A stretch of DNA of 63,961 nucleotides, the filler included. It is 4 parts of 4 records of this genome, joined end to end, with 100 filler letters (N's around TTAATTAATTAA, not from the genome) between each part and the next. Parts side by side here need not be neighbours in the genome. Positions count along the whole stretch, not along the records: positions 29,828 to 44,997 come from SRR2962707_1117; 3 more parts are not named here. The stretch is one strand, 5' to 3'. The notes beneath the pieces are model-generated. The model did not search any database. It was given only the letters and a program-made list of their open reading frames with translations, and was not told the origin of the DNA. Both the position numbers and the translations under genes were made by a program. This document shows positions 1-63,961 of this stretch, in pieces. How positions within the stretch are numbered: the stretch's first letter is position 1; each line of letters opens with the position of its first letter.

Positions 1-65
1 ACAATGAATGGGGCTTCTCCAACCGCATGGGCGACACTGCGGTTGCCATGGCGAAGCTGATCTAG
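1..65 (+). CDS. gap: Glyceraldehyde-3-phosphate dehydrogenase, 3' end (partial)
   Basis: Reads (D)NEWGFSNRMGDTAVAMAKLI*, the conserved GAPDH C-terminal WYDNEWGFSNRM motif. Lies upstream of pgk. Not in the ORF track. Confidence 0.92.
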   Translation, partial: NEWGFSNRMGDTAVAMAKLI

Positions 66-345
66 TCATGAATGACCGGTTCGCTTGATAGCGGGCCTGA
101 GAGACTTTGCACGACAGCAACGCCACCGTTCGAAAGAGCGGTGGCGTTGCTGATTCCAGCCAGCAAATACCCACATTGCCTCAACCCATTTCCGTTCACG
201 AAGTTGTGGTCCAATTCTGACCTTGATTTGAGGAAAGTGTCAGTTTGCGGCGTCACGATCATTGATCCGGTTGCCGCCACCACCCATACTTGCAGCCTGA
301 GCATATTCGGCGGTTTTTGACGACGATCCGGACAAGGGGCGACGG

Positions 346-2145
346 TTGGACACATTCTACATTGTGATATTGGCCTCGATGTCACTCATTCTCATTGCCG
401 CCTTCTCAAGCCTGCTCGCCGAGCGCTTCGGCGCACCCTTGCTGCTTCTGTTTTTGCTCATCGGGCTGGTCGCAGGTGTCGATGGTCTAGGCATCGACTT
501 TTCCAACAACTCCGCGGCCTACATGCTGGGCTCTGTCGCCCTTGCCATCATCCTGTTCGATTCCGGCTTTGGCACCTCTTTGCAATCCTTCAGGCAAGCC
601 GCCGTGCCGGCCCTGACGCTCGCCACCGTAGGCGTGCTGTTGACGGCAATCCTGTTTGGTGTTGCCGCCCGTTTTCTGCTCGGATTCACTTGGCTGGAAG
701 GCATTTTGCTGGGCTCGATTGTCGCTTCGACCGATGCTGCAGCGGTGTTTTTCCTTCTGCGTACAGGTGGCATCAGTATCCGCGACAAGGTCCGCTCCAC
801 GCTCGAAGTCGAATCGGGCACCAACGACCCCATGGCGATCTTCCTCACCGTGGCGCTGGTGGGAATCGTGGCCAGCGGCGAGGACCTCGAAAGCGCGGGC
901 ATAGATCTGCTGGTGCTGTTCATCAAGCAAATTGGTCTTGGCCTGGTTATGGGTCTCATCGGCGGCGTTCTGATTGTCCAGATCATGCGCCGAGTTCCGG
1001 TGGAACGCGGGCTTGCCCCGATCTTCGTTCTGGCTCTGGCCCTACTGGTGTTCGCCTACACCTCGGCCATCGGCGGCAGCGGATTTCTGGCGGTTTACGT
1101 GGCGGGAATTTATGCCGGCAACAAGAAGATCCAGTCAAAGACATCGATCATGCGCTTCCAGGAAGGCATGACCTGGTTGGCGCAGATCATCATGTTTCTT
1201 GTGCTTGGTCTTCTCGCAACGCCATCACAATTCCCCCAGATCGTTCTGCCAGCCGTCGGCCTCGCCATCTTTCTTGTCTTCATTGCACGTCCCCTGGCGG
1301 TCTGGCTGTGTCTGCTGCCGTTTGACCTCACGCAGCGTGAAACCGGCTTCGTCGCCTGGGTGGGTTTGCGCGGTGCGGTTTCGATCCTGTTGGCAATCCT
1401 GCCAATTCTCGGCAATCTCGAGAACGGCCAGCTCTATTTCAACACCACCTTCATCGTGGTCATGGTGTCGCTCGCCATCCAGGGCTGGACCATCAAGCCA
1501 ATGGCCAACCGGCTCGGTTTGATCATCCCGCCGCAGATCGGTGCGATCGACAAGCTCGAACTCGACCTTCCCGGCACCGCCAATCACGAGCTCCTGGCCT
1601 ACCGTGTGGTCGCCGACAGCCCTGTTCTTCGCGGCGAGCGAATACCGCGCTGGGCTCGCCCCTCGCTGGTGATTCGCGACGGCAAGTCGATGCGGTACCA
1701 ATATGCCGGACGGCTGCGCGAAAACGATCAGGTCTATCTCTTCATCGCACCGGGATTTTCCCGTCTGCTTGACCGCTTGTTTGCCTCCAAATTGGCTGTG
1801 AGCGAGGACGACAACGAGTTCTTCGGCACCTTCACGATCGATCCGTCCAGAAGCGGGGAAGAACTCGACAACGCTTACGGCCCGGGCCTGATCAGTGATG
1901 CCGAGAAATCGCTGACCATCTCCGAGTTGATGGAACGGCGCCTGGGTGGCAAGCCGGACTATGCCGACCGCGTCAAGATCGGACGTATCGTGTTGATCGT
2001 CCGTAAAACCGATGAACACGGAATCATAAAGATGGTCGGAATATCGCTGGAACCGGTCGCCCCCGCCACCCGTTTGCCACTGTTCCTCAACCTGCGCGAG
2101 ATGATCCACATGGCACGCGATTTCGGCCGGAAATACCGGAAATGA
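346..2145 (+). CDS. Potassium/proton antiporter (NhaP2/CvrA-type CPA1) with C-terminal cytoplasmic domains
   Basis: About 12 hydrophobic segments. Motifs ASTDAAAVF, LEVESGTNDP, GGSGFLAVY and WVGLRGAV are typical of NhaP2/CvrA. Confidence 0.9.
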   Translation: MDTFYIVILASMSLILIAAFSSLLAERFGAPLLLLFLLIGLVAGVDGLGIDFSNNSAAYMLGSVALAIILFDSGFGTSLQSFRQAAVPALTLATVGVLLTAILFGVAARFLLGFTWLEGILLGSIVASTDAAAVFFLLRTGGISIRDKVRSTLEVESGTNDPMAIFLTVALVGIVASGEDLESAGIDLLVLFIKQIGLGLVMGLIGGVLIVQIMRRVPVERGLAPIFVLALALLVFAYTSAIGGSGFLAVYVAGIYAGNKKIQSKTSIMRFQEGMTWLAQIIMFLVLGLLATPSQFPQIVLPAVGLAIFLVFIARPLAVWLCLLPFDLTQRETGFVAWVGLRGAVSILLAILPILGNLENGQLYFNTTFIVVMVSLAIQGWTIKPMANRLGLIIPPQIGAIDKLELDLPGTANHELLAYRVVADSPVLRGERIPRWARPSLVIRDGKSMRYQYAGRLRENDQVYLFIAPGFSRLLDRLFASKLAVSEDDNEFFGTFTIDPSRSGEELDNAYGPGLISDAEKSLTISELMERRLGGKPDYADRVKIGRIVLIVRKTDEHGIIKMVGISLEPVAPATRLPLFLNLREMIHMARDFGRKYRK

Positions 2146-2257
2146 GAGATGAAAAAGCTGCTCCCCAGTTCCCCTCTCCGCCTTGCCTCGCTACAACAGC
2201 GGTATAATCTCAGCGCTGAAACGACGCGCGACATCAACCAGACGAACGGAACATCCA

Positions 2258-3454
2258 ATGCCCACATTCAAGACACTCGATGATCTGGCTGACCTTGCAG
2301 GCAAGCGCGTATTGCTGCGTGTCGACCTGAATGTGCCCGTCAAGGATGGCAAGGTTACCGACACCACCCGCATAGAACGGGTCGCCCCGACAATCATGGA
2401 ACTGTCGGGAAAAGGCGCGCGGGTGATCCTGCTTGCCCATTTCGGCCGTCCCAAAGGTCAGGCAGTCCCGTCGATGTCGCTCGATCCGATTGCCGGCATC
2501 GTTGAGAGCGTTCTCGATCATCGGGTCCATTTTGCAGCCAATTGCATTGGCGAAACCGCACAGAAAGCGGTTGATGCGATGGTCGACGGCGACATCCTGC
2601 TGCTGGAAAACACGCGGTTTCATGCTGGCGAAGAAAAGAACGATCCGGAATTCGCCAAGGCGCTGGCAAAGAACGGCGACATCTTCGTCAATGATGCTTT
2701 CTCGGCGGCCCACCGCGCCCACGCCTCCACCGAAGGGCTGGCCCATCTTCTGCCGTCCTATGCCGGACGCACCATGCAGGCAGAACTGATCGCACTGGAA
2801 AAAGGCCTCGGCAATCCGGCCCGGCCAGTGGTCGCCATCGTCGGCGGCGCCAAGGTTTCCACCAAGATCGACCTGTTGCAGAACCTGGTCAAGAAGGTCG
2901 ATGCGCTGGTAATAGGCGGCGGCATGGCCAACACCTTCCTGGCTGCCCGCGGCATTAATGTCGGCAAATCCCTGTGCGAGCACGATCTCGCAGAAACCGC
3001 CAAGGCAATCGAAGCCGAGGCTCTCGCCTCGGGATGCGCCATCGTCCTGCCGGTTGACGGCGTCGTGGCACGCGAATTCAAGGCTGGCGCCGACAACGAA
3101 ACCGTTGACGTCACTGCCATCCCCGCCGATGCGATGATGCTCGACGTCGGACCAAAGTCCATTGAAGCCATCAATGCCTGGATCACCAAGGCCGATACCC
3201 TGGTCTGGAACGGCCCGCTCGGCGCCTTTGAAATTCCGCCCTTCGATGCAGCAACGGTATCTGCGGCCCAACATGCGGCCCGCCGCACGGAAGAAGGCTT
3301 GCTCGTCTCGGTCGCAGGCGGCGGTGACACTGTGTCTGCGCTCAATCATGCTGACGTTGCCGAGGACTTCACTTACGTGTCCACCGCTGGCGGCGCCTTC
3401 CTCGAGTGGATGGAAGGCAAACCCCTGCCCGGCGTCGACGTGCTGAAGAGCTGA
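2258..3454 (+). CDS. pgk: Phosphoglycerate kinase
   Basis: Motifs [29 protein letters not shown] and STAGGAFLE. Start moved to ATG 2258 (MPTFKTLDD). Confidence 0.97.
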
Positions 3455-3515
3455 AACAGCCTTCGACACCTGCTGCAGCACGGCTCAGCGTTAAGCATGG
3501 TTCAAAAACACATGT

Positions 3516-3551
3516 ATTTTCAATCGATTGAAAGATTTTCAATCGATTCAA
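3516..3551. promoter_or_regulatory. Tandem LacI-family-like operators upstream of fba
   Basis: Perfect palindrome TTTCAATCGATTGAAA (3518-3533) and a second copy TTCAATCGATTCAA (3538-3551). ATTTTCAATCGATT is repeated 19 bp apart. Confidence 0.6.
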
Positions 3552-3733
3552 GCTGACCGCTGCCTATTTTCTCTGCCTTGCCGCATCTGTTAAAGCAGCA
3601 CGCAAGACTGATGCATGTCGCGTTCAAATCCATTCATTTGAACGATAACGCGCATGTATAATTTTGGAGTAGTACAGCGTTCGTTGCGCATCCGATTGGT
3701 TGCGCGGCGCTGTGGGAGAACGGGGATGAAGGC

Positions 3734-4627
3734 ATGATGAATCAAACCATGGCGCAACAGATGGCGGACAAGGACGGCTTCATCGCCGCGCTCGATCAGT
3801 CGGGCGGATCGACGCCAAAGGCGCTGGCCCTGTATGGCGTCTTAGAAGATGCCTATTCCAACGACGAAGAGATGTTTGCAGCGATCCACGCCATGCGTGC
3901 GCGCATCATCAAGTCGCCTGCCTTCACCGGCGAAAAGGTGATTGGCGCGATCCTTTTCGAACGCACCATGGATGGCGAGATCGACGGTGTTCCCACCGCC
4001 GACTATCTCTGGGACAAACGCCGCATCGTGCCCTTCCTGAAGGTCGACAAGGGTTTGATGGCCGAAGAAAACGGCGTTCAGTTGATGAAGCCCATGGGTG
4101 ATCTCGATGCGCTTCTCAAACGCGCCGTCACCAAGAATGTTTTCGGCACCAAGATGCGTTCGGTGGTCAATGCTGCCAACAGAGACGGGATCGAAGCCAT
4201 CGTCGCCCAGCAGTTTGAAATCGGCAAGCAGATCCTTGGCCATGGCCTGATGCCGATCCTCGAGCCGGAAGTGAACATCAAGATCGCAGACAAGGCAGAA
4301 GCGGAACAGTTGCTGCTGGCCACACTCCAGCGTCACCTCGACACCGTGCCGGCCGGCCAGCGGGTTATGCTGAAACTCTCCCTGCCGACGGTTGCCAATC
4401 TCTACAAGCCACTGGTTGATGACCCACGCGTCATGCGGGTTGTGGCACTGTCCGGCGGCTATTCGCGCGATCAGGCCAACGCCCTGCTCAGCGCAAACAC
4501 AGGCGTGATTGCTTCCTTCTCACGCGCGCTGACCGAGGGTCTCTCCCACGGCCAGTCCGATGCAGACTTTGATGCAACACTTGCAGCCACGATCGACAGC
4601 ATCTTCGAAGCCTCCCGCGCCGGCTGA
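3734..4627 (+). CDS. Fructose-bisphosphate aldolase class I (bacterial Fda type)
   Basis: Motifs [37 protein letters not shown] and ALSGGY. Lies downstream of pgk. Confidence 0.93.
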
Positions 4628-4655
4628 GATCACATCAACTTGTTGACACCGCATC

Positions 4656-4688
4656 AACCCGCCGTGGCAACACGGCGGGTTTCGTTTT
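4656..4688 (+). terminator. Rho-independent terminator after fba
   Basis: AACCCGCCGTG-GCAA-CACGGCGGGTT followed by TCGTTTT. Confidence 0.8.
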
Positions 4689-4747
4689 AACGTAAGCTCG
4701 TTGCGAAGCCATGTCGATCAACCCGGGACGTAGAGACGATACCTGCC

Positions 4748-5497
4748 ATGAACAATAATCTTGCCGGCCTCATCAGTTGGTTGCTGGTGCCGATCGCACT
4801 GTTCAAGGGATTGAGTGTGCGCAGGAGTGTGCCGCGCCTGCCGCCGCCGCGTGGCCGTCCGAAAGGCCAGATCGGAGAGGGAGAAGCCGAAACCCGCCTC
4901 TTGATCATTGGAGATTCGTCTGCCGCCGGCGTCGGCGCCGAACGGATTGAAGACACTCTCGGGTCGCAACTCGCAGCCCTTATGCACGAAGCCACCGGAA
5001 GTCCGGTCGCGTGGCGCAATGCCGGGGCCAATTCAGCCACTGCCGCGCAGGTCCGCGACTACGTGGTCCCGCACATCGAGGAACGCAATTTCACCCATGT
5101 GATCATCGCCGTGGGCACAAACGACGCCAAGAATTTCAAGACCCGCGCGGCATTCAAGAAAGGGTTTGGCGGACTTCTCTACGCAATCCACGCACGCTGG
5201 CCCAATGCAGAGGTTTTCTGGTCACCTGTCGTTGCCATGTCTGATGTGCCCGCGCTGCCTTCATCACTCGGGTTCATTCTTGGTCTCCGCGTGCAGATCA
5301 TCAATGCCATGGGCGGACAGCTCTGCCGCGAACGCAATGCCACTGCAATCACCCCGCTACCGGTTGAAGGCTCTGAGGGATTTGCGATTGACGGCTTCCA
5401 CGCCAATGCGCTGGGCTACAAGCACTGGGCCCAGCATATCGCCGGGTTTATTCCGGACGAAGCACCAGCGCCATCATCATTGCAAAGATCAGAATAA
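4748..5497 (+). CDS. SGNH/GDSL hydrolase
   Basis: Block I IGDSSAAG, block III GTND, block V DGFH. Confidence 0.88.
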   Translation: MNNNLAGLISWLLVPIALFKGLSVRRSVPRLPPPRGRPKGQIGEGEAETRLLIIGDSSAAGVGAERIEDTLGSQLAALMHEATGSPVAWRNAGANSATAAQVRDYVVPHIEERNFTHVIIAVGTNDAKNFKTRAAFKKGFGGLLYAIHARWPNAEVFWSPVVAMSDVPALPSSLGFILGLRVQIINAMGGQLCRERNATAITPLPVEGSEGFAIDGFHANALGYKHWAQHIAGFIPDEAPAPSSLQRSE

Positions 5498-5737
5498 GCG
5501 CGATTTTCCAGACATCACCGCGTCGCTTCAGCCCAGGAAGGCCAAATGGCTTGATAAGATGAAGGACCATGGCCACCAGAACCAGAACTAGCAATATTTT
5601 TGTCGCCATCCGTCACGCCTTTTTCAATTCGGCCACATACCTGTCATGATCTTGGTCAATCAGCTAGGCTTATCGAAGTTCGGGCGATGATTCCCGGCAC
5701 GCTCGTTCTCTGACACTCATTTACACACCGGTTCCCC

Positions 5738-6976
5738 ATGCGCAGCAATCTTCTTCCCGTCCTGTCATTGCTCCTGGGCACCGCATTCCTGCTGGCCGGC
5801 AATGGCCTCCACGGCCTGCTCCTGCCCATGCGCGGCTCCGCTGAAGGCTTCTCGCCAACATCGCTCGGCCTTCTGGGTACTGCCTGGGCCACCGGTTTTG
5901 TGCTCGGATGCATTTTCTCGCAACGGCTGGTCAGGCGCATTGGCCATGTCCGCGCCTTCTCGGCGTTTTCAGCAACGATTGCGATTATTGCGCTGCTGAC
6001 AGGCTTGCTGGTCGATCCGGTCAGCTGGATCCTGCTGCGGGTGGTCACGGGGTTCTCGCTGGCCGCCGCATTCATGATCATTGAGAGCTGGCTCAACGAA
6101 CGCGCTACCAACGAAACCCGCGGCCTCATCTTTTCGCTCTATATGACCGTGACCTACGTCGCCATAGTCGCCGGGCAGATGAGCGTCGCCTTTGGTGACG
6201 TCACGCAGACGACCTTCTTCATGATCGCCGGGATCCTCTATTGTCTGGCGCTGCTGCCCACAGCAGTATCGACCGCATCCAGCCCGGCTCCGCTGAAGGA
6301 GGTCAAGCTTGACCTCAAGATGATTTATCGCAATTCGCCGGTGTCCTTCGTGGCGATGCTGTTTGTCGGGATCGCCAATGGCGCCTTCGGCACCCTCGCA
6401 CCTGTTTTCGGCGCCGATGTCGGCCTGACCACCTTCACGATCGCCACCATGATGTCGATCACCATTTTCTCCGGCGCAGTCATGCAATTGCCGGCCGGTC
6501 GCATGTCCGACCGAATGGACCGACGCTATGTTCTCGCCGGTCTTGCAGCGATTGCCGGCCTGTCCGGGCTTGCCATCACCATCGTAAAGCCGTCCGGATT
6601 GACGGTTCTCTATGGATTGATTTCGCTCTATGGCGCCATGTCCTACACGCTCTATTCGATCATTGTGGCGCACGCCAACGACTACGCCGACAGCGATCAG
6701 TTTGTCACTGTGTCTGGCGGCTTGCTGCTGCTTTACGGCGTCGGCACGATCATTGGCCCGCTGGTCGGTGGTATCACCATGGGCTACAGCCCCTATCTGC
6801 TATTTGCTGTTACCGCCGCCTCTCACCTTGGCGTGGCCGGATATGCGCTTTTCCGCACCCGGATGAGGGCTGCCATCCCGGCAGAAGATCGCGAACACTT
6901 CGCCTCGATCCCCTCGGCCCGCTCAGCCACACCGGAATCAATCAATCTCGACCCCCGCGCCACACCGGAGAATTGA
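5738..6976 (+). CDS. MFS transporter (YcaD-like)
   Basis: 12 hydrophobic segments. Motifs RRIGHVRAF, IESWLNE and GRMSDRMDRR. Confidence 0.88.
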   Translation: MRSNLLPVLSLLLGTAFLLAGNGLHGLLLPMRGSAEGFSPTSLGLLGTAWATGFVLGCIFSQRLVRRIGHVRAFSAFSATIAIIALLTGLLVDPVSWILLRVVTGFSLAAAFMIIESWLNERATNETRGLIFSLYMTVTYVAIVAGQMSVAFGDVTQTTFFMIAGILYCLALLPTAVSTASSPAPLKEVKLDLKMIYRNSPVSFVAMLFVGIANGAFGTLAPVFGADVGLTTFTIATMMSITIFSGAVMQLPAGRMSDRMDRRYVLAGLAAIAGLSGLAITIVKPSGLTVLYGLISLYGAMSYTLYSIIVAHANDYADSDQFVTVSGGLLLLYGVGTIIGPLVGGITMGYSPYLLFAVTAASHLGVAGYALFRTRMRAAIPAEDREHFASIPSARSATPESINLDPRATPEN

Positions 6977-7030
6977 GTTCGTCGCGTTCAAACGGTCCAT
7001 CTGAACGCGATACACGTGGTCTCGAAATGC

Positions 7031-7066
7031 AAAAACGCCCGCAACCAATTGGAAGCGGGCGTTTTC
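7031..7066. terminator. Bidirectional terminator between convergent genes
   Basis: AAAAACGCCCGC ... GCGGGCGTTTT with A and T tails. Confidence 0.7.
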
Positions 7067-7108
7067 ACGTGATGGCTACATACGCGATCAAGACAAGCCG
7101 TTAGAGCA

Positions 7109-8089
7109 TCAGCTCATATCGAGCACGATTTTGCCGATGTGCTCTCCGTCTTCCATCCTGCGATGCGCGGCTGAAGCCTGCTCCAGCGGGAATATCGAAT
7201 CCATGACCGGCAGCACCTTGCGCTCGGCCAGCAACGGCCAAACTTTCTGACGCAACTCCTGGGCAATGCCTGCCTTGAAGGCGATATCGCGAGCTCTCAG
7301 AGTGGACCCGGTATGGGTCAGCCGCTTCATCATCAGCAACGCGAAATCGACTTCAGCCTTCTGGCCTCTCAGGAAAGCGATCTGAACAATCCGGCCTTCG
7401 ACCGCCGCTGCCTTGTAGTTACGGTTGATATAATCGCCACCCACCATGTCGAGGATCAGATCAGCGCCCTTGCCTCCGGTTGCTTCCTTTACTGCTTCTA
7501 CAAAATCGGTATCCCGGTAATTGATCGCCAGATCAGCGCCCAGATCACGCATTGCCGCACTTTTGGCCTCCGAGCCCGCAGTGGCCAGCACCCGCGCGCC
7601 AAATGCCTTGGCCAACTGGATGGCTGTCGTTCCGATACCCGACGTTCCTCCGTGCACCAGAAAAGTCTCTCCGGATTTGAGGCCGCCACGCTGGAAGACG
7701 TTGTGCCACACGGTGAAGAAGGTCTCGGGAATTGCCGCTGCCTCTGTCATGGTCAGTGCGGCAGGGGCCAACAGGGCATTGGCCTCGTCCACCGTGCAAT
7801 ATTCAGCATATCCGCCACCGGGCACCAGCGCGCACACCTGATCGCCCGGCTTGAACCCCTTCACGCCTGCGCCGACCGATTCCACTTCTCCGGCAATCTC
7901 AAGACCTGGAATATCGGACGCACCCGGTGGTGGTGGGTATACTCCCTGCCTTTGCAGACAATCGGGACGGTTGACGCCCGCAGCCGCGACCTTGACCAGC
8001 AGCTCTGTCTCACCCGCCACAGGCTTGTCACGCGTTGCAAGGGTTAGAACCTCCGGACCGCCGGGCTGGCGAATTTCGATAGTACGCAT
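7109..8089 (-). CDS. NAD(P)H-quinone oxidoreductase, PIG3 family (MDR)
   Basis: Motifs AAGVNRPD, PGLEIAG, VHGGTSGIG and HIGKIVL. Start set at MRTIEIRQPGG. Confidence 0.9.
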   Translation of the reverse strand: MRTIEIRQPGGPEVLTLATRDKPVAGETELLVKVAAAGVNRPDCLQRQGVYPPPPGASDIPGLEIAGEVESVGAGVKGFKPGDQVCALVPGGGYAEYCTVDEANALLAPAALTMTEAAAIPETFFTVWHNVFQRGGLKSGETFLVHGGTSGIGTTAIQLAKAFGARVLATAGSEAKSAAMRDLGADLAINYRDTDFVEAVKEATGGKGADLILDMVGGDYINRNYKAAAVEGRIVQIAFLRGQKAEVDFALLMMKRLTHTGSTLRARDIAFKAGIAQELRQKVWPLLAERKVLPVMDSIFPLEQASAAHRRMEDGEHIGKIVLDMS

Positions 8090-8244
8090 CTGATCAAATC
8101 TCCTCGCGACACTTTTCCACAACTTAGGCACAGGCTAGGATGACGGCAATGCCGCTTGACCACTTGCACCATATCAATACAGCCTAAACCGCACGCGCTT
8201 TCATGTAACAGCCTCCGCGGTGAACGAAACGAGAGGTTACAACC

Positions 8245-8436
8245 ATGTTTGCAGATGATGATCGCCCGAAACCGAAGAAGCTGCATGAACTCGGATGTGA
8301 TCTGACGTTCCTGTCTGCCGATGAGATCGAGAAACGAATCGCTCTGTTACATGAAGAAATTGAGCGCCTGGAAGCAGACAAGGCCTCCAAAACATCAAGC
8401 CGCAGCGCGGCGGAGAGCTTTTTCAAGTCGAAATAA
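8245..8436 (+). CDS. Small DUF1192-like coiled-coil protein
   Basis: 63 aa with HELGCDLTFLSADEIEKRIALLHEEIERLE...AAESFFK and a GAGG RBS upstream. Confidence 0.8.
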   Translation: MFADDDRPKPKKLHELGCDLTFLSADEIEKRIALLHEEIERLEADKASKTSSRSAAESFFKSK

Positions 8437-8475
8437 AGCAACTATGGCAACACCTTATCAGAATAGACTTGGGTG

Positions 8476-8490
8476 TTAAGCTTCGGTTAA
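8476..8490. promoter_or_regulatory. CtrA box over the -35 region of a candidate sRNA promoter
   Basis: TTAA-GCTTCGG-TTAA, which is TTAA-N7-TTAAC on the minus strand. A -10-like TACTAT lies at 8505-8510. Confidence 0.7.
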
Positions 8491-8513
8491 GGTTTACAAG
8501 TCTTTACTATAGG

Positions 8514-8611
8514 CATCCAGGCTTCCTGGATTTGACAGTCTGACCTCCGGTCAAACTGTTTGACGCCTCCCTGTTAAACTCTTGAGAGCCGCTGATGCGG
8601 CTCTTTTTTTT
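8514..8611 (+). ncRNA. Candidate ~100-nt trans-acting sRNA with anti-Shine-Dalgarno loops
   Basis: Promoter-like elements upstream. Hairpins ATCCAGG/CCTGGAT, ACAGT-TGACC/GGTCA-ACTGT (spanning CCTCC) and GTTTGAC/GTTAAAC (loop GCCTCCCT). Ends in terminator AGAGCCGC-TGAT-GCGGCTCT-T7. Confidence 0.65.
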
Positions 8612-8768
8612 GGCTTGATCCTGACTGGCCAAGCCCCCTATGCTACACCTTCTTCATGCAAGTGCCCGGGATATCCGGGCGTCACAAACCTGGCTGACAA
8701 TGGTTGTTTTGGATCCGCAACACGGATGTGCGGACCATTACATCAACTGTTTCACCTCGTTTTTGACG

Positions 8769-8783
8769 TTAACCCTTTCTTAA
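8769..8783. promoter_or_regulatory. CtrA box upstream of rcdA
   Basis: TTAA-CCCTTTC-TTAA (TTAA-N7-TTAAC on minus), about 110 bp before the rcdA ATG. Confidence 0.7.
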
Positions 8784-8895
8784 GAATAGACTTGCCGGAA
8801 CAGGGTCCCAGGTTCATTCTGCACTTGCACGGCAGAGACACACGACGCCAGCAAACGCCGCCTACCCAGTATTTTGTAATCAGGAATATCCGGCC

Positions 8896-9414
8896 ATGTC
8901 TGAAACCAGCCTCAACCCAATCAATCTCGCAGATCGTATGGCCAATTCGACCCAGTTCAAGGCGCTTTACGCCGAAGGCATGGGTCTGGTTGAGGAGACT
9001 GCAAACTACCTTGATGGCCCTGGCCGCGTTTCCTCGAAAGGCTTGCCGCGTCTGGCCGGCGTTCTCTACGCTGCGGAATCGATGCGTCTGACAACCCGTC
9101 TCATGCAGATGGCGTCCTGGTTGCTACTGCAGCGTGCCGTCAACAATGGCGAAATGAACCGCGATCAGGTTCTCGCCGAAAAGAACAAGGTACGTCTCGA
9201 CAGCTTCAACTGTGATCGCACCGCCCAGGGCTGGAGCGATCTGCCGGAAGAATTCAAGGATCTGGTCGAACGCTCGCTGCGCATCCAGAACCGGGTGGCA
9301 TTGCTTGATCGTGAAATCTACCGCCCGGCGGAAGCAGCCGCTCTGAAGCCGGACAACGAGAATTCGGTCCAGGCCCAGCAGCATCTCCTGCAGACTGTTT
9401 TCAACAAGCGCTGA
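8896..9414 (+). CDS. rcdA: Regulator of CtrA degradation RcdA (DUF1465)
   Basis: Motifs LYAEGMGLVEETANYLDGPGR and YAAESMRLTTRLMQMASWLLLQRAV. Convergent on rpmE, as in rhizobia. Confidence 0.9.
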   Translation: MSETSLNPINLADRMANSTQFKALYAEGMGLVEETANYLDGPGRVSSKGLPRLAGVLYAAESMRLTTRLMQMASWLLLQRAVNNGEMNRDQVLAEKNKVRLDSFNCDRTAQGWSDLPEEFKDLVERSLRIQNRVALLDREIYRPAEAAALKPDNENSVQAQQHLLQTVFNKR

Positions 9415-9444
9415 AAACCGGCCCATAAACCATTCCAGTCTTTC

Positions 9445-9474
9445 AAAGCCCGTGGCATCTGCCGCGGGCTTTTT
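9445..9474 (+). terminator. Terminator after rcdA
   Basis: AAAGCCCGTGGC-ATCT-GCCGCGGGCTTTTT. Confidence 0.75.
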
Positions 9475-9518
9475 GCATGTGCATTTCAAGCATCAGGCGC
9501 AACCAATCTCCAGGCAAC

Positions 9519-9544
9519 AAAAAACCCGCCGAAACCGGCGGGTT
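9519..9544 (-). terminator. Terminator after rpmE
   Basis: AAAAAACCCGCCG-AAAC-CGGCGGGTT on +, giving a U-tail on the minus strand. Confidence 0.75.
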
Positions 9545-9570
9545 CTGAGTCTCGGCGATTGCCGGAAGTC

Positions 9571-9792
9571 TTAAAGGTTGAGACCTTCGAAACGCTTCTT
9601 GAACTTCGAAAGACGGCCGCCACGGTCCAGCATCTGCTGGTTGCCGCCGGTCCATGCCGGGTGCGACTTGGGATCGATTTCGAGGTTCATGGTGTCGCCT
9701 TCAGCACCCCAGGTTGACTGGGTCATGTATTCTGTGCCGTCGGTCATGACCACCTTGATCATGTGGTAGTCGGGATGGATGTTCGACTTCAT
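9571..9792 (-). CDS. rpmE: 50S ribosomal protein L31 (Cys-free type)
   Basis: [10 protein letters not shown]...HPAWTGG...[13 protein letters not shown], 73 aa. The true start is ATG 9792. Confidence 0.96.
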
Positions 9793-10000
9793 CTTCTTTG
9801 TCCTGCCTTTGGGAGGCCCTGCGCGCTTGCGGCATTTTGGCCAAACACATAAATGAAGCCGGTGTCCGTAGGAACAACGACTTCCCAATTCGATGGCGAG
9901 CCTATACATGAAGGCATGGGCGATAACAAGAGCTGCGCCGGTTTTTGCAGCATTGCCGAGACATTGCCCATGACATTGAATGCGCATACCAGGAGCAGAC

Positions 10001-11809
10001 GTGGCTGATCAAACCGATACCCCCAAAAGGGCCCGCCCGTCGGTGCGTCCACTCACACGGCTCTATCCCTACATCCGGCGCTATCCGCATCTGGTGATTG
10101 GCGCTCTTGCGTTTCTGGCGCTGGCTGCCGTCACAACCCTCACCCTGCCCATGGCTGTGCGCCGGATGATCGACAACGGTTTCTCTGCGCAGGACGCCGG
10201 CTTCATCAACACCTACTTCTCCATGCTGGCAGCCATTGCCATCATGCTGGCGCTTGCTTCGGCCTGCCGCTATTATTTTGTCATCACGCTGGGGGAACGC
10301 GTGGTCGCCGATATCCGCCGCGATGTTTTCGATCATGTCACGGAATTGTCGGCCGCGTTTTATGACGCCAACCGCTCGGGTGAGATTGTCTCGCGTCTGA
10401 CCGCTGACACCACCCAGATCAAATCCACGGTTGGCGCGACCGCTTCGCTTGCCTTGCGCAACACGATTCTGTGCGTCGGCGCCGGCGTCATGATGTTCAT
10501 CACCTCGCCCAAGCTTTCGGCGCTGGTGCTGGTGGCGATTCCCGTTATCGTCTTCCCCATGGTCGGTTTCGGCCGCAAGGTAAGAGCACGCTCCCGCACC
10601 GCACAGGACAAGCTGGCCGAAGCCATGACCTTTGCCGGCGAATCCATCGGCGCGACCCGCACCGTGCAGGCCTTCAACACCGAGGCAAGCGCCCGCGCCC
10701 GTTTCAGCCATGCAGTCGAAGCCGCATTCACCGCGACCCGTCAATCCATTCTCGCCCGCTCCATCCTCACCGGCTTTGCCATCGCGATGGCGTTCGGCTC
10801 GGTGGTGGCAGTGCTCTGGTACGGCGCGCAATCGGTGCTGACGGGTGAGCTGACCCCCGGCACGCTTGGCCAGTTCCTGCTTTATTCGGTCTTTGCCGCA
10901 GGCAGTCTGGGCGCTTTGTCCGAAGTGTGGGGCGAGCTTTCCCAGGCAGCCGGTGCCGCCGAACGGCTGAGCGAATTGCTCGACGAGATCCCGGACATTC
11001 GGGCTCCCGAATCTCCAAAGGCGCTGCCCTCTCCCGCAATCGGCGACATCCGTTTTGACGATGTTCGCTTTGCCTACCCTGCCCGGCCGGACACATCTGC
11101 GCTCACCGGAACCAGCTTCCATGTGAGACCAGGTGAAACAGTGGCCGTCGTCGGTGCATCAGGTGCCGGCAAGTCGACCCTGTTCTCGCTGATCCTGAGG
11201 TTTTACGACACCACCAGCGGCACCGTGTTTGTCGACAACGTCGATGTGCGCGAGGCCGACCCTGCCGATGTCCGCGGCCGCATTGCACTGGTTCCGCAGG
11301 ACGTGACGATCTTCGCCGGCACCGTGGGCGACAACATCGCCTTCGGGCGCTCAGGAGCCAGCCAGTCCGACATAGAGGCCGCCGCTCAGGCAGCCCAGGC
11401 GCACGACTTCATCATGGCGCTCGACAAGGGCTATGACACCCCTGTGGGCGAGCGTGGCATCACCCTGTCGGGCGGTCAGCGCCAGCGTGTGGCGATTGCC
11501 CGGGCGATCCTGCGCGATGCACCTATTTTGCTGCTGGACGAAGCCACATCGGCGCTCGACGCAGAAAACGAAACCCTGGTGCAGAAAGCACTTGAAGGGC
11601 TGATGCTCGACCGCACGACAATCGTCATCGCCCACCGTCTCGCAACCGTGCTGCGCGCTGACCGCATTCTGGTGATGGACAAGGGTCAGATTGTCGAGGA
11701 AGGCAATCACGCCGAGCTGGTGGCCCGTGGCGGGCTCTATGCACGCCTTGCACGGCTGCAGTTCGAGCATGGGGCGGAGGCTCTGGCCGCAGGAGCCGTC
11801 GAGGCCTGA
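10001..11809 (+). CDS. ABC exporter, fused TMD+NBD (MsbA/ExsA-like)
   Basis: Six-TM domain, Walker [10 protein letters not shown], signature LSGGQRQR, Walker [16 protein letters not shown] start after AGGAG. Confidence 0.92.
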
Positions 11810-11963
11810 TCGACAGCCGGCAAATAATTCTCTGAACTGCCGGCGGCATTGTTGTGAAACCCATCAAATCAGGGTAATTATCTGGCGTTCGTCTGGAAGC
11901 CACGCGGTGGATGGGACCTCTGACCGCGGGCTATAACGGGAACATTCAGAAGGTGTATCCACA

Positions 11964-12875
11964 ATGCGGAATGACGCGGAGTGGCGAACCCTGCTTTTGG
12001 CAGGCGTTTGCTATGCTGTGTGGTTGATGCTGGCGTTCGGGTGGGCTGACTTGCCGGACATGTTGCGTGTCCTGCTGCTGATCCCCACAATCACACTGCA
12101 TTCCTCTCTTCAACATGAATTTTTGCACGGTCATCCATTCAGGAACCAGAAATTAAACGATCTCTTGATCTCCCCGCCAATTGGAGTGCTGGTACCTTAT
12201 CTGCGCTTCAAATCCTGCCACCTCACTCACCACATCAACGAAAACATCACCGATCCCTATGACGATCCGGAGAGCTATTATCTCGACCGGGACGTCTGGG
12301 CGACCACTCCGGGCTGGCTGAAGCACCTGCTGGTGGCCAACAATACGCTCATCGGACGGGTTACCCTCGGCCCGGCCCTGGCCACAATCGGCTTTGCCCG
12401 AAGCGAGCTTGGTCGCATCAGAAGCGGTGACCGGGCCATCCTTACAACATGGCTGCGTCATGTTCTGGCAGTAACGTCGTTATTCTGGTTGGTCGCCACC
12501 TATGGCAGCCTTCACCCGGCGAGCTATTTTATCGCCGCCTATTTCGGCATGGGATTGTTGATGGTGCGCTCCTTCATCGAGCATCAGGCGGTCGAAAAAG
12601 CCAATCAGCGCTCGGTGATCATCGAAACACGAGGGCCTTTGAGCTTGCTGTTTCTCAACAACAACTTCCACTCGGTGCACCACGCCTATCCGTCGCTGGC
12701 CTGGTATCGCATCCCAGCGTTCTTCCGGGAAAACCGGGCCCGGTTTCTGCGCATGAATGGCGGTTACCGCTATCAAAGCTACTGGGAGGTGTTCCGGCGG
12801 TTTGCGCTGCGGCCCAAGGAGCCGGTGGCATGGCCTATCGAAGGCGCTCACAAGCAGCGTAGCGACGGCACGTGA
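11964..12875 (+). CDS. Membrane fatty-acid-desaturase-superfamily protein
   Basis: Three His boxes (HEFLHGH, HLTHH, HSVHH) with TM segments. Confidence 0.85.
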   Translation: MRNDAEWRTLLLAGVCYAVWLMLAFGWADLPDMLRVLLLIPTITLHSSLQHEFLHGHPFRNQKLNDLLISPPIGVLVPYLRFKSCHLTHHINENITDPYDDPESYYLDRDVWATTPGWLKHLLVANNTLIGRVTLGPALATIGFARSELGRIRSGDRAILTTWLRHVLAVTSLFWLVATYGSLHPASYFIAAYFGMGLLMVRSFIEHQAVEKANQRSVIIETRGPLSLLFLNNNFHSVHHAYPSLAWYRIPAFFRENRARFLRMNGGYRYQSYWEVFRRFALRPKEPVAWPIEGAHKQRSDGT

Positions 12876-13690
12876 GCGATCTCCAGCAGCAAACAGGCGG
12901 CGGCATGACTGGCGCCGCCTCCCTGCCGATGTATGACTGGCCAGAGATCCGCGAAGCGACTGACAGTCTTTGGTTCGCAGTGCGCCGACAACTGTTGGAA
13001 CGGGGAATCGAGGCACCTGGCGTTCTTGATCGGAATTCTGATCCTGAGTTGCTGTGGAACGATCCTGCCCTGCTCCTGTCCCAGACCTGCGGCTACCCCT
13101 ATGCCAACATGCTGGCCGACAAGGTGGCACTCGTGGGGGCACCGGCCCATGCCATCACCGGCGCTGCACCCGGCAGCTATTACAGCGTACTGGTGGCCCG
13201 CAGGAAAGATGCACCGGAGGGTCTGGATGATCTGAGTGGCAAGCGCTTCGCTTACAACATGCAGCATTCGCAATCCGGGTTCGCAGCACCTGTCCGGCTG
13301 CTTGCCGCAACGGAACTGGCGTCACTACCGGAGCCGCTGGAAACCGGCGCGCACCGCGCCTCGATACGCGCTGTTGCGGATGGTGAGGCAGAGTGGGCAG
13401 CCATTGACGCCGTGACATGGGAACTGGCCAAGCGCCACGAGCCGGCTTCACAAGACCTGACAGTCTTTGCGAGAACGCGGGAAACCCCTGCCTTGCCGCT
13501 GATCACCAGTCTTCAGCATGCCAAACAGACAGGCACCATTGCAGATGCATTTGAGGCCGCAATCACAGAATTGGACGAGCAAAGCCGTGATGCAGTGCTC
13601 ATCACCGGGCTGACGCGGTTCAAGCCGGAAGACTATGCACCGCTGGCGGATCCGCTTCCGATATCACTGGTCTTCCCGAGCCTCCGCTAA
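12872..13690 (+). CDS. PhnD/SsuA-like substrate-binding-fold protein
   Basis: Motifs SLPMYD, LSQTCGYP, SQSG, TGAHRASI and AAIDAVTW. 4-bp GTGA overlap with the desaturase. No obvious signal peptide. Confidence 0.78.
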   Translation: MSDLQQQTGGGMTGAASLPMYDWPEIREATDSLWFAVRRQLLERGIEAPGVLDRNSDPELLWNDPALLLSQTCGYPYANMLADKVALVGAPAHAITGAAPGSYYSVLVARRKDAPEGLDDLSGKRFAYNMQHSQSGFAAPVRLLAATELASLPEPLETGAHRASIRAVADGEAEWAAIDAVTWELAKRHEPASQDLTVFARTRETPALPLITSLQHAKQTGTIADAFEAAITELDEQSRDAVLITGLTRFKPEDYAPLADPLPISLVFPSLR

Positions 13691-13720
13691 GGCGACCCCA
13701 CCAGACCGGATCGCTACCTA

Positions 13721-14752
13721 TCAGCGTTCCGTCAGCTTGAGCTCAATGCGTCGATTGGTGGCGCGGTCAACATCGGTGTCGCCTTCGGCAATCGGCTGGA
13801 ACTCGCCGAAGCCGGCTGCCACCAGACGGTTGGCAGGTACGCCCTCGGTGACCAGATATTTGACCACAGAGGTCGCGCGTGCGCTGGAAAGCTCCCAGTT
13901 GTCGGCATAGCGGCCATTGCCGGACAACGGCACGTTGTCGGTGTGACCATCTACGCGCAGAACCCAGTTGATCTCGTCGGGAATTTCGCGTGCAAGCTCG
14001 ATGATCGCAGCGGCAAGTTTGGCCATCTGTTCCTTGCCGGCAGGATTGAGCTCATTGCCGCCTGATGGAAACAGCACTTCCGACTGGAACACGAACCGGT
14101 CGCCCACCACCCGCACATCCTCGCGGCTGGACAGGATCTCGCGCAAGCGGCCAAAGAAATCGGACCGGTAGCGGTTCAGTTCCTGCACCCTTTGTGCCAA
14201 GGCAACATTGAGGCGACGGCCCAGATCAGCGATCTTCGCCTGGGTCTCGCGGTCCTTGCTCTCCGACACATCAAGTGCATCCTCGAGCGCGCCAAGCTGG
14301 GTCCTCAGTGCGGCAATCTGCTGGTTCAGCAAGTCGACCTGATTAAGTGCCCGTTGAGAGACCTTCTTTTCCGCATCGAGTGTTTCCGACAACGTGCCGA
14401 TCTTGGCTTCTGCGGCGCTGCTTGCGCCTGACCCGCTGGCCAGCAGTTCCTGCAGCCTCGACCGGTCTGATTCGGATTCTGATAGAGAAGCCTGCAAATT
14501 GGCCAGCGTGTCCTCAAGGTCCTGCGAGCCCGAACGCTCAAGCGCCAGAAGCTGGGTCAGTTCATTGATCTGGCTGTTGAGCCGGTTGAGCACCTGATCC
14601 CGGCCGGAAATTTCGCGCGACAGGAAAAACTGCGCCAAAACAAACACCGTGAGCAGAAACATGATGGCCAGAAGCAGTGTCGACAAGGCATCGACAAACC
14701 CCGGCCAGTAGTCGACCGTCCGCTCCCGCCGCCGGTTTCGTGCCAGCGCCAT
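13721..14752 (-). CDS. MotB/OmpA-family peptidoglycan-binding membrane protein with long coiled coil
   Basis: N-terminal TM YWPGFVDALSTLLL with the conserved Asp, then a coiled coil, then OmpA-like VDGHTD...NWELSSARA...NRRIE. Confidence 0.88.
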   Translation of the reverse strand: MALARNRRRERTVDYWPGFVDALSTLLLAIMFLLTVFVLAQFFLSREISGRDQVLNRLNSQINELTQLLALERSGSQDLEDTLANLQASLSESESDRSRLQELLASGSGASSAAEAKIGTLSETLDAEKKVSQRALNQVDLLNQQIAALRTQLGALEDALDVSESKDRETQAKIADLGRRLNVALAQRVQELNRYRSDFFGRLREILSSREDVRVVGDRFVFQSEVLFPSGGNELNPAGKEQMAKLAAAIIELAREIPDEINWVLRVDGHTDNVPLSGNGRYADNWELSSARATSVVKYLVTEGVPANRLVAAGFGEFQPIAEGDTDVDRATNRRIELKLTER

Positions 14753-14755
14753 GGC

Positions 14756-15778
14756 CTATTTGTCCCCGATCTTGTCGGCAAGCTTGTCGAGTGTTTCGCG
14801 CAAGCGACGCGATTCAACCTGCTGCGCCTCGATCCAGTCCCTGAGCATCTGTTGCTCGTTGCGCATGTTTTTCACCAGCCCCTGAATGCCTTCCGCCAGA
14901 CTGGCCATCGCGGCCGTCGTCCGCGGTGTCATGCCGGATTCTTGCGACAGAGACTGCATCCGCTCGGACAGCATCCGGATTTCTTCGGTCGTACCGGAGG
15001 TTTCTGGTGCCACCACCATGCCCGAATCCAGATCCGTCATCGTCGACAGCCAGTTTTCAAGCTCGGTGTAGAATCGGTTCTGCGCACGGCCCGCCTGCAG
15101 ATCAAGGAAGCCCAGCACCAGCGATCCGGCAAGACCAAACAGAGACGAGGAGAACGCCGTCCCCATGCCGTCCAGCGGCGCTGACAGGCCACTCTTCAGT
15201 GTAGACAAAACATCTTCAGTGCCGCCGGTCCCCGGATCCAGCGACTGGATCACCTGATTGATCGAACCGATGGTGCCAAGCAGGCCCCAGAATGTGCCAA
15301 GCAGGCCGAGAAAAACCAGAAGTCCGATGAGATAGCGGGACGTGTCGCGGGATTCATCAAGCCGTGTGCCAATCGAATCAAGGATAGACCGCAGCGACGA
15401 GGTCGACAGCGCCATTTCCTGGCGGCGGCCAATCAGCGCCCGCATCGGCGCAAGCAGCACCGGATCACGTCCGACCTTCTCGGCATCGCCCGTTGCGCGC
15501 AGTGAATTGACCCAGCGAACTTCCGGACGAAGCCTCAGCACATGGGTGAACACCAGCAGCGCACCAATGACCAAAACCCCGACAATAAGCCCATTAAGGC
15601 CGGGATTGGCGAGAAATGCCGTCTGAATTTGCCGGTAGAGAATGGCCGCAACAAATCCGGAGAGGATGAGAAAAATCATCATGCTCCAGAAGAACACCAG
15701 CGGACTGGACAGCTTGTGCGGATCCGCACCGCTGCCGTCTTCGGAGATACCCCATCCAGACATCGTCAGTTTTGCCAT
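14756..15778 (-). CDS. MotA/TolQ/ExbB proton-channel family protein
   Basis: TM motifs LGLLGTFWGL and GMGTAFSSSLFGL. Directly upstream of the MotB-like gene. Confidence 0.87.
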   Translation of the reverse strand: MAKLTMSGWGISEDGSGADPHKLSSPLVFFWSMMIFLILSGFVAAILYRQIQTAFLANPGLNGLIVGVLVIGALLVFTHVLRLRPEVRWVNSLRATGDAEKVGRDPVLLAPMRALIGRRQEMALSTSSLRSILDSIGTRLDESRDTSRYLIGLLVFLGLLGTFWGLLGTIGSINQVIQSLDPGTGGTEDVLSTLKSGLSAPLDGMGTAFSSSLFGLAGSLVLGFLDLQAGRAQNRFYTELENWLSTMTDLDSGMVVAPETSGTTEEIRMLSERMQSLSQESGMTPRTTAAMASLAEGIQGLVKNMRNEQQMLRDWIEAQQVESRRLRETLDKLADKIGDK

Positions 15779-15886
15779 GCGTTATCCGTCCCGGCCCTTG
15801 TCCCAAATCATAAGATCAGGCGGAGACTAACCGATAATATGGCGGAAATGAAAGCATGCTTTCAAAACAAGGCTGTGACCTTGGTA

Positions 15887-16687
15887 TCAGGCTTTCGGGA
15901 TCGGCCGCTGAACAAGTTCGAGAAGCCCCTTGAGGATGTACTCATTGCCCGCGGCAACCGACCGGCTACCGAACATATCGGTTCCACCCTTGGCGTCGGA
16001 CACAAACCCGCCGGCTTCCCGGATCAACAGGATGCCTGCGGCCATGTCCCACGGTTCAAGCGGTGTTTCCCAAAATCCGTCGAGCCTGCCGGCTGCGACA
16101 TAAGCCAGGTCAAGTGCTGCAGCACCCATGCGCCGGATACCGGCGCATTCGCCCATCACATGGCGCAATTCAACCAGGAACTTGCCGTGGTGTCCGCGCC
16201 CGAGATGCGGGACGCCAGTGCCGATCACCGCATCCGACATAGCCTTGCGTCCGGCTACCCTGAGACGGCGGTCATTGAGAAATGCGCCACCGCCACGCTC
16301 GGCGGTGTAAAGCTCGTCCGTGGAAGGATTGTAGATAACCCCGGCCACGATCTCGCCATTGCGCTCAAGCGCGATGGACACCGCAAAATGCGGCATGCCG
16401 TGCAGGAAGTTCGTGGTGCCATCCAGTGGATCGACAATCCAGCGGTGCGCGCCGTCAGTGCCTTTCTGCTCCGCACTTTCTTCGCCCATGAATCCATAGG
16501 TCGGGCGCGCGCGCAGCAGCTCGGTCTTGATGATGGTTTCGGCCTTGTGGTCTGCCTGGCTGACAAAATCAGCTGGCCCCTTGAGCGAGACCTGGAGGTT
16601 TTGCACCTCGCCAAAGTCACGCGCAAGCGAACGTCCGGCCTTGAGCGCCGATTGAACCATTACATTGAGAAGGGCTGAACGCGCCAT
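15887..16687 (-). CDS. suhB: Inositol monophosphatase SuhB
   Basis: Motifs WIVDPLDGTTNF, GAAALDL and WDMAAG. Confidence 0.92.
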   Translation of the reverse strand: MARSALLNVMVQSALKAGRSLARDFGEVQNLQVSLKGPADFVSQADHKAETIIKTELLRARPTYGFMGEESAEQKGTDGAHRWIVDPLDGTTNFLHGMPHFAVSIALERNGEIVAGVIYNPSTDELYTAERGGGAFLNDRRLRVAGRKAMSDAVIGTGVPHLGRGHHGKFLVELRHVMGECAGIRRMGAAALDLAYVAAGRLDGFWETPLEPWDMAAGILLIREAGGFVSDAKGGTDMFGSRSVAAGNEYILKGLLELVQRPIPKA

Positions 16688-16780
16688 CTTGGTTTTTCCT
16701 TGGTGTCGGCGGCGCGATGCACAAACGCGCCATACGCCGGTATCTCAGGGCTCGAAGCGGACCATGGTCTTGCGACCGGT

Positions 16781-17344
16781 TTAGTCAGCGCGGCGCAGAT
16801 AGGTCAATTCATTGGTGTCCACAATCACCCGCTCACCGGACGAGATGAACGGCGGCACCAGGATGCGCACGCCATTTTCAAGGATCGCAGGCTTGTAGGA
16901 CGATGCCGCAGTCTGGCCCTTGACCACCGGATCGGCTTCCGCGATTGCCAGCGTTACATGATCCGGCAGGGCAATACCGATCGGCCGCTCTTCATGCAGT
17001 TCGACAGTCACCATCATGCCGTCCTGCAGGAAGGCGCGGCGGTCGCCGACAAAGTCTTTCTGCAGTTCAAGCTGCTCATAGCTCTCCAGATCCATGAACA
17101 CCAGAGCGTCGCCCTGCTCATAAAGGAACTGGAAGTCCTTCTGCTCGAGCCGGATACGCTCGACGGTCTCGGACGCCCGGAAGCGCTCGTTGAGCTTGGT
17201 GCCGTCGATGAGGTTCTTCATCTCGACCTGGTTGAAGGCGCCGCCCTTGCCGGGCTTGACCGCATTGGTCTTCACCACGGCCCACAGGCCGCCATTGTGC
17301 TCAAGCACGTTGCCGGGGCGAATTTCGTTTCCGTTGATTTTCAT
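16781..17344 (-). CDS. efp: Translation elongation factor P
   Basis: [11 protein letters not shown], the KPGKGG loop, and KGQTA...KPAILENG...VPPFI. Confidence 0.96.
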
Positions 17345-17466
17345 GAGAGCGTTCCGCGTCAAGCTTTGTTCGGGCCCGGTTTTCGGCCCCGCTTGGCGGC
17401 CTCAAGACCACAAAAACCGGAGCTTTTCAAGTCTGCGCCTTGTGACAGCTGTTTCAGGCAGCTGAA

Positions 17467-18483
17467 TTAACGCTTGCCGAACTTGTTTGCAGCCTCGATC
17501 GCGCGCTTTTGCTCGTCTTCGGTCAGGCCCTGGTAAAAATCGTCAAGCGCTCTGTCGTCATAGCCTGCGCGGCGCGACAGGATATACCATTTGCCGGCCT
17601 CAACCGGATCACCACTGGTCCCGATCGCATTGATGTGCAGCACTGCCATCCGGTTCTGGGCCACCACATTGCCCCGTGTTGCGGCAACCTCCATCCAGCG
17701 ATACCCGGCCTCATAGTCCTTCGGACCGCCGATCCCGTCAATCAGCCAGATAGCGTAGTCCAGCTGCGCGGTGTCATAGCCGCCACGCGCTGCCTTCTCC
17801 ATGAATTCGCGAGCCCTTGCCCGCTTTTCGTCAGAAACACCGTCGGTATTGCGATAAATCTGGGCGAGCGCGTATTGCGCATCCGCAACACCCTGCTCGG
17901 CAGCTTTCTCGAAATAGGGGAGCGCCTCAAATAATCCGGTACTGCCGGGCTTCTGGGAAACCAGAAACTGCGCATGGTTGAACTGGGCAAACGCATTTCC
18001 TGCATCCGCCGCCTTCTTCATCAGTTCTTCGGCCTTGGCCTTGTCGGCTTCGACATATTTTCCCTCCAGCAGCATCAAACCATATTTGAACTGCGCGGAG
18101 GCATCTCCGTTTTCGGCAGCCTGCTTGTACCAGAATGCCGCGTCATCCATATTGCGCGCCACGCCGAGCCCGGAGGCAAACAGTTCGGCAAGCAAGGTCT
18201 GTGCGGCCGGATCCCCCAGTTGCGCACGCGGCAGCGCCAGTTCCATCGCTGTTAGATAATAGCCGCGCTGAAATGCACCAAAGGCTCGCAAAGTGGCATC
18301 TGCGGGAGATTTGTCGTCTTTCACTTCGACTGCGGGCGCAGTGTCGCCGCCTTCGGTCTGGGCGAGCGAAGGCCCGCCGACCAGCGTCAGCATCAGCACC
18401 AAGGGAAACAGTCTGGATGATCGGCAAACCATGGAAACCATCCTGGGGTAAGTCAAAACGTCAAACTCGGACATTTTGCCCAT
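17467..18483 (-). CDS. Secreted Sel1-like repeat protein
   Basis: Repeated A..WY..AAE.G...AQ motifs and a signal-like hydrophobic segment. Start uncertain. Confidence 0.85.
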   Translation of the reverse strand: MGKMSEFDVLTYPRMVSMVCRSSRLFPLVLMLTLVGGPSLAQTEGGDTAPAVEVKDDKSPADATLRAFGAFQRGYYLTAMELALPRAQLGDPAAQTLLAELFASGLGVARNMDDAAFWYKQAAENGDASAQFKYGLMLLEGKYVEADKAKAEELMKKAADAGNAFAQFNHAQFLVSQKPGSTGLFEALPYFEKAAEQGVADAQYALAQIYRNTDGVSDEKRARAREFMEKAARGGYDTAQLDYAIWLIDGIGGPKDYEAGYRWMEVAATRGNVVAQNRMAVLHINAIGTSGDPVEAGKWYILSRRAGYDDRALDDFYQGLTEDEQKRAIEAANKFGKR

Positions 18484-19136
18484 TATCGGCCTAACCGTGG
18501 CGCTTTTTCGTCAAGGGTCGCATTGATTTCAGCGACAATCCGCGCAGCATTAGCAGGATCGGCAAAAACCGCCTTGCCGAAAACGATGAATTCGGCTCGC
18601 GTTTGCGCCATCTCTTCTACAAACGCGGTGCTTGTTCCCCCCATCAGCAGGCAGGGAATCTCGATCATGTCGGCCCACCATTCCGCCAGCGCAATGTTCT
18701 TGGAATGCGGTTCCGGTTTGATATCGCCATCAATTTTTCCGAAGATCACATAATCCGGCTGGGCCTCGCCGATCGACAACGCAGCGTGACGTTCGCGCGC
18801 GTTGCCGCCACCGACGATCAAGCCCGGGGCGTGACGCCCGACGGCCTCGGCCATGGCGGTCGGGCCAACTTCGATGTGCAGCCCATCAGGCCTCACTCGT
18901 CCGGCAACCCTGGAATCACCAGCCACAAGCGCCGCAGCGCCTGCGTCTTGAATGACAGGTATCAGCGCCTCGCAACGTTTCTGGAAGCTTTTTTCGTCCA
19001 GATCGTTTTGCGGAATGATCACGGAGGCAACATCGCCGCCGCGGAGCGCATCCCCCGTCACGGCCGCCAATTCAGCGGCATCGGCAATGTCTGGTGTCAC
19101 GAGAACGAGGCGGCAACGGTTGATGGCGTCGGTCAT
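18483..19136 (-). CDS. Thiamine-phosphate-synthase-like (ThiE/TenI) protein
   Basis: Motifs RCRLVLVTP, DGLH, DYVIFG and WWADMIEIPC. Start set at MTDAINRCRL. Confidence 0.82.
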   Translation of the reverse strand: MTDAINRCRLVLVTPDIADAAELAAVTGDALRGGDVASVIIPQNDLDEKSFQKRCEALIPVIQDAGAAALVAGDSRVAGRVRPDGLHIEVGPTAMAEAVGRHAPGLIVGGGNARERHAALSIGEAQPDYVIFGKIDGDIKPEPHSKNIALAEWWADMIEIPCLLMGGTSTAFVEEMAQTRAEFIVFGKAVFADPANAARIVAEINATLDEKAPRLGR

Positions 19137-19228
19137 GGAAGATCCTGTCGGAGTCGGCGCTAAAAGCCGATATGGCCAATTGAGTGCAAACGGGATAGAC
19201 CGGCGCGGCATAAGGATCAACCACCACG

Positions 19229-20005
19229 ATGATGACAGACCCCTTCTTCTATGCCGCAGCCATCCCGGCCGTCATCATGGTTGGCCTGTCAAAGGGCGGC
19301 TTCGGCGGCGCCATGGCTTTGTTGGGAGTGCCGCTGATGGCGCTTGCCATCTCACCGGTTCAGGCCGCGGCAATCCTGCTGCCTATCCTCATTGTTATGG
19401 ATATAGTCAGCCTCTGGACCTGGCGCAGCCAGAAGGATAACCGGACGCTGGTCATCATGGTGCCGGGCGCGCTGATCGGCATCGCCATCGGTTGGGCAAC
19501 AGCAGCCTGGGTGACCGTCCCGATGATCCGGCTTGTCGTTGGCGCCGTGGCTCTCTGGTTTGTCTGGCGGTATCTGGTCCAGCGGATCGCTACGGCCCGC
19601 ACCGGCGGAGAACAACTGCCGCTCAAACACAACACCGCCAAAGGCATGTTCTGGGGCACACTGGCGGGCTTCACCAGTTTCGTCTCCCACGCCGGCGGCC
19701 CGCCCTACCAGATCTACACCTTGCCGCTGCGCCAGGATCCCAAGACCTACACGGGAACCAGCGTCCGCTTCTTCGCCATCATCAATGCGATCAAACTGGT
19801 GCCCTATTTTGCGCTCGGGCAGTTTGACGCAACCAATCTGTCCACCTCCCTGGTTCTCGCCCCCTTGGCGCCGGTGGCGACACTGGCCGGCGCTTTCATC
19901 GTTCGGCGCATGAAGCCGGATATATTTTATCCCTTCATGTACGTGATGGTCTTCCTTGCCGCGCTGAAACTGATCTGGGATGGCGCCATTCATCTATTGG
20001 CTTGA
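19229..20005 (+). CDS. Sulfite exporter TauE/SafE family
   Basis: Motifs GLSKGGFGG and GFTSFVSHAGGPP, about 8 TM. Confidence 0.87.
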   Translation: MMTDPFFYAAAIPAVIMVGLSKGGFGGAMALLGVPLMALAISPVQAAAILLPILIVMDIVSLWTWRSQKDNRTLVIMVPGALIGIAIGWATAAWVTVPMIRLVVGAVALWFVWRYLVQRIATARTGGEQLPLKHNTAKGMFWGTLAGFTSFVSHAGGPPYQIYTLPLRQDPKTYTGTSVRFFAIINAIKLVPYFALGQFDATNLSTSLVLAPLAPVATLAGAFIVRRMKPDIFYPFMYVMVFLAALKLIWDGAIHLLA

Positions 20006-20041
20006 TGACAACACCACTTCGAGGTGATTTGATGCTGATCA

Positions 20042-21724
20042 ATGAATGACTTTCTGCATGGGAATTCGACCTTGAGCGCCAATCCTTATGAAACCGATCT
20101 CGACCGTAACGCCGCCAATTATCAGCCGCTGACGCCATTGGCGCATCTTGAGCGTGCGGCGCTGATCCACCCTGATCACATAGCCATCATCCATGGCGCG
20201 ATGCGCACGAGCTACCGGGACTTTCTGAAGCGCTCCAAACAGCTTGCCAATGCAATGTCGGGACTGGGGCTTTCAAAGGGTGACACTGTTTCGGTGATGC
20301 TGTCGAACACACCGGCAATGCTCGAGGCCCACCACGGCGTGCCGATGATCGGCGCGGTTCTGCATTCCATCAACACCCGGCTTGATGCCCAGGCCATCGC
20401 CTTTCAGCTTGATCACGCCGACTGCAAGGTCCTCATCGTCGATCGCGAATTCTCCGCTGTCATGGCCGAGGCGCTGACGCTCTGCGAAGCCGACCCTGTG
20501 GTGATCGATTATGACGACACCGAGTACCCCGACGACGCCCCGTTTCCCAAGGGCGAGCGCATCGGTTCGCATGATTATGAGGAATTCGTTCGCACCGGGT
20601 CACCGGATTTCACCCGAACCCTGCCTGACGATGAATGGGAATCCGTTTCGCTTAACTATACATCCGGCACGACAGGAAATCCCAAGGGCGTGGTCTACCA
20701 TCACCGTGGCGCGGCCATGATGGGGTACTCCAATGTCATTGCTTCAGGAATGGGCCGGCACCCGGTCTACCTGTGGACCCTGCCGATGTTTCACTGCAAT
20801 GGCTGGTGCTTTCCCTGGACGCTCGGCGTGGTCGGCGGCACCCACGTCTGCCTGCGCTGGGTCCGCGCCAAGGCCATGTATGACGCCATTGCCGATCATG
20901 GCGTGACCCACCTGTGCGGAGCGCCGATTGTGATGTCGACGCTGCTGAACGCGACCGAGGAGGAAAAACGCGAGTTTTCCCAGACCGTCAGCTTCAACAC
21001 GGCCGCCGCCCCTCCACCCGAGGCCGTCCTTGCCGGCATGGCCGACGCAGGTTTCGAGGTTGTCCATCTTTACGGGCTGACCGAGACCTACGGACCCGCT
21101 GTCGTCAACGAGTGGAAAAGGGAGTGGTCAGATCTTGATCGCGGTGCCCGCACCACCAAGAAGGCCCGTCAGGGTGTGCGCTACCCGGCGCTGGAAAACC
21201 TGGCAGTGATGAACCCTGAGACCATGGGAAATGTGCCTGCCGACGGCGAAACAATCGGCGAAGTCATGTTCCGCGGCAATATCGTCATGAAGGGTTACCT
21301 GAAAAATCCCGCGGCCAGCGAAGAGGCTTTCCGCGGTGGCTGGTTTCACTCCGGCGATCTTGGTGTCATGCACCCCGACGGATATCTGCAGCTCAAGGAC
21401 CGATCGAAGGACATCATCATTTCGGGCGGAGAAAACATCTCGTCGATCGAGGTCGAGGATGCGCTCTACAAGCATCCCGGGATCATGGCTGCGGCAGTGG
21501 TGGCGAGGCCCGATGACAAGTGGGGCGAAACCCCATGCGCTTTCGTTGAACTGCGAGCCGGCTACAGTTTGAGCGAACAAGAAGTCATCGAGCATTGCCG
21601 TGGACTGTTGGCAAGATTCAAATGCCCGAGAACTGTTGTCTTCCACGAGGTGCCCAAGACATCGACCGGCAAGATCCAGAAATACCTGCTGCGCGACCAG
21701 GCCAAGAACCTCAGCTCTTCCTGA
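20042..21724 (+). CDS. Acyl-CoA synthetase (AMP-forming; DmdB/AAE-like clade)
   Basis: Motifs YTSGTTGNPKG, YGLTE, GWFHSGD and PKTSTGKIQK. N-terminus LDRNAANYQPLTPL. Confidence 0.92.
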   Translation: MNDFLHGNSTLSANPYETDLDRNAANYQPLTPLAHLERAALIHPDHIAIIHGAMRTSYRDFLKRSKQLANAMSGLGLSKGDTVSVMLSNTPAMLEAHHGVPMIGAVLHSINTRLDAQAIAFQLDHADCKVLIVDREFSAVMAEALTLCEADPVVIDYDDTEYPDDAPFPKGERIGSHDYEEFVRTGSPDFTRTLPDDEWESVSLNYTSGTTGNPKGVVYHHRGAAMMGYSNVIASGMGRHPVYLWTLPMFHCNGWCFPWTLGVVGGTHVCLRWVRAKAMYDAIADHGVTHLCGAPIVMSTLLNATEEEKREFSQTVSFNTAAAPPPEAVLAGMADAGFEVVHLYGLTETYGPAVVNEWKREWSDLDRGARTTKKARQGVRYPALENLAVMNPETMGNVPADGETIGEVMFRGNIVMKGYLKNPAASEEAFRGGWFHSGDLGVMHPDGYLQLKDRSKDIIISGGENISSIEVEDALYKHPGIMAAAVVARPDDKWGETPCAFVELRAGYSLSEQEVIEHCRGLLARFKCPRTVVFHEVPKTSTGKIQKYLLRDQAKNLSSS

Positions 21725-21885
21725 AGCTGCCCTGCACACAAATCATGCTGCGCTTCTGCGTTTGAAAGGCCTTATGTTGCCATGCTTTCAAGACTTTGAG
21801 CCAGTCTTGAGGCAAACAAAGTCACGCAATTTTCATCGCACACAAAAGACTTGCCGGTCCAGATTGTTTAAATTAGCTTGCATGC

Positions 21886-22143
21886 ATGACCATGGATGCT
21901 TTTCAAGCTATTGCCGATCCCAACAGACGTTATCTTCTGGAGGAATTGCGCCGCCAGCCTCGTACGGTCAACGAACTGGCAGAGGGCCTGCCAATCAGCA
22001 GACCGGCTGTTTCACAACACCTCAAGGCGCTTCTTGAAAGCAAACTGGTGACTGTGACAAGTAAGGGTACCCGGCGGATTTACACGGTCCGGACCGACGG
22101 GTTCATGCGCCTCAATCTGTGGGTCGACCAGTTCTGGTCCTGA
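21886..22143 (+). CDS. ArsR/SmtB-family regulator
   Basis: FQAIADPNRR...ISRPAVSQHLKAL...GTRRIY. Confidence 0.87.
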   Translation: MTMDAFQAIADPNRRYLLEELRRQPRTVNELAEGLPISRPAVSQHLKALLESKLVTVTSKGTRRIYTVRTDGFMRLNLWVDQFWS

Positions 22144-22255
22144 CCTCGTCGAGGCTCCGGCAAAAGTCCATTCTTTAAAGCAATACCGAAAGCGCGCCGA
22201 GCCCGGCGCTCATTCCTGCATCTATCAAGGGTCACGGCCGGCTTGCCCGGGAATC

Positions 22256-22282
22256 AAAAGGCGCGGGAAACTTCCCGCGCCT
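22256..22282 (-). terminator. Terminator between ArsR and DUF465 genes
   Basis: AAAAGGCGCGGGAA-AC-TTCCCGCGCCT. Confidence 0.7.
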
Positions 22283-22311
22283 GCTGTCATCCTCGTGTCA
22301 TGCAAATCTGA

Positions 22312-22488
22312 TCAATGTTGCGTATCGGCTCGAAGGCGGTTGATCTGATCCTTGAGCTTGAGCTTGCGCCGTTTGATATCCACAATCATATCGTCATGAA
22401 CGGATGGCTGGGATTGCACCGTGCGGAGTTGGGCCTCCAGTTCGCCATGCTTTTTTTCAAGCGTGGCAAGGTGAGCATCAATCGACAT
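22312..22488 (-). CDS. DUF465/YdcH-family small protein
   Basis: MSIDAHLATLEKKH...IKRRKLKLKDQI with an AGGAG RBS upstream. Confidence 0.85.
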   Translation of the reverse strand: MSIDAHLATLEKKHGELEAQLRTVQSQPSVHDDMIVDIKRRKLKLKDQINRLRADTQH

Positions 22489-22700
22489 AAGCGACTCCTT
22501 TGTTGGGCTGCGCCGGCGCCGGAACACCGGTGCAAATCGTTTGTTGACACCAAAGAGTGTGCCACGGCTTTTCCCATTTGTCGAAGATCATTTCTTCAAC
22601 AGGGATAACTTCCCGTTACCACTGTTTTTATGGTACGAGCGCCCGCATGACACCAAAGTCGGACCAGGCGCCGACAGGATGCGTTTAACGGGGAAACTGC

Positions 22701-22904
22701 ATGTCCAATCAGGAACAGGCGGAGCTTCGCATGCTGGTGGCGCGTTTGCGCCATGAGCACGAAGACTTCGACGCCGCCATCAATGCAATGATTCAGGTTG
22801 GCTGTGACCAGCTGCGTGTTCAGCGGATGAAGAAAAAGAAGCTGGCGATCAAGGACAAGATCATTGAAATCGAAGACCAGATCATACCGGATATAATTGC
22901 CTGA
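22701..22904 (+). CDS. DUF465/YdcH-family small protein
   Basis: LRHEHEDFD...[12 protein letters not shown]...PDIIA, directly upstream of purE. Confidence 0.85.
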
Positions 22905-22917
22905 CCGGGAGCAACCC

Positions 22918-23418
22918 ATGAGCCAAACCGAACCACCAAAGGTCGCCGTTATCATGGGCAGTCAATCTGACTGGCCAACCATGAAGCACGCCTCGGAAAC
23001 GCTGGATGAGCTGGGGATTTCTCACAAGCCTCTCATCGTATCAGCACACCGGACACCCGACCGCCTGGTTTCATTTGCCAAGAACGCCCGCGCTGAGGGC
23101 TACAAGGTGATTGTTGCGGGCGCCGGCGGTGCAGCACATCTGCCCGGCATGACCGCCGCCTTCACTCCGCTGCCAGTTTTCGGGGTTCCTATCGAATCCA
23201 AGGCGCTTTCGGGTCAGGACAGCCTGTTGTCGATCGTGCAGATGCCCGCCGGCATTCCCGTTGGAACTCTGGCAATCGGAAAGCCTGGCGCCATCAACGC
23301 AGCCCTGCTTGCAGCAAGCGTGCTGGCACTCTCTGACGAAGCCCTGGCCCAAAGGCTCGACGCCTGGCGGCAGGCGCGAACCGACGCAGTTGCTGATCAG
23401 CCGGTGGACCATCCATGA
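22918..23418 (+). CDS. purE: N5-carboxyaminoimidazole ribonucleotide mutase
   Basis: Motifs [26 protein letters not shown] and SIVQMP. Confidence 0.96.
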
Positions 23419-24548
23419 GTACCGAAGCACTCCCACCCGGTTCAGTCATCGGAATTATCGGCGGCGGACAATTGGGCCGCATGCTGGCCATGGCAGCTGC
23501 CCGGCTCGGATACCAGACCATCATTCTGGAGCCCGACAGCAATGCCCCGGCTGAGCAAGTCGCCAACACCCAGATTGTCGCCGACTATGATGACCCGGCA
23601 GCGCTGCAGCAATTGGCTGATCTTTGCGACGTGGTCACCTACGAGTTCGAGAATGTACCGGTCAAAGCGGTTCAGTGGCTCGAATCCCGCGTTGCGGTCA
23701 GACCTGGTTCGAAAGCTCTTGAAGTTGCTCAGGACCGTTTGCTTGAGAAAGCAATGGCACGTCAACTGGGCGCGGAAACCGCACTGTTCGCCGCGGTCTC
23801 GAGACGCACTGAACTCGACGGAGCCATCGCCATCACCGGATTGCCGGCTGTGTTGAAGACAACGCGGCTCGGCTATGATGGCAAGGGACAGGCGAAATTG
23901 CTGCGTCCAGATGATGCCGACACTGCATTTGGTGCCATGCAGGGCCAAATGGCCATTCTCGAATCCTTCGTCCATTTCGAATGCGAGGTTTCAGTTGTTG
24001 CCGCCCGCGGTCTCTCCGGCGAAGTTCGCGCCTTTGACGTTTCGGAGAATGTCCACCGCAACCACATCCTGCACACGTCCACCGTGCCCTCCGGTCTCGG
24101 TCCCGAGGCGCAATCCGAGGCCCTGAGAATTGCGTCAGCGATCGCCGCGCATCTGGAATATGTCGGGGTTTTTGCCGTTGAGTTCTTCGCCGTACGCGAG
24201 GATGGCAAACATCGGCTGCTGGTCAACGAAATCGCGCCGCGGGTTCACAATTCAGGCCACTGGACAGAAGCTGCCTGCGCCATATCGCAGTTCGAGCAGC
24301 ATATTCGCGCCATTGCCGGCCTTCCTCTTGGCGACACAAGACGCCATTCCGATTGCGTGATGGAGAATCTCATCGGGTCCGACATCTATAACGTCGCCGA
24401 ATTGGCGGGCGAGCCGAATGCTGTCCTGCATCTTTATGGCAAGTCCGAAGCACGCCCGGGCCGCAAAATGGGCCACGTCACCCGGATAAGCGCGCAAACC
24501 GAGCCATTTGGGCGCGATCAGGACGGGAAAAAGCCGTCCCATAGTTGA
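23415..24548 (+). CDS. purK: N5-carboxyaminoimidazole ribonucleotide synthase
   Basis: Motifs [32 protein letters not shown] and RKMGH. Confidence 0.96.
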
Positions 24549-24660
24549 CAGCAAATGACCGAAGGGCTACATCCCCTTCCAACCGATGAGCGCGTCCTTG
24601 CTGGCGCGCTTTTGATTGATGAGGCGGCTTGGCTGCCCGGATAACACGCGGATCAGAACA

Positions 24661-24786
24661 ATGAAGATCAAAAATTCGCTTAAAGCGCTCAAAGCTCGTC
24701 ACCGTGACAACCAGCTGGTTCGTCGTAAAGGCCGGGTCTACATCATCAACAAGATGAACCCACGCTTCAAGGCTCGCCAGGGCTGA
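24661..24786 (+). CDS. rpmJ: 50S ribosomal protein L36 (type B, Zn-free)
   Basis: [41 protein letters not shown], 41 aa, below the ORF-track cut-off. Confidence 0.96.
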
Positions 24787-24856
24787 AGCTGACGGCCGTT
24801 TGGCCATCACTGAAATTTGCATTTGATATTTGGCGCAGACGGACTAGTTTTCCGTC

Positions 24857-25465
24857 ATGCGCCATTTTTCGTATTCCAAAATTGCTTCCAGTGTCTTTGC
24901 AGCTTTCTTATGCTGCAACGCTGCCAATATGCCGGCTTTCGCCAAAACCGACAGCCTGAGCCCGGTTGCGGTTGCAAATCAAGCAGCCGATACGCTCGAT
25001 TCGCTCTTTGCGGAGCTCAAGCGCGAACGAAAAGACAGCCAGGCCAAGCGAATCAGTGAGCGCATCTGGGCCAAGTGGCGCGATTCAGGCAGTGCCACAG
25101 CGAACCTTTTGATGCAGTGGGCCGACAAGGCTGTAGCTGAGCAGAAGAATGGCCTGGCTCTCGACCTGCTTGACCAGGTTGTCGTACTGATGCCGGAGTT
25201 TGCGGAAGGCTGGAACCGCAGGGCGACACTGAATTATGCAATGGGCAATCACGGCAAATCCATGTCCGACATCGCCCGCGTCCTCAGGCTCGAACCGCGC
25301 CATTTCGGCGCCATCTCAGGTATGGCCGCCATACTCGCGGCATCCGGAAACGACGAGCTCGAGCTGCGGGCCTGGGAGCAAGTGCTGGACATCTACCCGG
25401 CGAACCGGCAGGCCCAGACAAGGATCGGTGAACTGGCGGACAAATTGACAGGCAGCAGGATCTGA
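24857..25465 (+). CDS. Secreted TPR-repeat protein
   Basis: Signal peptide followed by the TPR pattern EGWNRRAT...LEPRHFGA. Confidence 0.82.
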   Translation: MRHFSYSKIASSVFAAFLCCNAANMPAFAKTDSLSPVAVANQAADTLDSLFAELKRERKDSQAKRISERIWAKWRDSGSATANLLMQWADKAVAEQKNGLALDLLDQVVVLMPEFAEGWNRRATLNYAMGNHGKSMSDIARVLRLEPRHFGAISGMAAILAASGNDELELRAWEQVLDIYPANRQAQTRIGELADKLTGSRI

Positions 25466-25540
25466 AACTTTCCTCCCGTGTACCCCGATGGAACAACACA
25501 AGCCGTTCCTGCTTCTCAAACCTGTTGGCACTCATTGCTC

Positions 25541-26584
25541 ATGCTCGCTCAAAGCCCGGTCCGAACTGTCTTGATCATTCTGATCGCCATTATCGTCGTG
25601 CTGTTGGCAGCACTTGCTGCCTGGACCCGAGTTAAGGCGCGCGAGATCGAGACACTTTATCCTCCCTCCGGAGAGATGATCGATGTCGGCGGCTACAAGC
25701 TCCATGCCGTGCACGTGCCGCGTCCGGCTGACGCAGATCTGCCGCCGCTCGTGTTCATTCACGGCGCCAGCGGCAACCTGCTGGATCAGTCAGTGCCGTT
25801 CCGGCCCAGGTTCGAGGGGCGCGCTGAGATGCTGTTCATTGATCGGCCAGGCCATGGCTGGTCGGAACGCGGCGGCACTGCCAATGCCACGCCCGACGGA
25901 CAGGCCGATGCCATCGCCGCCGCCATGAAAGCCAAAGGCATATCCAGGGCCATCATCATCGGTCACTCCTTCGGCGGCGCTATCGCTGCAAGTTTTGCGC
26001 TCGCCCATCCCCAGATGACTGCCGGTCTGGTCTTCCTGGCTCCTGCCACCCATTCCTGGCCCGGCGGTATCGCCTGGTATTACGGTCTGACGCAGACGCC
26101 GCTGGTGGGGCCACTGTTCGCCAATACGCTCGCCCTGCCCGCTGGTCTGTCCCGGCTGGAAAGCGGCTCGGCTTGCGTCTTCGCGCCCAACCCCAAGCCC
26201 GACGACTACATCGCCAGAACCGCCCCTGCGCTGGTGCTCAGACCGCGCGCCTTTCGCAACAATGCAATCGATGTGGCCAATCTCAAACCCTATGTGACCC
26301 GGATCGCGCCGCGCTACCCCGAGATCAAGAGCCCGACCGTAATCGTCACCGGCGACAGCGATTCGGTTGTCCTTGCCCATATCCACTCGGAAGGACTGGC
26401 GCGCGACATCGAAGGCGCGGACCTGGTCTGGATCCGCAACCTCGGCCACAAGCCTGATCACGTCACGACAGATCTGGCAGTCCGCGCAATCGAGAAAGTG
26501 GCCGGCAAAGATGTCGATCTGAAAGTAGCAGCAGCAATGGCCGAAGCTTCCCTGGCAGCCGACGACGCCAGCTGCCAAGGTTGA
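25541..26584 (+). CDS. Membrane-anchored alpha/beta hydrolase
   Basis: N-terminal TM, then FIHGASG, DRPGHG, nucleophile GHSFGG and GH near the C-terminus. Start approximate. Confidence 0.87.
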   Translation: MLAQSPVRTVLIILIAIIVVLLAALAAWTRVKAREIETLYPPSGEMIDVGGYKLHAVHVPRPADADLPPLVFIHGASGNLLDQSVPFRPRFEGRAEMLFIDRPGHGWSERGGTANATPDGQADAIAAAMKAKGISRAIIIGHSFGGAIAASFALAHPQMTAGLVFLAPATHSWPGGIAWYYGLTQTPLVGPLFANTLALPAGLSRLESGSACVFAPNPKPDDYIARTAPALVLRPRAFRNNAIDVANLKPYVTRIAPRYPEIKSPTVIVTGDSDSVVLAHIHSEGLARDIEGADLVWIRNLGHKPDHVTTDLAVRAIEKVAGKDVDLKVAAAMAEASLAADDASCQG

Positions 26585-26612
26585 TAAACCAATTCATCCA
26601 ATCTGATTGAAA

Positions 26613-28052
26613 TCAGATGCCGGTCATCCCGTCGGAACCGATATAGGCAATCCGCAGCATGTTGGTCGAGCCGGGGGTACCAAGTGGAACGCCGGCTGAA
26701 ATAATGATGCGGTCGCCCGGCTTGCCGAATTCCTCGCGGAACGCAATCCGGCAGGCCCGGTCAACCATATCGTCGAGATCGGTCGCGTCCTGGGTGACAA
26801 CGCAGTGCAGTCCCCACACGACGGAAAGCCGCCGCGCCGTCTGTATCACCGGCGACAGCGCGATAACCGGCACATTCGGCCGCTCACGCGCAGCACGCAG
26901 GCCGGTGTTGCCTGACGAGGTGTAGCAAACGATTGCAGACAGGTTGAGCGTCTCGGCAATCTGGCGTGCTGCCAATGAGATCGCATCGGCGCCAGTTGAG
27001 TCAGGCTGCGGGCGCTGGGCATAGATGATGCCGGGATAGTTGGGGTCACGCTCCACCTTGCGGGCAATCGACGCCATCATGTTGACCGCTTCAACCGGGT
27101 AATCCCCCGCAGCGGATTCAGCAGACAGCATCACCGCATCAGCACCTTCAAACACGGCAGTGGCGACATCGGAGACTTCGGCGCGGGTGGGAACAGATGC
27201 CGAAATCATCGATTCCAGCATCTGGGTCGCAACCACTACCGGCTTGCCGGCTTTGCGGCAGGCACGGATGAGCTGCTTCTGGATACCGGGCACCGATTCA
27301 ACCGGCATCTCCACGCCAAGATCGCCGCGTGCGACCATCAATGCGTCCGAAAGTTCAATGATTTCATCAATACGCTCGAGAGCCTGAGGCTTTTCGATCT
27401 TCGACATCAGACCAACCCGACCGCGGGCAATCTTTCGAACTTCCGCCAGGTCTTCCGGTCTTTGAATGAACGACAGCGCAACCCAGTCGACATCGTCCAC
27501 AGCCAGAACAGCGTCGAGATCGCTCCTGTCTTTTTCGGTCAGGGCACCGCTCTGAAGCAGAGTATCAGGCAGGCTGACGCCCTTGCGATCAGAGATCTTG
27601 GTGCCGCTGACGACCGTACAGACAATCGATGTCTTGTTGGATTTGACCGCAAGCAGGCTCAACCGGCCGTCATCAATCAGCAACCGGTGGCCCGGCTGTA
27701 CCGCTTCTAGAATTTCCGGATGCGGCAGATAGACCCGTGTCGCGTCGCCGGGAGTGTCCTTGTTGTCGAGGGTGAAGGTCTGGCCTGCGGTCAGCGTCGC
27801 AGACCCTTCCGCAAACTTGCCCACCCGCAACTTCGGACCCTGAAGATCGGCAAGGATGCCGATCGGCCGGCCGCACGTTTTTTCCACCGCCCGGATGCGG
27901 CCAACCAGCGTGCGCATCAGCTCATGGCTCGAATGGCTCATGTTGATGCGGAACAGGTCGGCGCCCGCTTCATGCAGTTTCTGGATCATCGCCTCGTCCG
28001 ACGATGCCGGTCCGAGTGTTGCGAGGATTTTCACGTTGCGTAGCCGCTTCAT
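26613..28052 (-). CDS. pyk: Pyruvate kinase
   Basis: Motifs KILATLGP, RINMSH, DLQGPK, MVARGDLGVE, ATQMLESM and MLSAES. Confidence 0.97.
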   Translation of the reverse strand: MKRLRNVKILATLGPASSDEAMIQKLHEAGADLFRINMSHSSHELMRTLVGRIRAVEKTCGRPIGILADLQGPKLRVGKFAEGSATLTAGQTFTLDNKDTPGDATRVYLPHPEILEAVQPGHRLLIDDGRLSLLAVKSNKTSIVCTVVSGTKISDRKGVSLPDTLLQSGALTEKDRSDLDAVLAVDDVDWVALSFIQRPEDLAEVRKIARGRVGLMSKIEKPQALERIDEIIELSDALMVARGDLGVEMPVESVPGIQKQLIRACRKAGKPVVVATQMLESMISASVPTRAEVSDVATAVFEGADAVMLSAESAAGDYPVEAVNMMASIARKVERDPNYPGIIYAQRPQPDSTGADAISLAARQIAETLNLSAIVCYTSSGNTGLRAARERPNVPVIALSPVIQTARRLSVVWGLHCVVTQDATDLDDMVDRACRIAFREEFGKPGDRIIISAGVPLGTPGSTNMLRIAYIGSDGMTGI

Positions 28053-28525
28053 CAATTCTGGCTTTCTGGCGCTTCCGGGGCATCCGATAGCTGGACCATC
28101 CAGCTGCCTTGTCTCCCGGTATCGTATTCTTTGAATCCCACACGCTGGAAACCACGGGCGAAACAATCCGCGACCCCGACAATGCGAAATTCATTGTCGG
28201 CGACGCACATGTTGATGTCACCAGCCCAGCGGCCACCACCACCAGCATCCTCTGCATAGAGGTAATAATAGCGGGAACCGAGCTGACCTTCGATCAGGGT
28301 GGCACAGGAGTTTGCAGGAATCTGCCACCAGCCTTCCGTCACCCAGCCTTCTCCAGTCCGGTATCCGATTGCACCGCCAACAAGCGATTGTGTACCGTTA
28401 CACACCCGAAAATCTGCTTTCGCATCCTGGGCCGAGGCAAGCATCAATGCCCCGCCAGCCAGCGGGATGAGCACGGTAAATCTGACTATGGCAAAACAGG
28501 CTTTTGGCAACTTGCGAAACAACAA
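28052..28525 (-). CDS. DUF1036-family secreted protein
   Basis: FRVCN, EGWW, RYYYLYA and DCFARG. TGATG coupling to pyk. Start uncertain. Confidence 0.8.
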   Translation of the reverse strand: MLFRKLPKACFAIVRFTVLIPLAGGALMLASAQDAKADFRVCNGTQSLVGGAIGYRTGEGWVTEGWWQIPANSCATLIEGQLGSRYYYLYAEDAGGGGRWAGDINMCVADNEFRIVGVADCFARGFQRVGFKEYDTGRQGSWMVQLSDAPEAPESQN

Positions 28526-28746
28526 TTTCGGTCAGTCTCCGCTCTCGATCTGTGCTTTGCTTTTTGCGCCGGGGGCCAATGAAAGTCAACGAAGACACCA
28601 GATCAAAGTCAAGCTTTACAGGCCAATCGCGCTTTTACGTCCCTATCTCAGACAAACAGCCTGATTCGGATGGTTGCCGATAAAGCTCGCCTATGCAATT
28701 GATCCGGGTTCCTAGACTGACTTCCAACCTGGCGTAAGAATCTGAC

Positions 28747-29529
28747 ATGTCCGGCTTTCAGCCTTTTGAAATCATTCCTGGCGACCCAAGCCACTCACTG
28801 GTGATTCTTGGCGACCATGCCATGAACCGCCTGCCTGTCGAATACGGTGATCTGGGGCTACCCGCGCAAGCATTCACCCGGCACATCGCCTATGATATCG
28901 GCGTTGAAGAGGTTACCCGAAAGCTCGCCTCGCGACTGGGCGTACCCGCGGTCCTTGGCTGTTTTTCCCGTTTGCTGATTGATCCCAACCGGGGCGAAGA
29001 CGACCCGACCCTGATCATGAAGCTCTCCGATGGCATGGTAATTCCCGCCAACCATCCGCTTTCGGCCGAAGAACGCGAACGTCGTCTCAACCTCTACCAT
29101 CGGCCCTACCATGATACCGTCGCCTCGGTGATTGCCGAAACCTGGCGCAAATCCGACAAGCCACCGCTTGTTATTTCACTTCACTCGTTCACACACGCCT
29201 GGAAAGAGGTTGCAAGGCCCTGGCACGCCGGGGTCTTGTGGGACACCGATCCACGGGCGGTGTACCCGTTGATCGAGGCGCTGAGTGCCGATCCGGCCCT
29301 GATCGTCGGAGACAACGAGCCCTATGACGGGGCGCTCAGAGGCGACACCATGCATCGCCATTGCTCAATGACCGGTCTCGCGCATGCGTTGCTCGAAATC
29401 CGGCAGGACCTGATTGCAGACACAGCCGGCGTGGACTCCTGGGTCGATCGCCTTGCTCCCATTCTTGCTGCTTTGACCGGATTGCCGGAACTGCACGAGA
29501 TTGAACTTCACGGGTCCCGTGTCACTTGA
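28747..29529 (+). CDS. N-formylglutamate amidohydrolase family
   Basis: Motifs HIAYDIG, SRLLIDPNR, PYH, SLHSFT, GDNEPY and EIRQDL. Confidence 0.9.
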   Translation: MSGFQPFEIIPGDPSHSLVILGDHAMNRLPVEYGDLGLPAQAFTRHIAYDIGVEEVTRKLASRLGVPAVLGCFSRLLIDPNRGEDDPTLIMKLSDGMVIPANHPLSAEERERRLNLYHRPYHDTVASVIAETWRKSDKPPLVISLHSFTHAWKEVARPWHAGVLWDTDPRAVYPLIEALSADPALIVGDNEPYDGALRGDTMHRHCSMTGLAHALLEIRQDLIADTAGVDSWVDRLAPILAALTGLPELHEIELHGSRVT

Positions 29530-29651
29530 TGACGGTTGAAAGACAGGATTAATCCCTGCGTATCGCGCAAACACCCTTGACCCGAAGCCCGGCTTTGGGC
29601 ACTTGAAGCCTCACACACTTTACCCCCCATTGTCCTTGTAGGAGAGACCTC

Positions 29652-29727
29652 ATGTCTGATTCCGGCGCAGTTGCCCGCGACCAGCTTCGTTCCATTGTCG
29701 AACGTATCGAACGGCTGGAAGAAGAAA
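29652..29727 (+). CDS. gapR: GapR/DUF2312 nucleoid-associated protein, 5' end (partial)
   Basis: MSDSGAVARDQLRSIVERIERLEEE after an AGGAG RBS. Cut by the contig end. Not in the ORF track. Confidence 0.85.
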
Positions 29728-29827
29728 NNNNNNNNNNNNNNNNNNNNNNNNNNNNNNNNNNNNNNNNNNNNTTAATTAATTAANNNNNNNNNNNNNNNNN
29801 NNNNNNNNNNNNNNNNNNNNNNNNNNN
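29728..29827. other. Artificial contig-join spacer
   Basis: N44-TTAATTAATTAA-N44, a six-frame stop linker. Confidence 0.98.
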
Positions 29828-29857
29828 TTTTTTTTTTTTTTTTTTTTTTTTTTACAG
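29828..29857 (+). other. 3' end of a spliceosomal intron (polypyrimidine tract and acceptor)
   Basis: T26 followed by ACAG|G, immediately before an in-frame coding exon. Confidence 0.75.
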
Positions 29858-29953
29858 GTTGCAACGCACCACGGCGTTGACAGCGAAGAGGCGAAGAAAT
29901 ACATCAAAAAAATGCAAACAGACAAACGCTACATTCAGGAGCTGTGGTCATGA
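29858..29953 (+). CDS. Terminal exon of an NADPH-cytochrome P450 reductase-like diflavin reductase
   Basis: VATHHGVDSEEAKKYIKKMQTDKRYIQELWS* matches the CPR-family C-terminus (A..YIKK....RY...WS) with the penultimate FAD-shielding Trp. Not in the ORF track. Confidence 0.8.
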   Translation, partial: VATHHGVDSEEAKKYIKKMQTDKRYIQELWS

Positions 29954-30019
29954 AGCCATTTTTGGGAAAAAAAAACATTGAGCTTGTTGTTTTTGTCAAC
30001 AATAATTTTATATTTACAC

Positions 30020-30025
30020 TTTATT
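30020..30025 (-). promoter_or_regulatory. Candidate polyadenylation signal for the giant gene
   Basis: TTTATT on + reads AATAAA on -, about 30 nt downstream of the stop codon, in an AT-rich 100-bp spacer. Confidence 0.4.
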
Positions 30026-30053
30026 AATTTTTGCTCAGAGTTTTGAGTTTGAG

Positions 30054-33000
30054 TTATCTTTTTTGTTGTCCGCGCTTTTGTTGGGCGTCAGCATCTTTCA
30101 ACGCTTCGCCGCCATAAAACCAGTCATCCAGGGCCTCTTCTTCGCCCTCGATCACCGCGCCAGTGCTACTGGCTTTCCTGCGCCTGGTGCGACCAGACCC
30201 AACTTTACCTTCTGTGTTTACAGAATCGCCTCTCGTGGAGATATTTTGCAACCTGTCAGTGAAAGTCGACGCTTGCTCCTCCCCCCGCCATTTGGATGTA
30301 CCGGTCTGCGCACCTGCTGGCTCGAGCATTGATGTTTCTTCGGCCTTCAGTGCAGTTGCTGGGGTTCGCCTGCGACTGCGGCGGGCGGATCCACTCTTGG
30401 CCTCGACTTGCGAATCATCTGCTTCACCACCACCACTTGTGTCCTGGTCCTGGTGTGTGGCCGTATGATTTTTGCGCCTGCGGCGCCTTGTTGACCGCGC
30501 GCTTTTTCGCGAAACGCCGACGGAGCTGTCCACAACTGTTGTAGCTGCCGCAGAGCGGCGCGAGCGCAGCCGACGCGCACCTGGTCCCGCACGCACGATT
30601 GAAGCGCGCGAGGCTGCTGGCTCATGATCGACGCTATCTGTTCCGACTCCAAGCTCTCCAGCCTCGGCAGTAGCAATAGCTTGCGATTTCTTGGAACGGG
30701 CACGCCGTCGGCGCCGCACCGCAGCTGGACCTGGACTGCCATCGTCAGCATCGTCTGCAACGTCCAGGACTGCCCCTCCCCCAACTGCCCTCACCGGCTT
30801 GATTTTGCTCAACGACTCGACACCCCCAAGCCTGGAGCTTGAGCGACTCAAGCTCAGCATCACCGGTGGGCCAACAACACCCACATCCGCAGGCCGGGGT
30901 CCGTCAGGCGGAGTGGCGGCGCCAATTTTCTTCAGGCGTGCTTTGGCAAGCTCGCGCTGGAACTTCAACGCGTCCGACACAACAACATCGCTCATTTGAA
31001 GGGCTTTGTGATTTAGCGCAGCTGGCCGCTCCCATTGACTTCGCCCAAGTGGGCCAGAGTAATAGTAAGGGAAACCGTTGGCGTCGGTGCACTGCACCCA
31101 CTCCCTTGCTGCTTGATGTGAAGCTGCAATCGTTTTCATGTCGAGCTCCTCCTCCTTCTCGGACGTGTTGTCTTTCGTTTTGCGGGAGAAGGAATGCAAG
31201 AACTCGGGCACGTCACCAGTCGCTTGTCGAGGTGTGGTTGAAAGACGAGGTGTAGTTTCACGGCTTGGACTGTCTTTTGTTTCCCTGGTCGCGGGTGACG
31301 GCGAATCTGCTGCGGCAAGTTGCGGCGACTCTGAACCTTGAGCATGCCGTGGCGAAGGCATTAGCTCTACTCCACTGCGCGAATCCTTTGGAACGACAGC
31401 TGCAGACGAAACCATGCCAGGCGGCATTGGGTATCCTCCAACGGGCATCATATGGACTTTGCGGTTCAGGTGTTCATGCTTTTTCTGCATCACAACGACA
31501 ACAATGATGATCACTATGATCAACAAGACGACGCACGCAATAACAACCCAAAGCCATGTGAGGTCCACAATCTCAGGTGGCTCGGTAACAGCAAGCTGAT
31601 AAGCAACGACTGGAACGCCGGCTGACGGCACGCAGTCCGGATTCAAGCTGGACTCCGACGTACGAGCGGCAACTTCGGACACAGCCTGCTGTTCGTTCAA
31701 GGTTGCGTTATAAGGAACCTGAACCTTGTAGACGTAAGTGAGAAATTTTTCATTATCTGCATCAAGCGAAGCAGACAAGTCGAAAGAAATGTCGTAAAAC
31801 TGCAAAGCAACTGTTTGGTCGCGCGGAGCGCCTGCACGTGTAAATCCAAGCACCTCCGTGTACGCTTGTTCCAAGCAATACGCCAGAAATGCGACAAGGT
31901 CGTCATTATACTGAGTAGTCGTGGGTGAGGTTGTCGGCACCAAATCAAAGCTTGTGCTGGTTGCGCTTTCAACACAAGGATAAGTCCCATCGCATGGCCG
32001 AGCCCACGCTACTTCCGCAACAGATGACGTACACTCATCATCGAAAATATACGAATACAAGATAATTTCGTCCAAGCCGTCGACAGAACATACAAAGTCA
32101 TTTCCGATCAGGTTTGGCTCCATCGCAGTGCGGTCCACAAGGTTGGTGCGCCATGGGCATGGATCGATGTCCCCGCATTGTCCATCATTGTCAAAGTCAT
32201 TGTACCAGTCTTGCGGACACGGGTCATCGTCGGCGCACATATTATCGAAATCAGCGTCATTTTCCGCATCGTATGGACAAGAGTCGATGTCCGCACAAAT
32301 TCCATCGCTGTCAGCATCGTTTTCTGCGTCAAGGGGGCATTCGTCGGAGCACTCGTCGTGGCACGCGCAACCACAGACGTTGCACAGGCCATGCTGCAAA
32401 CATCGTCCGTTGTTGTGTTCACCGATTCCATACGTATTGCAGCTACCAAACCCAATGTCAATGGAGAGGTCGTCGCGGCAAAGTGAACCGTCACCATTTT
32501 CACAAAGCCCATCACTGTCTTCGTCATTCTGGTTGTCGTACCAACAGGCGTCCGAGGACTCGCACAGTCCGTCTTCATCAACGTCATTGAGCACGTCTTG
32601 TGGGCAGGAGTCGTCCGCTAAGCAGATAAGATCGCTATCAACATCGCGCCCTGTTGGATCGTTGAGGCAGTTGTCGAAAGCAACATTCACGTAAATAACA
32701 AGATCCCATGTTGCTGCAGCCAACATTCGCTCGCGGCGGCCAGTGTCAGATTGCGACATGTGCACCAAGCGCGCATCAAGAGAAAGTAGGTTCCGATGCA
32801 GTTGCAATCGCAACGCAAGAACGTCTCCAAGTTGACTGTTTAGCCCAGAGCTTATGTCCACTGCGTCTCCGACAATGTTCATCCGAATTTCAGCAGATAC
32901 AGTTCCGTCGTTGGTCGAAAACGTTGAGTCCCTTGCCGCATATTGTGTCGCAAGAGAAAAGTTTGACATAAGAATATCGGCCATTTCACCACTCAGGCAC

Positions 33001-36000
33001 ATGATCTCCAAAGTCCGCACAAGTGCCACGTCGGCAGAATCATACGTGTCTTGGCATGCTCCATCGCCATCAGCGTCATTGTCTCGATCGAATGGGCAGG
33101 TATCCTCACTGGAACACAAATTATCACCGTCAATATCGTTTGCAGGATCTGCTGGGCAAGTGTCATCATCTTCACACAACAAATCGCTGTCTTCGTCGTT
33201 AAGTGCATCAGTTGCACAACTGTCAATGGACTCGCACAATGAGTCGCTGTCTGCATCGTTGGCAACATCAAGCGGGCAACGGTCCACATTACCACATAGG
33301 TTGTCGTCATCGAGATCATTTTCCTGGTCGAGAGCACATGAATCAACGTTGCCACAAATTCCATCACTATCAGCATCATTATCAGGATCATGGGGGCACT
33401 CGTCACGGAATCCGCACTCTGAAGCGCAAGAACAGCCACAGTGCCCGCCATCATCGCATGCACCATCGGCACGACAGTTGCCCTTGTTGGCTCGGGTATA
33501 AGTGAAACAACGACCAAATCCAGCATCCCAATCCGTCTCGTCCATGCACGTTCCTGGATGGCAAATATGGTCGCTATCGGCGTCATTTTCCGCGTCGAAG
33601 GGACAACTGTCCACATCCCCGCAAATGGCGTCCTGGTCCCAGTCATTTCTGTTGTCGAAGGGACAAGCATCGATGCTTGCACATACTCTATCGCTGTCGA
33701 TATCGTTTGCGACGTCTTCTGGGCAAGAGTCAACGTGCTCACAAAGGCCGTCGTTGTCGCTGTCGTTTTGATCGTCAAACGGACACGAGTCCACGTTTCC
33801 ACAGATTCCATCGCTATCAAAGTCATTGGCGGCATCCTGCGGGCAAGCATCACTGGTTCCGCAAATTCCATCGCTATCAACGTCGTCGTCTGAATCTTCG
33901 GGGCAAGGATCGAAAATGTCGCACACCATGTCACCGTCACTATCGTTGCCAGTGTCATAGGGACAGGAATCTACATCAGCACATACCAAGTCTGAATCAA
34001 CGTCGTTGGCAGGGTCTTGTGCGCAGCTGTCAACGTCTCCACACAAAGCGTCACTGTCAGCATCATTGTTGGGATCGTGTGGACACAGTTCAACGTCTCC
34101 ACACACATCGTCACTATCAATATCGTTTTCGGTATCTTGTGGGCACAAATCTTGAAATCCACACTCGGTCGCACACGAACACGGACAAACGTTGCATACC
34201 CCATCACGAACGCAACTTCCTGCATTGTACGAGATTGCCCGGTATGTGTGGCAAGAGCCCAGGCCGTTGTCAAAGTAGGTGTCCTCACGGCACACGTTCA
34301 TGTCCATTGCACATATTGCGTCACTATCTGCATCGTTCAGAATATCGTAGGGGCAACTGTCAGCATCGCTACAAATACCATCGCTGTCAGCGTCATTCTC
34401 CGCATCGTGCGGACAGGAATCTTCATCAGCGCACTGCCCGTCGCTGTCAACGTCATTTTCGGCGTCGTGAGAGCACACGTCGATCAGCCCACACTCAACC
34501 GCGCAGGTACAAGCGCAACGACTGCAAGCGCCATCCTCAACACAATGACCAAAATTATGGCGATTGTGGGCGTACGCCATGCATGTCCCTCCGTCGACTG
34601 GACTTCTGAACGCTGGGTCGTCTTCACAGTAATGCAACTCACAAATATTGTCACTATCAGCGTCATTTTCGTTATCGTATTTACAAGAGTCGTCAGTTTC
34701 ACAAATGCCATCACTATCAGCGTCATTCTCCGTGTCAAAGGGGCACGTATCTGTTGGGGCACACACAAGGTCGCTGTCTTTGTCGTTGAAGGTGTCGTAT
34801 GGACAAGAGTCGACTTCTGCACAAACACCGTCAGAATCAATGTCATTTTCGGTGTCAGTCGGGCACTGGTCATTCGCACGCACTCCGTTCGTGCAGAGAC
34901 CATCGCTGTCCATATCAATGCAACAAGTGTACTGGAACGACGTCAGTGCCTCAAACGTAAATCCCGCTTCACCGAAGTCACCGAAGGAAGACCCATACCA
35001 TGGAAATCGTCGTTGAACACTTGTGTCACCATTCGAGTCAAATGTGTACATTAACGCAACGAACTCGATTTCTTCTGGGAAGGGCATCTCCAATTGAACC
35101 GTAAACGTTCCGTTTCCAGCGGCTGCCATCACCACGACAATTCCATCCGTTGATGACTCCACCTTATTGGCAGTTGACGCGCTCTCAAGAAGGTATTGCT
35201 TGTTCAAAACTGTCGCAACCTCCAGCAGTATTTTTGTTTTTCCATCTGCGGCAACGGGAGTGCCATCTGCGTAAACAAAGCTAATGCTCAGGGAAAGTTC
35301 ACAACTGCCATCTTGTGGCTGCGAGATACTGAATCCATTGGAACTTTGAAAACGATATTTGTTTCCGAGCGCATACAACAAAAAGCTGGCATCAACGGCG
35401 TCAACGACACCATTCTTGTCCACATCCATGCTTGTAATTTGCTCTTGTTCGTGTGTGTATGCCAAGCTCCCTCCAGCAAGGTAGGTTTTTACCCAACTGA
35501 GATCTGTGACGGACACGCTGCAGTCCCAATTAACGTCACCGGTCATGTTACACGACTGATCATCCTCCAGCATTCTTCGATGATGTATTGGAACTTGAGG
35601 ACGCCGGCGGTTCGCAATTGCGGCAACGAGTTGTCGTCTGTCTGTGAAGTCAGTGCTCAGCACGCCACTTCCACTGACAATACGTCGACTTTTTTCACCG
35701 AGCACATTGTTGTTCAATGTCAGGGTTTCAATAACTGTTCCAGTGATTTCAGTTGCCCCCGATCCCTTGCACATAAAAGTTATGATTGCAAGCTCCGCGG
35801 ATGCTCCGGTTACTGAGCCTCCTGCCCCAATGATTTGCACAGCGGTGACAGGATCATTCAAGGTTGCGTCAAATGTTGCTGGCCAATCTTTGCCCGCTGC
35901 CGCAGCAGCGGCGGAAATCACCGCATGGTCAAACTCGAGCAAGATTTGGAAAGCCGTTAATGGTTGACCACCTGTATTTATTCGGACCGGTAAGTCAAAC

Positions 36001-39000
36001 GTTCCAGTTGCAGCGCATTCAAAGAAGAAGGGGGACCCAGCCAGGTTTCCTACATCGACATCAAAAGTGTCAGGGTTAAGATTCGTGGCCAACCGCTTGG
36101 ATGTTCCCACACTGTTGTCGCCCAGCGAAGCAATGTGAATTTGGACAGTGTCGTCGCCGGGCGTGTTGCCTGTCAATTCAACTACTCCAACAGAAGACAT
36201 ACTGACATAGTCAGTGTTTGACGAAGCGAATGAAAGGTACGTCGAAAGTTCAACCCAATCACCATCACCACCGGCAATCGTTTGAACAGCCGAAAACTGT
36301 GTATCATCGTCAAATGTCAACGCCAAAGTAAGGGCGTGTTCCGACCCAAGAAGTCCAACGATGTAGCTGGTAGCCGGAGATACTATTTGGATGTCCACAA
36401 CAGTCACTGGGGAGTCTAGAGATGTGAGAGCACAGCTAGTTGTTTGGTTTGCCCACACCGCGGTTAAAGTGCAGTTTCCTGAGCCAATGCCCTGGATTTG
36501 TTTTGTCTGAAGTTCGCCTTGCGATACTGTGCACGGGCCGCTCGACCCGCAGGCATCAACTATGGTGGCGACCTCAACGTCGGATATGGTGACGTCAACT
36601 GCTCTCCCAACCCCAACTTCGTATGTGTGCTTCATCACACTCTTTGCAAACAAGTTGGCCGACAGCCGCTGGAATGAGTTGCTCGCAAACTGCAGCGGCG
36701 CCATGGTCACCTTGTCCAGGCATTGCTGTGAGTTACATGCCGGAAAGGCAGAAGTTGACAAGTGCAAGGACTCAAACTTGTCAATTTGCAGATACGCAAA
36801 GCCTGTCACATTAGGTGCAAAAGCGCCAAGATTTACGGTGATGGTGACATTTGCGGCCTTTACGCTCTGACTGCGCACGGCAATGACATTTGCTGCAGTA
36901 AAAATGACGGATTCTTCGCTTAAAGTAGAAATAGCAGTGCGACTGTCTTGCGAAAAATCAATTTCTTGGCCATCTTCGAAAATTGCCGTGACCGTGACCG
37001 TTGCTTGTGTGGCCTGCAACACTGGTACAGCAGCGAGTGGGTCGGCGGCATGGACGATATTTCCATTGTCGATAGACACCCCAATTGCTACAATTGGCGG
37101 CATCTCGACATTTACGTATGGCCACGCTTCTACTTGAGCAACATCACACTTGGCAAGCGCGACGTGAACGAAATCCGAACCAGCCTGTTCAACCGCACCG
37201 ATCGGGATTTCGAGTTCGGCATTTGTCGCATTGACAACCACAAGACTTGTACTTGCCAGAACCGAAACGTTAAGGCTATGCTTGACTGGCGCAGATTCCT
37301 CATCTGAAAAGTGAGCAAATGCAAATACGTGAGCTCGGTCCCCCTCAGAATTTAAAGCCTGCACCGCAGACACTGTCACGTTTGCGTCACCATAGTTCGA
37401 GAATTGGTCCTCTGAGAACTGCATGCCACGGGTAAGTTCAAGCCCAGACAACACGTAGGCCTCCAAACTCGAAAGACGCACTTTCACATCTGACACAACA
37501 AAGCGAGCAGGAGTAACGTTGCATGCTACACCATTGCAAGAAATGGTCACCTCACCATCTCCAGGCGTCAAACCATACAACAAATCATTTTCAACGTGTG
37601 CCAAGTCACTGTCGCGGCCTTGAGGGTCGACCACCTTGAAGGACACGAAGCGAGTTACGTCTATATGCGAGACTGTGACAGGCCCCAATACAGACGCACT
37701 TGCAACCACAGGCGACCACTGGTACCAGGCGGTTTCGTTGCTGGCACTGCAGTTTTGACTCACAAAGTCAATGGCGTTTAATGTATTGTCTCGCACAGAA
37801 ACTTGCACACTTACGGGAAGCCACACTCGGAACAAGACAAGGGACTGCGTAAACGAGCCATACGTCACCGTCACGGAAGCATCTCCGCCGGCCGTCATTG
37901 ACGAATTGAGAAATGTTGCGCAATTTGCATTAATACCAATAAGCGATGCATCGTCTGAAGCACAGCTAACGGCGGACGTAACGTCCAATTTGCTGTTTCC
38001 TTCAGCGCAAGCTGTCACAGAGACACCATTTGTGTGGCACGAGCGAACAGCCAAAGCAGTCACCTGAGCGCTTCCTGGTTCTGTGCCGAACTGGGCCGTA
38101 TTGACAAATTCCTGCTCGTTGTTGTCAGCATCAACGTAAACCTGAATACCAACGTAAGAAGTTGCCTCGATGTTCATTACACCAGAAGTTCCAATGCCAA
38201 CTATAGATGACACGTATCCCGTTGTGTCGTCGAGAATTTTTCGACTTGAGGTGGAAACCAGCGTCAATGAGGATATAGATGTGATTGCTGCCACCTCGTC
38301 GCCAAGCGACGCGGAAGCTGATGTCTTCAGGCGAAATGCACCAACGAAAAGATGAGTTGAGGTAAGATCATCAGATTCCACACCACTCTTGAACGAAGCC
38401 GAGACCCGAAGGCCGGACGACAAAGTTGTAATCGTCAAGTCAAAAATATCCGAGGTAAAAGAATCAGCGACGAGTTCGAACTGATCAGACCAATCAATCT
38501 GTGCCACCCAAACGCCAAGCGCAAATGTACTCGAACCTGTGCCTGTGTGAACGAACAGATCCACAAGGAAAGACCCGCCTGGCACAGAGCTAAACCAGGG
38601 CAATGTTGCCAACAACCCAACGTCCGAAAGAGCGTTCGTGAAGGTTGGAACTGGCGCCAGCGATAGAACGTGTTCGTCCGAGTGCTGTTCGCCGGCAAGT
38701 AGGGCGTACACTGTTGCAACTTGTGCGTCAGCCGAAAACCACGAGATCGGAACTGTGCCCTTGCAGTTCACACCACTCGCGGACTGTAGCGTTCCACACG
38801 AGATAAGTTGAGAGTTGGTGCCCAACTCGACAATCAACTGCACCGGTGAACCGGCCTTGCTTGCAAACCCAGGACCAGATGTCCAAACCGTTGCAACAAT
38901 GCCGTTGCTGTCAACGTGGGCAGTCAATGTGCGCAACACCATGTTCACGCTTGTGTCCACTGTGTCAGGAACGTGTACAGTTGCTGTCGATATCGCAAAT

Positions 39001-42000
39001 GCGCCTTGAAGGCTCGCTGTGAGTGAGTAGGGCGCTCGCTGGTGGAATGAGCGTACAAGCTGAGTACTCGTTATGTTTCGCGTTTTCTCAAAGTATGCAC
39101 CTCCGCCGGTGGAAACGACTGCGCCGTGCACTTTGAAAGCATTCGTTGTCATGGCTGCAAGCTCCACCTCGATTGGTGAGTTGAAGCCATCATTGCCGCA
39201 GTATCCGTCGCCATCTTCATCGTTTTGATTGTCGTACGGACAAGAGTCAGCGTCGCCACATACGGCGTCAGAATCAATGTCGTTCTCAGGGTCGTTGGCA
39301 CAATGGTCAACACGCCCGCATACATCCGCACACGCACAGCATGCATCACAAGCGCCTTCGTCCGCCACGCAAAATTCAAAATTAGCCCGCGCATACGAAA
39401 GACAGTCACCAAAGCCAGAATCGAAAGTGGGGTCGTCGATGCAGAATAGTGGGTCACAGATACCATCGTCATCGGCATCATTGTTTGAATCAGTGCTGCA
39501 CGAATCAACATCGCCGCAAACATCATCAGAATCTCGGTCGTTATCGTTGTCGTATGGGCAGCTGTCTTCATCGCCGCAAATTCCATCACTGTCTGCGTCG
39601 TGCTCACTGTCATAAGGGCAGGCATCGTTAAGAATGCACTCCACCTCACAGCTGCATCCACAGACAGCGCACACTTGGTCACGTTCACAGAAACCATAAT
39701 TCGCACGCCCAGGCAAATAAGAGTCACATGGGCCGTGGCCTACGATGTCTGAGGCATTGCTATCATGGCACCGCCCGGCAACACATATGGAGTCACTGTC
39801 AAAATCGTTTTCAGTGTCGTATGGGCAGGAATCCACATTGCTGCAAATGTTGTCGCTGTCAGGGTCGTTCTCGGCATCGTAAGGGCACTTATCGGATAGC
39901 GTGCACGACAACACGACGCGTCCAGGAGACGCAGTCGTCATATTGGAAGCTTGGGGGCTCGTCGTCCAATGGCATTCCTGCCGACACAATCCATCGTTGT
40001 CGGCGTCATTCTCCGCATCGAAGGGGCATCTGTCATTGTTTCCGCAAATGTCGTCGCTATCCGCGTCGTTCATTGAGTCTCTTTCACAAGAGTCCAGGTC
40101 TGAGCAAATATTGTCCGAATCTTGGTCCTGAAAAAAGTCATGGCGGCAAGAGTCGATGCTGCCACAAATGCCGTCTAAATCCGCATCATTTTCAGCATCG
40201 TTTGGACATCGATCTCGCTCCCCGCAAATGGCATCGCTATCAATGTCATTTTCGCCATCTTCCGAGCAAGAGTCGACATTTCCGCACACGTCATCGCTGT
40301 CAAAATCATTTGCTGAGTCATAGGGGCAGCTATCTACATTGCCGCAGATATCGTCAGAGTCAGCATCGTGCTCTGCGTCAAGCGCACATTCGTCATCCTG
40401 TGCGCACAGTCCGTCGCCATCTGCGTCATTGTCTGGATCAAACGGGCAACTGTCAACGTCAAAGCAAAGACTGTCAGAATCTCCATCGTTCGCAGCGTCG
40501 CTAGCACAGCTATCGACGTCCCCGCAAACGTAGTCATTGTCGAAGTCGTTCAACGCATCGTATCTGCAGTCGTCTTCGTTGCCGCACGTTGAGTCGCTGT
40601 CGGCGTCGTTCTCAGCGTCGAAAGGGCAGGGATCATCAAGCCCACACTCATCGCTGCATGTGCACGCGCAAAGATTGCAAACGCCATCGAGTTTGCACTT
40701 GCCGTAGTTGGCGCGGCCCATGCCATATGTGAAACATGAGCCAAAACCTCCAACATCAGGCGCTTTGCTGTCTCGGCAGAAGCCTTGTACACACATCAGA
40801 TCACTGTCAATATCATTCATCCTGTCGTACGGACAGCTGTCTTGGTTCGAACACAGAGCATCGTTGTCTCCGTCGTTTTCAGCGTCGTACGGACAAGAAT
40901 CCACTTCTCCACACAGCTCATCACTATCAGCGTCGTGCTCAGCATCGCGGGGACAGGCATCGTCCGGAGAACACACCGCGTCTCCATCTGCATCGTTTTC
41001 GGCATCGTAAGGGCAGCTGTCGTCTTCACGGCACAAATTATCGGAATCACCGTCGTTGTAACGGTCAAACGGGCAGCTGTCATCCTGAGCGCACATCAAG
41101 TCGTCGTCAATATCGTTATTTCCATCAAAGGGGCACGAGTCGAAATCAGCACATACCCCATCACTGTCGGCATCATTGTAAACGTCGTGGGGACATGGGT
41201 CGCTGAGTCGGCATTCGGTACTGCAACTACAGCTGCAAACCTCGCAGACGCCGTCTGCGACGCATTTTCCGTTATTGGCGCGGCCACGAACGTATGTTCC
41301 GCACGGGCCGGCACCGGCAACATCGAGGGCTTTGCTGTCCTGGCACATACCCTGCACACAAATATTGTCACCATCGCTGTCGTTTTCGGCATCGTATGGA
41401 CAACTGTCGAAGCTATCACACAGCATGTCGTCATCGCTATCGTTATTGCCATCGACCGGGCACGAGTCCGCGTCCGAGCAGATCGTGTCGCTATCTCCAT
41501 CGTTTTCAGCATCGTACGGGCATGAGTCAACGGTTGAACACAGACCGTCGCTGTCGATGTCGTTCTCTGCATCGTGAGGGCAAGGATCGATCTCTGAGCA
41601 CTGCAACTCGCACGCGCACCCGCATATTTCACATACGTTGTCTCGAACACATTGTCCAAAATTTACTTGCCCAACGTGATAAGAGATGCAATTGAACTCC
41701 AAGAATTTGAAGCTAACATCATCTTCGCACTGCGTGGCTGCGCACAGATTGTCGGAATCCCAGTCATTTTCAGGATCAAAGGCGCAAGAGTCCACGTCAC
41801 CGCAGATCCCGTCTTGGTCTGTATCATTTTCATGGTCGTTGGGGCACGCGTCAAATGGTAAACACACGTTGTCGCCATCATCATCGTTGTTGGCGTCGTT
41901 GGGGCACGAGTCAAACATGGCGCAAACCCCGTCGGAGTCCGTATCCTCATTGTCACCATCCGCACACTCGTCTTTGTATGTGCACAGCTCATCAGAATCG

Positions 42001-44996
42001 GCATCATTGAGGTTGTCATGAGGGCATGTGTCAAAGTTTAAGCAGATTGTGTCGGAGTCGTTGTCGTTGAAGTAATCGTATGGACACGAATCTACGTTAC
42101 CGCAAGCGCCGTCGTCATCTGCGTCATTTTCCGCATCTAGTGGGCAGCCGTCCTGCTCTCCGCACAAGTCATCGCTGTCTGCATCATTGTATGAGTCCAA
42201 ACGGCACGAATCGACATCCCCACATATTAAGTCAGAGTCATGATCGTTGGCAGCATCGTAGGGGCAAGAATCCTCTGCGTGACACAGGGCGTCGCTGTCT
42301 GCATCATCCTCAGCATCAAACGGGCAAATGTCATCAATGTGACAAACGTGGTCACTGTCGGTGTCATCAATGACATCGAAAGGGCAACTGTCAATATTTC
42401 CGCAAAGTGCATCACTATCGTAATCGTTTGCGGCGTCGAGTGGGCAAGAGTCGACGTTTCCGCACAAGTCGTCACCATCAACATCGTTTTCTGCGTCAAA
42501 TGGGCAGTCTTCCAAATTGCCACAAACCATGTCGCTGTCACTGTCGTTGTCCACGTCCTCACTACACGAATCAACGTTGCCACAAATGGCATCGTTGTCA
42601 TGATCATTTTGTCTATCAAGCGGGCATGAGTCAAGGTTAGCACACACAGCATCTGAATCGGCATCGTTTGATTGGTCGTACGGACACGAATCCAAGTTGC
42701 CGCATACTCCATCACTGTCCATGTCATTCTCATTGTCCAGCGGACACATGTCGTTCAAATGGCACTCCACCGTACACGTGCAGGCGCAAATGTCACAAAC
42801 GCCGTCGTTCGCACATTGCCCAAAGTTGGAGCGTCCCTTAGCATAAGTGGCACAGGAACCAAAGCCTGCGACGTTTGTACTCGAACTGTCTTGGCATCTC
42901 CCTTGCACACATATCAAATCACTGTCAGCGTCATTGCCGCTGTCGTACGGACAGCTGTCGAAAAGCAGACAAAGCGAATCGCTGTCCGCATCATTTTGGT
43001 CATCAAGAGGGCAGGAATCTTCATCTGCACAAACGTTGTCGCTGTCAGCGTCATCGCTGGCATCCCATGGGCACACGTCATGCTGTCGGCACACCCGGTC
43101 ACTATCAGCGTCATTCTCTGCGTCTCGCGGACAACTATCTACGTTACCGCAAATCAAGTCTGAATCAACATCGTTGGCCGCATCGTATGGGCAGCTATCT
43201 TCGCTATGGCACAGGGCGTCACTGTCAGCATCGTCTTCAATGTCGTAGGGGCAGATGTCGTCAATGAAACAAACACTGTCACTGTCGGTGTCGTCCACGA
43301 CGTCATATGGACAACTGTCAATGTTGCCACAAAGCGCGTCACTATCGAAGTCGTTGGCCGCATCGAGTGGGCAAGAATCCACATCGGCACAAGCCCCATC
43401 CTTGTCAAAGTCGTCCTCAAAATCGTGGGGGCACACGTCAACGTTTCCGCAAGTGGAGTCGCTGTCCCAGTCGTTCTCAGGATCCTCCGCGCAACTATCA
43501 ACATCACCGCAAACATTGTCGCTGTCCAAATCATTGTCTCCATCATATTGACAGCTGTCCTGATCACTACATGTGGTGTCGCCGTCAACATCGTTTGAAG
43601 CATCATATGGGCAAGAGTCAGCGTCCCCACAAACAATGTCGCTGTCCGCGTCGTTTTCCGCGTCGAAAGGACAATTATCGTCAAGATGGCATTCGCTGCT
43701 GCAAGAGCACGCGCAGATATCGCACACGCCGTCATTCACACAATGACCCGCATTTGAACGACCAGATGCGTAGGTTGCACAAGAACCCTGACCAGCGACG
43801 TCGTTTTGCTTACTATCGCGGCACCGACCTTGAATGCAAATTGAGTCGCTGTCGATATCGTTCAAAGCGTCATAAGGGCATGAGTCAACGTTCCCACATA
43901 CTCCGTCACTGTCGGCATCATTCTCGTAGTCATATGGGCATGAGTCTATGTCACCGCAGATTTCGTCGTCGTCAGCATCATTTTCGAAGTCGTATCGGCA
44001 TTCATCCACGTCTCCACAAATAGCATCGTTGTCGGCATCGTCCTCAATGTCTTCTGGGCAATCCTCTTCATCTCCACAAATATCATCACTGTCAAAATCG
44101 TTTGCGGCATCGTAGGGGCAGCTGTCAACTGGGCCACAAATTTCGTCGCTGTCCGCATCATTCTCAACGTCGCCCGGGCAAGCCTCGTCGGTTGGGCAAA
44201 CTGAGTCACTATCAATGTCGTTTTCTGTGTCGACTGGGCATGGGTCTTCATCGCGACAGAGCAAATCTGAGTCAATATCGTTTGCTGCGTCGTACGGACA
44301 GCTATCGACGTCGCCGCAAATGTAGTCCTCGTCTTTGTCATTTTCACCGTCGCGAGGACACTCTTCTTTGTCACCACACACTCCATCACTGTCGACATCG
44401 TTTTCGGTGTCCAACGGGCATAAATCATCCAAATGACATTCAATACTGCACGTGCACGAACAAAGTGAACAAGCACCGTCGCGCACGCAATTTCCTGCGT
44501 TCGCACGACCATCTGCGTAGGTTGCACAGCCTCCATGCCCACTAATGTCAGCAATGTCACTGTCGGCACAATAGCCTTGCTCGCAAATGCCATCGCTGTC
44601 GCGGTCGTTGAACCCGTCGTATGGACAGCTGTCCATATCCCCACAAAGCAGGTCGTCATCGTAGTCGTTCGATTGGTCACGCGGACACGAGTCCACATCA
44701 CCGCAAACTAAGTCGTGGTCCGAATCGTTCTCTGCATCATATGGGCAACTGTCCATTGTTCCACAAATACCGTCACTGTCAGCATCGTGTTCAAAGTCGT
44801 AGGGACACAAATCATCTAGGCCGCACTCAACCCCGCAAGCGCAGGCACATGAATTGCAAACTCTATGTGCGACGCAGTTTCCATGGTTGTAGAAACCGGC
44901 TTCGTACGTGCCACAGGGACCATAGCCGGCAGCGTCACCGGCTTTATCGTTGCATTTACCTTGGACGCAAATTTGATCACTGTCTGCATCGTTTTC
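30054..44996 (-). CDS. Giant eukaryotic single-pass membrane protein (>=4980 aa, 5'-truncated): TSP3-like repeats, 8-Cys modules, TMEM132-like cohesin/Ig block, cohesin, dockerin, TM, WW
   Basis: The frame stays open from the contig edge (ENDADSDQICVQGKC...) to TAA at 30054-30056. The ORF-track start at 44810 is an internal TTG. Domains were recognised by motif (see sub-features). Confidence 0.9.
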   Translation of the reverse strand, partial: ENDADSDQICVQGKCNDKAGDAAGYGPCGTYEAGFYNHGNCVAHRVCNSCACACGVECGLDDLCPYDFEHDADSDGICGTMDSCPYDAENDSDHDLVCGDVDSCPRDQSNDYDDDLLCGDMDSCPYDGFNDRDSDGICEQGYCADSDIADISGHGGCATYADGRANAGNCVRDGACSLCSCTCSIECHLDDLCPLDTENDVDSDGVCGDKEECPRDGENDKDEDYICGDVDSCPYDAANDIDSDLLCRDEDPCPVDTENDIDSDSVCPTDEACPGDVENDADSDEICGPVDSCPYDAANDFDSDDICGDEEDCPEDIEDDADNDAICGDVDECRYDFENDADDDEICGDIDSCPYDYENDADSDGVCGNVDSCPYDALNDIDSDSICIQGRCRDSKQNDVAGQGSCATYASGRSNAGHCVNDGVCDICACSCSSECHLDDNCPFDAENDADSDIVCGDADSCPYDASNDVDGDTTCSDQDSCQYDGDNDLDSDNVCGDVDSCAEDPENDWDSDSTCGNVDVCPHDFEDDFDKDGACADVDSCPLDAANDFDSDALCGNIDSCPYDVVDDTDSDSVCFIDDICPYDIEDDADSDALCHSEDSCPYDAANDVDSDLICGNVDSCPRDAENDADSDRVCRQHDVCPWDASDDADSDNVCADEDSCPLDDQNDADSDSLCLLFDSCPYDSGNDADSDLICVQGRCQDSSSTNVAGFGSCATYAKGRSNFGQCANDGVCDICACTCTVECHLNDMCPLDNENDMDSDGVCGNLDSCPYDQSNDADSDAVCANLDSCPLDRQNDHDNDAICGNVDSCSEDVDNDSDSDMVCGNLEDCPFDAENDVDGDDLCGNVDSCPLDAANDYDSDALCGNIDSCPFDVIDDTDSDHVCHIDDICPFDAEDDADSDALCHAEDSCPYDAANDHDSDLICGDVDSCRLDSYNDADSDDLCGEQDGCPLDAENDADDDGACGNVDSCPYDYFNDNDSDTICLNFDTCPHDNLNDADSDELCTYKDECADGDNEDTDSDGVCAMFDSCPNDANNDDDGDNVCLPFDACPNDHENDTDQDGICGDVDSCAFDPENDWDSDNLCAATQCEDDVSFKFLEFNCISYHVGQVNFGQCVRDNVCEICGCACELQCSEIDPCPHDAENDIDSDGLCSTVDSCPYDAENDGDSDTICSDADSCPVDGNNDSDDDMLCDSFDSCPYDAENDSDGDNICVQGMCQDSKALDVAGAGPCGTYVRGRANNGKCVADGVCEVCSCSCSTECRLSDPCPHDVYNDADSDGVCADFDSCPFDGNNDIDDDLMCAQDDSCPFDRYNDGDSDNLCREDDSCPYDAENDADGDAVCSPDDACPRDAEHDADSDELCGEVDSCPYDAENDGDNDALCSNQDSCPYDRMNDIDSDLMCVQGFCRDSKAPDVGGFGSCFTYGMGRANYGKCKLDGVCNLCACTCSDECGLDDPCPFDAENDADSDSTCGNEDDCRYDALNDFDNDYVCGDVDSCASDAANDGDSDSLCFDVDSCPFDPDNDADGDGLCAQDDECALDAEHDADSDDICGNVDSCPYDSANDFDSDDVCGNVDSCSEDGENDIDSDAICGERDRCPNDAENDADLDGICGSIDSCRHDFFQDQDSDNICSDLDSCERDSMNDADSDDICGNNDRCPFDAENDADNDGLCRQECHWTTSPQASNMTTASPGRVVLSCTLSDKCPYDAENDPDSDNICSNVDSCPYDTENDFDSDSICVAGRCHDSNASDIVGHGPCDSYLPGRANYGFCERDQVCAVCGCSCEVECILNDACPYDSEHDADSDGICGDEDSCPYDNDNDRDSDDVCGDVDSCSTDSNNDADDDGICDPLFCIDDPTFDSGFGDCLSYARANFEFCVADEGACDACCACADVCGRVDHCANDPENDIDSDAVCGDADSCPYDNQNDEDGDGYCGNDGFNSPIEVELAAMTTNAFKVHGAVVSTGGGAYFEKTRNITSTQLVRSFHQRAPYSLTASLQGAFAISTATVHVPDTVDTSVNMVLRTLTAHVDSNGIVATVWTSGPGFASKAGSPVQLIVELGTNSQLISCGTLQSASGVNCKGTVPISWFSADAQVATVYALLAGEQHSDEHVLSLAPVPTFTNALSDVGLLATLPWFSSVPGGSFLVDLFVHTGTGSSTFALGVWVAQIDWSDQFELVADSFTSDIFDLTITTLSSGLRVSASFKSGVESDDLTSTHLFVGAFRLKTSASASLGDEVAAITSISSLTLVSTSSRKILDDTTGYVSSIVGIGTSGVMNIEATSYVGIQVYVDADNNEQEFVNTAQFGTEPGSAQVTALAVRSCHTNGVSVTACAEGNSKLDVTSAVSCASDDASLIGINANCATFLNSSMTAGGDASVTVTYGSFTQSLVLFRVWLPVSVQVSVRDNTLNAIDFVSQNCSASNETAWYQWSPVVASASVLGPVTVSHIDVTRFVSFKVVDPQGRDSDLAHVENDLLYGLTPGDGEVTISCNGVACNVTPARFVVSDVKVRLSSLEAYVLSGLELTRGMQFSEDQFSNYGDANVTVSAVQALNSEGDRAHVFAFAHFSDEESAPVKHSLNVSVLASTSLVVVNATNAELEIPIGAVEQAGSDFVHVALAKCDVAQVEAWPYVNVEMPPIVAIGVSIDNGNIVHAADPLAAVPVLQATQATVTVTAIFEDGQEIDFSQDSRTAISTLSEESVIFTAANVIAVRSQSVKAANVTITVNLGAFAPNVTGFAYLQIDKFESLHLSTSAFPACNSQQCLDKVTMAPLQFASNSFQRLSANLFAKSVMKHTYEVGVGRAVDVTISDVEVATIVDACGSSGPCTVSQGELQTKQIQGIGSGNCTLTAVWANQTTSCALTSLDSPVTVVDIQIVSPATSYIVGLLGSEHALTLALTFDDDTQFSAVQTIAGGDGDWVELSTYLSFASSNTDYVSMSSVGVVELTGNTPGDDTVQIHIASLGDNSVGTSKRLATNLNPDTFDVDVGNLAGSPFFFECAATGTFDLPVRINTGGQPLTAFQILLEFDHAVISAAAAAAGKDWPATFDATLNDPVTAVQIIGAGGSVTGASAELAIITFMCKGSGATEITGTVIETLTLNNNVLGEKSRRIVSGSGVLSTDFTDRRQLVAAIANRRRPQVPIHHRRMLEDDQSCNMTGDVNWDCSVSVTDLSWVKTYLAGGSLAYTHEQEQITSMDVDKNGVVDAVDASFLLYALGNKYRFQSSNGFSISQPQDGSCELSLSISFVYADGTPVAADGKTKILLEVATVLNKQYLLESASTANKVESSTDGIVVVMAAAGNGTFTVQLEMPFPEEIEFVALMYTFDSNGDTSVQRRFPWYGSSFGDFGEAGFTFEALTSFQYTCCIDMDSDGLCTNGVRANDQCPTDTENDIDSDGVCAEVDSCPYDTFNDKDSDLVCAPTDTCPFDTENDADSDGICETDDSCKYDNENDADSDNICELHYCEDDPAFRSPVDGGTCMAYAHNRHNFGHCVEDGACSRCACTCAVECGLIDVCSHDAENDVDSDGQCADEDSCPHDAENDADSDGICSDADSCPYDILNDADSDAICAMDMNVCREDTYFDNGLGSCHTYRAISYNAGSCVRDGVCNVCPCSCATECGFQDLCPQDTENDIDSDDVCGDVELCPHDPNNDADSDALCGDVDSCAQDPANDVDSDLVCADVDSCPYDTGNDSDGDMVCDIFDPCPEDSDDDVDSDGICGTSDACPQDAANDFDSDGICGNVDSCPFDDQNDSDNDGLCEHVDSCPEDVANDIDSDRVCASIDACPFDNRNDWDQDAICGDVDSCPFDAENDADSDHICHPGTCMDETDWDAGFGRCFTYTRANKGNCRADGACDDGGHCGCSCASECGFRDECPHDPDNDADSDGICGNVDSCALDQENDLDDDNLCGNVDRCPLDVANDADSDSLCESIDSCATDALNDEDSDLLCEDDDTCPADPANDIDGDNLCSSEDTCPFDRDNDADGDGACQDTYDSADVALVRTLEIMCLSGEMADILMSNFSLATQYAARDSTFSTNDGTVSAEIRMNIVGDAVDISSGLNSQLGDVLALRLQLHRNLLSLDARLVHMSQSDTGRRERMLAAATWDLVIYVNVAFDNCLNDPTGRDVDSDLICLADDSCPQDVLNDVDEDGLCESSDACWYDNQNDEDSDGLCENGDGSLCRDDLSIDIGFGSCNTYGIGEHNNGRCLQHGLCNVCGCACHDECSDECPLDAENDADSDGICADIDSCPYDAENDADFDNMCADDDPCPQDWYNDFDNDGQCGDIDPCPWRTNLVDRTAMEPNLIGNDFVCSVDGLDEIILYSYIFDDECTSSVAEVAWARPCDGTYPCVESATSTSFDLVPTTSPTTTQYNDDLVAFLAYCLEQAYTEVLGFTRAGAPRDQTVALQFYDISFDLSASLDADNEKFLTYVYKVQVPYNATLNEQQAVSEVAARTSESSLNPDCVPSAGVPVVAYQLAVTEPPEIVDLTWLWVVIACVVLLIIVIIIVVVVMQKKHEHLNRKVHMMPVGGYPMPPGMVSSAAVVPKDSRSGVELMPSPRHAQGSESPQLAAADSPSPATRETKDSPSRETTPRLSTTPRQATGDVPEFLHSFSRKTKDNTSEKEEELDMKTIAASHQAAREWVQCTDANGFPYYYSGPLGRSQWERPAALNHKALQMSDVVVSDALKFQRELAKARLKKIGAATPPDGPRPADVGVVGPPVMLSLSRSSSRLGGVESLSKIKPVRAVGGGAVLDVADDADDGSPGPAAVRRRRRARSKKSQAIATAEAGELGVGTDSVDHEPAASRASIVRAGPGARRLRSRRSAAATTVVDSSVGVSRKSARSTRRRRRKNHTATHQDQDTSGGGEADDSQVEAKSGSARRSRRRTPATALKAEETSMLEPAGAQTGTSKWRGEEQASTFTDRLQNISTRGDSVNTEGKVGSGRTRRRKASSTGAVIEGEEEALDDWFYGGEALKDADAQQKRGQQKR
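31023..31109 (-). other. WW domain in cytoplasmic tail
   Basis: REWVQCTDANGFPYYYSGPLGRSQWERP has W, the YYY aromatic triplet and WxxP. Confidence 0.85.
31488..31559 (-). other. Single transmembrane helix
   Basis: TWLWVVIACVVLLIIVIIIVVVVM followed by QKKH (positive-inside). Confidence 0.92.
32150..32680 (-). repeat. TSP type-3-like repeat block 3
   Basis: About 6 units of CPxDxxNDxDxDGxCxxxDx plus one 8-Cys insert. Confidence 0.85.
33054..34926 (-). repeat. TSP type-3-like repeat block 2
   Basis: About 23 20-aa units (estimate) plus three 8-Cys inserts. Confidence 0.88.
35367..35540 (-). other. Dockerin-like domain
   Basis: Duplicated Ca-loop/helix motifs GDVNWDCSVSVTDLSWVKTYL and MDVDKNGVVDAVDASFLLYAL. 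Confidence 0.8.
35700..36010 (-). other. Cohesin-like domain 2
   Basis: GTFDLPVRINT...LTAFQILLEFDHAVI...ELAIITF matches the cohesin strand pattern. Confidence 0.7.
37100..38620 (-). other. TMEM132-like block (cohesin-like domain plus three Ig-like domains)
   Basis: FVNTAQF, CASDD, VWLP...DNTLNAI, YQ, DVTRFV, LYGLTPG, VSDVKVRLSSLEAYVLSGLEL and AHFSD follow the order of TMEM132 conserved motifs as I recall them. Confidence 0.7.
39195..44996 (-). repeat. TSP type-3-like repeat block 1 (60-bp period)
   Basis: About 75 units (estimate) of consensus CPYDAENDADSDGICGDVDS plus nine 8-Cys inserts. Confidence 0.9.
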
Positions 44997-44997
44997 G

Positions 44998-45097
44998 NNN
45001 NNNNNNNNNNNNNNNNNNNNNNNNNNNNNNNNNNNNNNNNNTTAATTAATTAANNNNNNNNNNNNNNNNNNNNNNNNNNNNNNNNNNNNNNNNNNNN
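44998..45097. other. Artificial contig-join spacer
   Basis: N44-TTAATTAATTAA-N44. Confidence 0.98.
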
Positions 45098-45232
45098 CCA
45101 CATCCAGTTGAGGTTCTTGGGGGTCGGCATCATAATGGTGTCGTACAGCAGTCCGATCACCGGCAGGCGGCGATGCACCCACTTTTCGGCACCGGATTTC
45201 GGTTCGTAATGGTCGTGCGGAATTCCAGCCAT
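45098..45232 (-). CDS. petB: Cytochrome b, 5' end (partial)
   Basis: [12 protein letters not shown]...RLP...[10 protein letters not shown], a Rhodobacteraceae-type N-terminus, downstream of petA. Confidence 0.93.
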
Positions 45233-45243
45233 TTCTCTCTCCC

Positions 45244-45807
45244 TTACCCGAGAACGATCGTGGTTTCGTCAGCGAACTCGGCCGGGGGCACCGGGAGGTT
45301 GCGCGGTGCGGGGCCCTTGCGGATGCGGCCCGCAGTATCGTAGTGCGATCCGTGGCAGGGGCAGAACCAGCCATCGTAGTCGCCCGAATTATTGCCCAGC
45401 GGCACACACCCAAGGTGGGTGCAGACACCCATCATGACTAACCACTTGCCTGCTTCGTCAAGGGTGCGGTTCTCGTCTGTGGCTTCTGCCTCGGACGAAA
45501 GATTGTCGTTCCGCGCAACCTGGTCGACCAGTTCCGACACTTCGACGGCGCGACCTTCCTCAATTTCCTTGTCGGTGCGCAGACGGATAAAGACCGGCTT
45601 GCCCAGCCATTTAACCGTCAGCTGCGTACCTTCCGACACGCCGGCTACATCGACCCGGATCGACGACATTGCGAGAACGTCGGCCGAAGGGTTCATCTGA
45701 TTGACCAGTGGCCAGACTACTGCACCGGTGGCGACAACTCCGGCACCTGCGGTGGCGTAGTAGAGAAAATCTCTCCGGGTGCCTGCGTGATCGTCTGCGT
45801 GTGACAC
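45244..45807 (-). CDS. petA: Rieske Fe-S subunit of the bc1 complex
   Basis: Tat motif TRRDFL and Rieske motifs CTHLGC and CPCHGS. Confidence 0.97.
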
Positions 45808-46038
45808 GAGGTTTACTCCATTCCTGGGCCGTTGAAGGGGCCGAGACTAAAAGATCTGCCATGAAATTTCATGGCCTTATCGTCGGGGTGTTTAACGGGG
45901 TCCCCGGGTTGCGTCCAGAACTCAAAATCGCGTGTTCGTGAAAAGCGCGGATGTGTCGCGGTTGTGAGCCATAATAAGTAATTATATGACACCGGAAGAG
46001 TCGATGACCGCAAGGTCGTGCCCGTAAGGAATAAGGCG

Positions 46039-46704
46039 ATGAAACAAGCAATTTTTATAAAATGCGCTATTGGTGCAACGGCTATCGTGCTTCTTGCAGG
46101 TCCGGCTGCGGCTGAAATGGAGCTTTCTGTGTATTCTGGCTGGCAAACTGCGCCGCACAGTCGGCTGAGCGGGGACTATCCCGGGGGCGGTTCGTACGAC
46201 GCCCTGATTGGCTGGGATGGCAAGTCATTCGAGATGCCGCTCTATTATGGCGTGCGGGGCACCTGGTGGAAGGACGAGCGAATCGGCTTTGGCCTGGAAT
46301 TCACACACACCAAGGTCTACGCGCCGGACGACGAAGCAGCGTCAATCGGATTCGAGAACTTTGAATTTACTGATGGCCAAAACATCCTGACGGTGAACGC
46401 CTTGCGCCGCTGGCCGGATCAATGGCGGGGGCTGACGCCCTATGTCGGCGGCGGGCTTGGTATCGCGGTGCCGCATGTGGATGCCGAAACGACCGGCGGT
46501 GACAAGACATATGGCTATCAGCTGACCGGCCCTGCGGTACGTCTGATCGCCGGGGCAAGCTATGATATCAGCGACCGGGTTGCGGTCTTTGGCGAGTATC
46601 AGTTCGTCTACTCCACCAACGAAGGCGATCTTGATGGCGGCGGAACATTTCAGACAGACATCAAGACCAACGCTCTGAACGTCGGACTGTCGTTGAAGTT
46701 CTGA
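46039..46704 (+). CDS. Outer-membrane beta-barrel, LpxQ (lipid A oxidase)-like
   Basis: Signal peptide, then [34 protein letters not shown] and PHV, with a C-terminal Phe. Confidence 0.75.
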
Positions 46705-46723
46705 TCCGTATTCCATGGATTTG

Positions 46724-46754
46724 AAGAGGCCCCTGTTTCAGGGGCCTCTTTTTT
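46724..46754 (+). terminator. Terminator after lpxQ-like gene
   Basis: AAGAGGCCCCTG-TTT-CAGGGGCCTCTT-TTTT. Confidence 0.85.
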
Positions 46755-46810
46755 GTAACCTGCGCGCCGGTTCGGGTCGGTTCCGGCCCCAAGGGGGCTA
46801 CTTTGTCAGA

Positions 46811-47419
46811 TCAGGCAGGCGGTTGGGTTGCCAGCATTGAGGGGCGTTCGGCAAAGCCCTTGTGCCATGCGGCAAGTGTGTCGCGCCCGGCGCGCCAGTT
46901 GCGTGCGTCATGGCGCAGATCGATATAGGACAGCGCCGCGGCGATGGCGATATGGCTCATGTCCAGCCGACCGTGCAGATGGCTGATCCACAGACTGTTG
47001 AGGGCTGTCAGGGCGCGGTCCACCTTGGTCCATTGCGCCTCGACCCACTCGGGGGATTGTTTGTCCTCGGGGCGCACACGCGCCTCGTAGACCATCAACA
47101 CCGCGGCTTCCATAATACCATCGGCCGTCGCCTCAAGCGTCAGAACCTCCCAAAGACGGTTTTCGGGGTAAAGATTGGCCTCGGCGCGGTGATCCAAGAA
47201 CCGGCAGATGACGCGGCTGTCATAGATCGCAGGTCCATCTTCGCGGATCAGTGTCGGGATCTTACCCACCGGGTTGGCGGAGGTGACGGTCACATCCGGG
47301 TTCGTCGGCGTGTTCGCGACGGGAACAACCTCGACATCGCCGGTCTGGCCGGTTTCGTGCAGGGTTATCATGACTTTGCGCACAAAGGGCGAGGCAGGAG
47401 AGCTGAGAAGTTTCATCAT
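46811..47419 (-). CDS. Glutathione S-transferase family
   Basis: Motifs SPFVRKV, NPVGKIP and DSRVI. Confidence 0.9.
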   Translation of the reverse strand: MMKLLSSPASPFVRKVMITLHETGQTGDVEVVPVANTPTNPDVTVTSANPVGKIPTLIREDGPAIYDSRVICRFLDHRAEANLYPENRLWEVLTLEATADGIMEAAVLMVYEARVRPEDKQSPEWVEAQWTKVDRALTALNSLWISHLHGRLDMSHIAIAAALSYIDLRHDARNWRAGRDTLAAWHKGFAERPSMLATQPPA

Positions 47420-47489
47420 CTGGGGTCCTTTCGATCGGGATCATTCCCGAAAATTTGGCAATTCGCGCGGACTTTATAAAGGGCATCGG

Positions 47490-48110
47490 TCAAAGTCTGG
47501 GTGGGTTGCGCATCAGATCGGCGAGTGCACCGGTTTGGACACCGATCCCCGAGTCGGCAATCGCCTCTGCCGCGCCAAGCCGCGCGGCGTCGGGTTTGTT
47601 CTGGCCCAGCTTCCAGGTGGCTTCGATTGCCGTGATGTGCAGCCGGAACGGCAGGATCATTCGCATCATGCGTTCCAGAACTTCGGTCGTCATCTTGGGC
47701 GTTTGCCAGATGGGTTTGGGCGCCAGCCGGCCCTCGTAAGCCTCTGATTGACGGTCAAGCATGGCACGCATTTCGGACTCGGGCAGGTGTTCCAGCGTGC
47801 CGGTCAGGTGCACTGCGACATAGTTCCATGTCGGGACCTGATCGGCCATACCGTACCAGTCGGGCGAGACATAGCCATCCGGGCCGCTGACGGCGATGAC
47901 TGCGGTATGGTCACCCCTCAGTCGTGCGATGGGGTTTGATCGGACAAGATGCAGATCGGCATGGCTGCCATCTTCGGACAACAGGAAAGGAATGTGCGAC
48001 AGCAGCGGTGCGCCATCGGTGCTGACCGCCAGCACGCCAAAGCCGCGCTCGCGGGCAAGGCTGATGTCCTTGGCGTGGTCTGCTGAATGAAAGATCGGGT
48101 TGGGGTGCAT
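47490..48110 (-). CDS. PaiB-like FMN-binding split-barrel protein
   Basis: Motifs SHIPF, YVSPDWY, VPTWNYVAVH and KLGQN. Confidence 0.87.
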   Translation of the reverse strand: MHPNPIFHSADHAKDISLARERGFGVLAVSTDGAPLLSHIPFLLSEDGSHADLHLVRSNPIARLRGDHTAVIAVSGPDGYVSPDWYGMADQVPTWNYVAVHLTGTLEHLPESEMRAMLDRQSEAYEGRLAPKPIWQTPKMTTEVLERMMRMILPFRLHITAIEATWKLGQNKPDAARLGAAEAIADSGIGVQTGALADLMRNPPRL

Positions 48111-48114
48111 GGGG

Positions 48115-49038
48115 TCAGGCCTTGGGGTGGGTGGCCTCATAGACCCTCATCAGGTGCAGGGTGTCAACGGCGGTATAGGCCTGTGTGGTCGACAGCGACG
48201 CATGGCCCAGCAGTTCCTGAATCGTGCGCAGATCGCCACCGGCAGACAGCAGATGTGTGGCAAAGCTGTGGCGCATGGCGTGGGGGGTTGCGGTGGCAGG
48301 CAGACCCAGCTGCATGCGCGCGTTTTCAGTTACCTTCTGGATCAGCCGAGGGTTGAGCCCACCGCCGCGCGCCCCGCGAAACAATGGCGCGTCTAGTTCG
48401 GGTGCATATGGGCAGGTGGCGACATACCGCGCCACGGCCGCACGGGCGACCGGCAGCACCGGCACCACGCGTTCCTTGCCACCCTTGCCGATGATCCGAA
48501 GGGAATCGCCCAGCGGCAGGTCGCGGCCACGCAGGCTCAGCGCCTCGGAAATTCGCAGGCCGCAGCCGTAAAGCAGTATAATAACGGCGGCATCGCGTGC
48601 GCCGATCCAATCCGTGACGTTTTGCGTCTCGACCGTGTCGATCATCGCGCGGGCGGCGTCCTGGGACAGCGGGCGGGGTAGTTTCTTTTGAAACTTTGGT
48701 GTGCGGGTGGATAGGACTGCGGTGGGTTCATACCCCTCACGCTCGGCCAGCCAGCGATAGAAGGATTTCACCGCCGAGAGTTTGCGCGCCATTGATCGCG
48801 ACCCGGCGCCCCCGCCGCGCAGGTGCGCCATCCAGGCGCGCATATCGGTGACGGTAAGGCGGGATAGGGGACCAAGACCATTGGTCCCGCCATGGTGCAG
48901 CGTCATGAAGGCGATGAAATCGACCACATCAGCGCGATAGGCAGTTAAGGTATTGTCGGCGGCGCCTTTGAGGGCGCGCGCAGCGGCCAGCCAGTTCTCC
49001 AACGCGTCACGCGCCTGCGGAGAAATGGCAAGGGTCAT
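48115..49038 (-). CDS. xerC: Tyrosine recombinase XerC
   Basis: LPRPL, GLRISE, GKGGKER, TPHAMRHSFATHLL and LLGHASLSTTQAY. Coupled to DUF484. Confidence 0.92.
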   Translation of the reverse strand: MTLAISPQARDALENWLAAARALKGAADNTLTAYRADVVDFIAFMTLHHGGTNGLGPLSRLTVTDMRAWMAHLRGGGAGSRSMARKLSAVKSFYRWLAEREGYEPTAVLSTRTPKFQKKLPRPLSQDAARAMIDTVETQNVTDWIGARDAAVIILLYGCGLRISEALSLRGRDLPLGDSLRIIGKGGKERVVPVLPVARAAVARYVATCPYAPELDAPLFRGARGGGLNPRLIQKVTENARMQLGLPATATPHAMRHSFATHLLSAGGDLRTIQELLGHASLSTTQAYTAVDTLHLMRVYEATHPKA

Positions 49039-49745
49039 GACAACCAGCGGCGCATGGTGCGCTCGAACACTCCGGCAAAGAAGGCCAGAAGATCGGTGCC
49101 CTGCTGTGGTGTGAACTGGTCGGCATCGTCCGAACCAAGAAGCAGCAGACCCGGCAGGCGACCGGGGCCAAAGTCGAGCTTGAGGCAGGCTTCGGACCGG
49201 ATGTTGCTGGCGGCGTCACCGTAGATTTGCGGTTCGGCCTGATGCACCTGACGCAATGTCACCTGGCGCAGCGGGGCAGAGGAACGGCCCTCGGTGAGAT
49301 AGGCCGCGACCACACCGGGTTCGCCCACGGACAAGATTGGGCCAGGATGCGCCATCACGGGGTCGGAATCGTCCTGCGCGGATTCGAGCACGAGCCGGAC
49401 ACAGGACACGCGCAGGATGTCGGCCACATCGCCGCCCAGATCGCTGAGGAAGGGGGAAAATTCGATCGGATCAAGCATCCGCAGAATGGCGCGGTGGACC
49501 TGGTTCGTCCCGGCAAGATTTTCATAGGCGGCGGCGATGACCGAACGGTGAGTGTCTTCGAGCCGGTCAAGCCGCGCTTCGAGCCGATCCATGGCGATGC
49601 CGCGCAGATCGACGATATTGCCGCCCATCGATTGTTCGTTGGCGGCGATAAGCGCACGCATAACATCTTGATCTTCAAGGATAACATCAGGACGCGAGAT
49701 GATGGTGTCACGCAGGGTTTCGTCGATGCGGGGGCTGCTGCTCAT
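49035..49745 (-). CDS. DUF484 family protein
   Basis: NIVDLR and FTPQQGTDLL.FF. Overlaps the xerC start (ATGA). Confidence 0.85.
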   Translation of the reverse strand: MSSSPRIDETLRDTIISRPDVILEDQDVMRALIAANEQSMGGNIVDLRGIAMDRLEARLDRLEDTHRSVIAAAYENLAGTNQVHRAILRMLDPIEFSPFLSDLGGDVADILRVSCVRLVLESAQDDSDPVMAHPGPILSVGEPGVVAAYLTEGRSSAPLRQVTLRQVHQAEPQIYGDAASNIRSEACLKLDFGPGRLPGLLLLGSDDADQFTPQQGTDLLAFFAGVFERTMRRWLS

Positions 49746-49876
49746 GTAGATCTCTTTTTGTTTGTTGCCGGGACCCTAGCAGAGGGCGCACCGGTTTTCG
49801 CCTGTTTTGTCCAGACGTTTCAAGCTCTTTGCGGGGGTGTGGCGGATGTGTCAACGGGGCGCGCTAATAACCGCCC

Positions 49877-50227
49877 TCAGGTTTTGTGGCAGGCAGCTGC
49901 CTGCCAGATCCGGCCGCGGGCATCGAACCATAGGGTTTCGGCGGCCAACACGTTGTGGTGGTTGCGATAGGTGAGGGTGAGCATTTCGTGGCCCTGAAAG
50001 ACGTCCAACACACTGAAGTGCAGGTCTGGCTGCGCGATAAGCGCGCGGGACCAATATTCGCGCAGAGCCGGTATGCCATGGATTTCACCCGAGCCCGTGA
50101 GCGACATCGCCTTTCGCGAGCGAAAGACGATGTCGGCACGATAATGCGTGAGGATGCGGTCAAGGTCATGGCTGTTCCAGCCGTCCTGCCAGTCGCGGGC
50201 AAAGATTTCTGAATCTGGCATGGGCAT
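49877..50227 (-). CDS. SnoaL/NTF2-like protein
   Basis: WQDGWNSHDLDRILTHY...ALREYW...PDLHF. Confidence 0.8.
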   Translation of the reverse strand: MPMPDSEIFARDWQDGWNSHDLDRILTHYRADIVFRSRKAMSLTGSGEIHGIPALREYWSRALIAQPDLHFSVLDVFQGHEMLTLTYRNHHNVLAAETLWFDARGRIWQAAACHKT

Positions 50228-50300
50228 GGTCTGGGATCTTGGATCCTTGCGGGTCTGATGGGGGGAGCCGCGCCTGAAACTGGCGCGGCTTCTGGAGGTA

Positions 50301-50954
50301 TCAGAGGATCTTGATGCCGGCTTCGGCGGCGTCCTTGACGAACTGGGCGAGGCCCTTGTCGGTCAGCACGTGGTTCGCCATCGCCTTGATCACTGCCGGG
50401 GGGGCGGTTGCGACGTCGGCGCCGATCTTGGCGCATTCAGACATGTGGTTGGCCGACCGCATCGACGCGGCAAGGATCTGCGTTTCAAAGCCGAAATTGT
50501 CATAGATCGTGCGGATGTCCGCGATCAGGTCAAGCCCGTCTATGTTGATGTCATCCAGACGCCCGACAAAGGGAGAGATGAACGTCGCACCGGCCTTGGC
50601 CGCGAGAAGTGCCTGGTTGGCGGAAAAGCAGAGCGTCACATTGACCATCAGACCATCGTCCGACAGCGTCTTGCAGGCCTTGAGCCCGGCCCATGTCAGC
50701 GGCACTTTGACCGCGATGTTGGCGGCAATTTCGGCCAGTTTGCGGCCTTCGGCGATCATGTCGTCAGCTTCGAGGGCAATAACCTCGGCCGAGACCGGAC
50801 CAGAGACCAGTTCGCAGATCTCCTTTGTCACTTCGAGGATGTCGCGCCCCGATTTCAGGATCAGCGATGGGTTCGTGGTGACCCCGTCAACCATCCCGAG
50901 GTCGTTGAGTTCGGCGATGGCATCGATATCGGCGGTGTCTACGAAAAATTTCAT
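50301..50954 (-). CDS. Transaldolase / fructose-6-phosphate aldolase (TalC/Fsa type)
   Basis: Motifs [27 protein letters not shown] and SPFVGRLDD. Confidence 0.93.
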
Positions 50955-51057
50955 TTCGGTTTCCTCTGTGTCGCTTGGCAATTCCTTGCTGCTGTCTTAC
51001 CCCAGAGAGACGGGCGCAGAAAGCCCGTTCCCTGCAGCGTCAACATGAAAAGTGTCC

Positions 51058-53250
51058 ATGTCCCCCGGTTTTTTCAACGAAGGCGATCTGATTGCGGTTC
51101 TGACCACGCAGCCGTTTGCCAGCACATTGGACTATCGCGCGCCTGATGGCGGCTGTAACCTTGGTGCCTTTGTTGAGGTGCCGCTGGGGCCGCGAAAGGT
51201 GCTGGGCGTGGTCTGGGGACCGGGAGCCGGGGATTACGATACCGCCAAGATCCGCGCCGTCATCCGCGTGTTGGACGCGATGCCGATGCGTGACGAATTG
51301 CGCAGCTTTCTGGAACGTGCTGGTGAATACACGTTGACGCCGCTGCCTGCGATGCTGCGGCTGTGCACGCGCGCGCCGGGGCTGGGCGATCCGCCGTCAA
51401 CGCGCAAGGTGTACCGTCTGGGCCTGTCGGAACCGGACCGAATGACCGATGCCCGCACCCGGGTGCTGGCGGTTTTGCGCGAAATGGGGGGGCTGTCGTT
51501 GACCCTTGGTGAACTGTCCGAGGCTGCGGGCGTGACCACATCGGTCATCAAGGGGTTGGTCAAGCTGGGCGCGGTGCACGAAGAGGAAAGCCCGCGTGAT
51601 ACGGCCTTTCCACACCTTGATCCCGGTCTTGGTGGCAAGGCGCTGACCGGAGATCAGGCGGCAGGGGCCGAGGCGCTGATGGCGGGCGTACGTTCTGGCG
51701 TTTATGGTACGACCCTGCTGCGCGGTGTTACCGGATCGGGCAAGACCGAAGTCTACCTCGAGGCGGTGGCGGAATGTCTGCGGCAGGGTCGGCAGGCGCT
51801 TGTGCTGCTGCCTGAAATTGCGCTGTCTGCCGAATTCCTGACCCGGGTCGAGGCGCGGTTTGGTGCCCGCCCTGCCGAATGGCATTCGGGCGTCACCGTG
51901 ACCGAACGCCGGCGCGTCTGGAAAATGGTGGGTGAGGGGCACGCGCAGTTGGTTGTCGGCGCGCGTTCGGCGCTGTTTCTGCCGTTCCAGCACCTTGGGC
52001 TTGTGGTGGTGGATGAGGAACACGACACCTCCTACAAGCAGGAAGAAGGCGTACTTTATAACGCGCGGGATATGGCCGTGCTGCGCGCGGCGATCTGCGG
52101 CGCACGTGTCGTGCTGGCATCGGCCACGCCGAGTTTAGAGAGCTGGGCCAATGCCGAGGCGGGCAAGTATGACCGGATCGAGCTGACGGCGCGGTTTGGT
52201 GCTGCGGTGATGCCGGTGATGCGTACGATCGACATGCGCGCCGAAGATTTGCCGCGAGACCGCTGGGTGTCGCCGTCGTTGCAGCGCGCTGTGGCCAATC
52301 GACTGGAAAAGGGCGAACAGTCGCTGCTGTTCCTGAACCGGCGCGGCTATGCCCCGGTGACGATCTGCCGGGCCTGCGGGCATCAAATCGGATGCGATCA
52401 CTGCGATGCGCGCATGGTTGAACACCGGTTCCTGAAACGGCTGGTTTGCCATCAGTGCGGTGAAAGCAAACCGGTGCCGGATGTTTGTCCGTCCTGCGAG
52501 GCCGAAGATAAGCTGGCCGCCGTCGGCCCCGGTGTGGAACGGCTGGGTGAAGAGGTGACAGCGCTGTTTCCTAACGCCCGCGTGGCGGTATTGTCGTCGG
52601 ACATGTACGGCTCTGCCCGTGCCCTCAAGGCCGAGATCGGGGCGATTGCCAAGGGAACGGCTGATATCATCATCGGCACGCAGCTTGTGGCCAAGGGGCA
52701 CAATTTTCCCTTGCTGACTTTGGTTGGGGTGATTGATGCGGACCTTGGGCTTCAGGGGTCGGACCTGCGCGCGGCCGAACGGACGTTCCAATTGATGCGG
52801 CAGGTCGCGGGGCGCGCGGGACGCGCGGAAAAGCCTGGCGAGGCCGTGATGCAAACCTACCAGCCCGAACATCCGGTGATCCGCGCGATCCTGTCCGGTG
52901 ACGAGGAAGGATTCTGGCGCGCCGAGGCCGAAGAACGCCGCGCCGCCGGGGTGCCGCCCTATGGCCGGATGGCGGGGATCATTCTGAGTTCGACAGAGGT
53001 TCAGGAAGTTTTCGATCTGGGCAATGCCATGGCGAGGCAGGATGGTGCGCTGCGCCGGATTGGCGCGCAGGTGTTCGGCCCCGCGCCTGCACCAATTGCC
53101 CGGGTCCGGGGGCGGCATCGGGTACGGCTGCTGGTCAAGGCGCCCAAGGGCGTCGCGCTGCAAGCTGCGCTGTTGGAATGGACGGGTCAGTTCCGGTTGC
53201 GCGGGCAATTGCGGTTGGCGATCGATATCGACCCCCAAAGCTTTTACTGA
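51058..53250 (+). CDS. priA: Primosomal protein N' (replication restart helicase)
   Basis: GVTGSGKT, DEEH, SATPS, four CxxC pairs, QVAGRAGR and DIDPQ. Confidence 0.97.
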   Translation: MSPGFFNEGDLIAVLTTQPFASTLDYRAPDGGCNLGAFVEVPLGPRKVLGVVWGPGAGDYDTAKIRAVIRVLDAMPMRDELRSFLERAGEYTLTPLPAMLRLCTRAPGLGDPPSTRKVYRLGLSEPDRMTDARTRVLAVLREMGGLSLTLGELSEAAGVTTSVIKGLVKLGAVHEEESPRDTAFPHLDPGLGGKALTGDQAAGAEALMAGVRSGVYGTTLLRGVTGSGKTEVYLEAVAECLRQGRQALVLLPEIALSAEFLTRVEARFGARPAEWHSGVTVTERRRVWKMVGEGHAQLVVGARSALFLPFQHLGLVVVDEEHDTSYKQEEGVLYNARDMAVLRAAICGARVVLASATPSLESWANAEAGKYDRIELTARFGAAVMPVMRTIDMRAEDLPRDRWVSPSLQRAVANRLEKGEQSLLFLNRRGYAPVTICRACGHQIGCDHCDARMVEHRFLKRLVCHQCGESKPVPDVCPSCEAEDKLAAVGPGVERLGEEVTALFPNARVAVLSSDMYGSARALKAEIGAIAKGTADIIIGTQLVAKGHNFPLLTLVGVIDADLGLQGSDLRAAERTFQLMRQVAGRAGRAEKPGEAVMQTYQPEHPVIRAILSGDEEGFWRAEAEERRAAGVPPYGRMAGIILSSTEVQEVFDLGNAMARQDGALRRIGAQVFGPAPAPIARVRGRHRVRLLVKAPKGVALQAALLEWTGQFRLRGQLRLAIDIDPQSFY

Positions 53251-53484
53251 ATGTCGGCTTGGGGACGCTGGCCCGCTGCGCGACACCTTCCGGGCGTTCT
53301 TGCGCAGATGAAATAGGGACTGGGTCGCGGGTTTAATTAGGGCCCGACATCCGCCCACTTGGTGTCACAGTGTTCCGGCGGACCTGCGCCGGTCACGTTT
53401 TGGATAGGCCCAATGGTCAAATCGGTGGGCAAGTTTTCCGGTCGCGCCTTGTTTGTGGGCGGTGGCCCATCTACATGCTTTTAT

Positions 53485-54282
53485 ATGAAACGCTGGATCC
53501 CCTTTTTGAAATCCGATCCCTTGGTCGCCATCGTGCGGTTGCAGGGCGCGATCGGCATGGGCGGACGCGGAGCGCTGAGTGATCAGAGCCTGCGCGAGAT
53601 GCTCGAAAAAGCCTTCAGGCGCGGCAAGCCTAAGGCCGTAGCGCTTGAGATCAACTCACCCGGCGGGTCGCCGGTGCAATCCTCGCTGATCGCGGCGCGG
53701 ATCAGGCGGCTGGCCGATGAAACCGGGGTGCCGGTCTTTGCCTTTGTCGAGGATGTTGCGGCGTCGGGCGGTTACTGGCTTGCCTCCGCCGCAGATGAGA
53801 TCATTGCCGATGAGAGTTCCATTCTTGGGTCCATCGGTGTCATTTCGGCAGGGTTCGGGGCGCATGTCTTTTTAGCCCGGCAGGGGCTGGAGCGGCGGGT
53901 GCACACGGCCGGCACATCCAAGAGCATGAACGATCCTTTCAAGCCAGAAACCGAAGAGGATGTGGCACGGCTTGATCGGCTGCTGCGCCAGCTGCACGAC
54001 AATTTCATCGCGCAGGTGCGGGGACGCCGTAACGGCAAGCTGTCCAACGATCCAGAGTTGTTCACTGGAGAAGTCTGGGTTGGGCAGAGCGCTGTGGATG
54101 TCGGTCTTGCCGACGGTGTCGGCCATCTGGTGCCGTTCATGAAATATCGTTTTGGCAAAAAGATAAAATTCCGCCGGTACGAGGCGAAGCGGCCTCTATT
54201 CCAGCGCTTCGGCATTAGCCTGGCGCAGGATGCCCTGGGCGGTATCGAGGAACGGGCGCTTTTCGCGCGGTTTGGACTGTGA
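53485..54282 (+). CDS. S49 family peptidase (SppA/SohB-like)
   Basis: Motifs INSPGGSP, AASGGYW and GSIGV. Start set at MKRWIPF. Confidence 0.9.
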   Translation: MKRWIPFLKSDPLVAIVRLQGAIGMGGRGALSDQSLREMLEKAFRRGKPKAVALEINSPGGSPVQSSLIAARIRRLADETGVPVFAFVEDVAASGGYWLASAADEIIADESSILGSIGVISAGFGAHVFLARQGLERRVHTAGTSKSMNDPFKPETEEDVARLDRLLRQLHDNFIAQVRGRRNGKLSNDPELFTGEVWVGQSAVDVGLADGVGHLVPFMKYRFGKKIKFRRYEAKRPLFQRFGISLAQDALGGIEERALFARFGL

Positions 54283-54283
54283 C

Positions 54284-54451
54284 GTGATCGTCAAGATTGT
54301 GACCCTTTTCCTGGTCGGCATGGGGGTGCTAGCAATGTTCGGCAAACTCAAGGTGCCGGGCGCCAAACGGCTTGCCTCGGCCAAGTGCCGCCAGTGCGGG
54401 CGCTATCGGATTGGGCGGGGCAAATGCCCCTGCGGCGAAGGAAAGTCCTGA
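54284..54451 (+). CDS. Small membrane-anchored protein with CxxC...CxC
   Basis: 55 aa: hydrophobic N-terminus, then CRQC-x9-CPC. Fits between its neighbours with 1-bp gaps. Confidence 0.7.
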   Translation: MIVKIVTLFLVGMGVLAMFGKLKVPGAKRLASAKCRQCGRYRIGRGKCPCGEGKS

Positions 54452-54452
54452 C

Positions 54453-55400
54453 ATGGTCTGGCTGACGGTTGTTCTGGGTCTGGTGGTCCTGCTTTTGGCT
54501 GGCGATGCTCTGGTTCGGGGCGCGGTGAATCTGAGCCTACGGGTCGGAATCCCGGCATTGATCGTCAGTCTGACGATCGTGGCGTTCGGCACATCCGCGC
54601 CCGAGCTTCTGATTTCGATAAAGGCGGCGCTGGACGGCGTTCCGGGAATTGCCCTGGGCAACGTCGTTGGATCGAACACCGCCAACGTCTTGTTGGTGCT
54701 GGGTGTGCCAGGCATGCTGGCTGTGATCCACACATCCGAACATGACACCCGGAAAAGTTACATCATCATGTTGGCGGCGTCGGCATTGTTCATTGCACTG
54801 GCCTTCCGTGGGGTATTCGACTGGATCGCCGGTCTGGTATTACTGGCGGTGCTGGCGGTTGTACTGGGCGATGCAGTGCGAGATTCGCTGGCGCACCGGC
54901 GTGCGGACAGGGCCGACCCCGAAGAGCCTGTTGAGGGCGCGGACCCTGACATGCCCTGGTGGAAGATCATCTTGTTCCTGGTGCTGGGCCTTGTCGGCTT
55001 GCCGCTGGGGGCTGATCTTCTTGTTGATAGCTCTATGGTCATTGCCCAGCGTTTTGGCGTCAGCGATACTGTCATTGGCCTGACGTTGGTGGCGGTGGGC
55101 ACGTCCTTGCCGGAACTGGCAACGACAGTGATGGCGGCGTTGCGGCGGCAGGCGGATGTCGCGCTTGGCAATGTGATCGGGTCGAACCTGTTCAACCTGC
55201 TGGCGGTCGTCGGAATTGCATCACTGATCGCGCCGATGCCGGTGGACCGTGCGTTTCTGACCTTTGATTTATGGATGATGCTCGGGTCGAGCCTGCTTTT
55301 GATCCCTTTCGTTTTTTTACGTCAGAATATCGGGCGCGGCTGGGGCATTCTGCTGACGGCGCTCTATGTCGGTTACGTGGTGATCGTCCTTCAATCCTAA
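54453..55400 (+). CDS. Calcium/sodium antiporter (YrbG-like CaCA)
   Basis: Two alpha repeats, GTSAPEL...GNVVGSN and GTSLPEL...GNVIGSN. Confidence 0.92.
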   Translation: MVWLTVVLGLVVLLLAGDALVRGAVNLSLRVGIPALIVSLTIVAFGTSAPELLISIKAALDGVPGIALGNVVGSNTANVLLVLGVPGMLAVIHTSEHDTRKSYIIMLAASALFIALAFRGVFDWIAGLVLLAVLAVVLGDAVRDSLAHRRADRADPEEPVEGADPDMPWWKIILFLVLGLVGLPLGADLLVDSSMVIAQRFGVSDTVIGLTLVAVGTSLPELATTVMAALRRQADVALGNVIGSNLFNLLAVVGIASLIAPMPVDRAFLTFDLWMMLGSSLLLIPFVFLRQNIGRGWGILLTALYVGYVVIVLQS

Positions 55401-55412
55401 GAGGAGGCCTGC

Positions 55413-56189
55413 GTGAAAGCATTGGTGACAGGGGCCGGCAAACGCCTTGGCCGTGCGATGGCGCTGTTTCTGGCAGGGCGGGGCCATGACGTCGCGGTGC
55501 ATTATGCCAGTTCCTCTGTGGCGGCTGAGGAGGTCGTTCAGCTGATCCGCGGTATGGGTCGGCAGGCTGTGGCCCTGCAGGCCGACCTTACGCATGAGGA
55601 TGAGGTGCAGCGCCTTGTCCCGCGCAGTGTCGAGGCTTTGGGCGGGCCGTTGACCTGTCTGGTGAACAATGCGTCGATCTTTGAGTATGACAATATCAGC
55701 AAGGCCACCCGCGAAAGCTGGAACCGGCATTTTGAGAGCAATCTGCGCGCGCCCTTTGTGCTGATCCAGGCGCTGGCGGCGCAGGTGCCTGATCCGGTCA
55801 TGGACGAATACGGAGAGCCGGTGGCGCAGGGGCTGGTGGTCAACATGATCGATCAGCGGGTGCGCAAGCTGACCCCGGAGTTCATGACCTATACCCTGGC
55901 CAAGGCGGGTTTGTGGACGCTGACGCAGACGGCAGCACAGGCGCTGGCACCGCGCGTGCGTGTCAACGGGATCGGGCCAGGCCCGACGCTGCGCGGGGGA
56001 CGGCAGAGCGAGGATCATTTTGCCAGACAGCGCGCCGCGACAGTTCTACAACGCGGATCAAACACCTCTGATATTGTGGGCACATTATCATATTTTCTCG
56101 ATTCCCCTTCGGTTACGGGCCAACTGCTGTGCACTGACGGCGGGCAGCATCTGGGTTGGCAGACACCCGACGTGCTGGGGGTTGAGTGA
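55413..56189 (+). CDS. SDR oxidoreductase (pteridine reductase/FolM-like)
   Basis: Motifs TGAGKRLG, NNAS, YTLAK and VNGIGPG. Confidence 0.88.
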   Translation: MKALVTGAGKRLGRAMALFLAGRGHDVAVHYASSSVAAEEVVQLIRGMGRQAVALQADLTHEDEVQRLVPRSVEALGGPLTCLVNNASIFEYDNISKATRESWNRHFESNLRAPFVLIQALAAQVPDPVMDEYGEPVAQGLVVNMIDQRVRKLTPEFMTYTLAKAGLWTLTQTAAQALAPRVRVNGIGPGPTLRGGRQSEDHFARQRAATVLQRGSNTSDIVGTLSYFLDSPSVTGQLLCTDGGQHLGWQTPDVLGVE

Positions 56190-56249
56190 GGACGTTAGGT
56201 AAAGTTGTGCACGGACCACGGCAGCGTCATTCAAACGTTACAAAAGTAT

Positions 56250-56415
56250 GAATGAAATCATCACCTTGCGGCGTTGGAATAATAATAACGTTTAAAAACA
56301 GCACCTTGATTTATTGGTTAATTATTAAGCAAATCAGGGAAGCAGGTAAAATCCAAGGAAAAATTCCACTCATCCAAAAGTTACACTCAGACTTATCCAC
56401 AGGAACGGTGGATGC
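56250..56415. promoter_or_regulatory. AT-rich region with DnaA boxes and IHF-like sites
   Basis: Perfect TTATCCACA at 56393-56401, degenerate boxes at 56370, 56381 and 56407(-), and IHF-like 13-mers at 56256-56268 and 56299-56311(-). Confidence 0.55.
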
Positions 56416-56493
56416 CTTGTATCTTGCAACCGCCGAATTGCCGGTGCAGCAGAGGATACGAATCATCTTAGATATGTCAGCGTCACAGGGATC

Positions 56494-58368
56494 ATGACCG
56501 AAAAATCCGAAACTTCATCTGACACGCCCCTGATCGGGCATGCCTGCATCCAGTCGTACCTCAAAACGCTCGACAACAGCCCGGGGGTATACCGGATGCT
56601 GGATGCAGAAAGCCGGGTGCTGTACGTCGGCAAGGCGCGCAATTTGCGTGCACGGGTCAGCAATTATGCGCGTCCTACCGGCCATTCTGGGCGGATCGCT
56701 CGAATGATCCGCGAAACCGCATCGATGATGTTCCTGACCACCCGGACCGAGACCGAGGCGCTGCTGCTTGAACAAAACCTGATCAAGCAACTCAAGCCGC
56801 GCTACAACGTGCTGTTGCGCGACGACAAATCTTTTCCGAACATTCTGGTGACCGAGCACGATTTCCCTCAGATCACCAAGCATCGCGGCGCAAAGAAGGA
56901 CAAGGGCCAGTATTTCGGCCCCTTCGCCAGCGCCGGCGCGGTAAACCGGACACTGAACCAGCTGCAAAAGGTGTTTCTGTTGCGGAACTGTTCAGATTCC
57001 ATGTTTGAGTCGCGCACGCGTCCCTGCCTCCAGCATCAGATCCGCCGCTGTTCTGCACCTTGCGTGGGCAAGATTTCGGGCGAGGAGTATCGCGAAAGCG
57101 TGAAGGATGCTGCGCAGTTCCTGTCGGGCAAATCCACAGGCGTGCAAGAGGCATTGGCGCGCCAGATGGCCGAAGCCTCTGATACGATGGAGTTCGAACG
57201 GGCCGGTGCCTTGCGCGACCGAATTCGCGCGCTGACGCAGGTGCAGACCGCGCAGGGCATCAATCCACGTGGCGTGAGCGAGGCGGATGTGGTGGCGCTG
57301 CACCTTGAGGGTGGGCAGGCCTGCGTGCAGGTGTTTTTCATCCGCGCGAACCAGAACTGGGGAAACCGCGACTTTTACCCTCGGGTCGGGCCGGACGTGG
57401 ACGAAGCGGAGGTGCTGGAAGCGTTTCTGGGCCAGTTCTATGACGGCAAGGAACCGCCGAAGCTGGTCTTGCTGTCCCACGCGATTGAGAACACGGACCT
57501 CATGGAGGAGGCGCTGTCGGGCAAGCTGGGCCGCCGGGTTGAGGTGGCCGTGCCCCTGCGCGGCGAAAAGGTCGAACTGGTTGAGGGCGCTGCGCGCAAC
57601 GCGCGTGAGTCCCTGGCACGCAAGATGGCAGAGACGGCAACACAGGGCAAACTGCTGCGCGGACTGGCCGAAGCCTTTGGGCTGGAGGCACAGCCACAGC
57701 GGATCGAGGTCTACGACAACTCGCACATTCAGGGTACCAACGCGGTGGGCGGCATGATCGTGGCTGGGCCAGAAGGGTTTCTGAAGAACCAATACCGCAA
57801 GTTCAACATCCGGGGTGATACACTGACACCCGGCGATGACTTTGGCATGATGAAGGAAGTTCTGGAGCGGCGGTTCAAACGCTTGTTGAAGGAGGACCCC
57901 GACCGGACCCTAGGACAGTGGCCGGACCTGTTGCTGATCGACGGCGGTGCGGGACAGGTGTCGGCCGTGGCATCGATCATGGCGGAGTATGGCGTGCAGG
58001 ACATTCCGATGATCGGTGTCGCAAAGGGCGTGGACCGCGACGCCGGCAAGGAAGAGTTTCACCGCGTGGGGCAACGTCCTTTTGCGCTAAGGCACAACGA
58101 TCCGGTGCTGTATTTCGTACAACGGATGCGGGACGAAGTGCACAGGTTTGCCATCGGCACCCACCGTGCAAAGCGGGCCAAGGCGGTGGGGGCGACCCCG
58201 CTGGACGACGTCCCGGGTGTGGGCGCGGCACGCAAGCGGGCGCTGCTGGCGCATTTCGGATCGGCCAAGGCGGTGAGTCGGGCAAACCTTTCCGATCTCA
58301 CGGCGGTGGAGGGTGTGTCCGAGGCGCTTGCGGAACGGATCTACGGATATTTTCACGAGGGCGGCTGA
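56494..58368 (+). CDS. uvrC: Excinuclease ABC subunit C
   Basis: GIY-YIG domain (PGVYRM, LYVGKA), DNSHI, LIDGG.GQ and C-terminal HhH. Confidence 0.97.
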
Positions 58369-58590
58369 TCCGGTTGAGCGGCCTTGCGACCGCACAGAAA
58401 TCTCGCCCCGCGCCCATCCGGGCGCAGGGCTCGGCGCGGGCTGCACCGTGACACAGTATTTGGCCGGTAGTGCCAGTGGTCAGGTGGCGAGACCTTGTAT
58501 GGTCTGTCGTTTGCGGTTCGACAGCAGGCCGGGGCGCCCCGAGGCATCCAAATTTACCTCCGCGGAAATTCCCATCGCAGCCGTCGATTC

Positions 58591-58647
58591 CGTATTTTGC
58601 AGAACAGTGCCACCTTGATGTAAAATAGTGCCACCTTGATGTAAAAT
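58591..58647. repeat. Tandem 21-bp direct repeat; probable transposon/IS end
   Basis: AGTGCCACCTTGATGTAAAAT twice (58606-58626 and 58627-58647), 38 bp from the contig break. Confidence 0.6.
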
Positions 58648-58685
58648 GATGTGGTAATCTCGCCTTTTTTAGCGGGGTGCGGTCG

Positions 58686-58785
58686 NNNNNNNNNNNNNNN
58701 NNNNNNNNNNNNNNNNNNNNNNNNNNNNNTTAATTAATTAANNNNNNNNNNNNNNNNNNNNNNNNNNNNNNNNNNNNNNNNNNNN
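58686..58785. other. Artificial contig-join spacer
   Basis: N44-TTAATTAATTAA-N44. Confidence 0.98.
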
Positions 58786-59535
58786 CATCGAATGCATCGA
58801 GGTCAGATGCGATCCCGCAACCCTGCCCTGCAGGCCAAGGCGCTGCGCCTCATATGCCAGTGTCTCGATATGGCGGCTAAGAGGGTCGTCGGTTTCATCG
58901 CAATGCAGATCGACGGACAGGCCACGCTCGGCCGCAATTTCGCACAGGTCACGGACCGACGCGCGCCCCTCCTCCATCGTGCGTTCGAAATGCGGAATGC
59001 CGCCCACGACATCGACCCCCATGTCCAGCGCCCGCAACAGATTTTCCCGCCCCGTCGGCGTGCGGTACAACCCGTCCTGCGGAAAGGCGACCAGTTGCAG
59101 ATCAAGGTAGGGTCGCACGATGCGCTGTACCTCAAGCATCGCGGTCACGGTATTGAGGTGATCGGGGGTCGTGTCCACGTGAGACCGTATCGCCAGCAGC
59201 CCCATGGAAACCGCCCAGTCGCAATAGGTCAGCGCACGGGCCACCATTTCGTCGACCGTCGCGGTTTCGCGCAGCTCGCCCCAAAGGGAAATCCCCTCAA
59301 GCAACGTGCCGGATGCGTTGATACGCGGTGTGCCATAGCTGAGCGTGGCATCCAGATGAAAATGCGGATCAACAAATGGCGGTGCAACCAGGTCGCCGGT
59401 GGCATCGATCACCTCGGCCGCATTGGAGCCCGCCAGCGCCCCGATCGCGGTGATCCGCCCAGAGGAAATGCCGATATCCGCGTGGCTTCCGTCAGGCAGC
59501 GTGCCACCGGTGACGAGCAGGTCGAAATCGGCCAT
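58786..59535 (-). CDS. Cytosine-deaminase-like amidohydrolase (3'-truncated)
   Basis: Motifs PFVDPHFHLD, VAFPQDG, GGIPHFE, LHCDETDD and SHLTSMH. Confidence 0.88.
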
Positions 59536-60482
59536 CAGCGTTCTCCGCGGTTGTGGGGCACCATCAGCGCGGCGGGCACGTTTGCACGGCGCGACATCAC
59601 GATCAGTGCCAGAATGGATAGGACATAGGGGATCATCAGAAACACCTGATACGGCACCAACGCGCCAATGGACGTCTGCTGCAACCGTATCTGCAAGGCA
59701 TCAAAGGCGGCGAACAGTAATGCCCCCAGCAGGGCGCGGGATGGCGACCATGCGCCAAAGACGACCAGCGCGATACAGATCCAGCCGCGCCCATTCACCA
59801 TTTCAAAAAAGAACGATGAAAAAGACGAAAGCGTCAGGAATGCACCGCCCACGGCCATAAATCCCGATCCCACAATGACCGCCCCCATCCGCAGGGCGGT
59901 GACCGACAGGCCCTGTGCCTCGACCGCGGCGGGGTTTTCGCCCACTGCAAACAGGGCCAGCCCCAAAGGCGTGCGGTATAGAACCAAGGCCACCACCAGA
60001 ACCGTGAAGAAAGCGAAATAGGTCAGCGGCGTCTGGGTAAACAGCGCAGGCCCCACAAAGGGAAGATCTGAAATGCCGGGAATGTCGATGGGCTGAAAAG
60101 GGTCGATTCGGGGCGGCGAAGACACCTCGGGCAGGCTGAGACGGTAGGCATAATAGGCGGATGATGTGGCCAGCAGGGTAATACCGATCCCAACCACATG
60201 CTGCGACAGGCCAAATGGCACCGTCAGCACACCATGGATCAACCCAAAGAACATGCCCGACAGCATCGCCACAGCAACACCGCCCCACAGGGGCAGACCC
60301 GCATAGACCGCGACCCAGCCCGCAAAGGCGCCGATGACCATGATCCCCTCGATCCCAAGGTTCAGAACACCCGCCCGTTCGCAGATAAGTTCCCCCATCG
60401 TTGCCAGGATCAAGGGCGACGAGATGCGCAGCACAGCAGCCCAGAAGCTGGCCGACAGCAGGATATCGACAATTTCGCTCAT
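59535..60482 (-). CDS. Nucleoside/nucleobase ABC permease
   Basis: Motifs ERAGVLNLGIEG and GRGWICIALV. Confidence 0.9.
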   Translation of the reverse strand: MSEIVDILLSASFWAAVLRISSPLILATMGELICERAGVLNLGIEGIMVIGAFAGWVAVYAGLPLWGGVAVAMLSGMFFGLIHGVLTVPFGLSQHVVGIGITLLATSSAYYAYRLSLPEVSSPPRIDPFQPIDIPGISDLPFVGPALFTQTPLTYFAFFTVLVVALVLYRTPLGLALFAVGENPAAVEAQGLSVTALRMGAVIVGSGFMAVGGAFLTLSSFSSFFFEMVNGRGWICIALVVFGAWSPSRALLGALLFAAFDALQIRLQQTSIGALVPYQVFLMIPYVLSILALIVMSRRANVPAALMVPHNRGER

Positions 60483-61525
60483 CCGCGCAGCACCCGAAAT
60501 TTAGTCAGCAGGATCGCCAGAACCATGAACAGCAGCGCCGTGGCCAGCAGAATGTCGGCAATGTAGGTCGGCACCTCTGCGGCGCGGCTCATCCCGTCGG
60601 CACCGACAAAGATGCCCGAAACGAAGATCGCCGACACGATCACGCCCAGCGGGTTCAGCAGTGCCAGCATTGCCACGACAATACCAGTGTAGCCAAACCC
60701 CGGCGACAGATCGAGCGTGAGATTCCCCTTTAGCCCCGCGACCTCGGAAAATCCAGCAAGCGCTGCAATGCCACCCGACAGCAGCGCGGTTTTCACCAAC
60801 ACCGCGCCGACGGGGATACCGGCAAAGCGCGCAGCCTCGGCGTTCAGGCCCACAGCCCGCATTTCATAACCCAGCGTCGTTCGTGTCTGGATCACCCAGA
60901 CCGCCACGGCAGACAGGACGGCAATTCCGAACCCCCAATGCAAACGCAGCCCATCGATTATGCGTGGTAGGCGGGCGTCGCGCGGGATCGCCTCGGATTT
61001 CGGCCAGCCCATGCCCATCGGGTCCTTTAGCGACCCTTCGAGCAGCATCGAAACCAGCAGCAGCATGATGAAATTCAGCAGCAGCGTTGTCACGACCTCG
61101 TCCACACCCAGTCTGGTTTTGAGCAGGACCGGTCCCAGCAGGACCAGCGCCCCCGCAACAACGGCGCCGATCGCCATCAGCGGTATCAGCACGACACCCG
61201 GCAGGGCTAGATTTGTGCCGATCAGCACGGTCATCAGCGCGCCGGCATAAAGCTGCGCCTCGGCCCCGATATTCCAAAGCCGTGCGCGAAAGGCGACCGC
61301 CACGGCGAGGCCGGTAAAGATCAGCGGCGTCGCGCGATTCAGCGTTTCCAGCAAGGCAAACTTGGACCCCACAGCGCCTTTGACGATCAGCCCGAAGGTC
61401 AGCAACGGATTTGCACCCGCCAGCATGGCCAGAAAGCCACCCACCACAAAGGTCGCAACAAGTGCCAGTGCAGGCAGACCCAGCGTGCGAAACAAGGTCG
61501 GATTTTCAATCGCCTCAAGCCGCAT
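60479..61525 (-). CDS. Nucleoside/nucleobase ABC permease
   Basis: Motifs WNIGAEAQ, EVVTTLLLN and GFGYTGIVVA. Start set at MRLEAIENP. Confidence 0.9.
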   Translation of the reverse strand: MRLEAIENPTLFRTLGLPALALVATFVVGGFLAMLAGANPLLTFGLIVKGAVGSKFALLETLNRATPLIFTGLAVAVAFRARLWNIGAEAQLYAGALMTVLIGTNLALPGVVLIPLMAIGAVVAGALVLLGPVLLKTRLGVDEVVTTLLLNFIMLLLVSMLLEGSLKDPMGMGWPKSEAIPRDARLPRIIDGLRLHWGFGIAVLSAVAVWVIQTRTTLGYEMRAVGLNAEAARFAGIPVGAVLVKTALLSGGIAALAGFSEVAGLKGNLTLDLSPGFGYTGIVVAMLALLNPLGVIVSAIFVSGIFVGADGMSRAAEVPTYIADILLATALLFMVLAILLTKFRVLRG

Positions 61526-63056
61526 GGGTGAACCCCTGCCCGGCCATCCAACGGCCCAAATCGGCGGGCTGCATCGTACCACGCGGAAATTCCGGCGACA
61601 GGCGCCCCTCGGAAATCACGTGAATCACATCGGACAGGGTTAGAATTTCGTCCAGATCTTCGGAAATCAACAGCACGGCGGCACCAGCATCGCGTGCCTT
61701 GATCAACTGGTTCTGCACATAGGTAACCGCACCGATATCCAGCCCGCGCACCGGCTGGTTGGCGATGATCACGCGTGGATTGTCTGTCAGAACCCGACCA
61801 AGGATCAGTTTTTGCATGTTTCCCCCCGACAGCAGGCGGATGCGGGTCTGTGGCCCGGGGCAGCGCACATCGTACTGTGCAATAATCCCCTCTGCGCGTT
61901 TGCGCGCCGCGCCCCAGTCCATCCAGCCCCCCCGGCTTGCCGGTTCTTGGGCGTAGGTTTCCAGGATCGCGTTCTCGGTCAGGGTGAAATCCGCAATCGT
62001 CCCGGTGCGATGACGGTCCTCGGGGATACGCCCGATTCCGGCGGCTATGGCTGTGCGCGGGCTCCAGCCGTCCACCAACTCTCCGGCAATTTCAAGCATG
62101 CCTGCAGTTGGCGACACAAGACCCGACAACAGATCGGCCAGCGCCCCCTGCCCGTTGCCCGATACCCCGGCCAGCCCGGTAATCTGACCCGCGCGCAGGG
62201 ACAACGACACGTCGAGCAGGCCGGGCCGTTGGCCCTGCGTTGCGGTCGTGACGTTATCCAAAACCAAAAGCAGCGCACCAGGCCTGGCGACCGACGGCGC
62301 AGGCGGGGTGATTTCGGACCCAACCATCAGTTCTGCCAACTTATGACGATCCGTCGTCGCCGTCGCCACCGCACCCACAAGCCGACCGTGCCGCAGAACC
62401 AGAACACGGGATGAAATCGCCATCACCTCGTGCAATTTATGGGAAATAAAGATCACCGACAGCCCCAGGGCCACCGCCTTGCGCAGCGTCAGAAACAGCG
62501 CGTTCGTCTCCTGCGGGGTAAGCACAGCGGTCGGTTCGTCCAGGATCAGGATCTTTGCATCACGGTAAAGCGCCTTGAGAATTTCAACACGTTGCCGTTC
62601 CCCGACCGACAGTGTCACCACCGCCGCATCTGCGTCCACCTCCAGCCCGAAATCCCGCGACAGTGCCGCCACACGGGCCCGCGCCGCCCTGCGTCCCAGA
62701 CCCAGCCGCCACAGTGGTTCGGTGCCCAGCAGGATGTTGTCCAGAACGGTCATGTTGTCAGCCAGCGCAAAGTGCTGATGCACCATGCCGACACCAGCGC
62801 GCAGCGCGACGCCCGGTTGGCCGGGCGGAAGCGTCTGGCCAAAAACCTCAACAGTTCCCTCATCAGCGCTGTAATGGCCAAAAAGGATATTCATCAACGT
62901 CGTCTTGCCGGCACCATTTTCGCCAAGCAGCGCAATGACTTCGCCACGGGCAAGGTCAAAGCTGATGCCATCGTTGGCAACAAGCGTGCCAAACCGTTTG
63001 GTGATACCGCTAAGGCGCAGGACAGGATCGCCCTGCGCCATGGGTTCGAATGTCAT
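61515..63056 (-). CDS. ABC ATP-binding protein with two NBDs (CUT2 type)
   Basis: Motifs GENGAGKT, LSVGERQR, LDEPT and LSGGNMQK. Start approximate. Confidence 0.92.
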   Translation of the reverse strand: MTFEPMAQGDPVLRLSGITKRFGTLVANDGISFDLARGEVIALLGENGAGKTTLMNILFGHYSADEGTVEVFGQTLPPGQPGVALRAGVGMVHQHFALADNMTVLDNILLGTEPLWRLGLGRRAARARVAALSRDFGLEVDADAAVVTLSVGERQRVEILKALYRDAKILILDEPTAVLTPQETNALFLTLRKAVALGLSVIFISHKLHEVMAISSRVLVLRHGRLVGAVATATTDRHKLAELMVGSEITPPAPSVARPGALLLVLDNVTTATQGQRPGLLDVSLSLRAGQITGLAGVSGNGQGALADLLSGLVSPTAGMLEIAGELVDGWSPRTAIAAGIGRIPEDRHRTGTIADFTLTENAILETYAQEPASRGGWMDWGAARKRAEGIIAQYDVRCPGPQTRIRLLSGGNMQKLILGRVLTDNPRVIIANQPVRGLDIGAVTYVQNQLIKARDAGAAVLLISEDLDEILTLSDVIHVISEGRLSPEFPRGTMQPADLGRWMAGQGFTHAA

Positions 63057-63078
63057 CAGGCCAACTTTCGCTGGGGCA

Positions 63079-63960
63079 TCAGACCGATGTCGGTTCGGAA
63101 TCGTCGATTTCGACAACGAAGGTGCCCGCCTTGATCGCGGCCTCTTTTTCGGCCACGAGATCGAGCGCGCCTTGCGGCACCTTGCCTTCGAACGTTCCCA
63201 GCGGCGCGAGCGAGCAACCGCCCTCTTTCATGAATGAGAAGAGACCGTAATTTTCGGCCGTGAATGTCCCGGCGGCGATATTGTTCAGCGCGGCCTGAAG
63301 GGTCGGTTCGAAATGCCAGATCGCCGAGGCAACAACTGTTTCAGGGTATTCGCTTTGGGTGTCGATGACATTACCGATGGCCAAGATGCCCTTTTCCTGC
63401 GCCGCGTCCGACACGCCAAATCGTTCGGCATAAAGCAGGTCTGCGCCGCCTTCGATCATGGCGAAAGCGGTTTCCTTGGCCTTGGGCGGGTCGAACCAGG
63501 ACCCGATAAAGCTGACTTGGAATTCGGCGTCCGGGCGGGTTTCTTTTACCCCGGCCATAAAGGCGTGCATCAACCGGTTGACCTCGGGGATGGGAAATCC
63601 GCCGACCATGCCGATCTTTCCCGACTCGGTCATTGCACCCGCAATGATTCCAGACAGATACGACGCATCTTGAATGTAATTGTCGAACACGGCAAGGTTG
63701 GGATATTCCGGATCGGCCGGTAGGGACGAACCCAGCAAAAACGCGGTGTCGGGGTAATCCAGCACCACTTCGCGCGCTTCCTGTTCGACCCCAAAAATTT
63801 CGCCCACGATCAGTTTGACTCCGCTTTCGGCATATTCTCGCATGACGCGGGGATAGTCGGTGTTCGCGGTGTTTTCCGAGAAGGTATAGCTGATCTGTCC
63901 TGCGTCCTTGGCCGCCTGGGCGGCAATGTGGATGCGGCTGACCCATTGCTGTTCAACTGG
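63079..63960 (-). CDS. BMP/PnrA-family substrate-binding protein (5'-truncated)
   Basis: The frame is open from the window edge (PVEQQWVSRIH). Motifs GIIAG, KIGMVGG and IGSWFDP. Confidence 0.88.
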   Translation of the reverse strand, partial: PVEQQWVSRIHIAAQAAKDAGQISYTFSENTANTDYPRVMREYAESGVKLIVGEIFGVEQEAREVVLDYPDTAFLLGSSLPADPEYPNLAVFDNYIQDASYLSGIIAGAMTESGKIGMVGGFPIPEVNRLMHAFMAGVKETRPDAEFQVSFIGSWFDPPKAKETAFAMIEGGADLLYAERFGVSDAAQEKGILAIGNVIDTQSEYPETVVASAIWHFEPTLQAALNNIAAGTFTAENYGLFSFMKEGGCSLAPLGTFEGKVPQGALDLVAEKEAAIKAGTFVVEIDDSEPTSV

Positions 63961-63961
63961 C

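Follow-up and report, generated by a model that had tools for sequence, protein, structure and literature searches.

A putative marine-protist gene for a giant surface protein that joins a TMEM132/coherin-type core to TSP3-like repeats and a cohesin-linker-dockerin unit

The window analyzed here (the whole stretch of 63,961 nt, filler included) carries a giant, 5′-truncated open reading frame that we read, with a probability of about 60%, as a marine-protist nuclear gene for a giant type-I receptor or adhesin at the cell surface, in which repeat stalks carry an adhesion core and the chain would be cut at basic loops and then held together by an in-cis clasp. The core belongs to the TMEM132/coherin block, which has so far been discussed mainly for animals and their nearest relatives. 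Here, it appears as a ~1150-aa chassis used by quite different eukaryotes, each of which adds its own extracellular repeat (cadherin, TSP1, Dictyostelium-type, or TSP3-like).

The window comprises four contigs (1-29727, 29828-44997, 45098-58685, and 58786-63961), separated by linkers of N44+TTAATTAATTAA+N44. The giant gene lies on the minus strand of the second contig, in a stop-to-stop frame spanning 30054..45041, the last 45 bases of which are N; between 30054 and 44996, we re-read 4980 codons without an internal stop, with the stop codon itself at 30054-30056, as the sequence-only reading had stated (at least 4980 aa, 14.9 kb without a stop). The 5′ end of the frame is the end of the contig rather than a start codon, such that the N-terminus, with the signal peptide expected there, is missing. 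In a sequencing run from another study (X1), one contig of 17,078 nt agrees with the window throughout 29862-44997 (15,136 nt, 0 differences); the contig from a further run (X2) is one base shorter than the window at 30281. Both of these contigs also end at 44996/44997, inside the repeats, and neither extends the gene further; an exact 38-mer from the 5′ end likewise returned zero matches among metagenome contigs. The open frame, the identity with the X1 contig, the divergence of the repeats, and the conservation of the tail support the reading of a real, intact gene.

The feature coordinates are given in Table 1.

Table 1. Features of the giant gene and its neighbor in the window (residues are those of the truncated protein).
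Feature	Residues (aa)	Position	Strand	Basis
Giant ORF, 4980 codons + stop, 5′-truncated		30054..44996	-	Frame reading; X1 contig agrees
Repeat block 1, 20-aa Asp/Cys TSP3-like repeats, 9 inserts with 8 Cys	1-1930	39207..44996	-	Motif anchors, Pfam slices
TMEM132/coherin-type core: conserved region, cohesin 1, Ig_TMEM132_4th, further Ig-like units	1931-2960	36117..39206	-	Pfam, BLASTP, profile search
Cohesin 2	2976-3118	35643..36071	-	Pfam, AF2 model, structure match
Basic linker, DRRQL + NRRRP + HHRRML, proposed cleavage site(s)	3119-3146	35559..35642	-	Low pLDDT, dibasic enrichment
Type I-like dockerin, two Ca2+ loops	3150-3214	35355..35549	-	Pfam, structure match
Beta-sandwich domain after dockerin	3216-3356	34929..35351	-	AF2 model, family alignment
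Repeat block 2, 3 Cys-rich inserts	3366-3978	33063..34901	-	Motif anchors; holds the TSP_3 slice above cut-off
Alpha/beta "GRRERML" domain	3986-4107	32676..33041	-	AF2 model, structure match
Repeat block 3, 1 Cys-rich insert	4111-4280	32157..32666	-	Motif anchors
Juxtamembrane alpha/beta domain, possibly SEA-like	4281-4484	31545..32156	-	AF2 model, structure match
Single TM helix, then QKKHEH	4481-4503	31488..31556	-	Sequence prediction
Cytoplasmic tail, 16% K+R, putative WW domain, invariant short motifs	4504-4980	30057..31487	-	Pfam, tail alignment
T26 polypyrimidine tract and ACAG acceptor ahead of the 31-codon last exon of a diflavin (CPR-like) reductase		29828..29953	+	Homology to L001 exon

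The largest part of the protein consists of Asp/Cys repeats, with 97 motif anchors in three blocks (aa 2-1925, 3384-3973, and 4137-4266), in agreement with the ~1930 aa of repeats, and more further on, reported from the sequence-only reading. The spacing between anchors is exactly 20 aa in 77 of 96 cases, the consensus is vDSCPyDaeNDaDSDx[ILV]Cgd, and six positions of the unit (D2, D7, N10, D11, D13, and D15) are nearly invariant (87-96 of 96). When 33 slices of 80 aa were compared with Pfam, TSP_3 was the sole recurrent match and the best match in seven of them, reaching 30.6 bits in one slice (cut-off 25) and 12-14 bits in six, with no TSP_3 match in the remaining 26. The repeats are 38-50% identical to bacterial proteins annotated with PF02412, and 400 aa of repeats gave 0 matches at E<=10 against PDB sequences. 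Together, these comparisons point weakly to a TSP3-like repeat. Thrombospondin/COMP and bacterial TSP3 repeats have the same DxDxD...D.CP register and likewise paired cysteines, but here the period is strictly 20 aa, Cys occupies a position held by Asp in TSP3 (DxDSDxxC), and the giant protein lacks the C-terminal lectin-like domain of thrombospondin. Cadherin domains returned no match at E<=0.01 for the whole protein, nor at E<=1 for eight segments and the 33 repeat slices.

Between the repeats lie Cys-rich inserts of ~49 aa (n=13; 11 found by a strict regular expression plus two variants), which contain 8 Cys in 12 of the 13 slices; the last slice counts 9 Cys because it extends into the next repeat. 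The 8-Cys inserts had zero Pfam matches, and in the Protein Atlas, queried with the insert and with the core, the best scores were 0.78, under the useful range. At the DNA level, repeat copies are 60-75% identical, and a long near-identical repeat is absent. In both X1 and X2, the k-mer depth over the repeats is 3-10x the contig baseline, suggesting that this organism encodes many paralogous repeat proteins. TSP3 repeats bind Ca2+ (Kvansakul 2004, as cited in bioRxiv 10.1101/2023.11.21.568195). The repeat runs with their 8-Cys knots would form Ca2+-loaded, disulfide-stapled stalks that carry and space the ancient core, in which a conserved region and a cohesin are combined with Ig-like domains. 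Ca2+ stiffening of this kind would be in keeping with the original proposal, as would a function in adhesion, in prey capture, or in the assembly of a coat.

The core shows homology to the TMEM132/coherin block, a relationship supported at the sequence level. The Ig_TMEM132_4th domain (PF16070; aa 2295-2394, nt 37815-38114) reached 38.1 bits, above its cut-off of 27. While the cohesin 1 region displayed no direct Pfam match, aa ~2122-2230 align with a stretch of the P0016 protein (BLASTP E 1e-8) that is itself a Pfam Cohesin (51.4 bits) and lies immediately ahead of the Ig_TMEM132_4th domain in that protein, making cohesin 1 an assignment by transitive homology. The TMEM132-like block of cohesin plus Ig proposed earlier was recovered; of the further Ig-like units proposed with it, only weak matches were seen (Ig_TMEM132_6th, 13.3 bits; LigB Big_2, E 0.03). 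Ahead of cohesin 1, a family alignment (A4) displays a conserved LRTxTxYxDS block, and no TMEM132 CR model matched. Homologues of the core fall into 301 representative clusters at E<=1e-3. The P0002 protein (6246 aa, with Cadherin, Cohesin, and Ig_TMEM132 Pfam domains) aligns over aa 1930-3370 with an E of 4e-59.

Animal TMEM132 proteins are ~1000 aa in length and are not known to contain repeats. Animal TMEM132 proteins share with the giant protein a cohesin followed by Ig_TMEM132, a single membrane pass, and a motif-rich tail (PMC6030884), but the giant protein pairs a second cohesin with a true dockerin by its predicted fold; a dockerin is not detectable in vertebrates (PMC6030884). The coherins, lefftyrins, and hedglings are choanoflagellate and sponge cadherins that contain the TMEM132 block (PMC6030884). 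Like the present protein, they are giant and single-pass, and repeats that bind Ca2+ (predicted to do so in the giant protein) flank the block of conserved region, cohesin, and Ig-like domains; their repeats, however, are cadherins, in contrast to the 20-residue Asp/Cys TSP3-like repeats and 8-Cys inserts seen here. The giant protein also differs from them in its linker motif, RRxL in place of Rx[KR]R, and in the putative WW domain of its tail.

The earlier suggestion of a cohesin, a polybasic linker, a dockerin, and a beta-rich domain was borne out by both profile and model comparisons. Cohesin 2 reached 22.3 bits with PF00963, under the 24.1 cut-off, but its model matched the cohesin 6kgc_A with a Z of 14.9 (rmsd 2.2 A over 129 residues), many other cohesins at Z 11-14, and a total of 116 Foldseek entries at E<=1e-3. 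For the dockerin, PF00404 (Dockerin_1) scored 37.5 bits against a cut-off of 22.9, the model superposed on the Clostridium thermocellum Xyn10B dockerin 2ccl_B with a Z of 10.7 (rmsd 1.4 A over 62 residues, 31% identity), the family profile matched PDB dockerins with an E of 8.5e-5, and both predicted Ca2+ loops (DVNWDCSVSVTD and DVDKNGVVDAVD) are intact. These model comparisons confirm the predicted folds as a true cohesin and a true dockerin. The folds are close to those of cellulosomal type I pairs, but here both modules are adjacent in one eukaryotic polypeptide, together with the beta domain and the basic linker, and outside any enzyme or scaffoldin context.

The AF2 model of aa 2960-3375 has a pLDDT of 84.1 and a pTM of 0.83, with the linker (model residues 170-186) below a pLDDT of 50. 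From this pTM, we infer that the domain arrangement within the unit is confidently fixed and, from the pTM alone, that the cohesin and dockerin would contact each other within the chain. A complex prediction between the cohesin (model residues 16-168) and the dockerin plus beta domain (187-404) gave 0.13 against a mark of 0.34, a value obtained without an alignment and with the fold of the partner uncertain, which weighs neither for nor against the contact. The same segment aligns end to end with 63 others, in which cohesin 2, dockerin, and beta domain keep constant company and order as a unit of ~400 aa; P0002 contains three cohesin-basic linker-dockerin units. Judged from these alignments, cohesin 2, linker, dockerin, and beta domain form a single conserved module, a new finding here.

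The linkers of this module are markedly basic. A dibasic motif occurs in 56 of 64 linkers, at a density of 5.27 per 100 aa compared to 0.17 elsewhere in the unit (31x), with 34 RRxL motifs in linkers and two elsewhere, and 39 Rx[KR]R motifs in linkers and one elsewhere. The predicted cleavage is not universal in the family because 8 of the 64 linkers lack a dibasic motif. The type of motif follows the kind of repeat in the parent protein: Rx[KR]R is present in 15 of 18 copies in a cadherin context, RRxL in 5 of 7 copies in an Asp/Cys or TSP1 context, and neither in any of the six copies in a Dicty_CTDC context, where the linker is 19 aa. Across the 4484-aa ectodomain of the giant protein, there are seven RR positions, four of which lie in the linker and one at RRERML, both in loops with a pLDDT <50. 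An RRxL-type motif is also present in 8 of 8 relatives that span the GRRERML domain.

Taken together, these patterns suggest a mechanism in which the chain would be cut at exposed basic loops in the secretory pathway, at the RRQL/RRML linker between cohesin 2 and dockerin and, closer to the membrane, at the RRERML loop of a ferredoxin-like domain. The resulting pieces may be held non-covalently by an in-cis cohesin-dockerin(-beta domain) clasp and by the split alpha/beta domain, both of which would act as force-sensitive or sheddable joints. Ca2+ binding, cleavage, the clasp, and the role in adhesion or prey capture are our inferred components of this reading, and processing and clasping, proposed from sequence patterns, go beyond the Ca2+-stiffened filament of the sequence-only reading. 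Cohesin-dockerin pairs are among the most force-resistant protein pairs, and the furin-cut Notch S1/heterodimerization domain, the SEA domains of mucins and Gpr126, and the GAIN domain are all cleaved yet remain associated. The likeness to these domains is by analogy: a cut in a loop of a folded unit would give two non-covalently joined chains near the membrane, as suggested here by the conserved basic loops, except that the holding unit of the giant protein would be a cohesin-dockerin pair.

More speculatively, and at slightly worse than even odds, the cohesin-basic linker-dockerin-beta unit may be a widespread, undescribed eukaryotic "cut-and-clasp" joint, cut by the secretory protease of each lineage and then clasped. 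Rx[KR]R would be the site in cadherin-bearing, holozoan-type proteins and RRxL that in SAR-type protists, with the amoebozoan-type copies left uncut. If true, such a joint would provide giant adhesion receptors with a calibrated mechanical fuse or shedding point, would be a functional parallel to GAIN, SEA, and Notch-HD, and would hint at a former partner of the orphan cohesin of animal TMEM132. The literature searched described no cleaved cohesin-dockerin unit, and "furin" was absent among the matches listed. A paired cohesin and dockerin with protease-type motifs between them offers a bench-testable hypothesis on giant-receptor maturation and force response, one that may also inform what the cohesin does in human TMEM132 proteins.

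The membrane-proximal part of the protein contains two domains, both ferredoxin-like in their models. In the GRRERML domain (pLDDT ~90; best structural match Z 6.5, generic matches), the RRERML motif (nt 32721-32738) falls in the loop that connects the last two strands and is modeled with low confidence. The juxtamembrane domain matched the SEA domains of Gpr126 (6v55_A, Z 5.3) and MUC16 (1ivz, Z 4.8), although unrelated folds score equally, and Foldseek with the C-terminal model returned no match at E<=1e-3, with weak S24e/S6-like matches only. The GRRERML domain as a non-repeat domain, the single TM helix, and the Arg-rich tail were all located as first described, giving a predicted type I topology with a tail of 477 aa and supporting a eukaryotic single-pass surface protein. 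The WW domain (aa 4632-4658, nt 31023-31103) scored 21.4 bits, and 23.7 in the L001 relative, both under the PF00397 cut-off of 26.9; all 4 aligned tails (three distinct sequences) share W4633, the central Tyr residues, W4655, and P4658 without variation, and the domain first described is kept here as a putative one. Aligned with three translated locus stretches, the tail shows 48-53% identity and invariant motif blocks; the stretches represent two distinct sequences because L001 and L003 coincide. The conserved tail, with its putative WW domain, polybasic runs, and short invariant motifs, may tie the receptor to cytoplasmic partners.

The architecture had been called unlike any described protein. 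It and its relatives were indeed undescribed in the literature searched (the supplementary figures of PMC6030884, which lay outside the search, may show some relatives), but the layout is not unique. Two uncharacterized proteins, P0024 and P0030, have the same layout at 58-60% identity, the former agreeing with the giant protein in the stretches compared (the cohesin 2-dockerin unit and aa 3960-4520). P0161 is a full-length analogue of 4028 aa: a signal peptide and 36 repeats of the same type lead into the core, which is followed by a TM helix and a tail that is likewise basic. Other proteins combine the ~1150-aa core with cadherin, TSP1, or Dicty_CTDC (Dictyostelium-type) repeats, consistent with the proposal that TSP3-like repeats take the place of cadherins here; partner domains among the relatives are TSP1, ankyrin, cadherin, MIP-T3, and Dicty_CTDC. 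The search of EukProt suggested earlier did find relatives in that database, and a third homologue search, of the core against shorter proteins, gave five matches and nothing new.

The contig carrying the giant gene (15.2 kb) is eukaryotic and the other three are bacterial, with a GC content of 50-55% compared to 52-63% (mostly 57-63%). The neighboring gene was said to be spliced, and the terminal reductase exon found behind a T26 tract and ACAG acceptor agrees with this. This exon (nt 29858-29953), convergent with the giant gene and 100 nt beyond its stop, shares 58% identity with the terminal exon of an L001 reductase gene that has several exons and itself lies tail-to-tail with a relative's giant gene; the convergent arrangement is common to L001/L003 and L004. 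When spliced, the L001 reductase matched Flavodoxin_1 (109 bits) and FAD_binding_1 (33.8 bits) in Pfam; seven ATG-initiated ORFs downstream in L001 gave no Pfam match, but an exon-wise reading of the minus strand did identify the reductase. An A26 run at the contig end, considered as a poly(A) tract, was rejected since on the plus strand it is the T26+ACAG acceptor before the conserved reductase exon. We assign the gene to the nucleus of a marine protist, tentatively a stramenopile given a single EukProt label ("INCI") taken to denote this group.

An origin of the giant gene in the bacterium of the flanking contigs, as an adhesin resembling the Omnitrophota "Dockerin-type" giants, would account for the three bacterial contigs of the assembly and the 14.9 kb without an intron. 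Cohesin, dockerin, and TSP3 are also common in bacteria, where T9SS/OmpA TSP3 proteins match the repeats at the identities given above, and giants with TSP3 and dockerin have been described there (bioRxiv 10.1101/2023.11.21.568195). As described there, these proteins resemble the present one in their giant size, in combining TSP3 repeats with dockerin-like modules, in being anchored to the membrane near the C-terminus, and in the attachment function proposed for them, but they are bacterial, exceed 30,000 aa, and contain many dockerins, CBM-like units, and SecA-related domains, with neither a TMEM132 block nor a eukaryotic gene setting. We consider a bacterial origin highly improbable given the spliced-type reductase gene 100 nt away in conserved synteny, the unlike GC, the type I topology with a basic tail and its putative WW domain, and closest relatives (EukProt entries included) that carry TSP1, ankyrin, cadherin, and MIP-T3. 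The Cys-rich insert was absent from the checked proteins with bacterial-type Pfam domains (T9SS tail, OmpA), and a scan of 185,579 prokaryote genomes with aa 1930-3375, the reach of which is close relatives only, gave 51 pattern matches and 0 relatives. Equally hard to sustain is an assembly artefact, by chimera or collapse across the repeats. The highly repetitive protein sequence, the contig breaks within repeats at 44997 in the window, X1, and X2, and the many cross-repeat joints supplied by other contigs would fit it; misassembly, raised at the outset as a concern, is nevertheless contradicted by the difference-free X1 contig from another study and by the divergence of the repeat DNA, and also by the agreement with P0024 and by P0161, where repeats precede the core in one full-length protein.

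A likelier, though still improbable, alternative is that the dockerin acts in trans, binding cohesin 1 or 2 of neighboring chains or separate cohesin proteins to build a surface coat or lattice, with the linker serving as a tether or ligand site. There are two cohesins per chain and a single dockerin, cellulosomal pairs work in trans (PMC6030884), and the raised k-mer depth suggests many paralogues, all of which would suit this reading. Against it, cohesin 2, dockerin, and beta domain are kept together in the same order, the 19-aa joint of the Dicty_CTDC-context copies fits an in-cis pair, as does the pTM obtained for a single chain, and protease-type linker motifs that vary with the repeat kind of the parent would be left unexplained. 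We therefore favor the in-cis clasp within a protist surface receptor.

As a minor observation, a eukaryotic contig sits inside what is otherwise a bacterial assembly, and it is flagged here as such.

The giant frame, which encodes a surface receptor/adhesin-like protein, runs free of stops for 4980 codons and is truncated at its 5′ side by the contig end. An Asp/Cys repeat with the consensus vDSCPyDaeNDaDSDx[ILV]Cgd (n = 97; spacing of exactly 20 residues in 77/96) occupies three blocks, and its arrays are broken up by 13 inserts of ~49 residues with 8 cysteines each. Ig_TMEM132_4th (38.1 bits) and Dockerin_1 (37.5 bits) exceeded the Pfam cut-off, while Cohesin (22.3) and WW (21.4) fell slightly below it. 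With these repeats, inserts and domains found, the anatomy given by the sequence-only reading held almost item by item. Its description of the repeats as TSP3-like stands in part: TSP_3 was the sole Pfam match to recur on them (7 of 33 80-aa slices), but it was weak, with one slice of the 33 above the cut-off. We did note open frames antisense to the giant ORF, which are likely by-products of biased repeat codons and not genes.

Features of the window and of the related locus L001
Feature	Position	Strand	Remark
Bacterial contigs	1-29727; 45098-58685; 58786-63961		
Giant-gene contig	29828-44997		
Inter-contig linkers	29728-29827; 44998-45097; 58686-58785		N44+TTAATTAATTAA+N44
Reductase last exon	29828-29953	+	T26, then ACAG, then 31-codon open frame VATHHGVDSEEAKKYIKKMQTDKRYIQELWS
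Giant frame	contig end 44996 to stop 30054-30056	-	
Asp/Cys repeat blocks	aa 2-1925; 3384-3973; 4137-4266		motif anchors
Core query	aa 1930-3129		
Cohesin-linker-dockerin-beta unit	aa 2960-3375		
Linker of the unit	model residues 170-186		RRRPQVPIHHRRMLE
RRERML-loop alpha/beta domain	aa 3986-4107		
Invariant tail block	~31190-31230 (aa ~4590-4606)		VPEFLH[ST]FSRKT
Antisense open frames	within 30803-44707, e.g., 33506-34609	+	150-367 aa
Raised k-mer depth	31852-34887; 38936-44997		
L001 reductase gene	L001 3258-6425	-	

A contig of 17,078 nt from X1, a sequencing run of another study, spans 29862-44997 with 0 differences from the window, and contigs from a second run, X2, tile the same stretch. 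As DNA, the repeat copies were only 60-75% identical, and a long, near-identical repeat that could collapse was absent. The homologous protein P0024 agrees with the giant over the regions set side by side, namely the cohesin 2-dockerin unit and aa 3960-4520. For the cytoplasmic tail, orthologue alignment revealed invariant blocks and 48-53% identity to translations from three locus stretches; two of these (L001 and L003) are the same, leaving two distinct sequences. Given the contigs from both runs, the divergent repeat DNA, the matching relatives and the conserved tail, the giant gene is real and correctly assembled; misassembly across the repeats, named beforehand as a refutation, is ruled against by the X1 contig and the divergence of the repeats. 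As X1 and X2 contigs both end at 44996/44997, the 5′ break is caused by the repeats, a difficulty that short-read assemblies share. At position 30281, the X2 contig lacks one base and X1 equals the window, which is probably right, since its frame retains the C-terminal EEALxxWF motif common to orthologues. K-mer depth over the repeat blocks was 3-10x the contig baseline (~100-490 vs 48; X1, X2), and many contigs link one repeat to another; numerous paralogous genes with Asp/Cys repeats are probably present in this organism.

An A26 run at the contig end was considered as a poly(A) tail and rejected, as the plus strand shows a T26+ACAG acceptor followed by a conserved reductase exon, which ends 100 nt from the giant-gene stop. 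Similar sequence lies downstream of the giant-gene homologues in L001/L003 and L004, and the tail-to-tail layout recurs there. In L001, the coding sequence of the corresponding gene is broken into at least 5-6 pieces that lie in different frames, with matches to Flavodoxin_1 (109 bits), FAD_binding_1 (33.8 bits) and NAD_binding_1 (20.4 bits), and its last exon is 58% identical to that of the window. The neighbour is therefore a convergent, multi-exon diflavin (CPR-like) reductase gene, of which the window holds only the last exon; the polypyrimidine tract, the AG acceptor and the multi-exon homologue confirm the earlier suggestion that it is spliced. This gene shows the giant-gene contig to be genomic and eukaryotic, with conserved synteny. 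We also observed an (AAC/GTT)n run in an intron of the L001 reductase gene (~3480-3600) and (GACC)n and (CAA)n microsatellites 3′ of the P0024 gene stop, in the L002 flank.

All ten ORFs examined on the other three contigs were ordinary bacterial genes, among them pyruvate kinase, PriA, UvrC, a XerC/D-type integrase, N-formylglutamate amidohydrolase, ABC and branched-chain permease/transport components, and the Rieske protein petA with a TAT signal, after which a further open frame begins. This makes the eukaryotic contig a passenger in an assembly or bin of bacterial origin; the GC content of this contig is 50-55%, vs 52-63% (mostly 57-63%) in the other three. The source lineage is a marine protist. 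The closest relatives are marine metagenome sequences (50-61% identity), and among the matches a eukaryotic source is named only by the EukProt label 'INCI' (4 proteins, ~38-41% identity), which we take to be Incisomonas marina, a stramenopile.

With the core as query, we retrieved 301 representative clusters at E<=1e-3 and 63 at E<=1e-30, and most top full-length matches covered nearly all of its ~1150 residues at ~25-33% identity. Among these homologues, the core is joined to TSP1 repeats (P0006, P0011, P0015, P0017), an ankyrin tail (P0007), cadherins (P0002) or Dictyostelium-type Cys repeats (Dicty_CTDC; P0079, P0084, P0088, P0089, P0091, P0098). The stretch N-terminal to Ig_TMEM132_4th aligns with the Pfam-positive cohesin of P0016, and the order in the giant core thus reads as putative conserved region, cohesin and Ig domains, the arrangement described for TMEM132 (PMC6030884). 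The TMEM132 block is also found in coherins, lefftyrins and hedglings (PMC6030884). Coherins carry cadherin repeats, whereas the giant proved negative for cadherins and is therefore not a coherin; it belongs to a wider set of TMEM132-core receptors, for which the repeat type and a proposed, testable maturation mechanism are new.

The view that this architecture stands alone was not borne out, as P0024 and P0030 carry the same Asp/Cys repeats and inserts, and P0161 (4028 aa) is a full-length analogue. P0161 starts with a signal peptide, after which come 36 copies of the Asp/Cys repeat, the core and the cohesin-linker-dockerin-beta unit, followed C-terminally by a Ser/Thr-rich stretch, TSP1 repeats, a TM helix and a basic tail; its N-terminus predicts what the missing N-terminus of the giant may look like. 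The 20-aa repeat also occurs in T9SS and OmpA proteins of marine bacteria that carry a TSP_3 annotation (38-50% identity), and the 8-Cys insert was found only in eukaryote-like relatives. A JGI protein of 2388 aa, P0180, joins 18 Asp/Cys repeats to a MIP-T3 (IFT54) CH-like domain (100 bits) and is probably two eukaryotic genes fused by the gene caller. The literature covered contains no account of such an architecture, nor of a cohesin-dockerin unit that can be cleaved.

In alignment, the unit forms a single block with 63 other segments, at most 4 per protein. An AF2 model, built on an alignment of 32 sequences, reached pLDDT 84.1 and pTM 0.83 across three domains (~140, ~65 and ~140 residues), which means that their mutual placement is confidently predicted. 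Its domain 1 matches cohesins of known structure (Z 14.9, rmsd 2.2 A over 129 residues) and its domain 2 type I dockerins (Z 10.7, rmsd 1.4 A over 62 residues, 31% identity), with both dockerin Ca2+ loops intact in sequence; from the model, we infer a cohesin-dockerin contact within the unit. The sole disordered part is the linker. A dibasic motif occurs in 56/64 linkers (5.27 per 100 aa vs 0.17 elsewhere in the unit), and across the 64 units RRxL was counted 34 times in linkers vs 2 elsewhere and Rx[KR]R, the furin-type consensus, 39 vs 1. Rx[KR]R is present in 15/18 cadherin-context units, RRxL in 5/7 Asp/Cys- or TSP1-context units, and neither these nor any other basic motif in the 19-aa linkers of Dicty_CTDC-context units (6/6), a form that may be uncleaved. 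Given that a variable linker retains only protease-type motifs, tuned to the repeat kind of the parent protein, this pattern appears best explained by cleavage in the linker.

The giant ectodomain has 7 RR positions in 4484 residues, 4 in this linker and 1 at RRERML, which lies in a low-confidence loop between the last two strands of an alpha/beta domain (aa 3986-4107; pLDDT ~90). An RRxL-type motif occupies that position in 8/8 relatives covering the domain. The fold is ferredoxin-like, with unspecific matches (best Z 6.5), and for the juxtamembrane domain SEA matches were at background level only.

Building on what was observed, namely which domains are present, their order and conservation, and the eukaryotic surroundings of the gene, we propose that the DxDxD repeats would bind Ca2+ and, through the two Cys of each unit, be stapled by disulfides into a stiff stalk, and that the core would mediate adhesion, both by analogy with their families. 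The conservation of the basic loops suggests that the chain would be cut there, candidate proteases being kexin/furin-like, S1P-like or PEXEL-type, and that the cohesin-dockerin-beta unit and the split alpha/beta domain would then keep the pieces together. The serious rival is that the dockerin would act in trans, building a coat.

In the cytoplasmic tail, the Trp-Trp-Pro signature of the candidate WW domain is invariant in three distinct orthologous sequences, and polybasic runs and invariant short motifs are also present, which together make cytoplasmic coupling likely. One further block, invariant in the same number of distinct orthologous tails, includes L-H-[ST]-F, which presumably fits the WIRS (WAVE-complex binding) pattern, and for so short a motif a chance origin is possible. 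TMEM132 tails are reported to carry WIRS motifs (PMC6030884).

What the first reader, a model, noticed from the sequence alone, without database searches (positions are those of the whole stretch)
35367..36010. Cohesin - polybasic linker - dockerin in a single eukaryotic polypeptide
Seen: a cohesin-like domain, then DRRQL...NRRRPQ...HHRRML (35568-35640), then a two-repeat dockerin. Established: cohesin-dockerin is the Ca2+-dependent, very high-affinity and mechanically strong clasp of bacterial cellulosomes, normally on separate proteins. Kexin/furin-type proteases cut at paired basic residues. Inference: the precursor is cleaved here and the distal half is held to the membrane-anchored half by its own cohesin-dockerin clasp. 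That would give a sheddable, exchangeable or force-sensing joint. With a second cohesin-like domain upstream, it could also chain molecules into a surface lattice. This is the best candidate for an undescribed system in the window.
Basis: partly seen in the sequence, partly recalled or inferred. Interest (0 to 1): 0.87.

Follow-up and report, generated by a model that had tools for sequence, protein, structure and literature searches.

The report
Cut-and-clasp joint in eukaryotic surface proteins
A giant surface protein of an unidentified eukaryote carries a bacterial-style socket (cohesin) and plug (dockerin) side by side, joined by a linker with a protease-type motif at each end; the linker is likely cut out so that the two halves would hang together only by the predicted calcium-dependent clasp, and such motifs recur in most long-linker relatives but in none of the short-linker, bacterial-type ones examined.

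Summary
Observation confirmed. A ≥4,980-aa intronless, poly(A)-tailed ORF (30054-44997, −) carries a TMEM132-like cassette (cohesin, about six Ig domains), then a second cohesin, a 34-aa linker, a dockerin with both Ca2+ loops, and later one TM helix. The ectodomain's only two RRxL motifs bound that linker; it has no furin site. In 196 homologous modules the linker varies in length but keeps basic sites, often at both ends: furin-type R-x-K/R-R in the cadherin-bearing group (70 of 92), R-x-L in the group with haptophytes and this protein (67 of 72; two sites in 52), none in Myxococcota-like modules (0 of 22; 6-13 aa). AlphaFold pTM 0.89 and one co-varying pair favour pairing with the adjacent cohesin, not the upstream one. 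Best reading (0.55): the linker is excised and the halves stay clasped. Cleavage and binding are untested; the protease here is likelier S1P- or ASP5-like than furin. Cohesin-bearing choanoflagellate and sponge cadherins are published, and this scan noted the cassette four times on other DNA; the two-site, lineage-matched linker was not in my searches.

The parts
30054..44997 (-). Single open reading frame, at least 4,980 aa, 5' end missing; type I membrane protein
   Evidence: a 17,078-nt contig of run X1 holds it in one piece and extends further
39192..44996 (-). N-terminal array of acidic DxDxDxxC repeats with interspersed Cys-rich units; likely Ca2+-binding (thrombospondin type-3-like label is recalled, no Pfam hit)
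   Evidence: 104 DxDxDxxC and 8 Cys-rich regex matches in the whole protein; no Pfam family
38709..39023 (-). Conserved region preceding cohesin 1 (position of the TMEM132 'CR')
   Evidence: own iterated profile finds it at 122 places, mostly just before cohesin 1; no Pfam hit in this protein
38208..38624 (-). Cohesin 1 (TMEM132-type cohesin-like domain); no dockerin or basic linker follows it
   Evidence: hhalign probability 98.3 to cohesin 2; cleavage-type motif within 45 aa after it in 4 of 120 modules; no Pfam cohesin hit alone
36084..38207 (-). Ig-like (BIG) array, about 700 aa, probably two copies of the three-domain TMEM132 unit
   Evidence: PF16070 Ig_TMEM132_4th 42 bits at 38117-37815; profile self-match at offset about 354 aa, probability 94
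35649..36083 (-). Cohesin 2, type I cohesin fold
   Evidence: PF00963 24.1 bits; Z 14.6, rmsd 2.2 A over 129 residues to 6kgc_A
35547..35648 (-). 34-aa linker; low model confidence (pLDDT 57-74 by blocks); likely excised between the two motifs
   Evidence: homologous linkers
35628..35639 (-). RRQL, first R-x-L motif (predicted cut 1)
   Evidence: matched by RRQL, RREL, RRAL in P0002, P0003, P0007
35598..35612 (-). NRRRP, middle basic run; not conserved
   Evidence: absent from P0002, P0003, P0007 at this place
35568..35579 (-). RRML, second R-x-L motif (predicted cut 2)
   Evidence: matched by RRSL, RRSL, RRL in P0002, P0003, P0007
35349..35546 (-). Type I dockerin with two Ca2+-loop repeats (D3169, N3171, D3173, D3180; D3206, D3208, N3210, D3217)
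   Evidence: PF00404 40.7 bits; 2ccl_B Z 10.7, rmsd 1.2 A; loop-closing Asp in 199 of 199 and 198 of 199 modules
34926..35348 (-). Beta-rich domain X that follows the dockerin in most modules; fold not assigned
   Evidence: strands, pLDDT over 90; 185 of 199 modules; only a weak Pfam hit, E 0.056
32673..33035 (-). Domain with a third R-x-L motif (RML, 32729-32721) in a loop; SEA-like label is recalled and untested
   Evidence: motif kept as RRHL and RRML in P0002 and P0003; no Pfam hit; Atlas lead only, score 0.77
31488..31562 (-). Single transmembrane helix
   Evidence: only stretch above 1.9 in a 19-residue hydropathy scan, peak 4.04
31023..31103 (-). WW-like domain in the cytoplasmic tail
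   Evidence: PF00397 24.3 bits, E 3.3e-5, below the 26.9 cut-off
29828..29853 (-). 26-nt A run on the coding strand at the contig end, likely a poly(A) tail

Best explanation
This giant type I membrane protein carries a cohesin and a dockerin side by side, and it is likely cut twice in the secretory pathway at the R-x-L motifs that bound their linker, so that its outer half (repeats, cohesin 1, Ig array, cohesin 2) would stay on the membrane-side half only through a predicted Ca2+-dependent clasp of cohesin 2 on its own dockerin. Shown: folds, intact Ca2+ loops, motif positions, their conservation and the topology. Inferred: (a) the pair docks in cis while the chain is whole; (b) an R-x-L protease (site-1-protease/SBT6.1 type or ASP5/plasmepsin V type; kexin-type RR is possible here but fits the group less well) removes about 20 residues (3139-3158), while furin-type convertases do the same job in cadherin-bearing relatives; (c) the clasp then becomes the only link and so acts as a release point for pulling force or low Ca2+, allowing the adhesive outer half to be shed or replaced.
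For: Only two RRxL motifs in the 4,478-aa ectodomain, one at each end of the linker. Motif class follows the tree: cadherin-bearing group R-x-K/R-R in 70 of 92 unique linkers, two clusters in 40 (shuffle mean 0.4, max 3); the group with this protein, Prymnesium parvum (P0019) and Diacronema lutheri (P0033) R-x-L in 67 of 72, two clusters in 52 (shuffle mean 7.5, max 18); Myxococcota-like group 0 of 22, linkers 6-13 aa. Linker length runs 13-177 aa while the first basic pair sits within 14 aa of the cohesin end in 134 of 162 long linkers (shuffle max 61). Control junction after cohesin 1: 4 of 120. These motifs match published specificities: furin R-X-K/R-R and S1P R-X-aliphatic-Z (PMC8310232, passages), plant RRxL (PMC13082318, passages), Toxoplasma RRL (PMC6212819, passages). 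Pairing: single-chain AlphaFold pTM 0.89 with a low-confidence linker against about 0.55-0.60 for two independently placed halves (my arithmetic with assumed errors). Top cohesin-2/dockerin coupling I3071-G3226 z 9.3; six pairing shuffles max 5.7; cohesin 1 max 5.6; within the cadherin-bearing group G and F change together at 7 points by parsimony (61 GF, 27 neither, 6 discordant of 94).
Against: No cleavage or binding was measured. I saw only pTM, not the interface, and cohesin-dockerin complexes are in the PDB, so the model can dock them from memory. The covariation rests on one pair; its small/large state changes only twice on the whole tree, the next couplings (z 5.2 or less) are within shuffle range, and pairing shuffles ignore relatedness. 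Covariation cannot tell cis from trans pairing of identical chains. The bacterial 6-aa-linker module gave an intermediate pTM of 0.74, so the same cis geometry is not assured there. Exceptions exist: 5 of 72 and 3 of 92 linkers lack the group's R-x-L or any KR/RR; P0132 has a 13-aa linker without one. The query included the basic linker and only 150 of 348 hits were listed, which may favour basic linkers. A third R-x-L nearer the membrane could release the dockerin half as well.
Confidence: 0.55

Rival explanations
1. The linker is cut, but the point is exchange: freed cohesin-2 halves and dockerin halves pair in trans between molecules or paralogues, giving mixed ectodomains or a surface lattice.
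For: Covariation and the fold model fit trans pairing of the same surfaces equally well. The cassette is fused to different cargo (cadherin, TSP1, acidic repeats) and occurs 2-4 times in 30 of 138 proteins. Very short bacterial linkers with pTM 0.74 may need trans pairing. Many related repeat-bearing contigs exist in the same runs.
Against: One cohesin 2 and one dockerin per module cannot branch by themselves; cohesin 1 shows no coupling to the dockerin. No second cassette at 80% DNA identity or more was laid on 34910-36424 in X1 (flat depth about 48). Very slow dissociation of known pairs (recalled) would hinder exchange.
Confidence: 0.2
2. The linker is a pro-segment: cutting sheds the outer half and frees the dockerin to capture another partner (cohesin 1 of a neighbour, or a separate cohesin protein); the own-chain clasp is absent or transient.
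For: Two cohesins per dockerin. The model puts a helix on the first half of the linker, which could mask a surface. Cleaved halves of ASP5 substrates do not always reassociate (GRA46, PMC6212819, passage).
Against: Cohesin 2 and dockerin are adjacent in 199 of 207 dockerins found; the other 8 include N-terminal fragments. Cohesin 2 is better conserved than cohesin 1 (mean top-residue share 0.44 against 0.33) and carries the only coupling above shuffles.
Confidence: 0.12
3. The chain is not cut. The arginine-rich linker is an electrostatic or trafficking element (for example binding the acidic repeats or polyanions) and cohesin-dockerin is a fixed structural elbow, as it must be in bacteria that lack the motifs.
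For: Myxococcota-like modules do without any basic site, and a few eukaryote-type modules lack it. Linkers are 15% Arg.
Against: Composition alone does not give the pattern: shuffles of the same linkers yield far fewer two-site cases, and the motif switches between R-x-K/R-R and R-x-L by group, with R-x-L below shuffle level in the furin-type group (14 of 92 against 23.5).
Confidence: 0.1

Closest known systems
TMEM132 cassette and coherin/lefftyrin/hedgling cadherins of choanoflagellates and sponges (Sanchez-Pulido and Ponting, PMC6030884; whole main text and supplement legends read, figures not readable; Nichols 2012, Peer 2009, Abedin and King 2008 not seen)
   Same: Conserved region, cohesin, BIG domains in the same order in a large single-pass surface protein; cadherin-bearing homologues with the same cohesin-linker-dockerin block were retrieved (P0005, P0025). 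I recall that a Monosiga cadherin was reported with both cohesin and dockerin; I could not check this.
   Different: No cadherin repeats here; about six rather than three BIG domains, then a second cohesin, dockerin and domain X. The text read says dockerins are not detectable in vertebrates and mentions no processing sites. The cassette also occurs in haptophytes and Myxococcota.
Type I cohesin-dockerin pairs of clostridial cellulosomes (PDB 1ohz, 2ccl, 6kgc) and Ruminococcus ScaC-type adaptors with one cohesin and one dockerin in one chain (PMC4081043, passage)
   Same: Same two folds and duplicated Ca2+ loops.
   Different: No glycoside hydrolase or other enzyme domain detected; adaptors are described as bridging different partners, whereas here the adjacent pair appears matched and is separated by a likely processing linker.
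Cleaved-but-associated receptors: Notch S1 heterodimer, SEA-domain mucins, GAIN-domain receptors (all recalled, not read here)
   Same: Principle: a surface precursor is cut and its halves stay together non-covalently, creating a release point sensitive to force or Ca2+.
   Different: There the halves interlock within one domain; here the joint is a pair of separately folding modules of bacterial type, and the linker looks excised at two sites, as in a proprotein.
R-x-L processing motifs: S1P/SBT6.1 RRxL (PMC13082318, PMC8310232), Toxoplasma ASP5 RRL (PMC6212819), diatom RXL (PMC10328945); passages read
   Same: RRQL and RRML match RRxL and R-x-L; ASP5 sites can lie anywhere in a protein and some cleaved halves reassociate.
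   Different: No such site has been described between a cohesin and a dockerin in the papers I could search; the responsible protease in this organism is unknown.

Membership tests
Type I cohesin | Pfam PF00963 match and cohesin beta-sandwich fold | tested here: met
   24.1 bits, equal to cut-off; Z 14.6, rmsd 2.2 A over 129 residues, top 8 rows all cohesins
Type I dockerin | Duplicated Ca2+ loop-helix repeats, PF00404 | tested here: met
   40.7 bits; both loops intact; 2ccl_B Z 10.7, rmsd 1.2 A
Cognate cohesin-dockerin pair | Ca2+-dependent high-affinity binding of this dockerin to cohesin 2 | tested here: inconclusive
   pTM 0.89 in one chain and one co-varying pair point to it; interface not seen; affinity needs an experiment
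TMEM132-like cassette | BIG domain of the TMEM132 type | tested here: met
   PF16070 42 bits, cut-off 27
TMEM132-like cassette | Conserved region and cohesin-like domain before the BIG domains | tested here: inconclusive
   No PF23481/PF23039 hit in this protein; both hit homologue P0025 weakly; own profiles place both domains in this order
Animal TMEM132 proper | Three BIG domains followed by the TM helix, no dockerin | tested here: not met
   About 700 aa of Ig array, then cohesin 2, dockerin, X and about 1,100 aa before the TM
Animal TMEM132 proper | Cytoplasmic PP1-docking and WIRS motifs | not tested
   Not scanned; a weak WW match was found instead
Coherin cadherins | Cadherin repeats | tested here: not met
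   No cadherin family in the 4,980 aa available; 5' end missing; present in homologues P0005 and P0025
Cellulosome component | Carbohydrate-active enzyme on the dockerin, or a multi-cohesin scaffoldin | tested here: not met
   No such Pfam family; 5' end missing; other proteins of the organism were not available
Furin substrate | R-X-K/R-R in the ectodomain | tested here: not met
   None in residues 16-4493; met in 70 of 92 linkers of the cadherin-bearing group
S1P- or ASP5-type substrate | RRxL / R-x-L motif in an exposed segment | tested here: met
   RRQL and RRML in the low-confidence linker
S1P- or ASP5-type substrate | Actual cleavage by such a protease | not testable with these tools
   Needs N-terminomics or an in vitro assay; no genome was held in which to look for the protease

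The most novel reading that the evidence does not exclude
An ancient, portable 'cut-and-clasp' joint: eukaryotes from haptophytes to cadherin-bearing holozoans placed a doubly cleaved linker between a matched cohesin and dockerin, re-tuned to each lineage's own protease, so that giant adhesion proteins (premetazoan-type cadherins with three cassettes would mature into four clasped pieces) carry built-in Ca2+- and force-gated release points, a Notch-like mechanism built from cellulosome parts and lost from vertebrate TMEM132.
Probability: 0.3. Interest if true: 0.9.

Novelty: new variant of a known kind. Interest (0 to 1): 0.72.

Why it matters
What the cohesin and dockerin domains of choanoflagellate and sponge cadherins do has been left open, and TMEM132's cohesin has no known partner (PMC6030884). 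This gives a concrete, testable answer for the dockerin-bearing relatives: a matched pair across a processing site. If true, it is a eukaryotic use of one of the strongest known non-covalent protein bonds as a shedding or force-release joint, it predicts that premetazoan-type cadherins are multi-chain proteins, and the short-linker Myxococcota modules provide a natural uncut control. It also offers a Cys-stabilised cohesin-dockerin pair from the eukaryotic secretory pathway for protein engineering.

Tried and rejected
No whole genome is held: the protease and other dockerin proteins of the organism could not be sought. Run search: no RNA holder listed; X3 holds only short pieces. Atlas search of the cassette gave only bacterial Big_2/dockerin clusters under 0.8. 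Third homologue search with the alignment returned one known protein. The P0063 genome scan matched its Cys-rich repeats, not the cassette, and served only to reach the phylum. A whole-cassette MAFFT alignment misplaced the query and was dropped; the four-domain covariation run had gap-driven Coh1-X hits and was replaced by two-domain runs. IQ-TREE on 57 sequences timed out without bootstrap values, though the three groups were recovered; only FastTree SH supports exist (0.87, 0.98, 1.0) and the tree is unrooted, so gain or loss of the linker and direction of any transfer are undecided. Domain X got no fold assignment (searches were filled by the cohesin). Rejected: artefact of assembly (frame open, same letters in two runs' contigs); bacterial origin of the contig (poly(A), TM plus WW tail, lower GC than its bacterial neighbours); furin as this protein's enzyme; cellulosome. 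Nichols 2012 and Peer 2009 are not held; supplement figures S2 and S5 of PMC6030884 are pictures I could not see and may show the dockerin or linker.


Full report
Setting. The window is four contigs joined by N-spacers. Three carry ordinary bacterial genes (9 of 10 ORFs scanned got a clear family, e.g. pyruvate kinase, PriA, UvrC, Rieske protein). The finding lies on the second contig (29828-44997, GC 0.515), a single minus-strand frame of at least 4,980 aa, open at the 5' end, with a stop at 30054 and a terminal 26-nt poly(A)-like run. It looks like a eukaryotic mRNA contig. Contigs of runs X1 and X2 (organism A, two studies, either possibly the source) carry the same letters across the finding, without introns.

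Anatomy. From the N-side: acidic DxDxDxxC repeats; a conserved region; cohesin 1; about 700 aa of Ig-like domains including a TMEM132 fourth domain (42 bits) with an internal repeat at about 354 aa; cohesin 2 (PF00963, 24.1 bits); a 34-aa linker; a dockerin (PF00404, 40.7 bits); a beta-rich domain X; more repeats with an unassigned domain bearing a third R-x-L; one TM helix; and a tail with a weak WW match. The AlphaFold model of cohesin 2 to X (76 sequences; pLDDT 91.3, pTM 0.89) matches type I cohesins (Z 14.6) and a type I dockerin (Z 10.7).

The cassette is widespread. A search of 1.84 billion representatives gave 348 hits, of which 150 were listed. In these plus three earlier proteins, 183 cohesin-dockerin tandems were found in 138 of 152 proteins (this protein's own dockerin was lost to a composition filter there, and was restored in later runs). 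The order conserved region, cohesin 1, Ig, cohesin 2, dockerin, X recurs almost throughout, fused to cadherin, TSP1 or other repeats (14 proteins scanned). Named members are few: Prymnesium parvum, Diacronema lutheri and an MMETSP transcript among 22 proteins looked up. It also occurs in 14 of 401 genomes of the phylum of a record titled Myxococcales.

The linker. Of 178 unique linkers, 162 were long (median 42 aa): 152 carry KR/RR, 134 within 14 aa of the cohesin end (500 composition shuffles: mean 44, max 61) and 127 at two separate places (mean 36, max 50; matched upstream windows 0.5%). A tree of 196 modules (3 of 199 dropped for gaps; one left ungrouped) splits into three groups (SH supports 0.87, 0.98, 1.0). 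The group holding all cadherin-bearing proteins (holozoan-like by architecture; taxa not returned) has furin-type R-x-K/R-R in 70 of 92 unique linkers and KR/RR in 89. The group holding this protein and the haptophytes has R-x-L in 67 of 72, twice in 52; 31 of 134 such motifs have no neighbouring basic residue, which a dibasic-specific enzyme would not cut. The Myxococcota-like group has 6-13 aa linkers and no basic pair in 22 of 22; 15 loci cut from those genomes agree (14 with a dockerin hit, one just below threshold). The junction after cohesin 1 has such a motif in 4 of 120. In this protein RRQL and RRML are the only RRxL motifs of the ectodomain, there is no furin site, and the middle NRRRP is not shared by the closest relatives. 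Caveats: the sequences are related, the query contained the linker, and exceptions exist (5 of 72; 3 of 92). Published specificities fit: furin R-X-K/R-R and S1P R-X-aliphatic-Z (PMC8310232, passages), plant RRxL (PMC13082318, passages), ASP5 RRL (PMC6212819, passages), diatom RXL (PMC10328945, passage). A spacer of free length with fixed, lineage-matched motifs at both ends is what an excised propeptide looks like (inference).

Which partner. pTM 0.89 exceeds what two independently placed halves would give (about 0.55-0.60), so the model docks cohesin 2 on dockerin-X, but I could not view the interface and such complexes are in the training data. A bacterial module with a 6-aa linker gave 0.74, intermediate. 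Covariation over 199 modules gave one strong pair, cohesin-2 position 3071 with dockerin helix-3 position 3226 (z 9.3; six shuffles max 5.7; cohesin 1 max 5.6 in 120 modules). On the whole tree its size state changes only twice; within the cadherin-bearing group the G-F pair changes jointly at 7 points. This is modest support for cohesin 2 and none for cohesin 1. A TM-like stretch follows the last dockerin in 39 of 121 eukaryote-type proteins and precedes the first cohesin 2 in none, so the dockerin is on the anchored side.

Mechanism. Most likely (0.55): fold and clasp in cis, excise the linker by two cuts, and display a two-chain protein whose outer adhesive half is held by the Ca2+-dependent clasp and can be released by force or Ca2+ loss. 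Rivals: trans exchange or lattice (0.2), shedding with capture of another partner (0.12), no cleavage (0.1). A third conserved R-x-L nearer the membrane (kept in both close relatives that cover it) suggests further processing.

What is known. The TMEM132 cassette and cohesin-bearing choanoflagellate and sponge cadherins are described (PMC6030884, whole main text and supplement legends read; figures unseen); one-chain cohesin-dockerin adaptors exist in Ruminococcus (PMC4081043, passage); PMC4054682 (passages) does not mention cohesin. Notch, SEA and GAIN comparisons, the thrombospondin-type-3 and SEA labels, and a Monosiga cadherin with both modules are recalled. Eight searches combining cohesin or dockerin with choanoflagellate, cadherin, coherin, Monosiga, TMEM132, furin or 'same polypeptide' (listings seen) returned no paper on processing at this junction; subscription journals, Nichols 2012 and Peer 2009 were not covered. 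This scan noted the cassette and a self-clasp four times on other DNA; the lines shown do not mention cleavage, and word searches with furin or cleavage terms found no full match.

Verdict. Real feature; a new variant of a known kind. The cassette is partly known; the two-site, lineage-matched processing linker with an uncut bacterial counterpart is the new and testable part. Interest 0.72.

Noticed in passing
window 32721-32729 (-): Third R-x-L motif (RRERML) in a loop of an unassigned, possibly SEA-like domain, kept as RRHL and RRML in P0002 and P0003; may be a second cut-but-held joint.
   Followed up: partly
L009-L023 (Myxococcota-phylum genomes): The same cohesin-dockerin-X block sits in giant bacterial ORFs (open frames up to 14,117 aa) with short non-basic, often Cys-containing linkers; they group with the haptophyte-containing set in an unrooted tree, so gene transfer in either direction is open.
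   Followed up: partly
P0005, P0010, P0012, P0014, P0015, P0017, P0022: Cadherin-bearing proteins of about 5,800-6,150 aa with three cassettes, nearly each linker with two basic sites; they would mature into four pieces.
   Followed up: partly
window 36084-38207 (-): The Ig array looks like a duplicated three-domain unit, so animal TMEM132 may correspond to the first half of this cassette.
   Followed up: partly
window 39192-44996 and 32082-34925 (-): Acidic DxDxDxxC repeats with a recurring Cys-rich unit have no Pfam family; many related contigs at much greater summed depth are in the same runs, suggesting a large repeat-protein family.
   Followed up: no
window 35522-35549 (-): A Cys in the first dockerin Ca2+ loop is kept in 166 of 199 modules, usually with a Cys just upstream; a disulfide could stabilise the new N-terminus after cutting.
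   Followed up: no
window 30281: Run X2's contig lacks one base here, in the cytoplasmic tail; error or allele not resolved.
   Followed up: no
window 1-29727, 45098-58685, 58786-63961: Bacterial contigs (GC 0.58-0.61) with ordinary genes; unrelated to the eukaryotic contig, so the assembly is mixed.
   Followed up: partly
P0132: A module in the R-x-L group with a 13-aa linker lacking the motif and a TM soon after domain X: a natural uncut eukaryote-type control.
   Followed up: no
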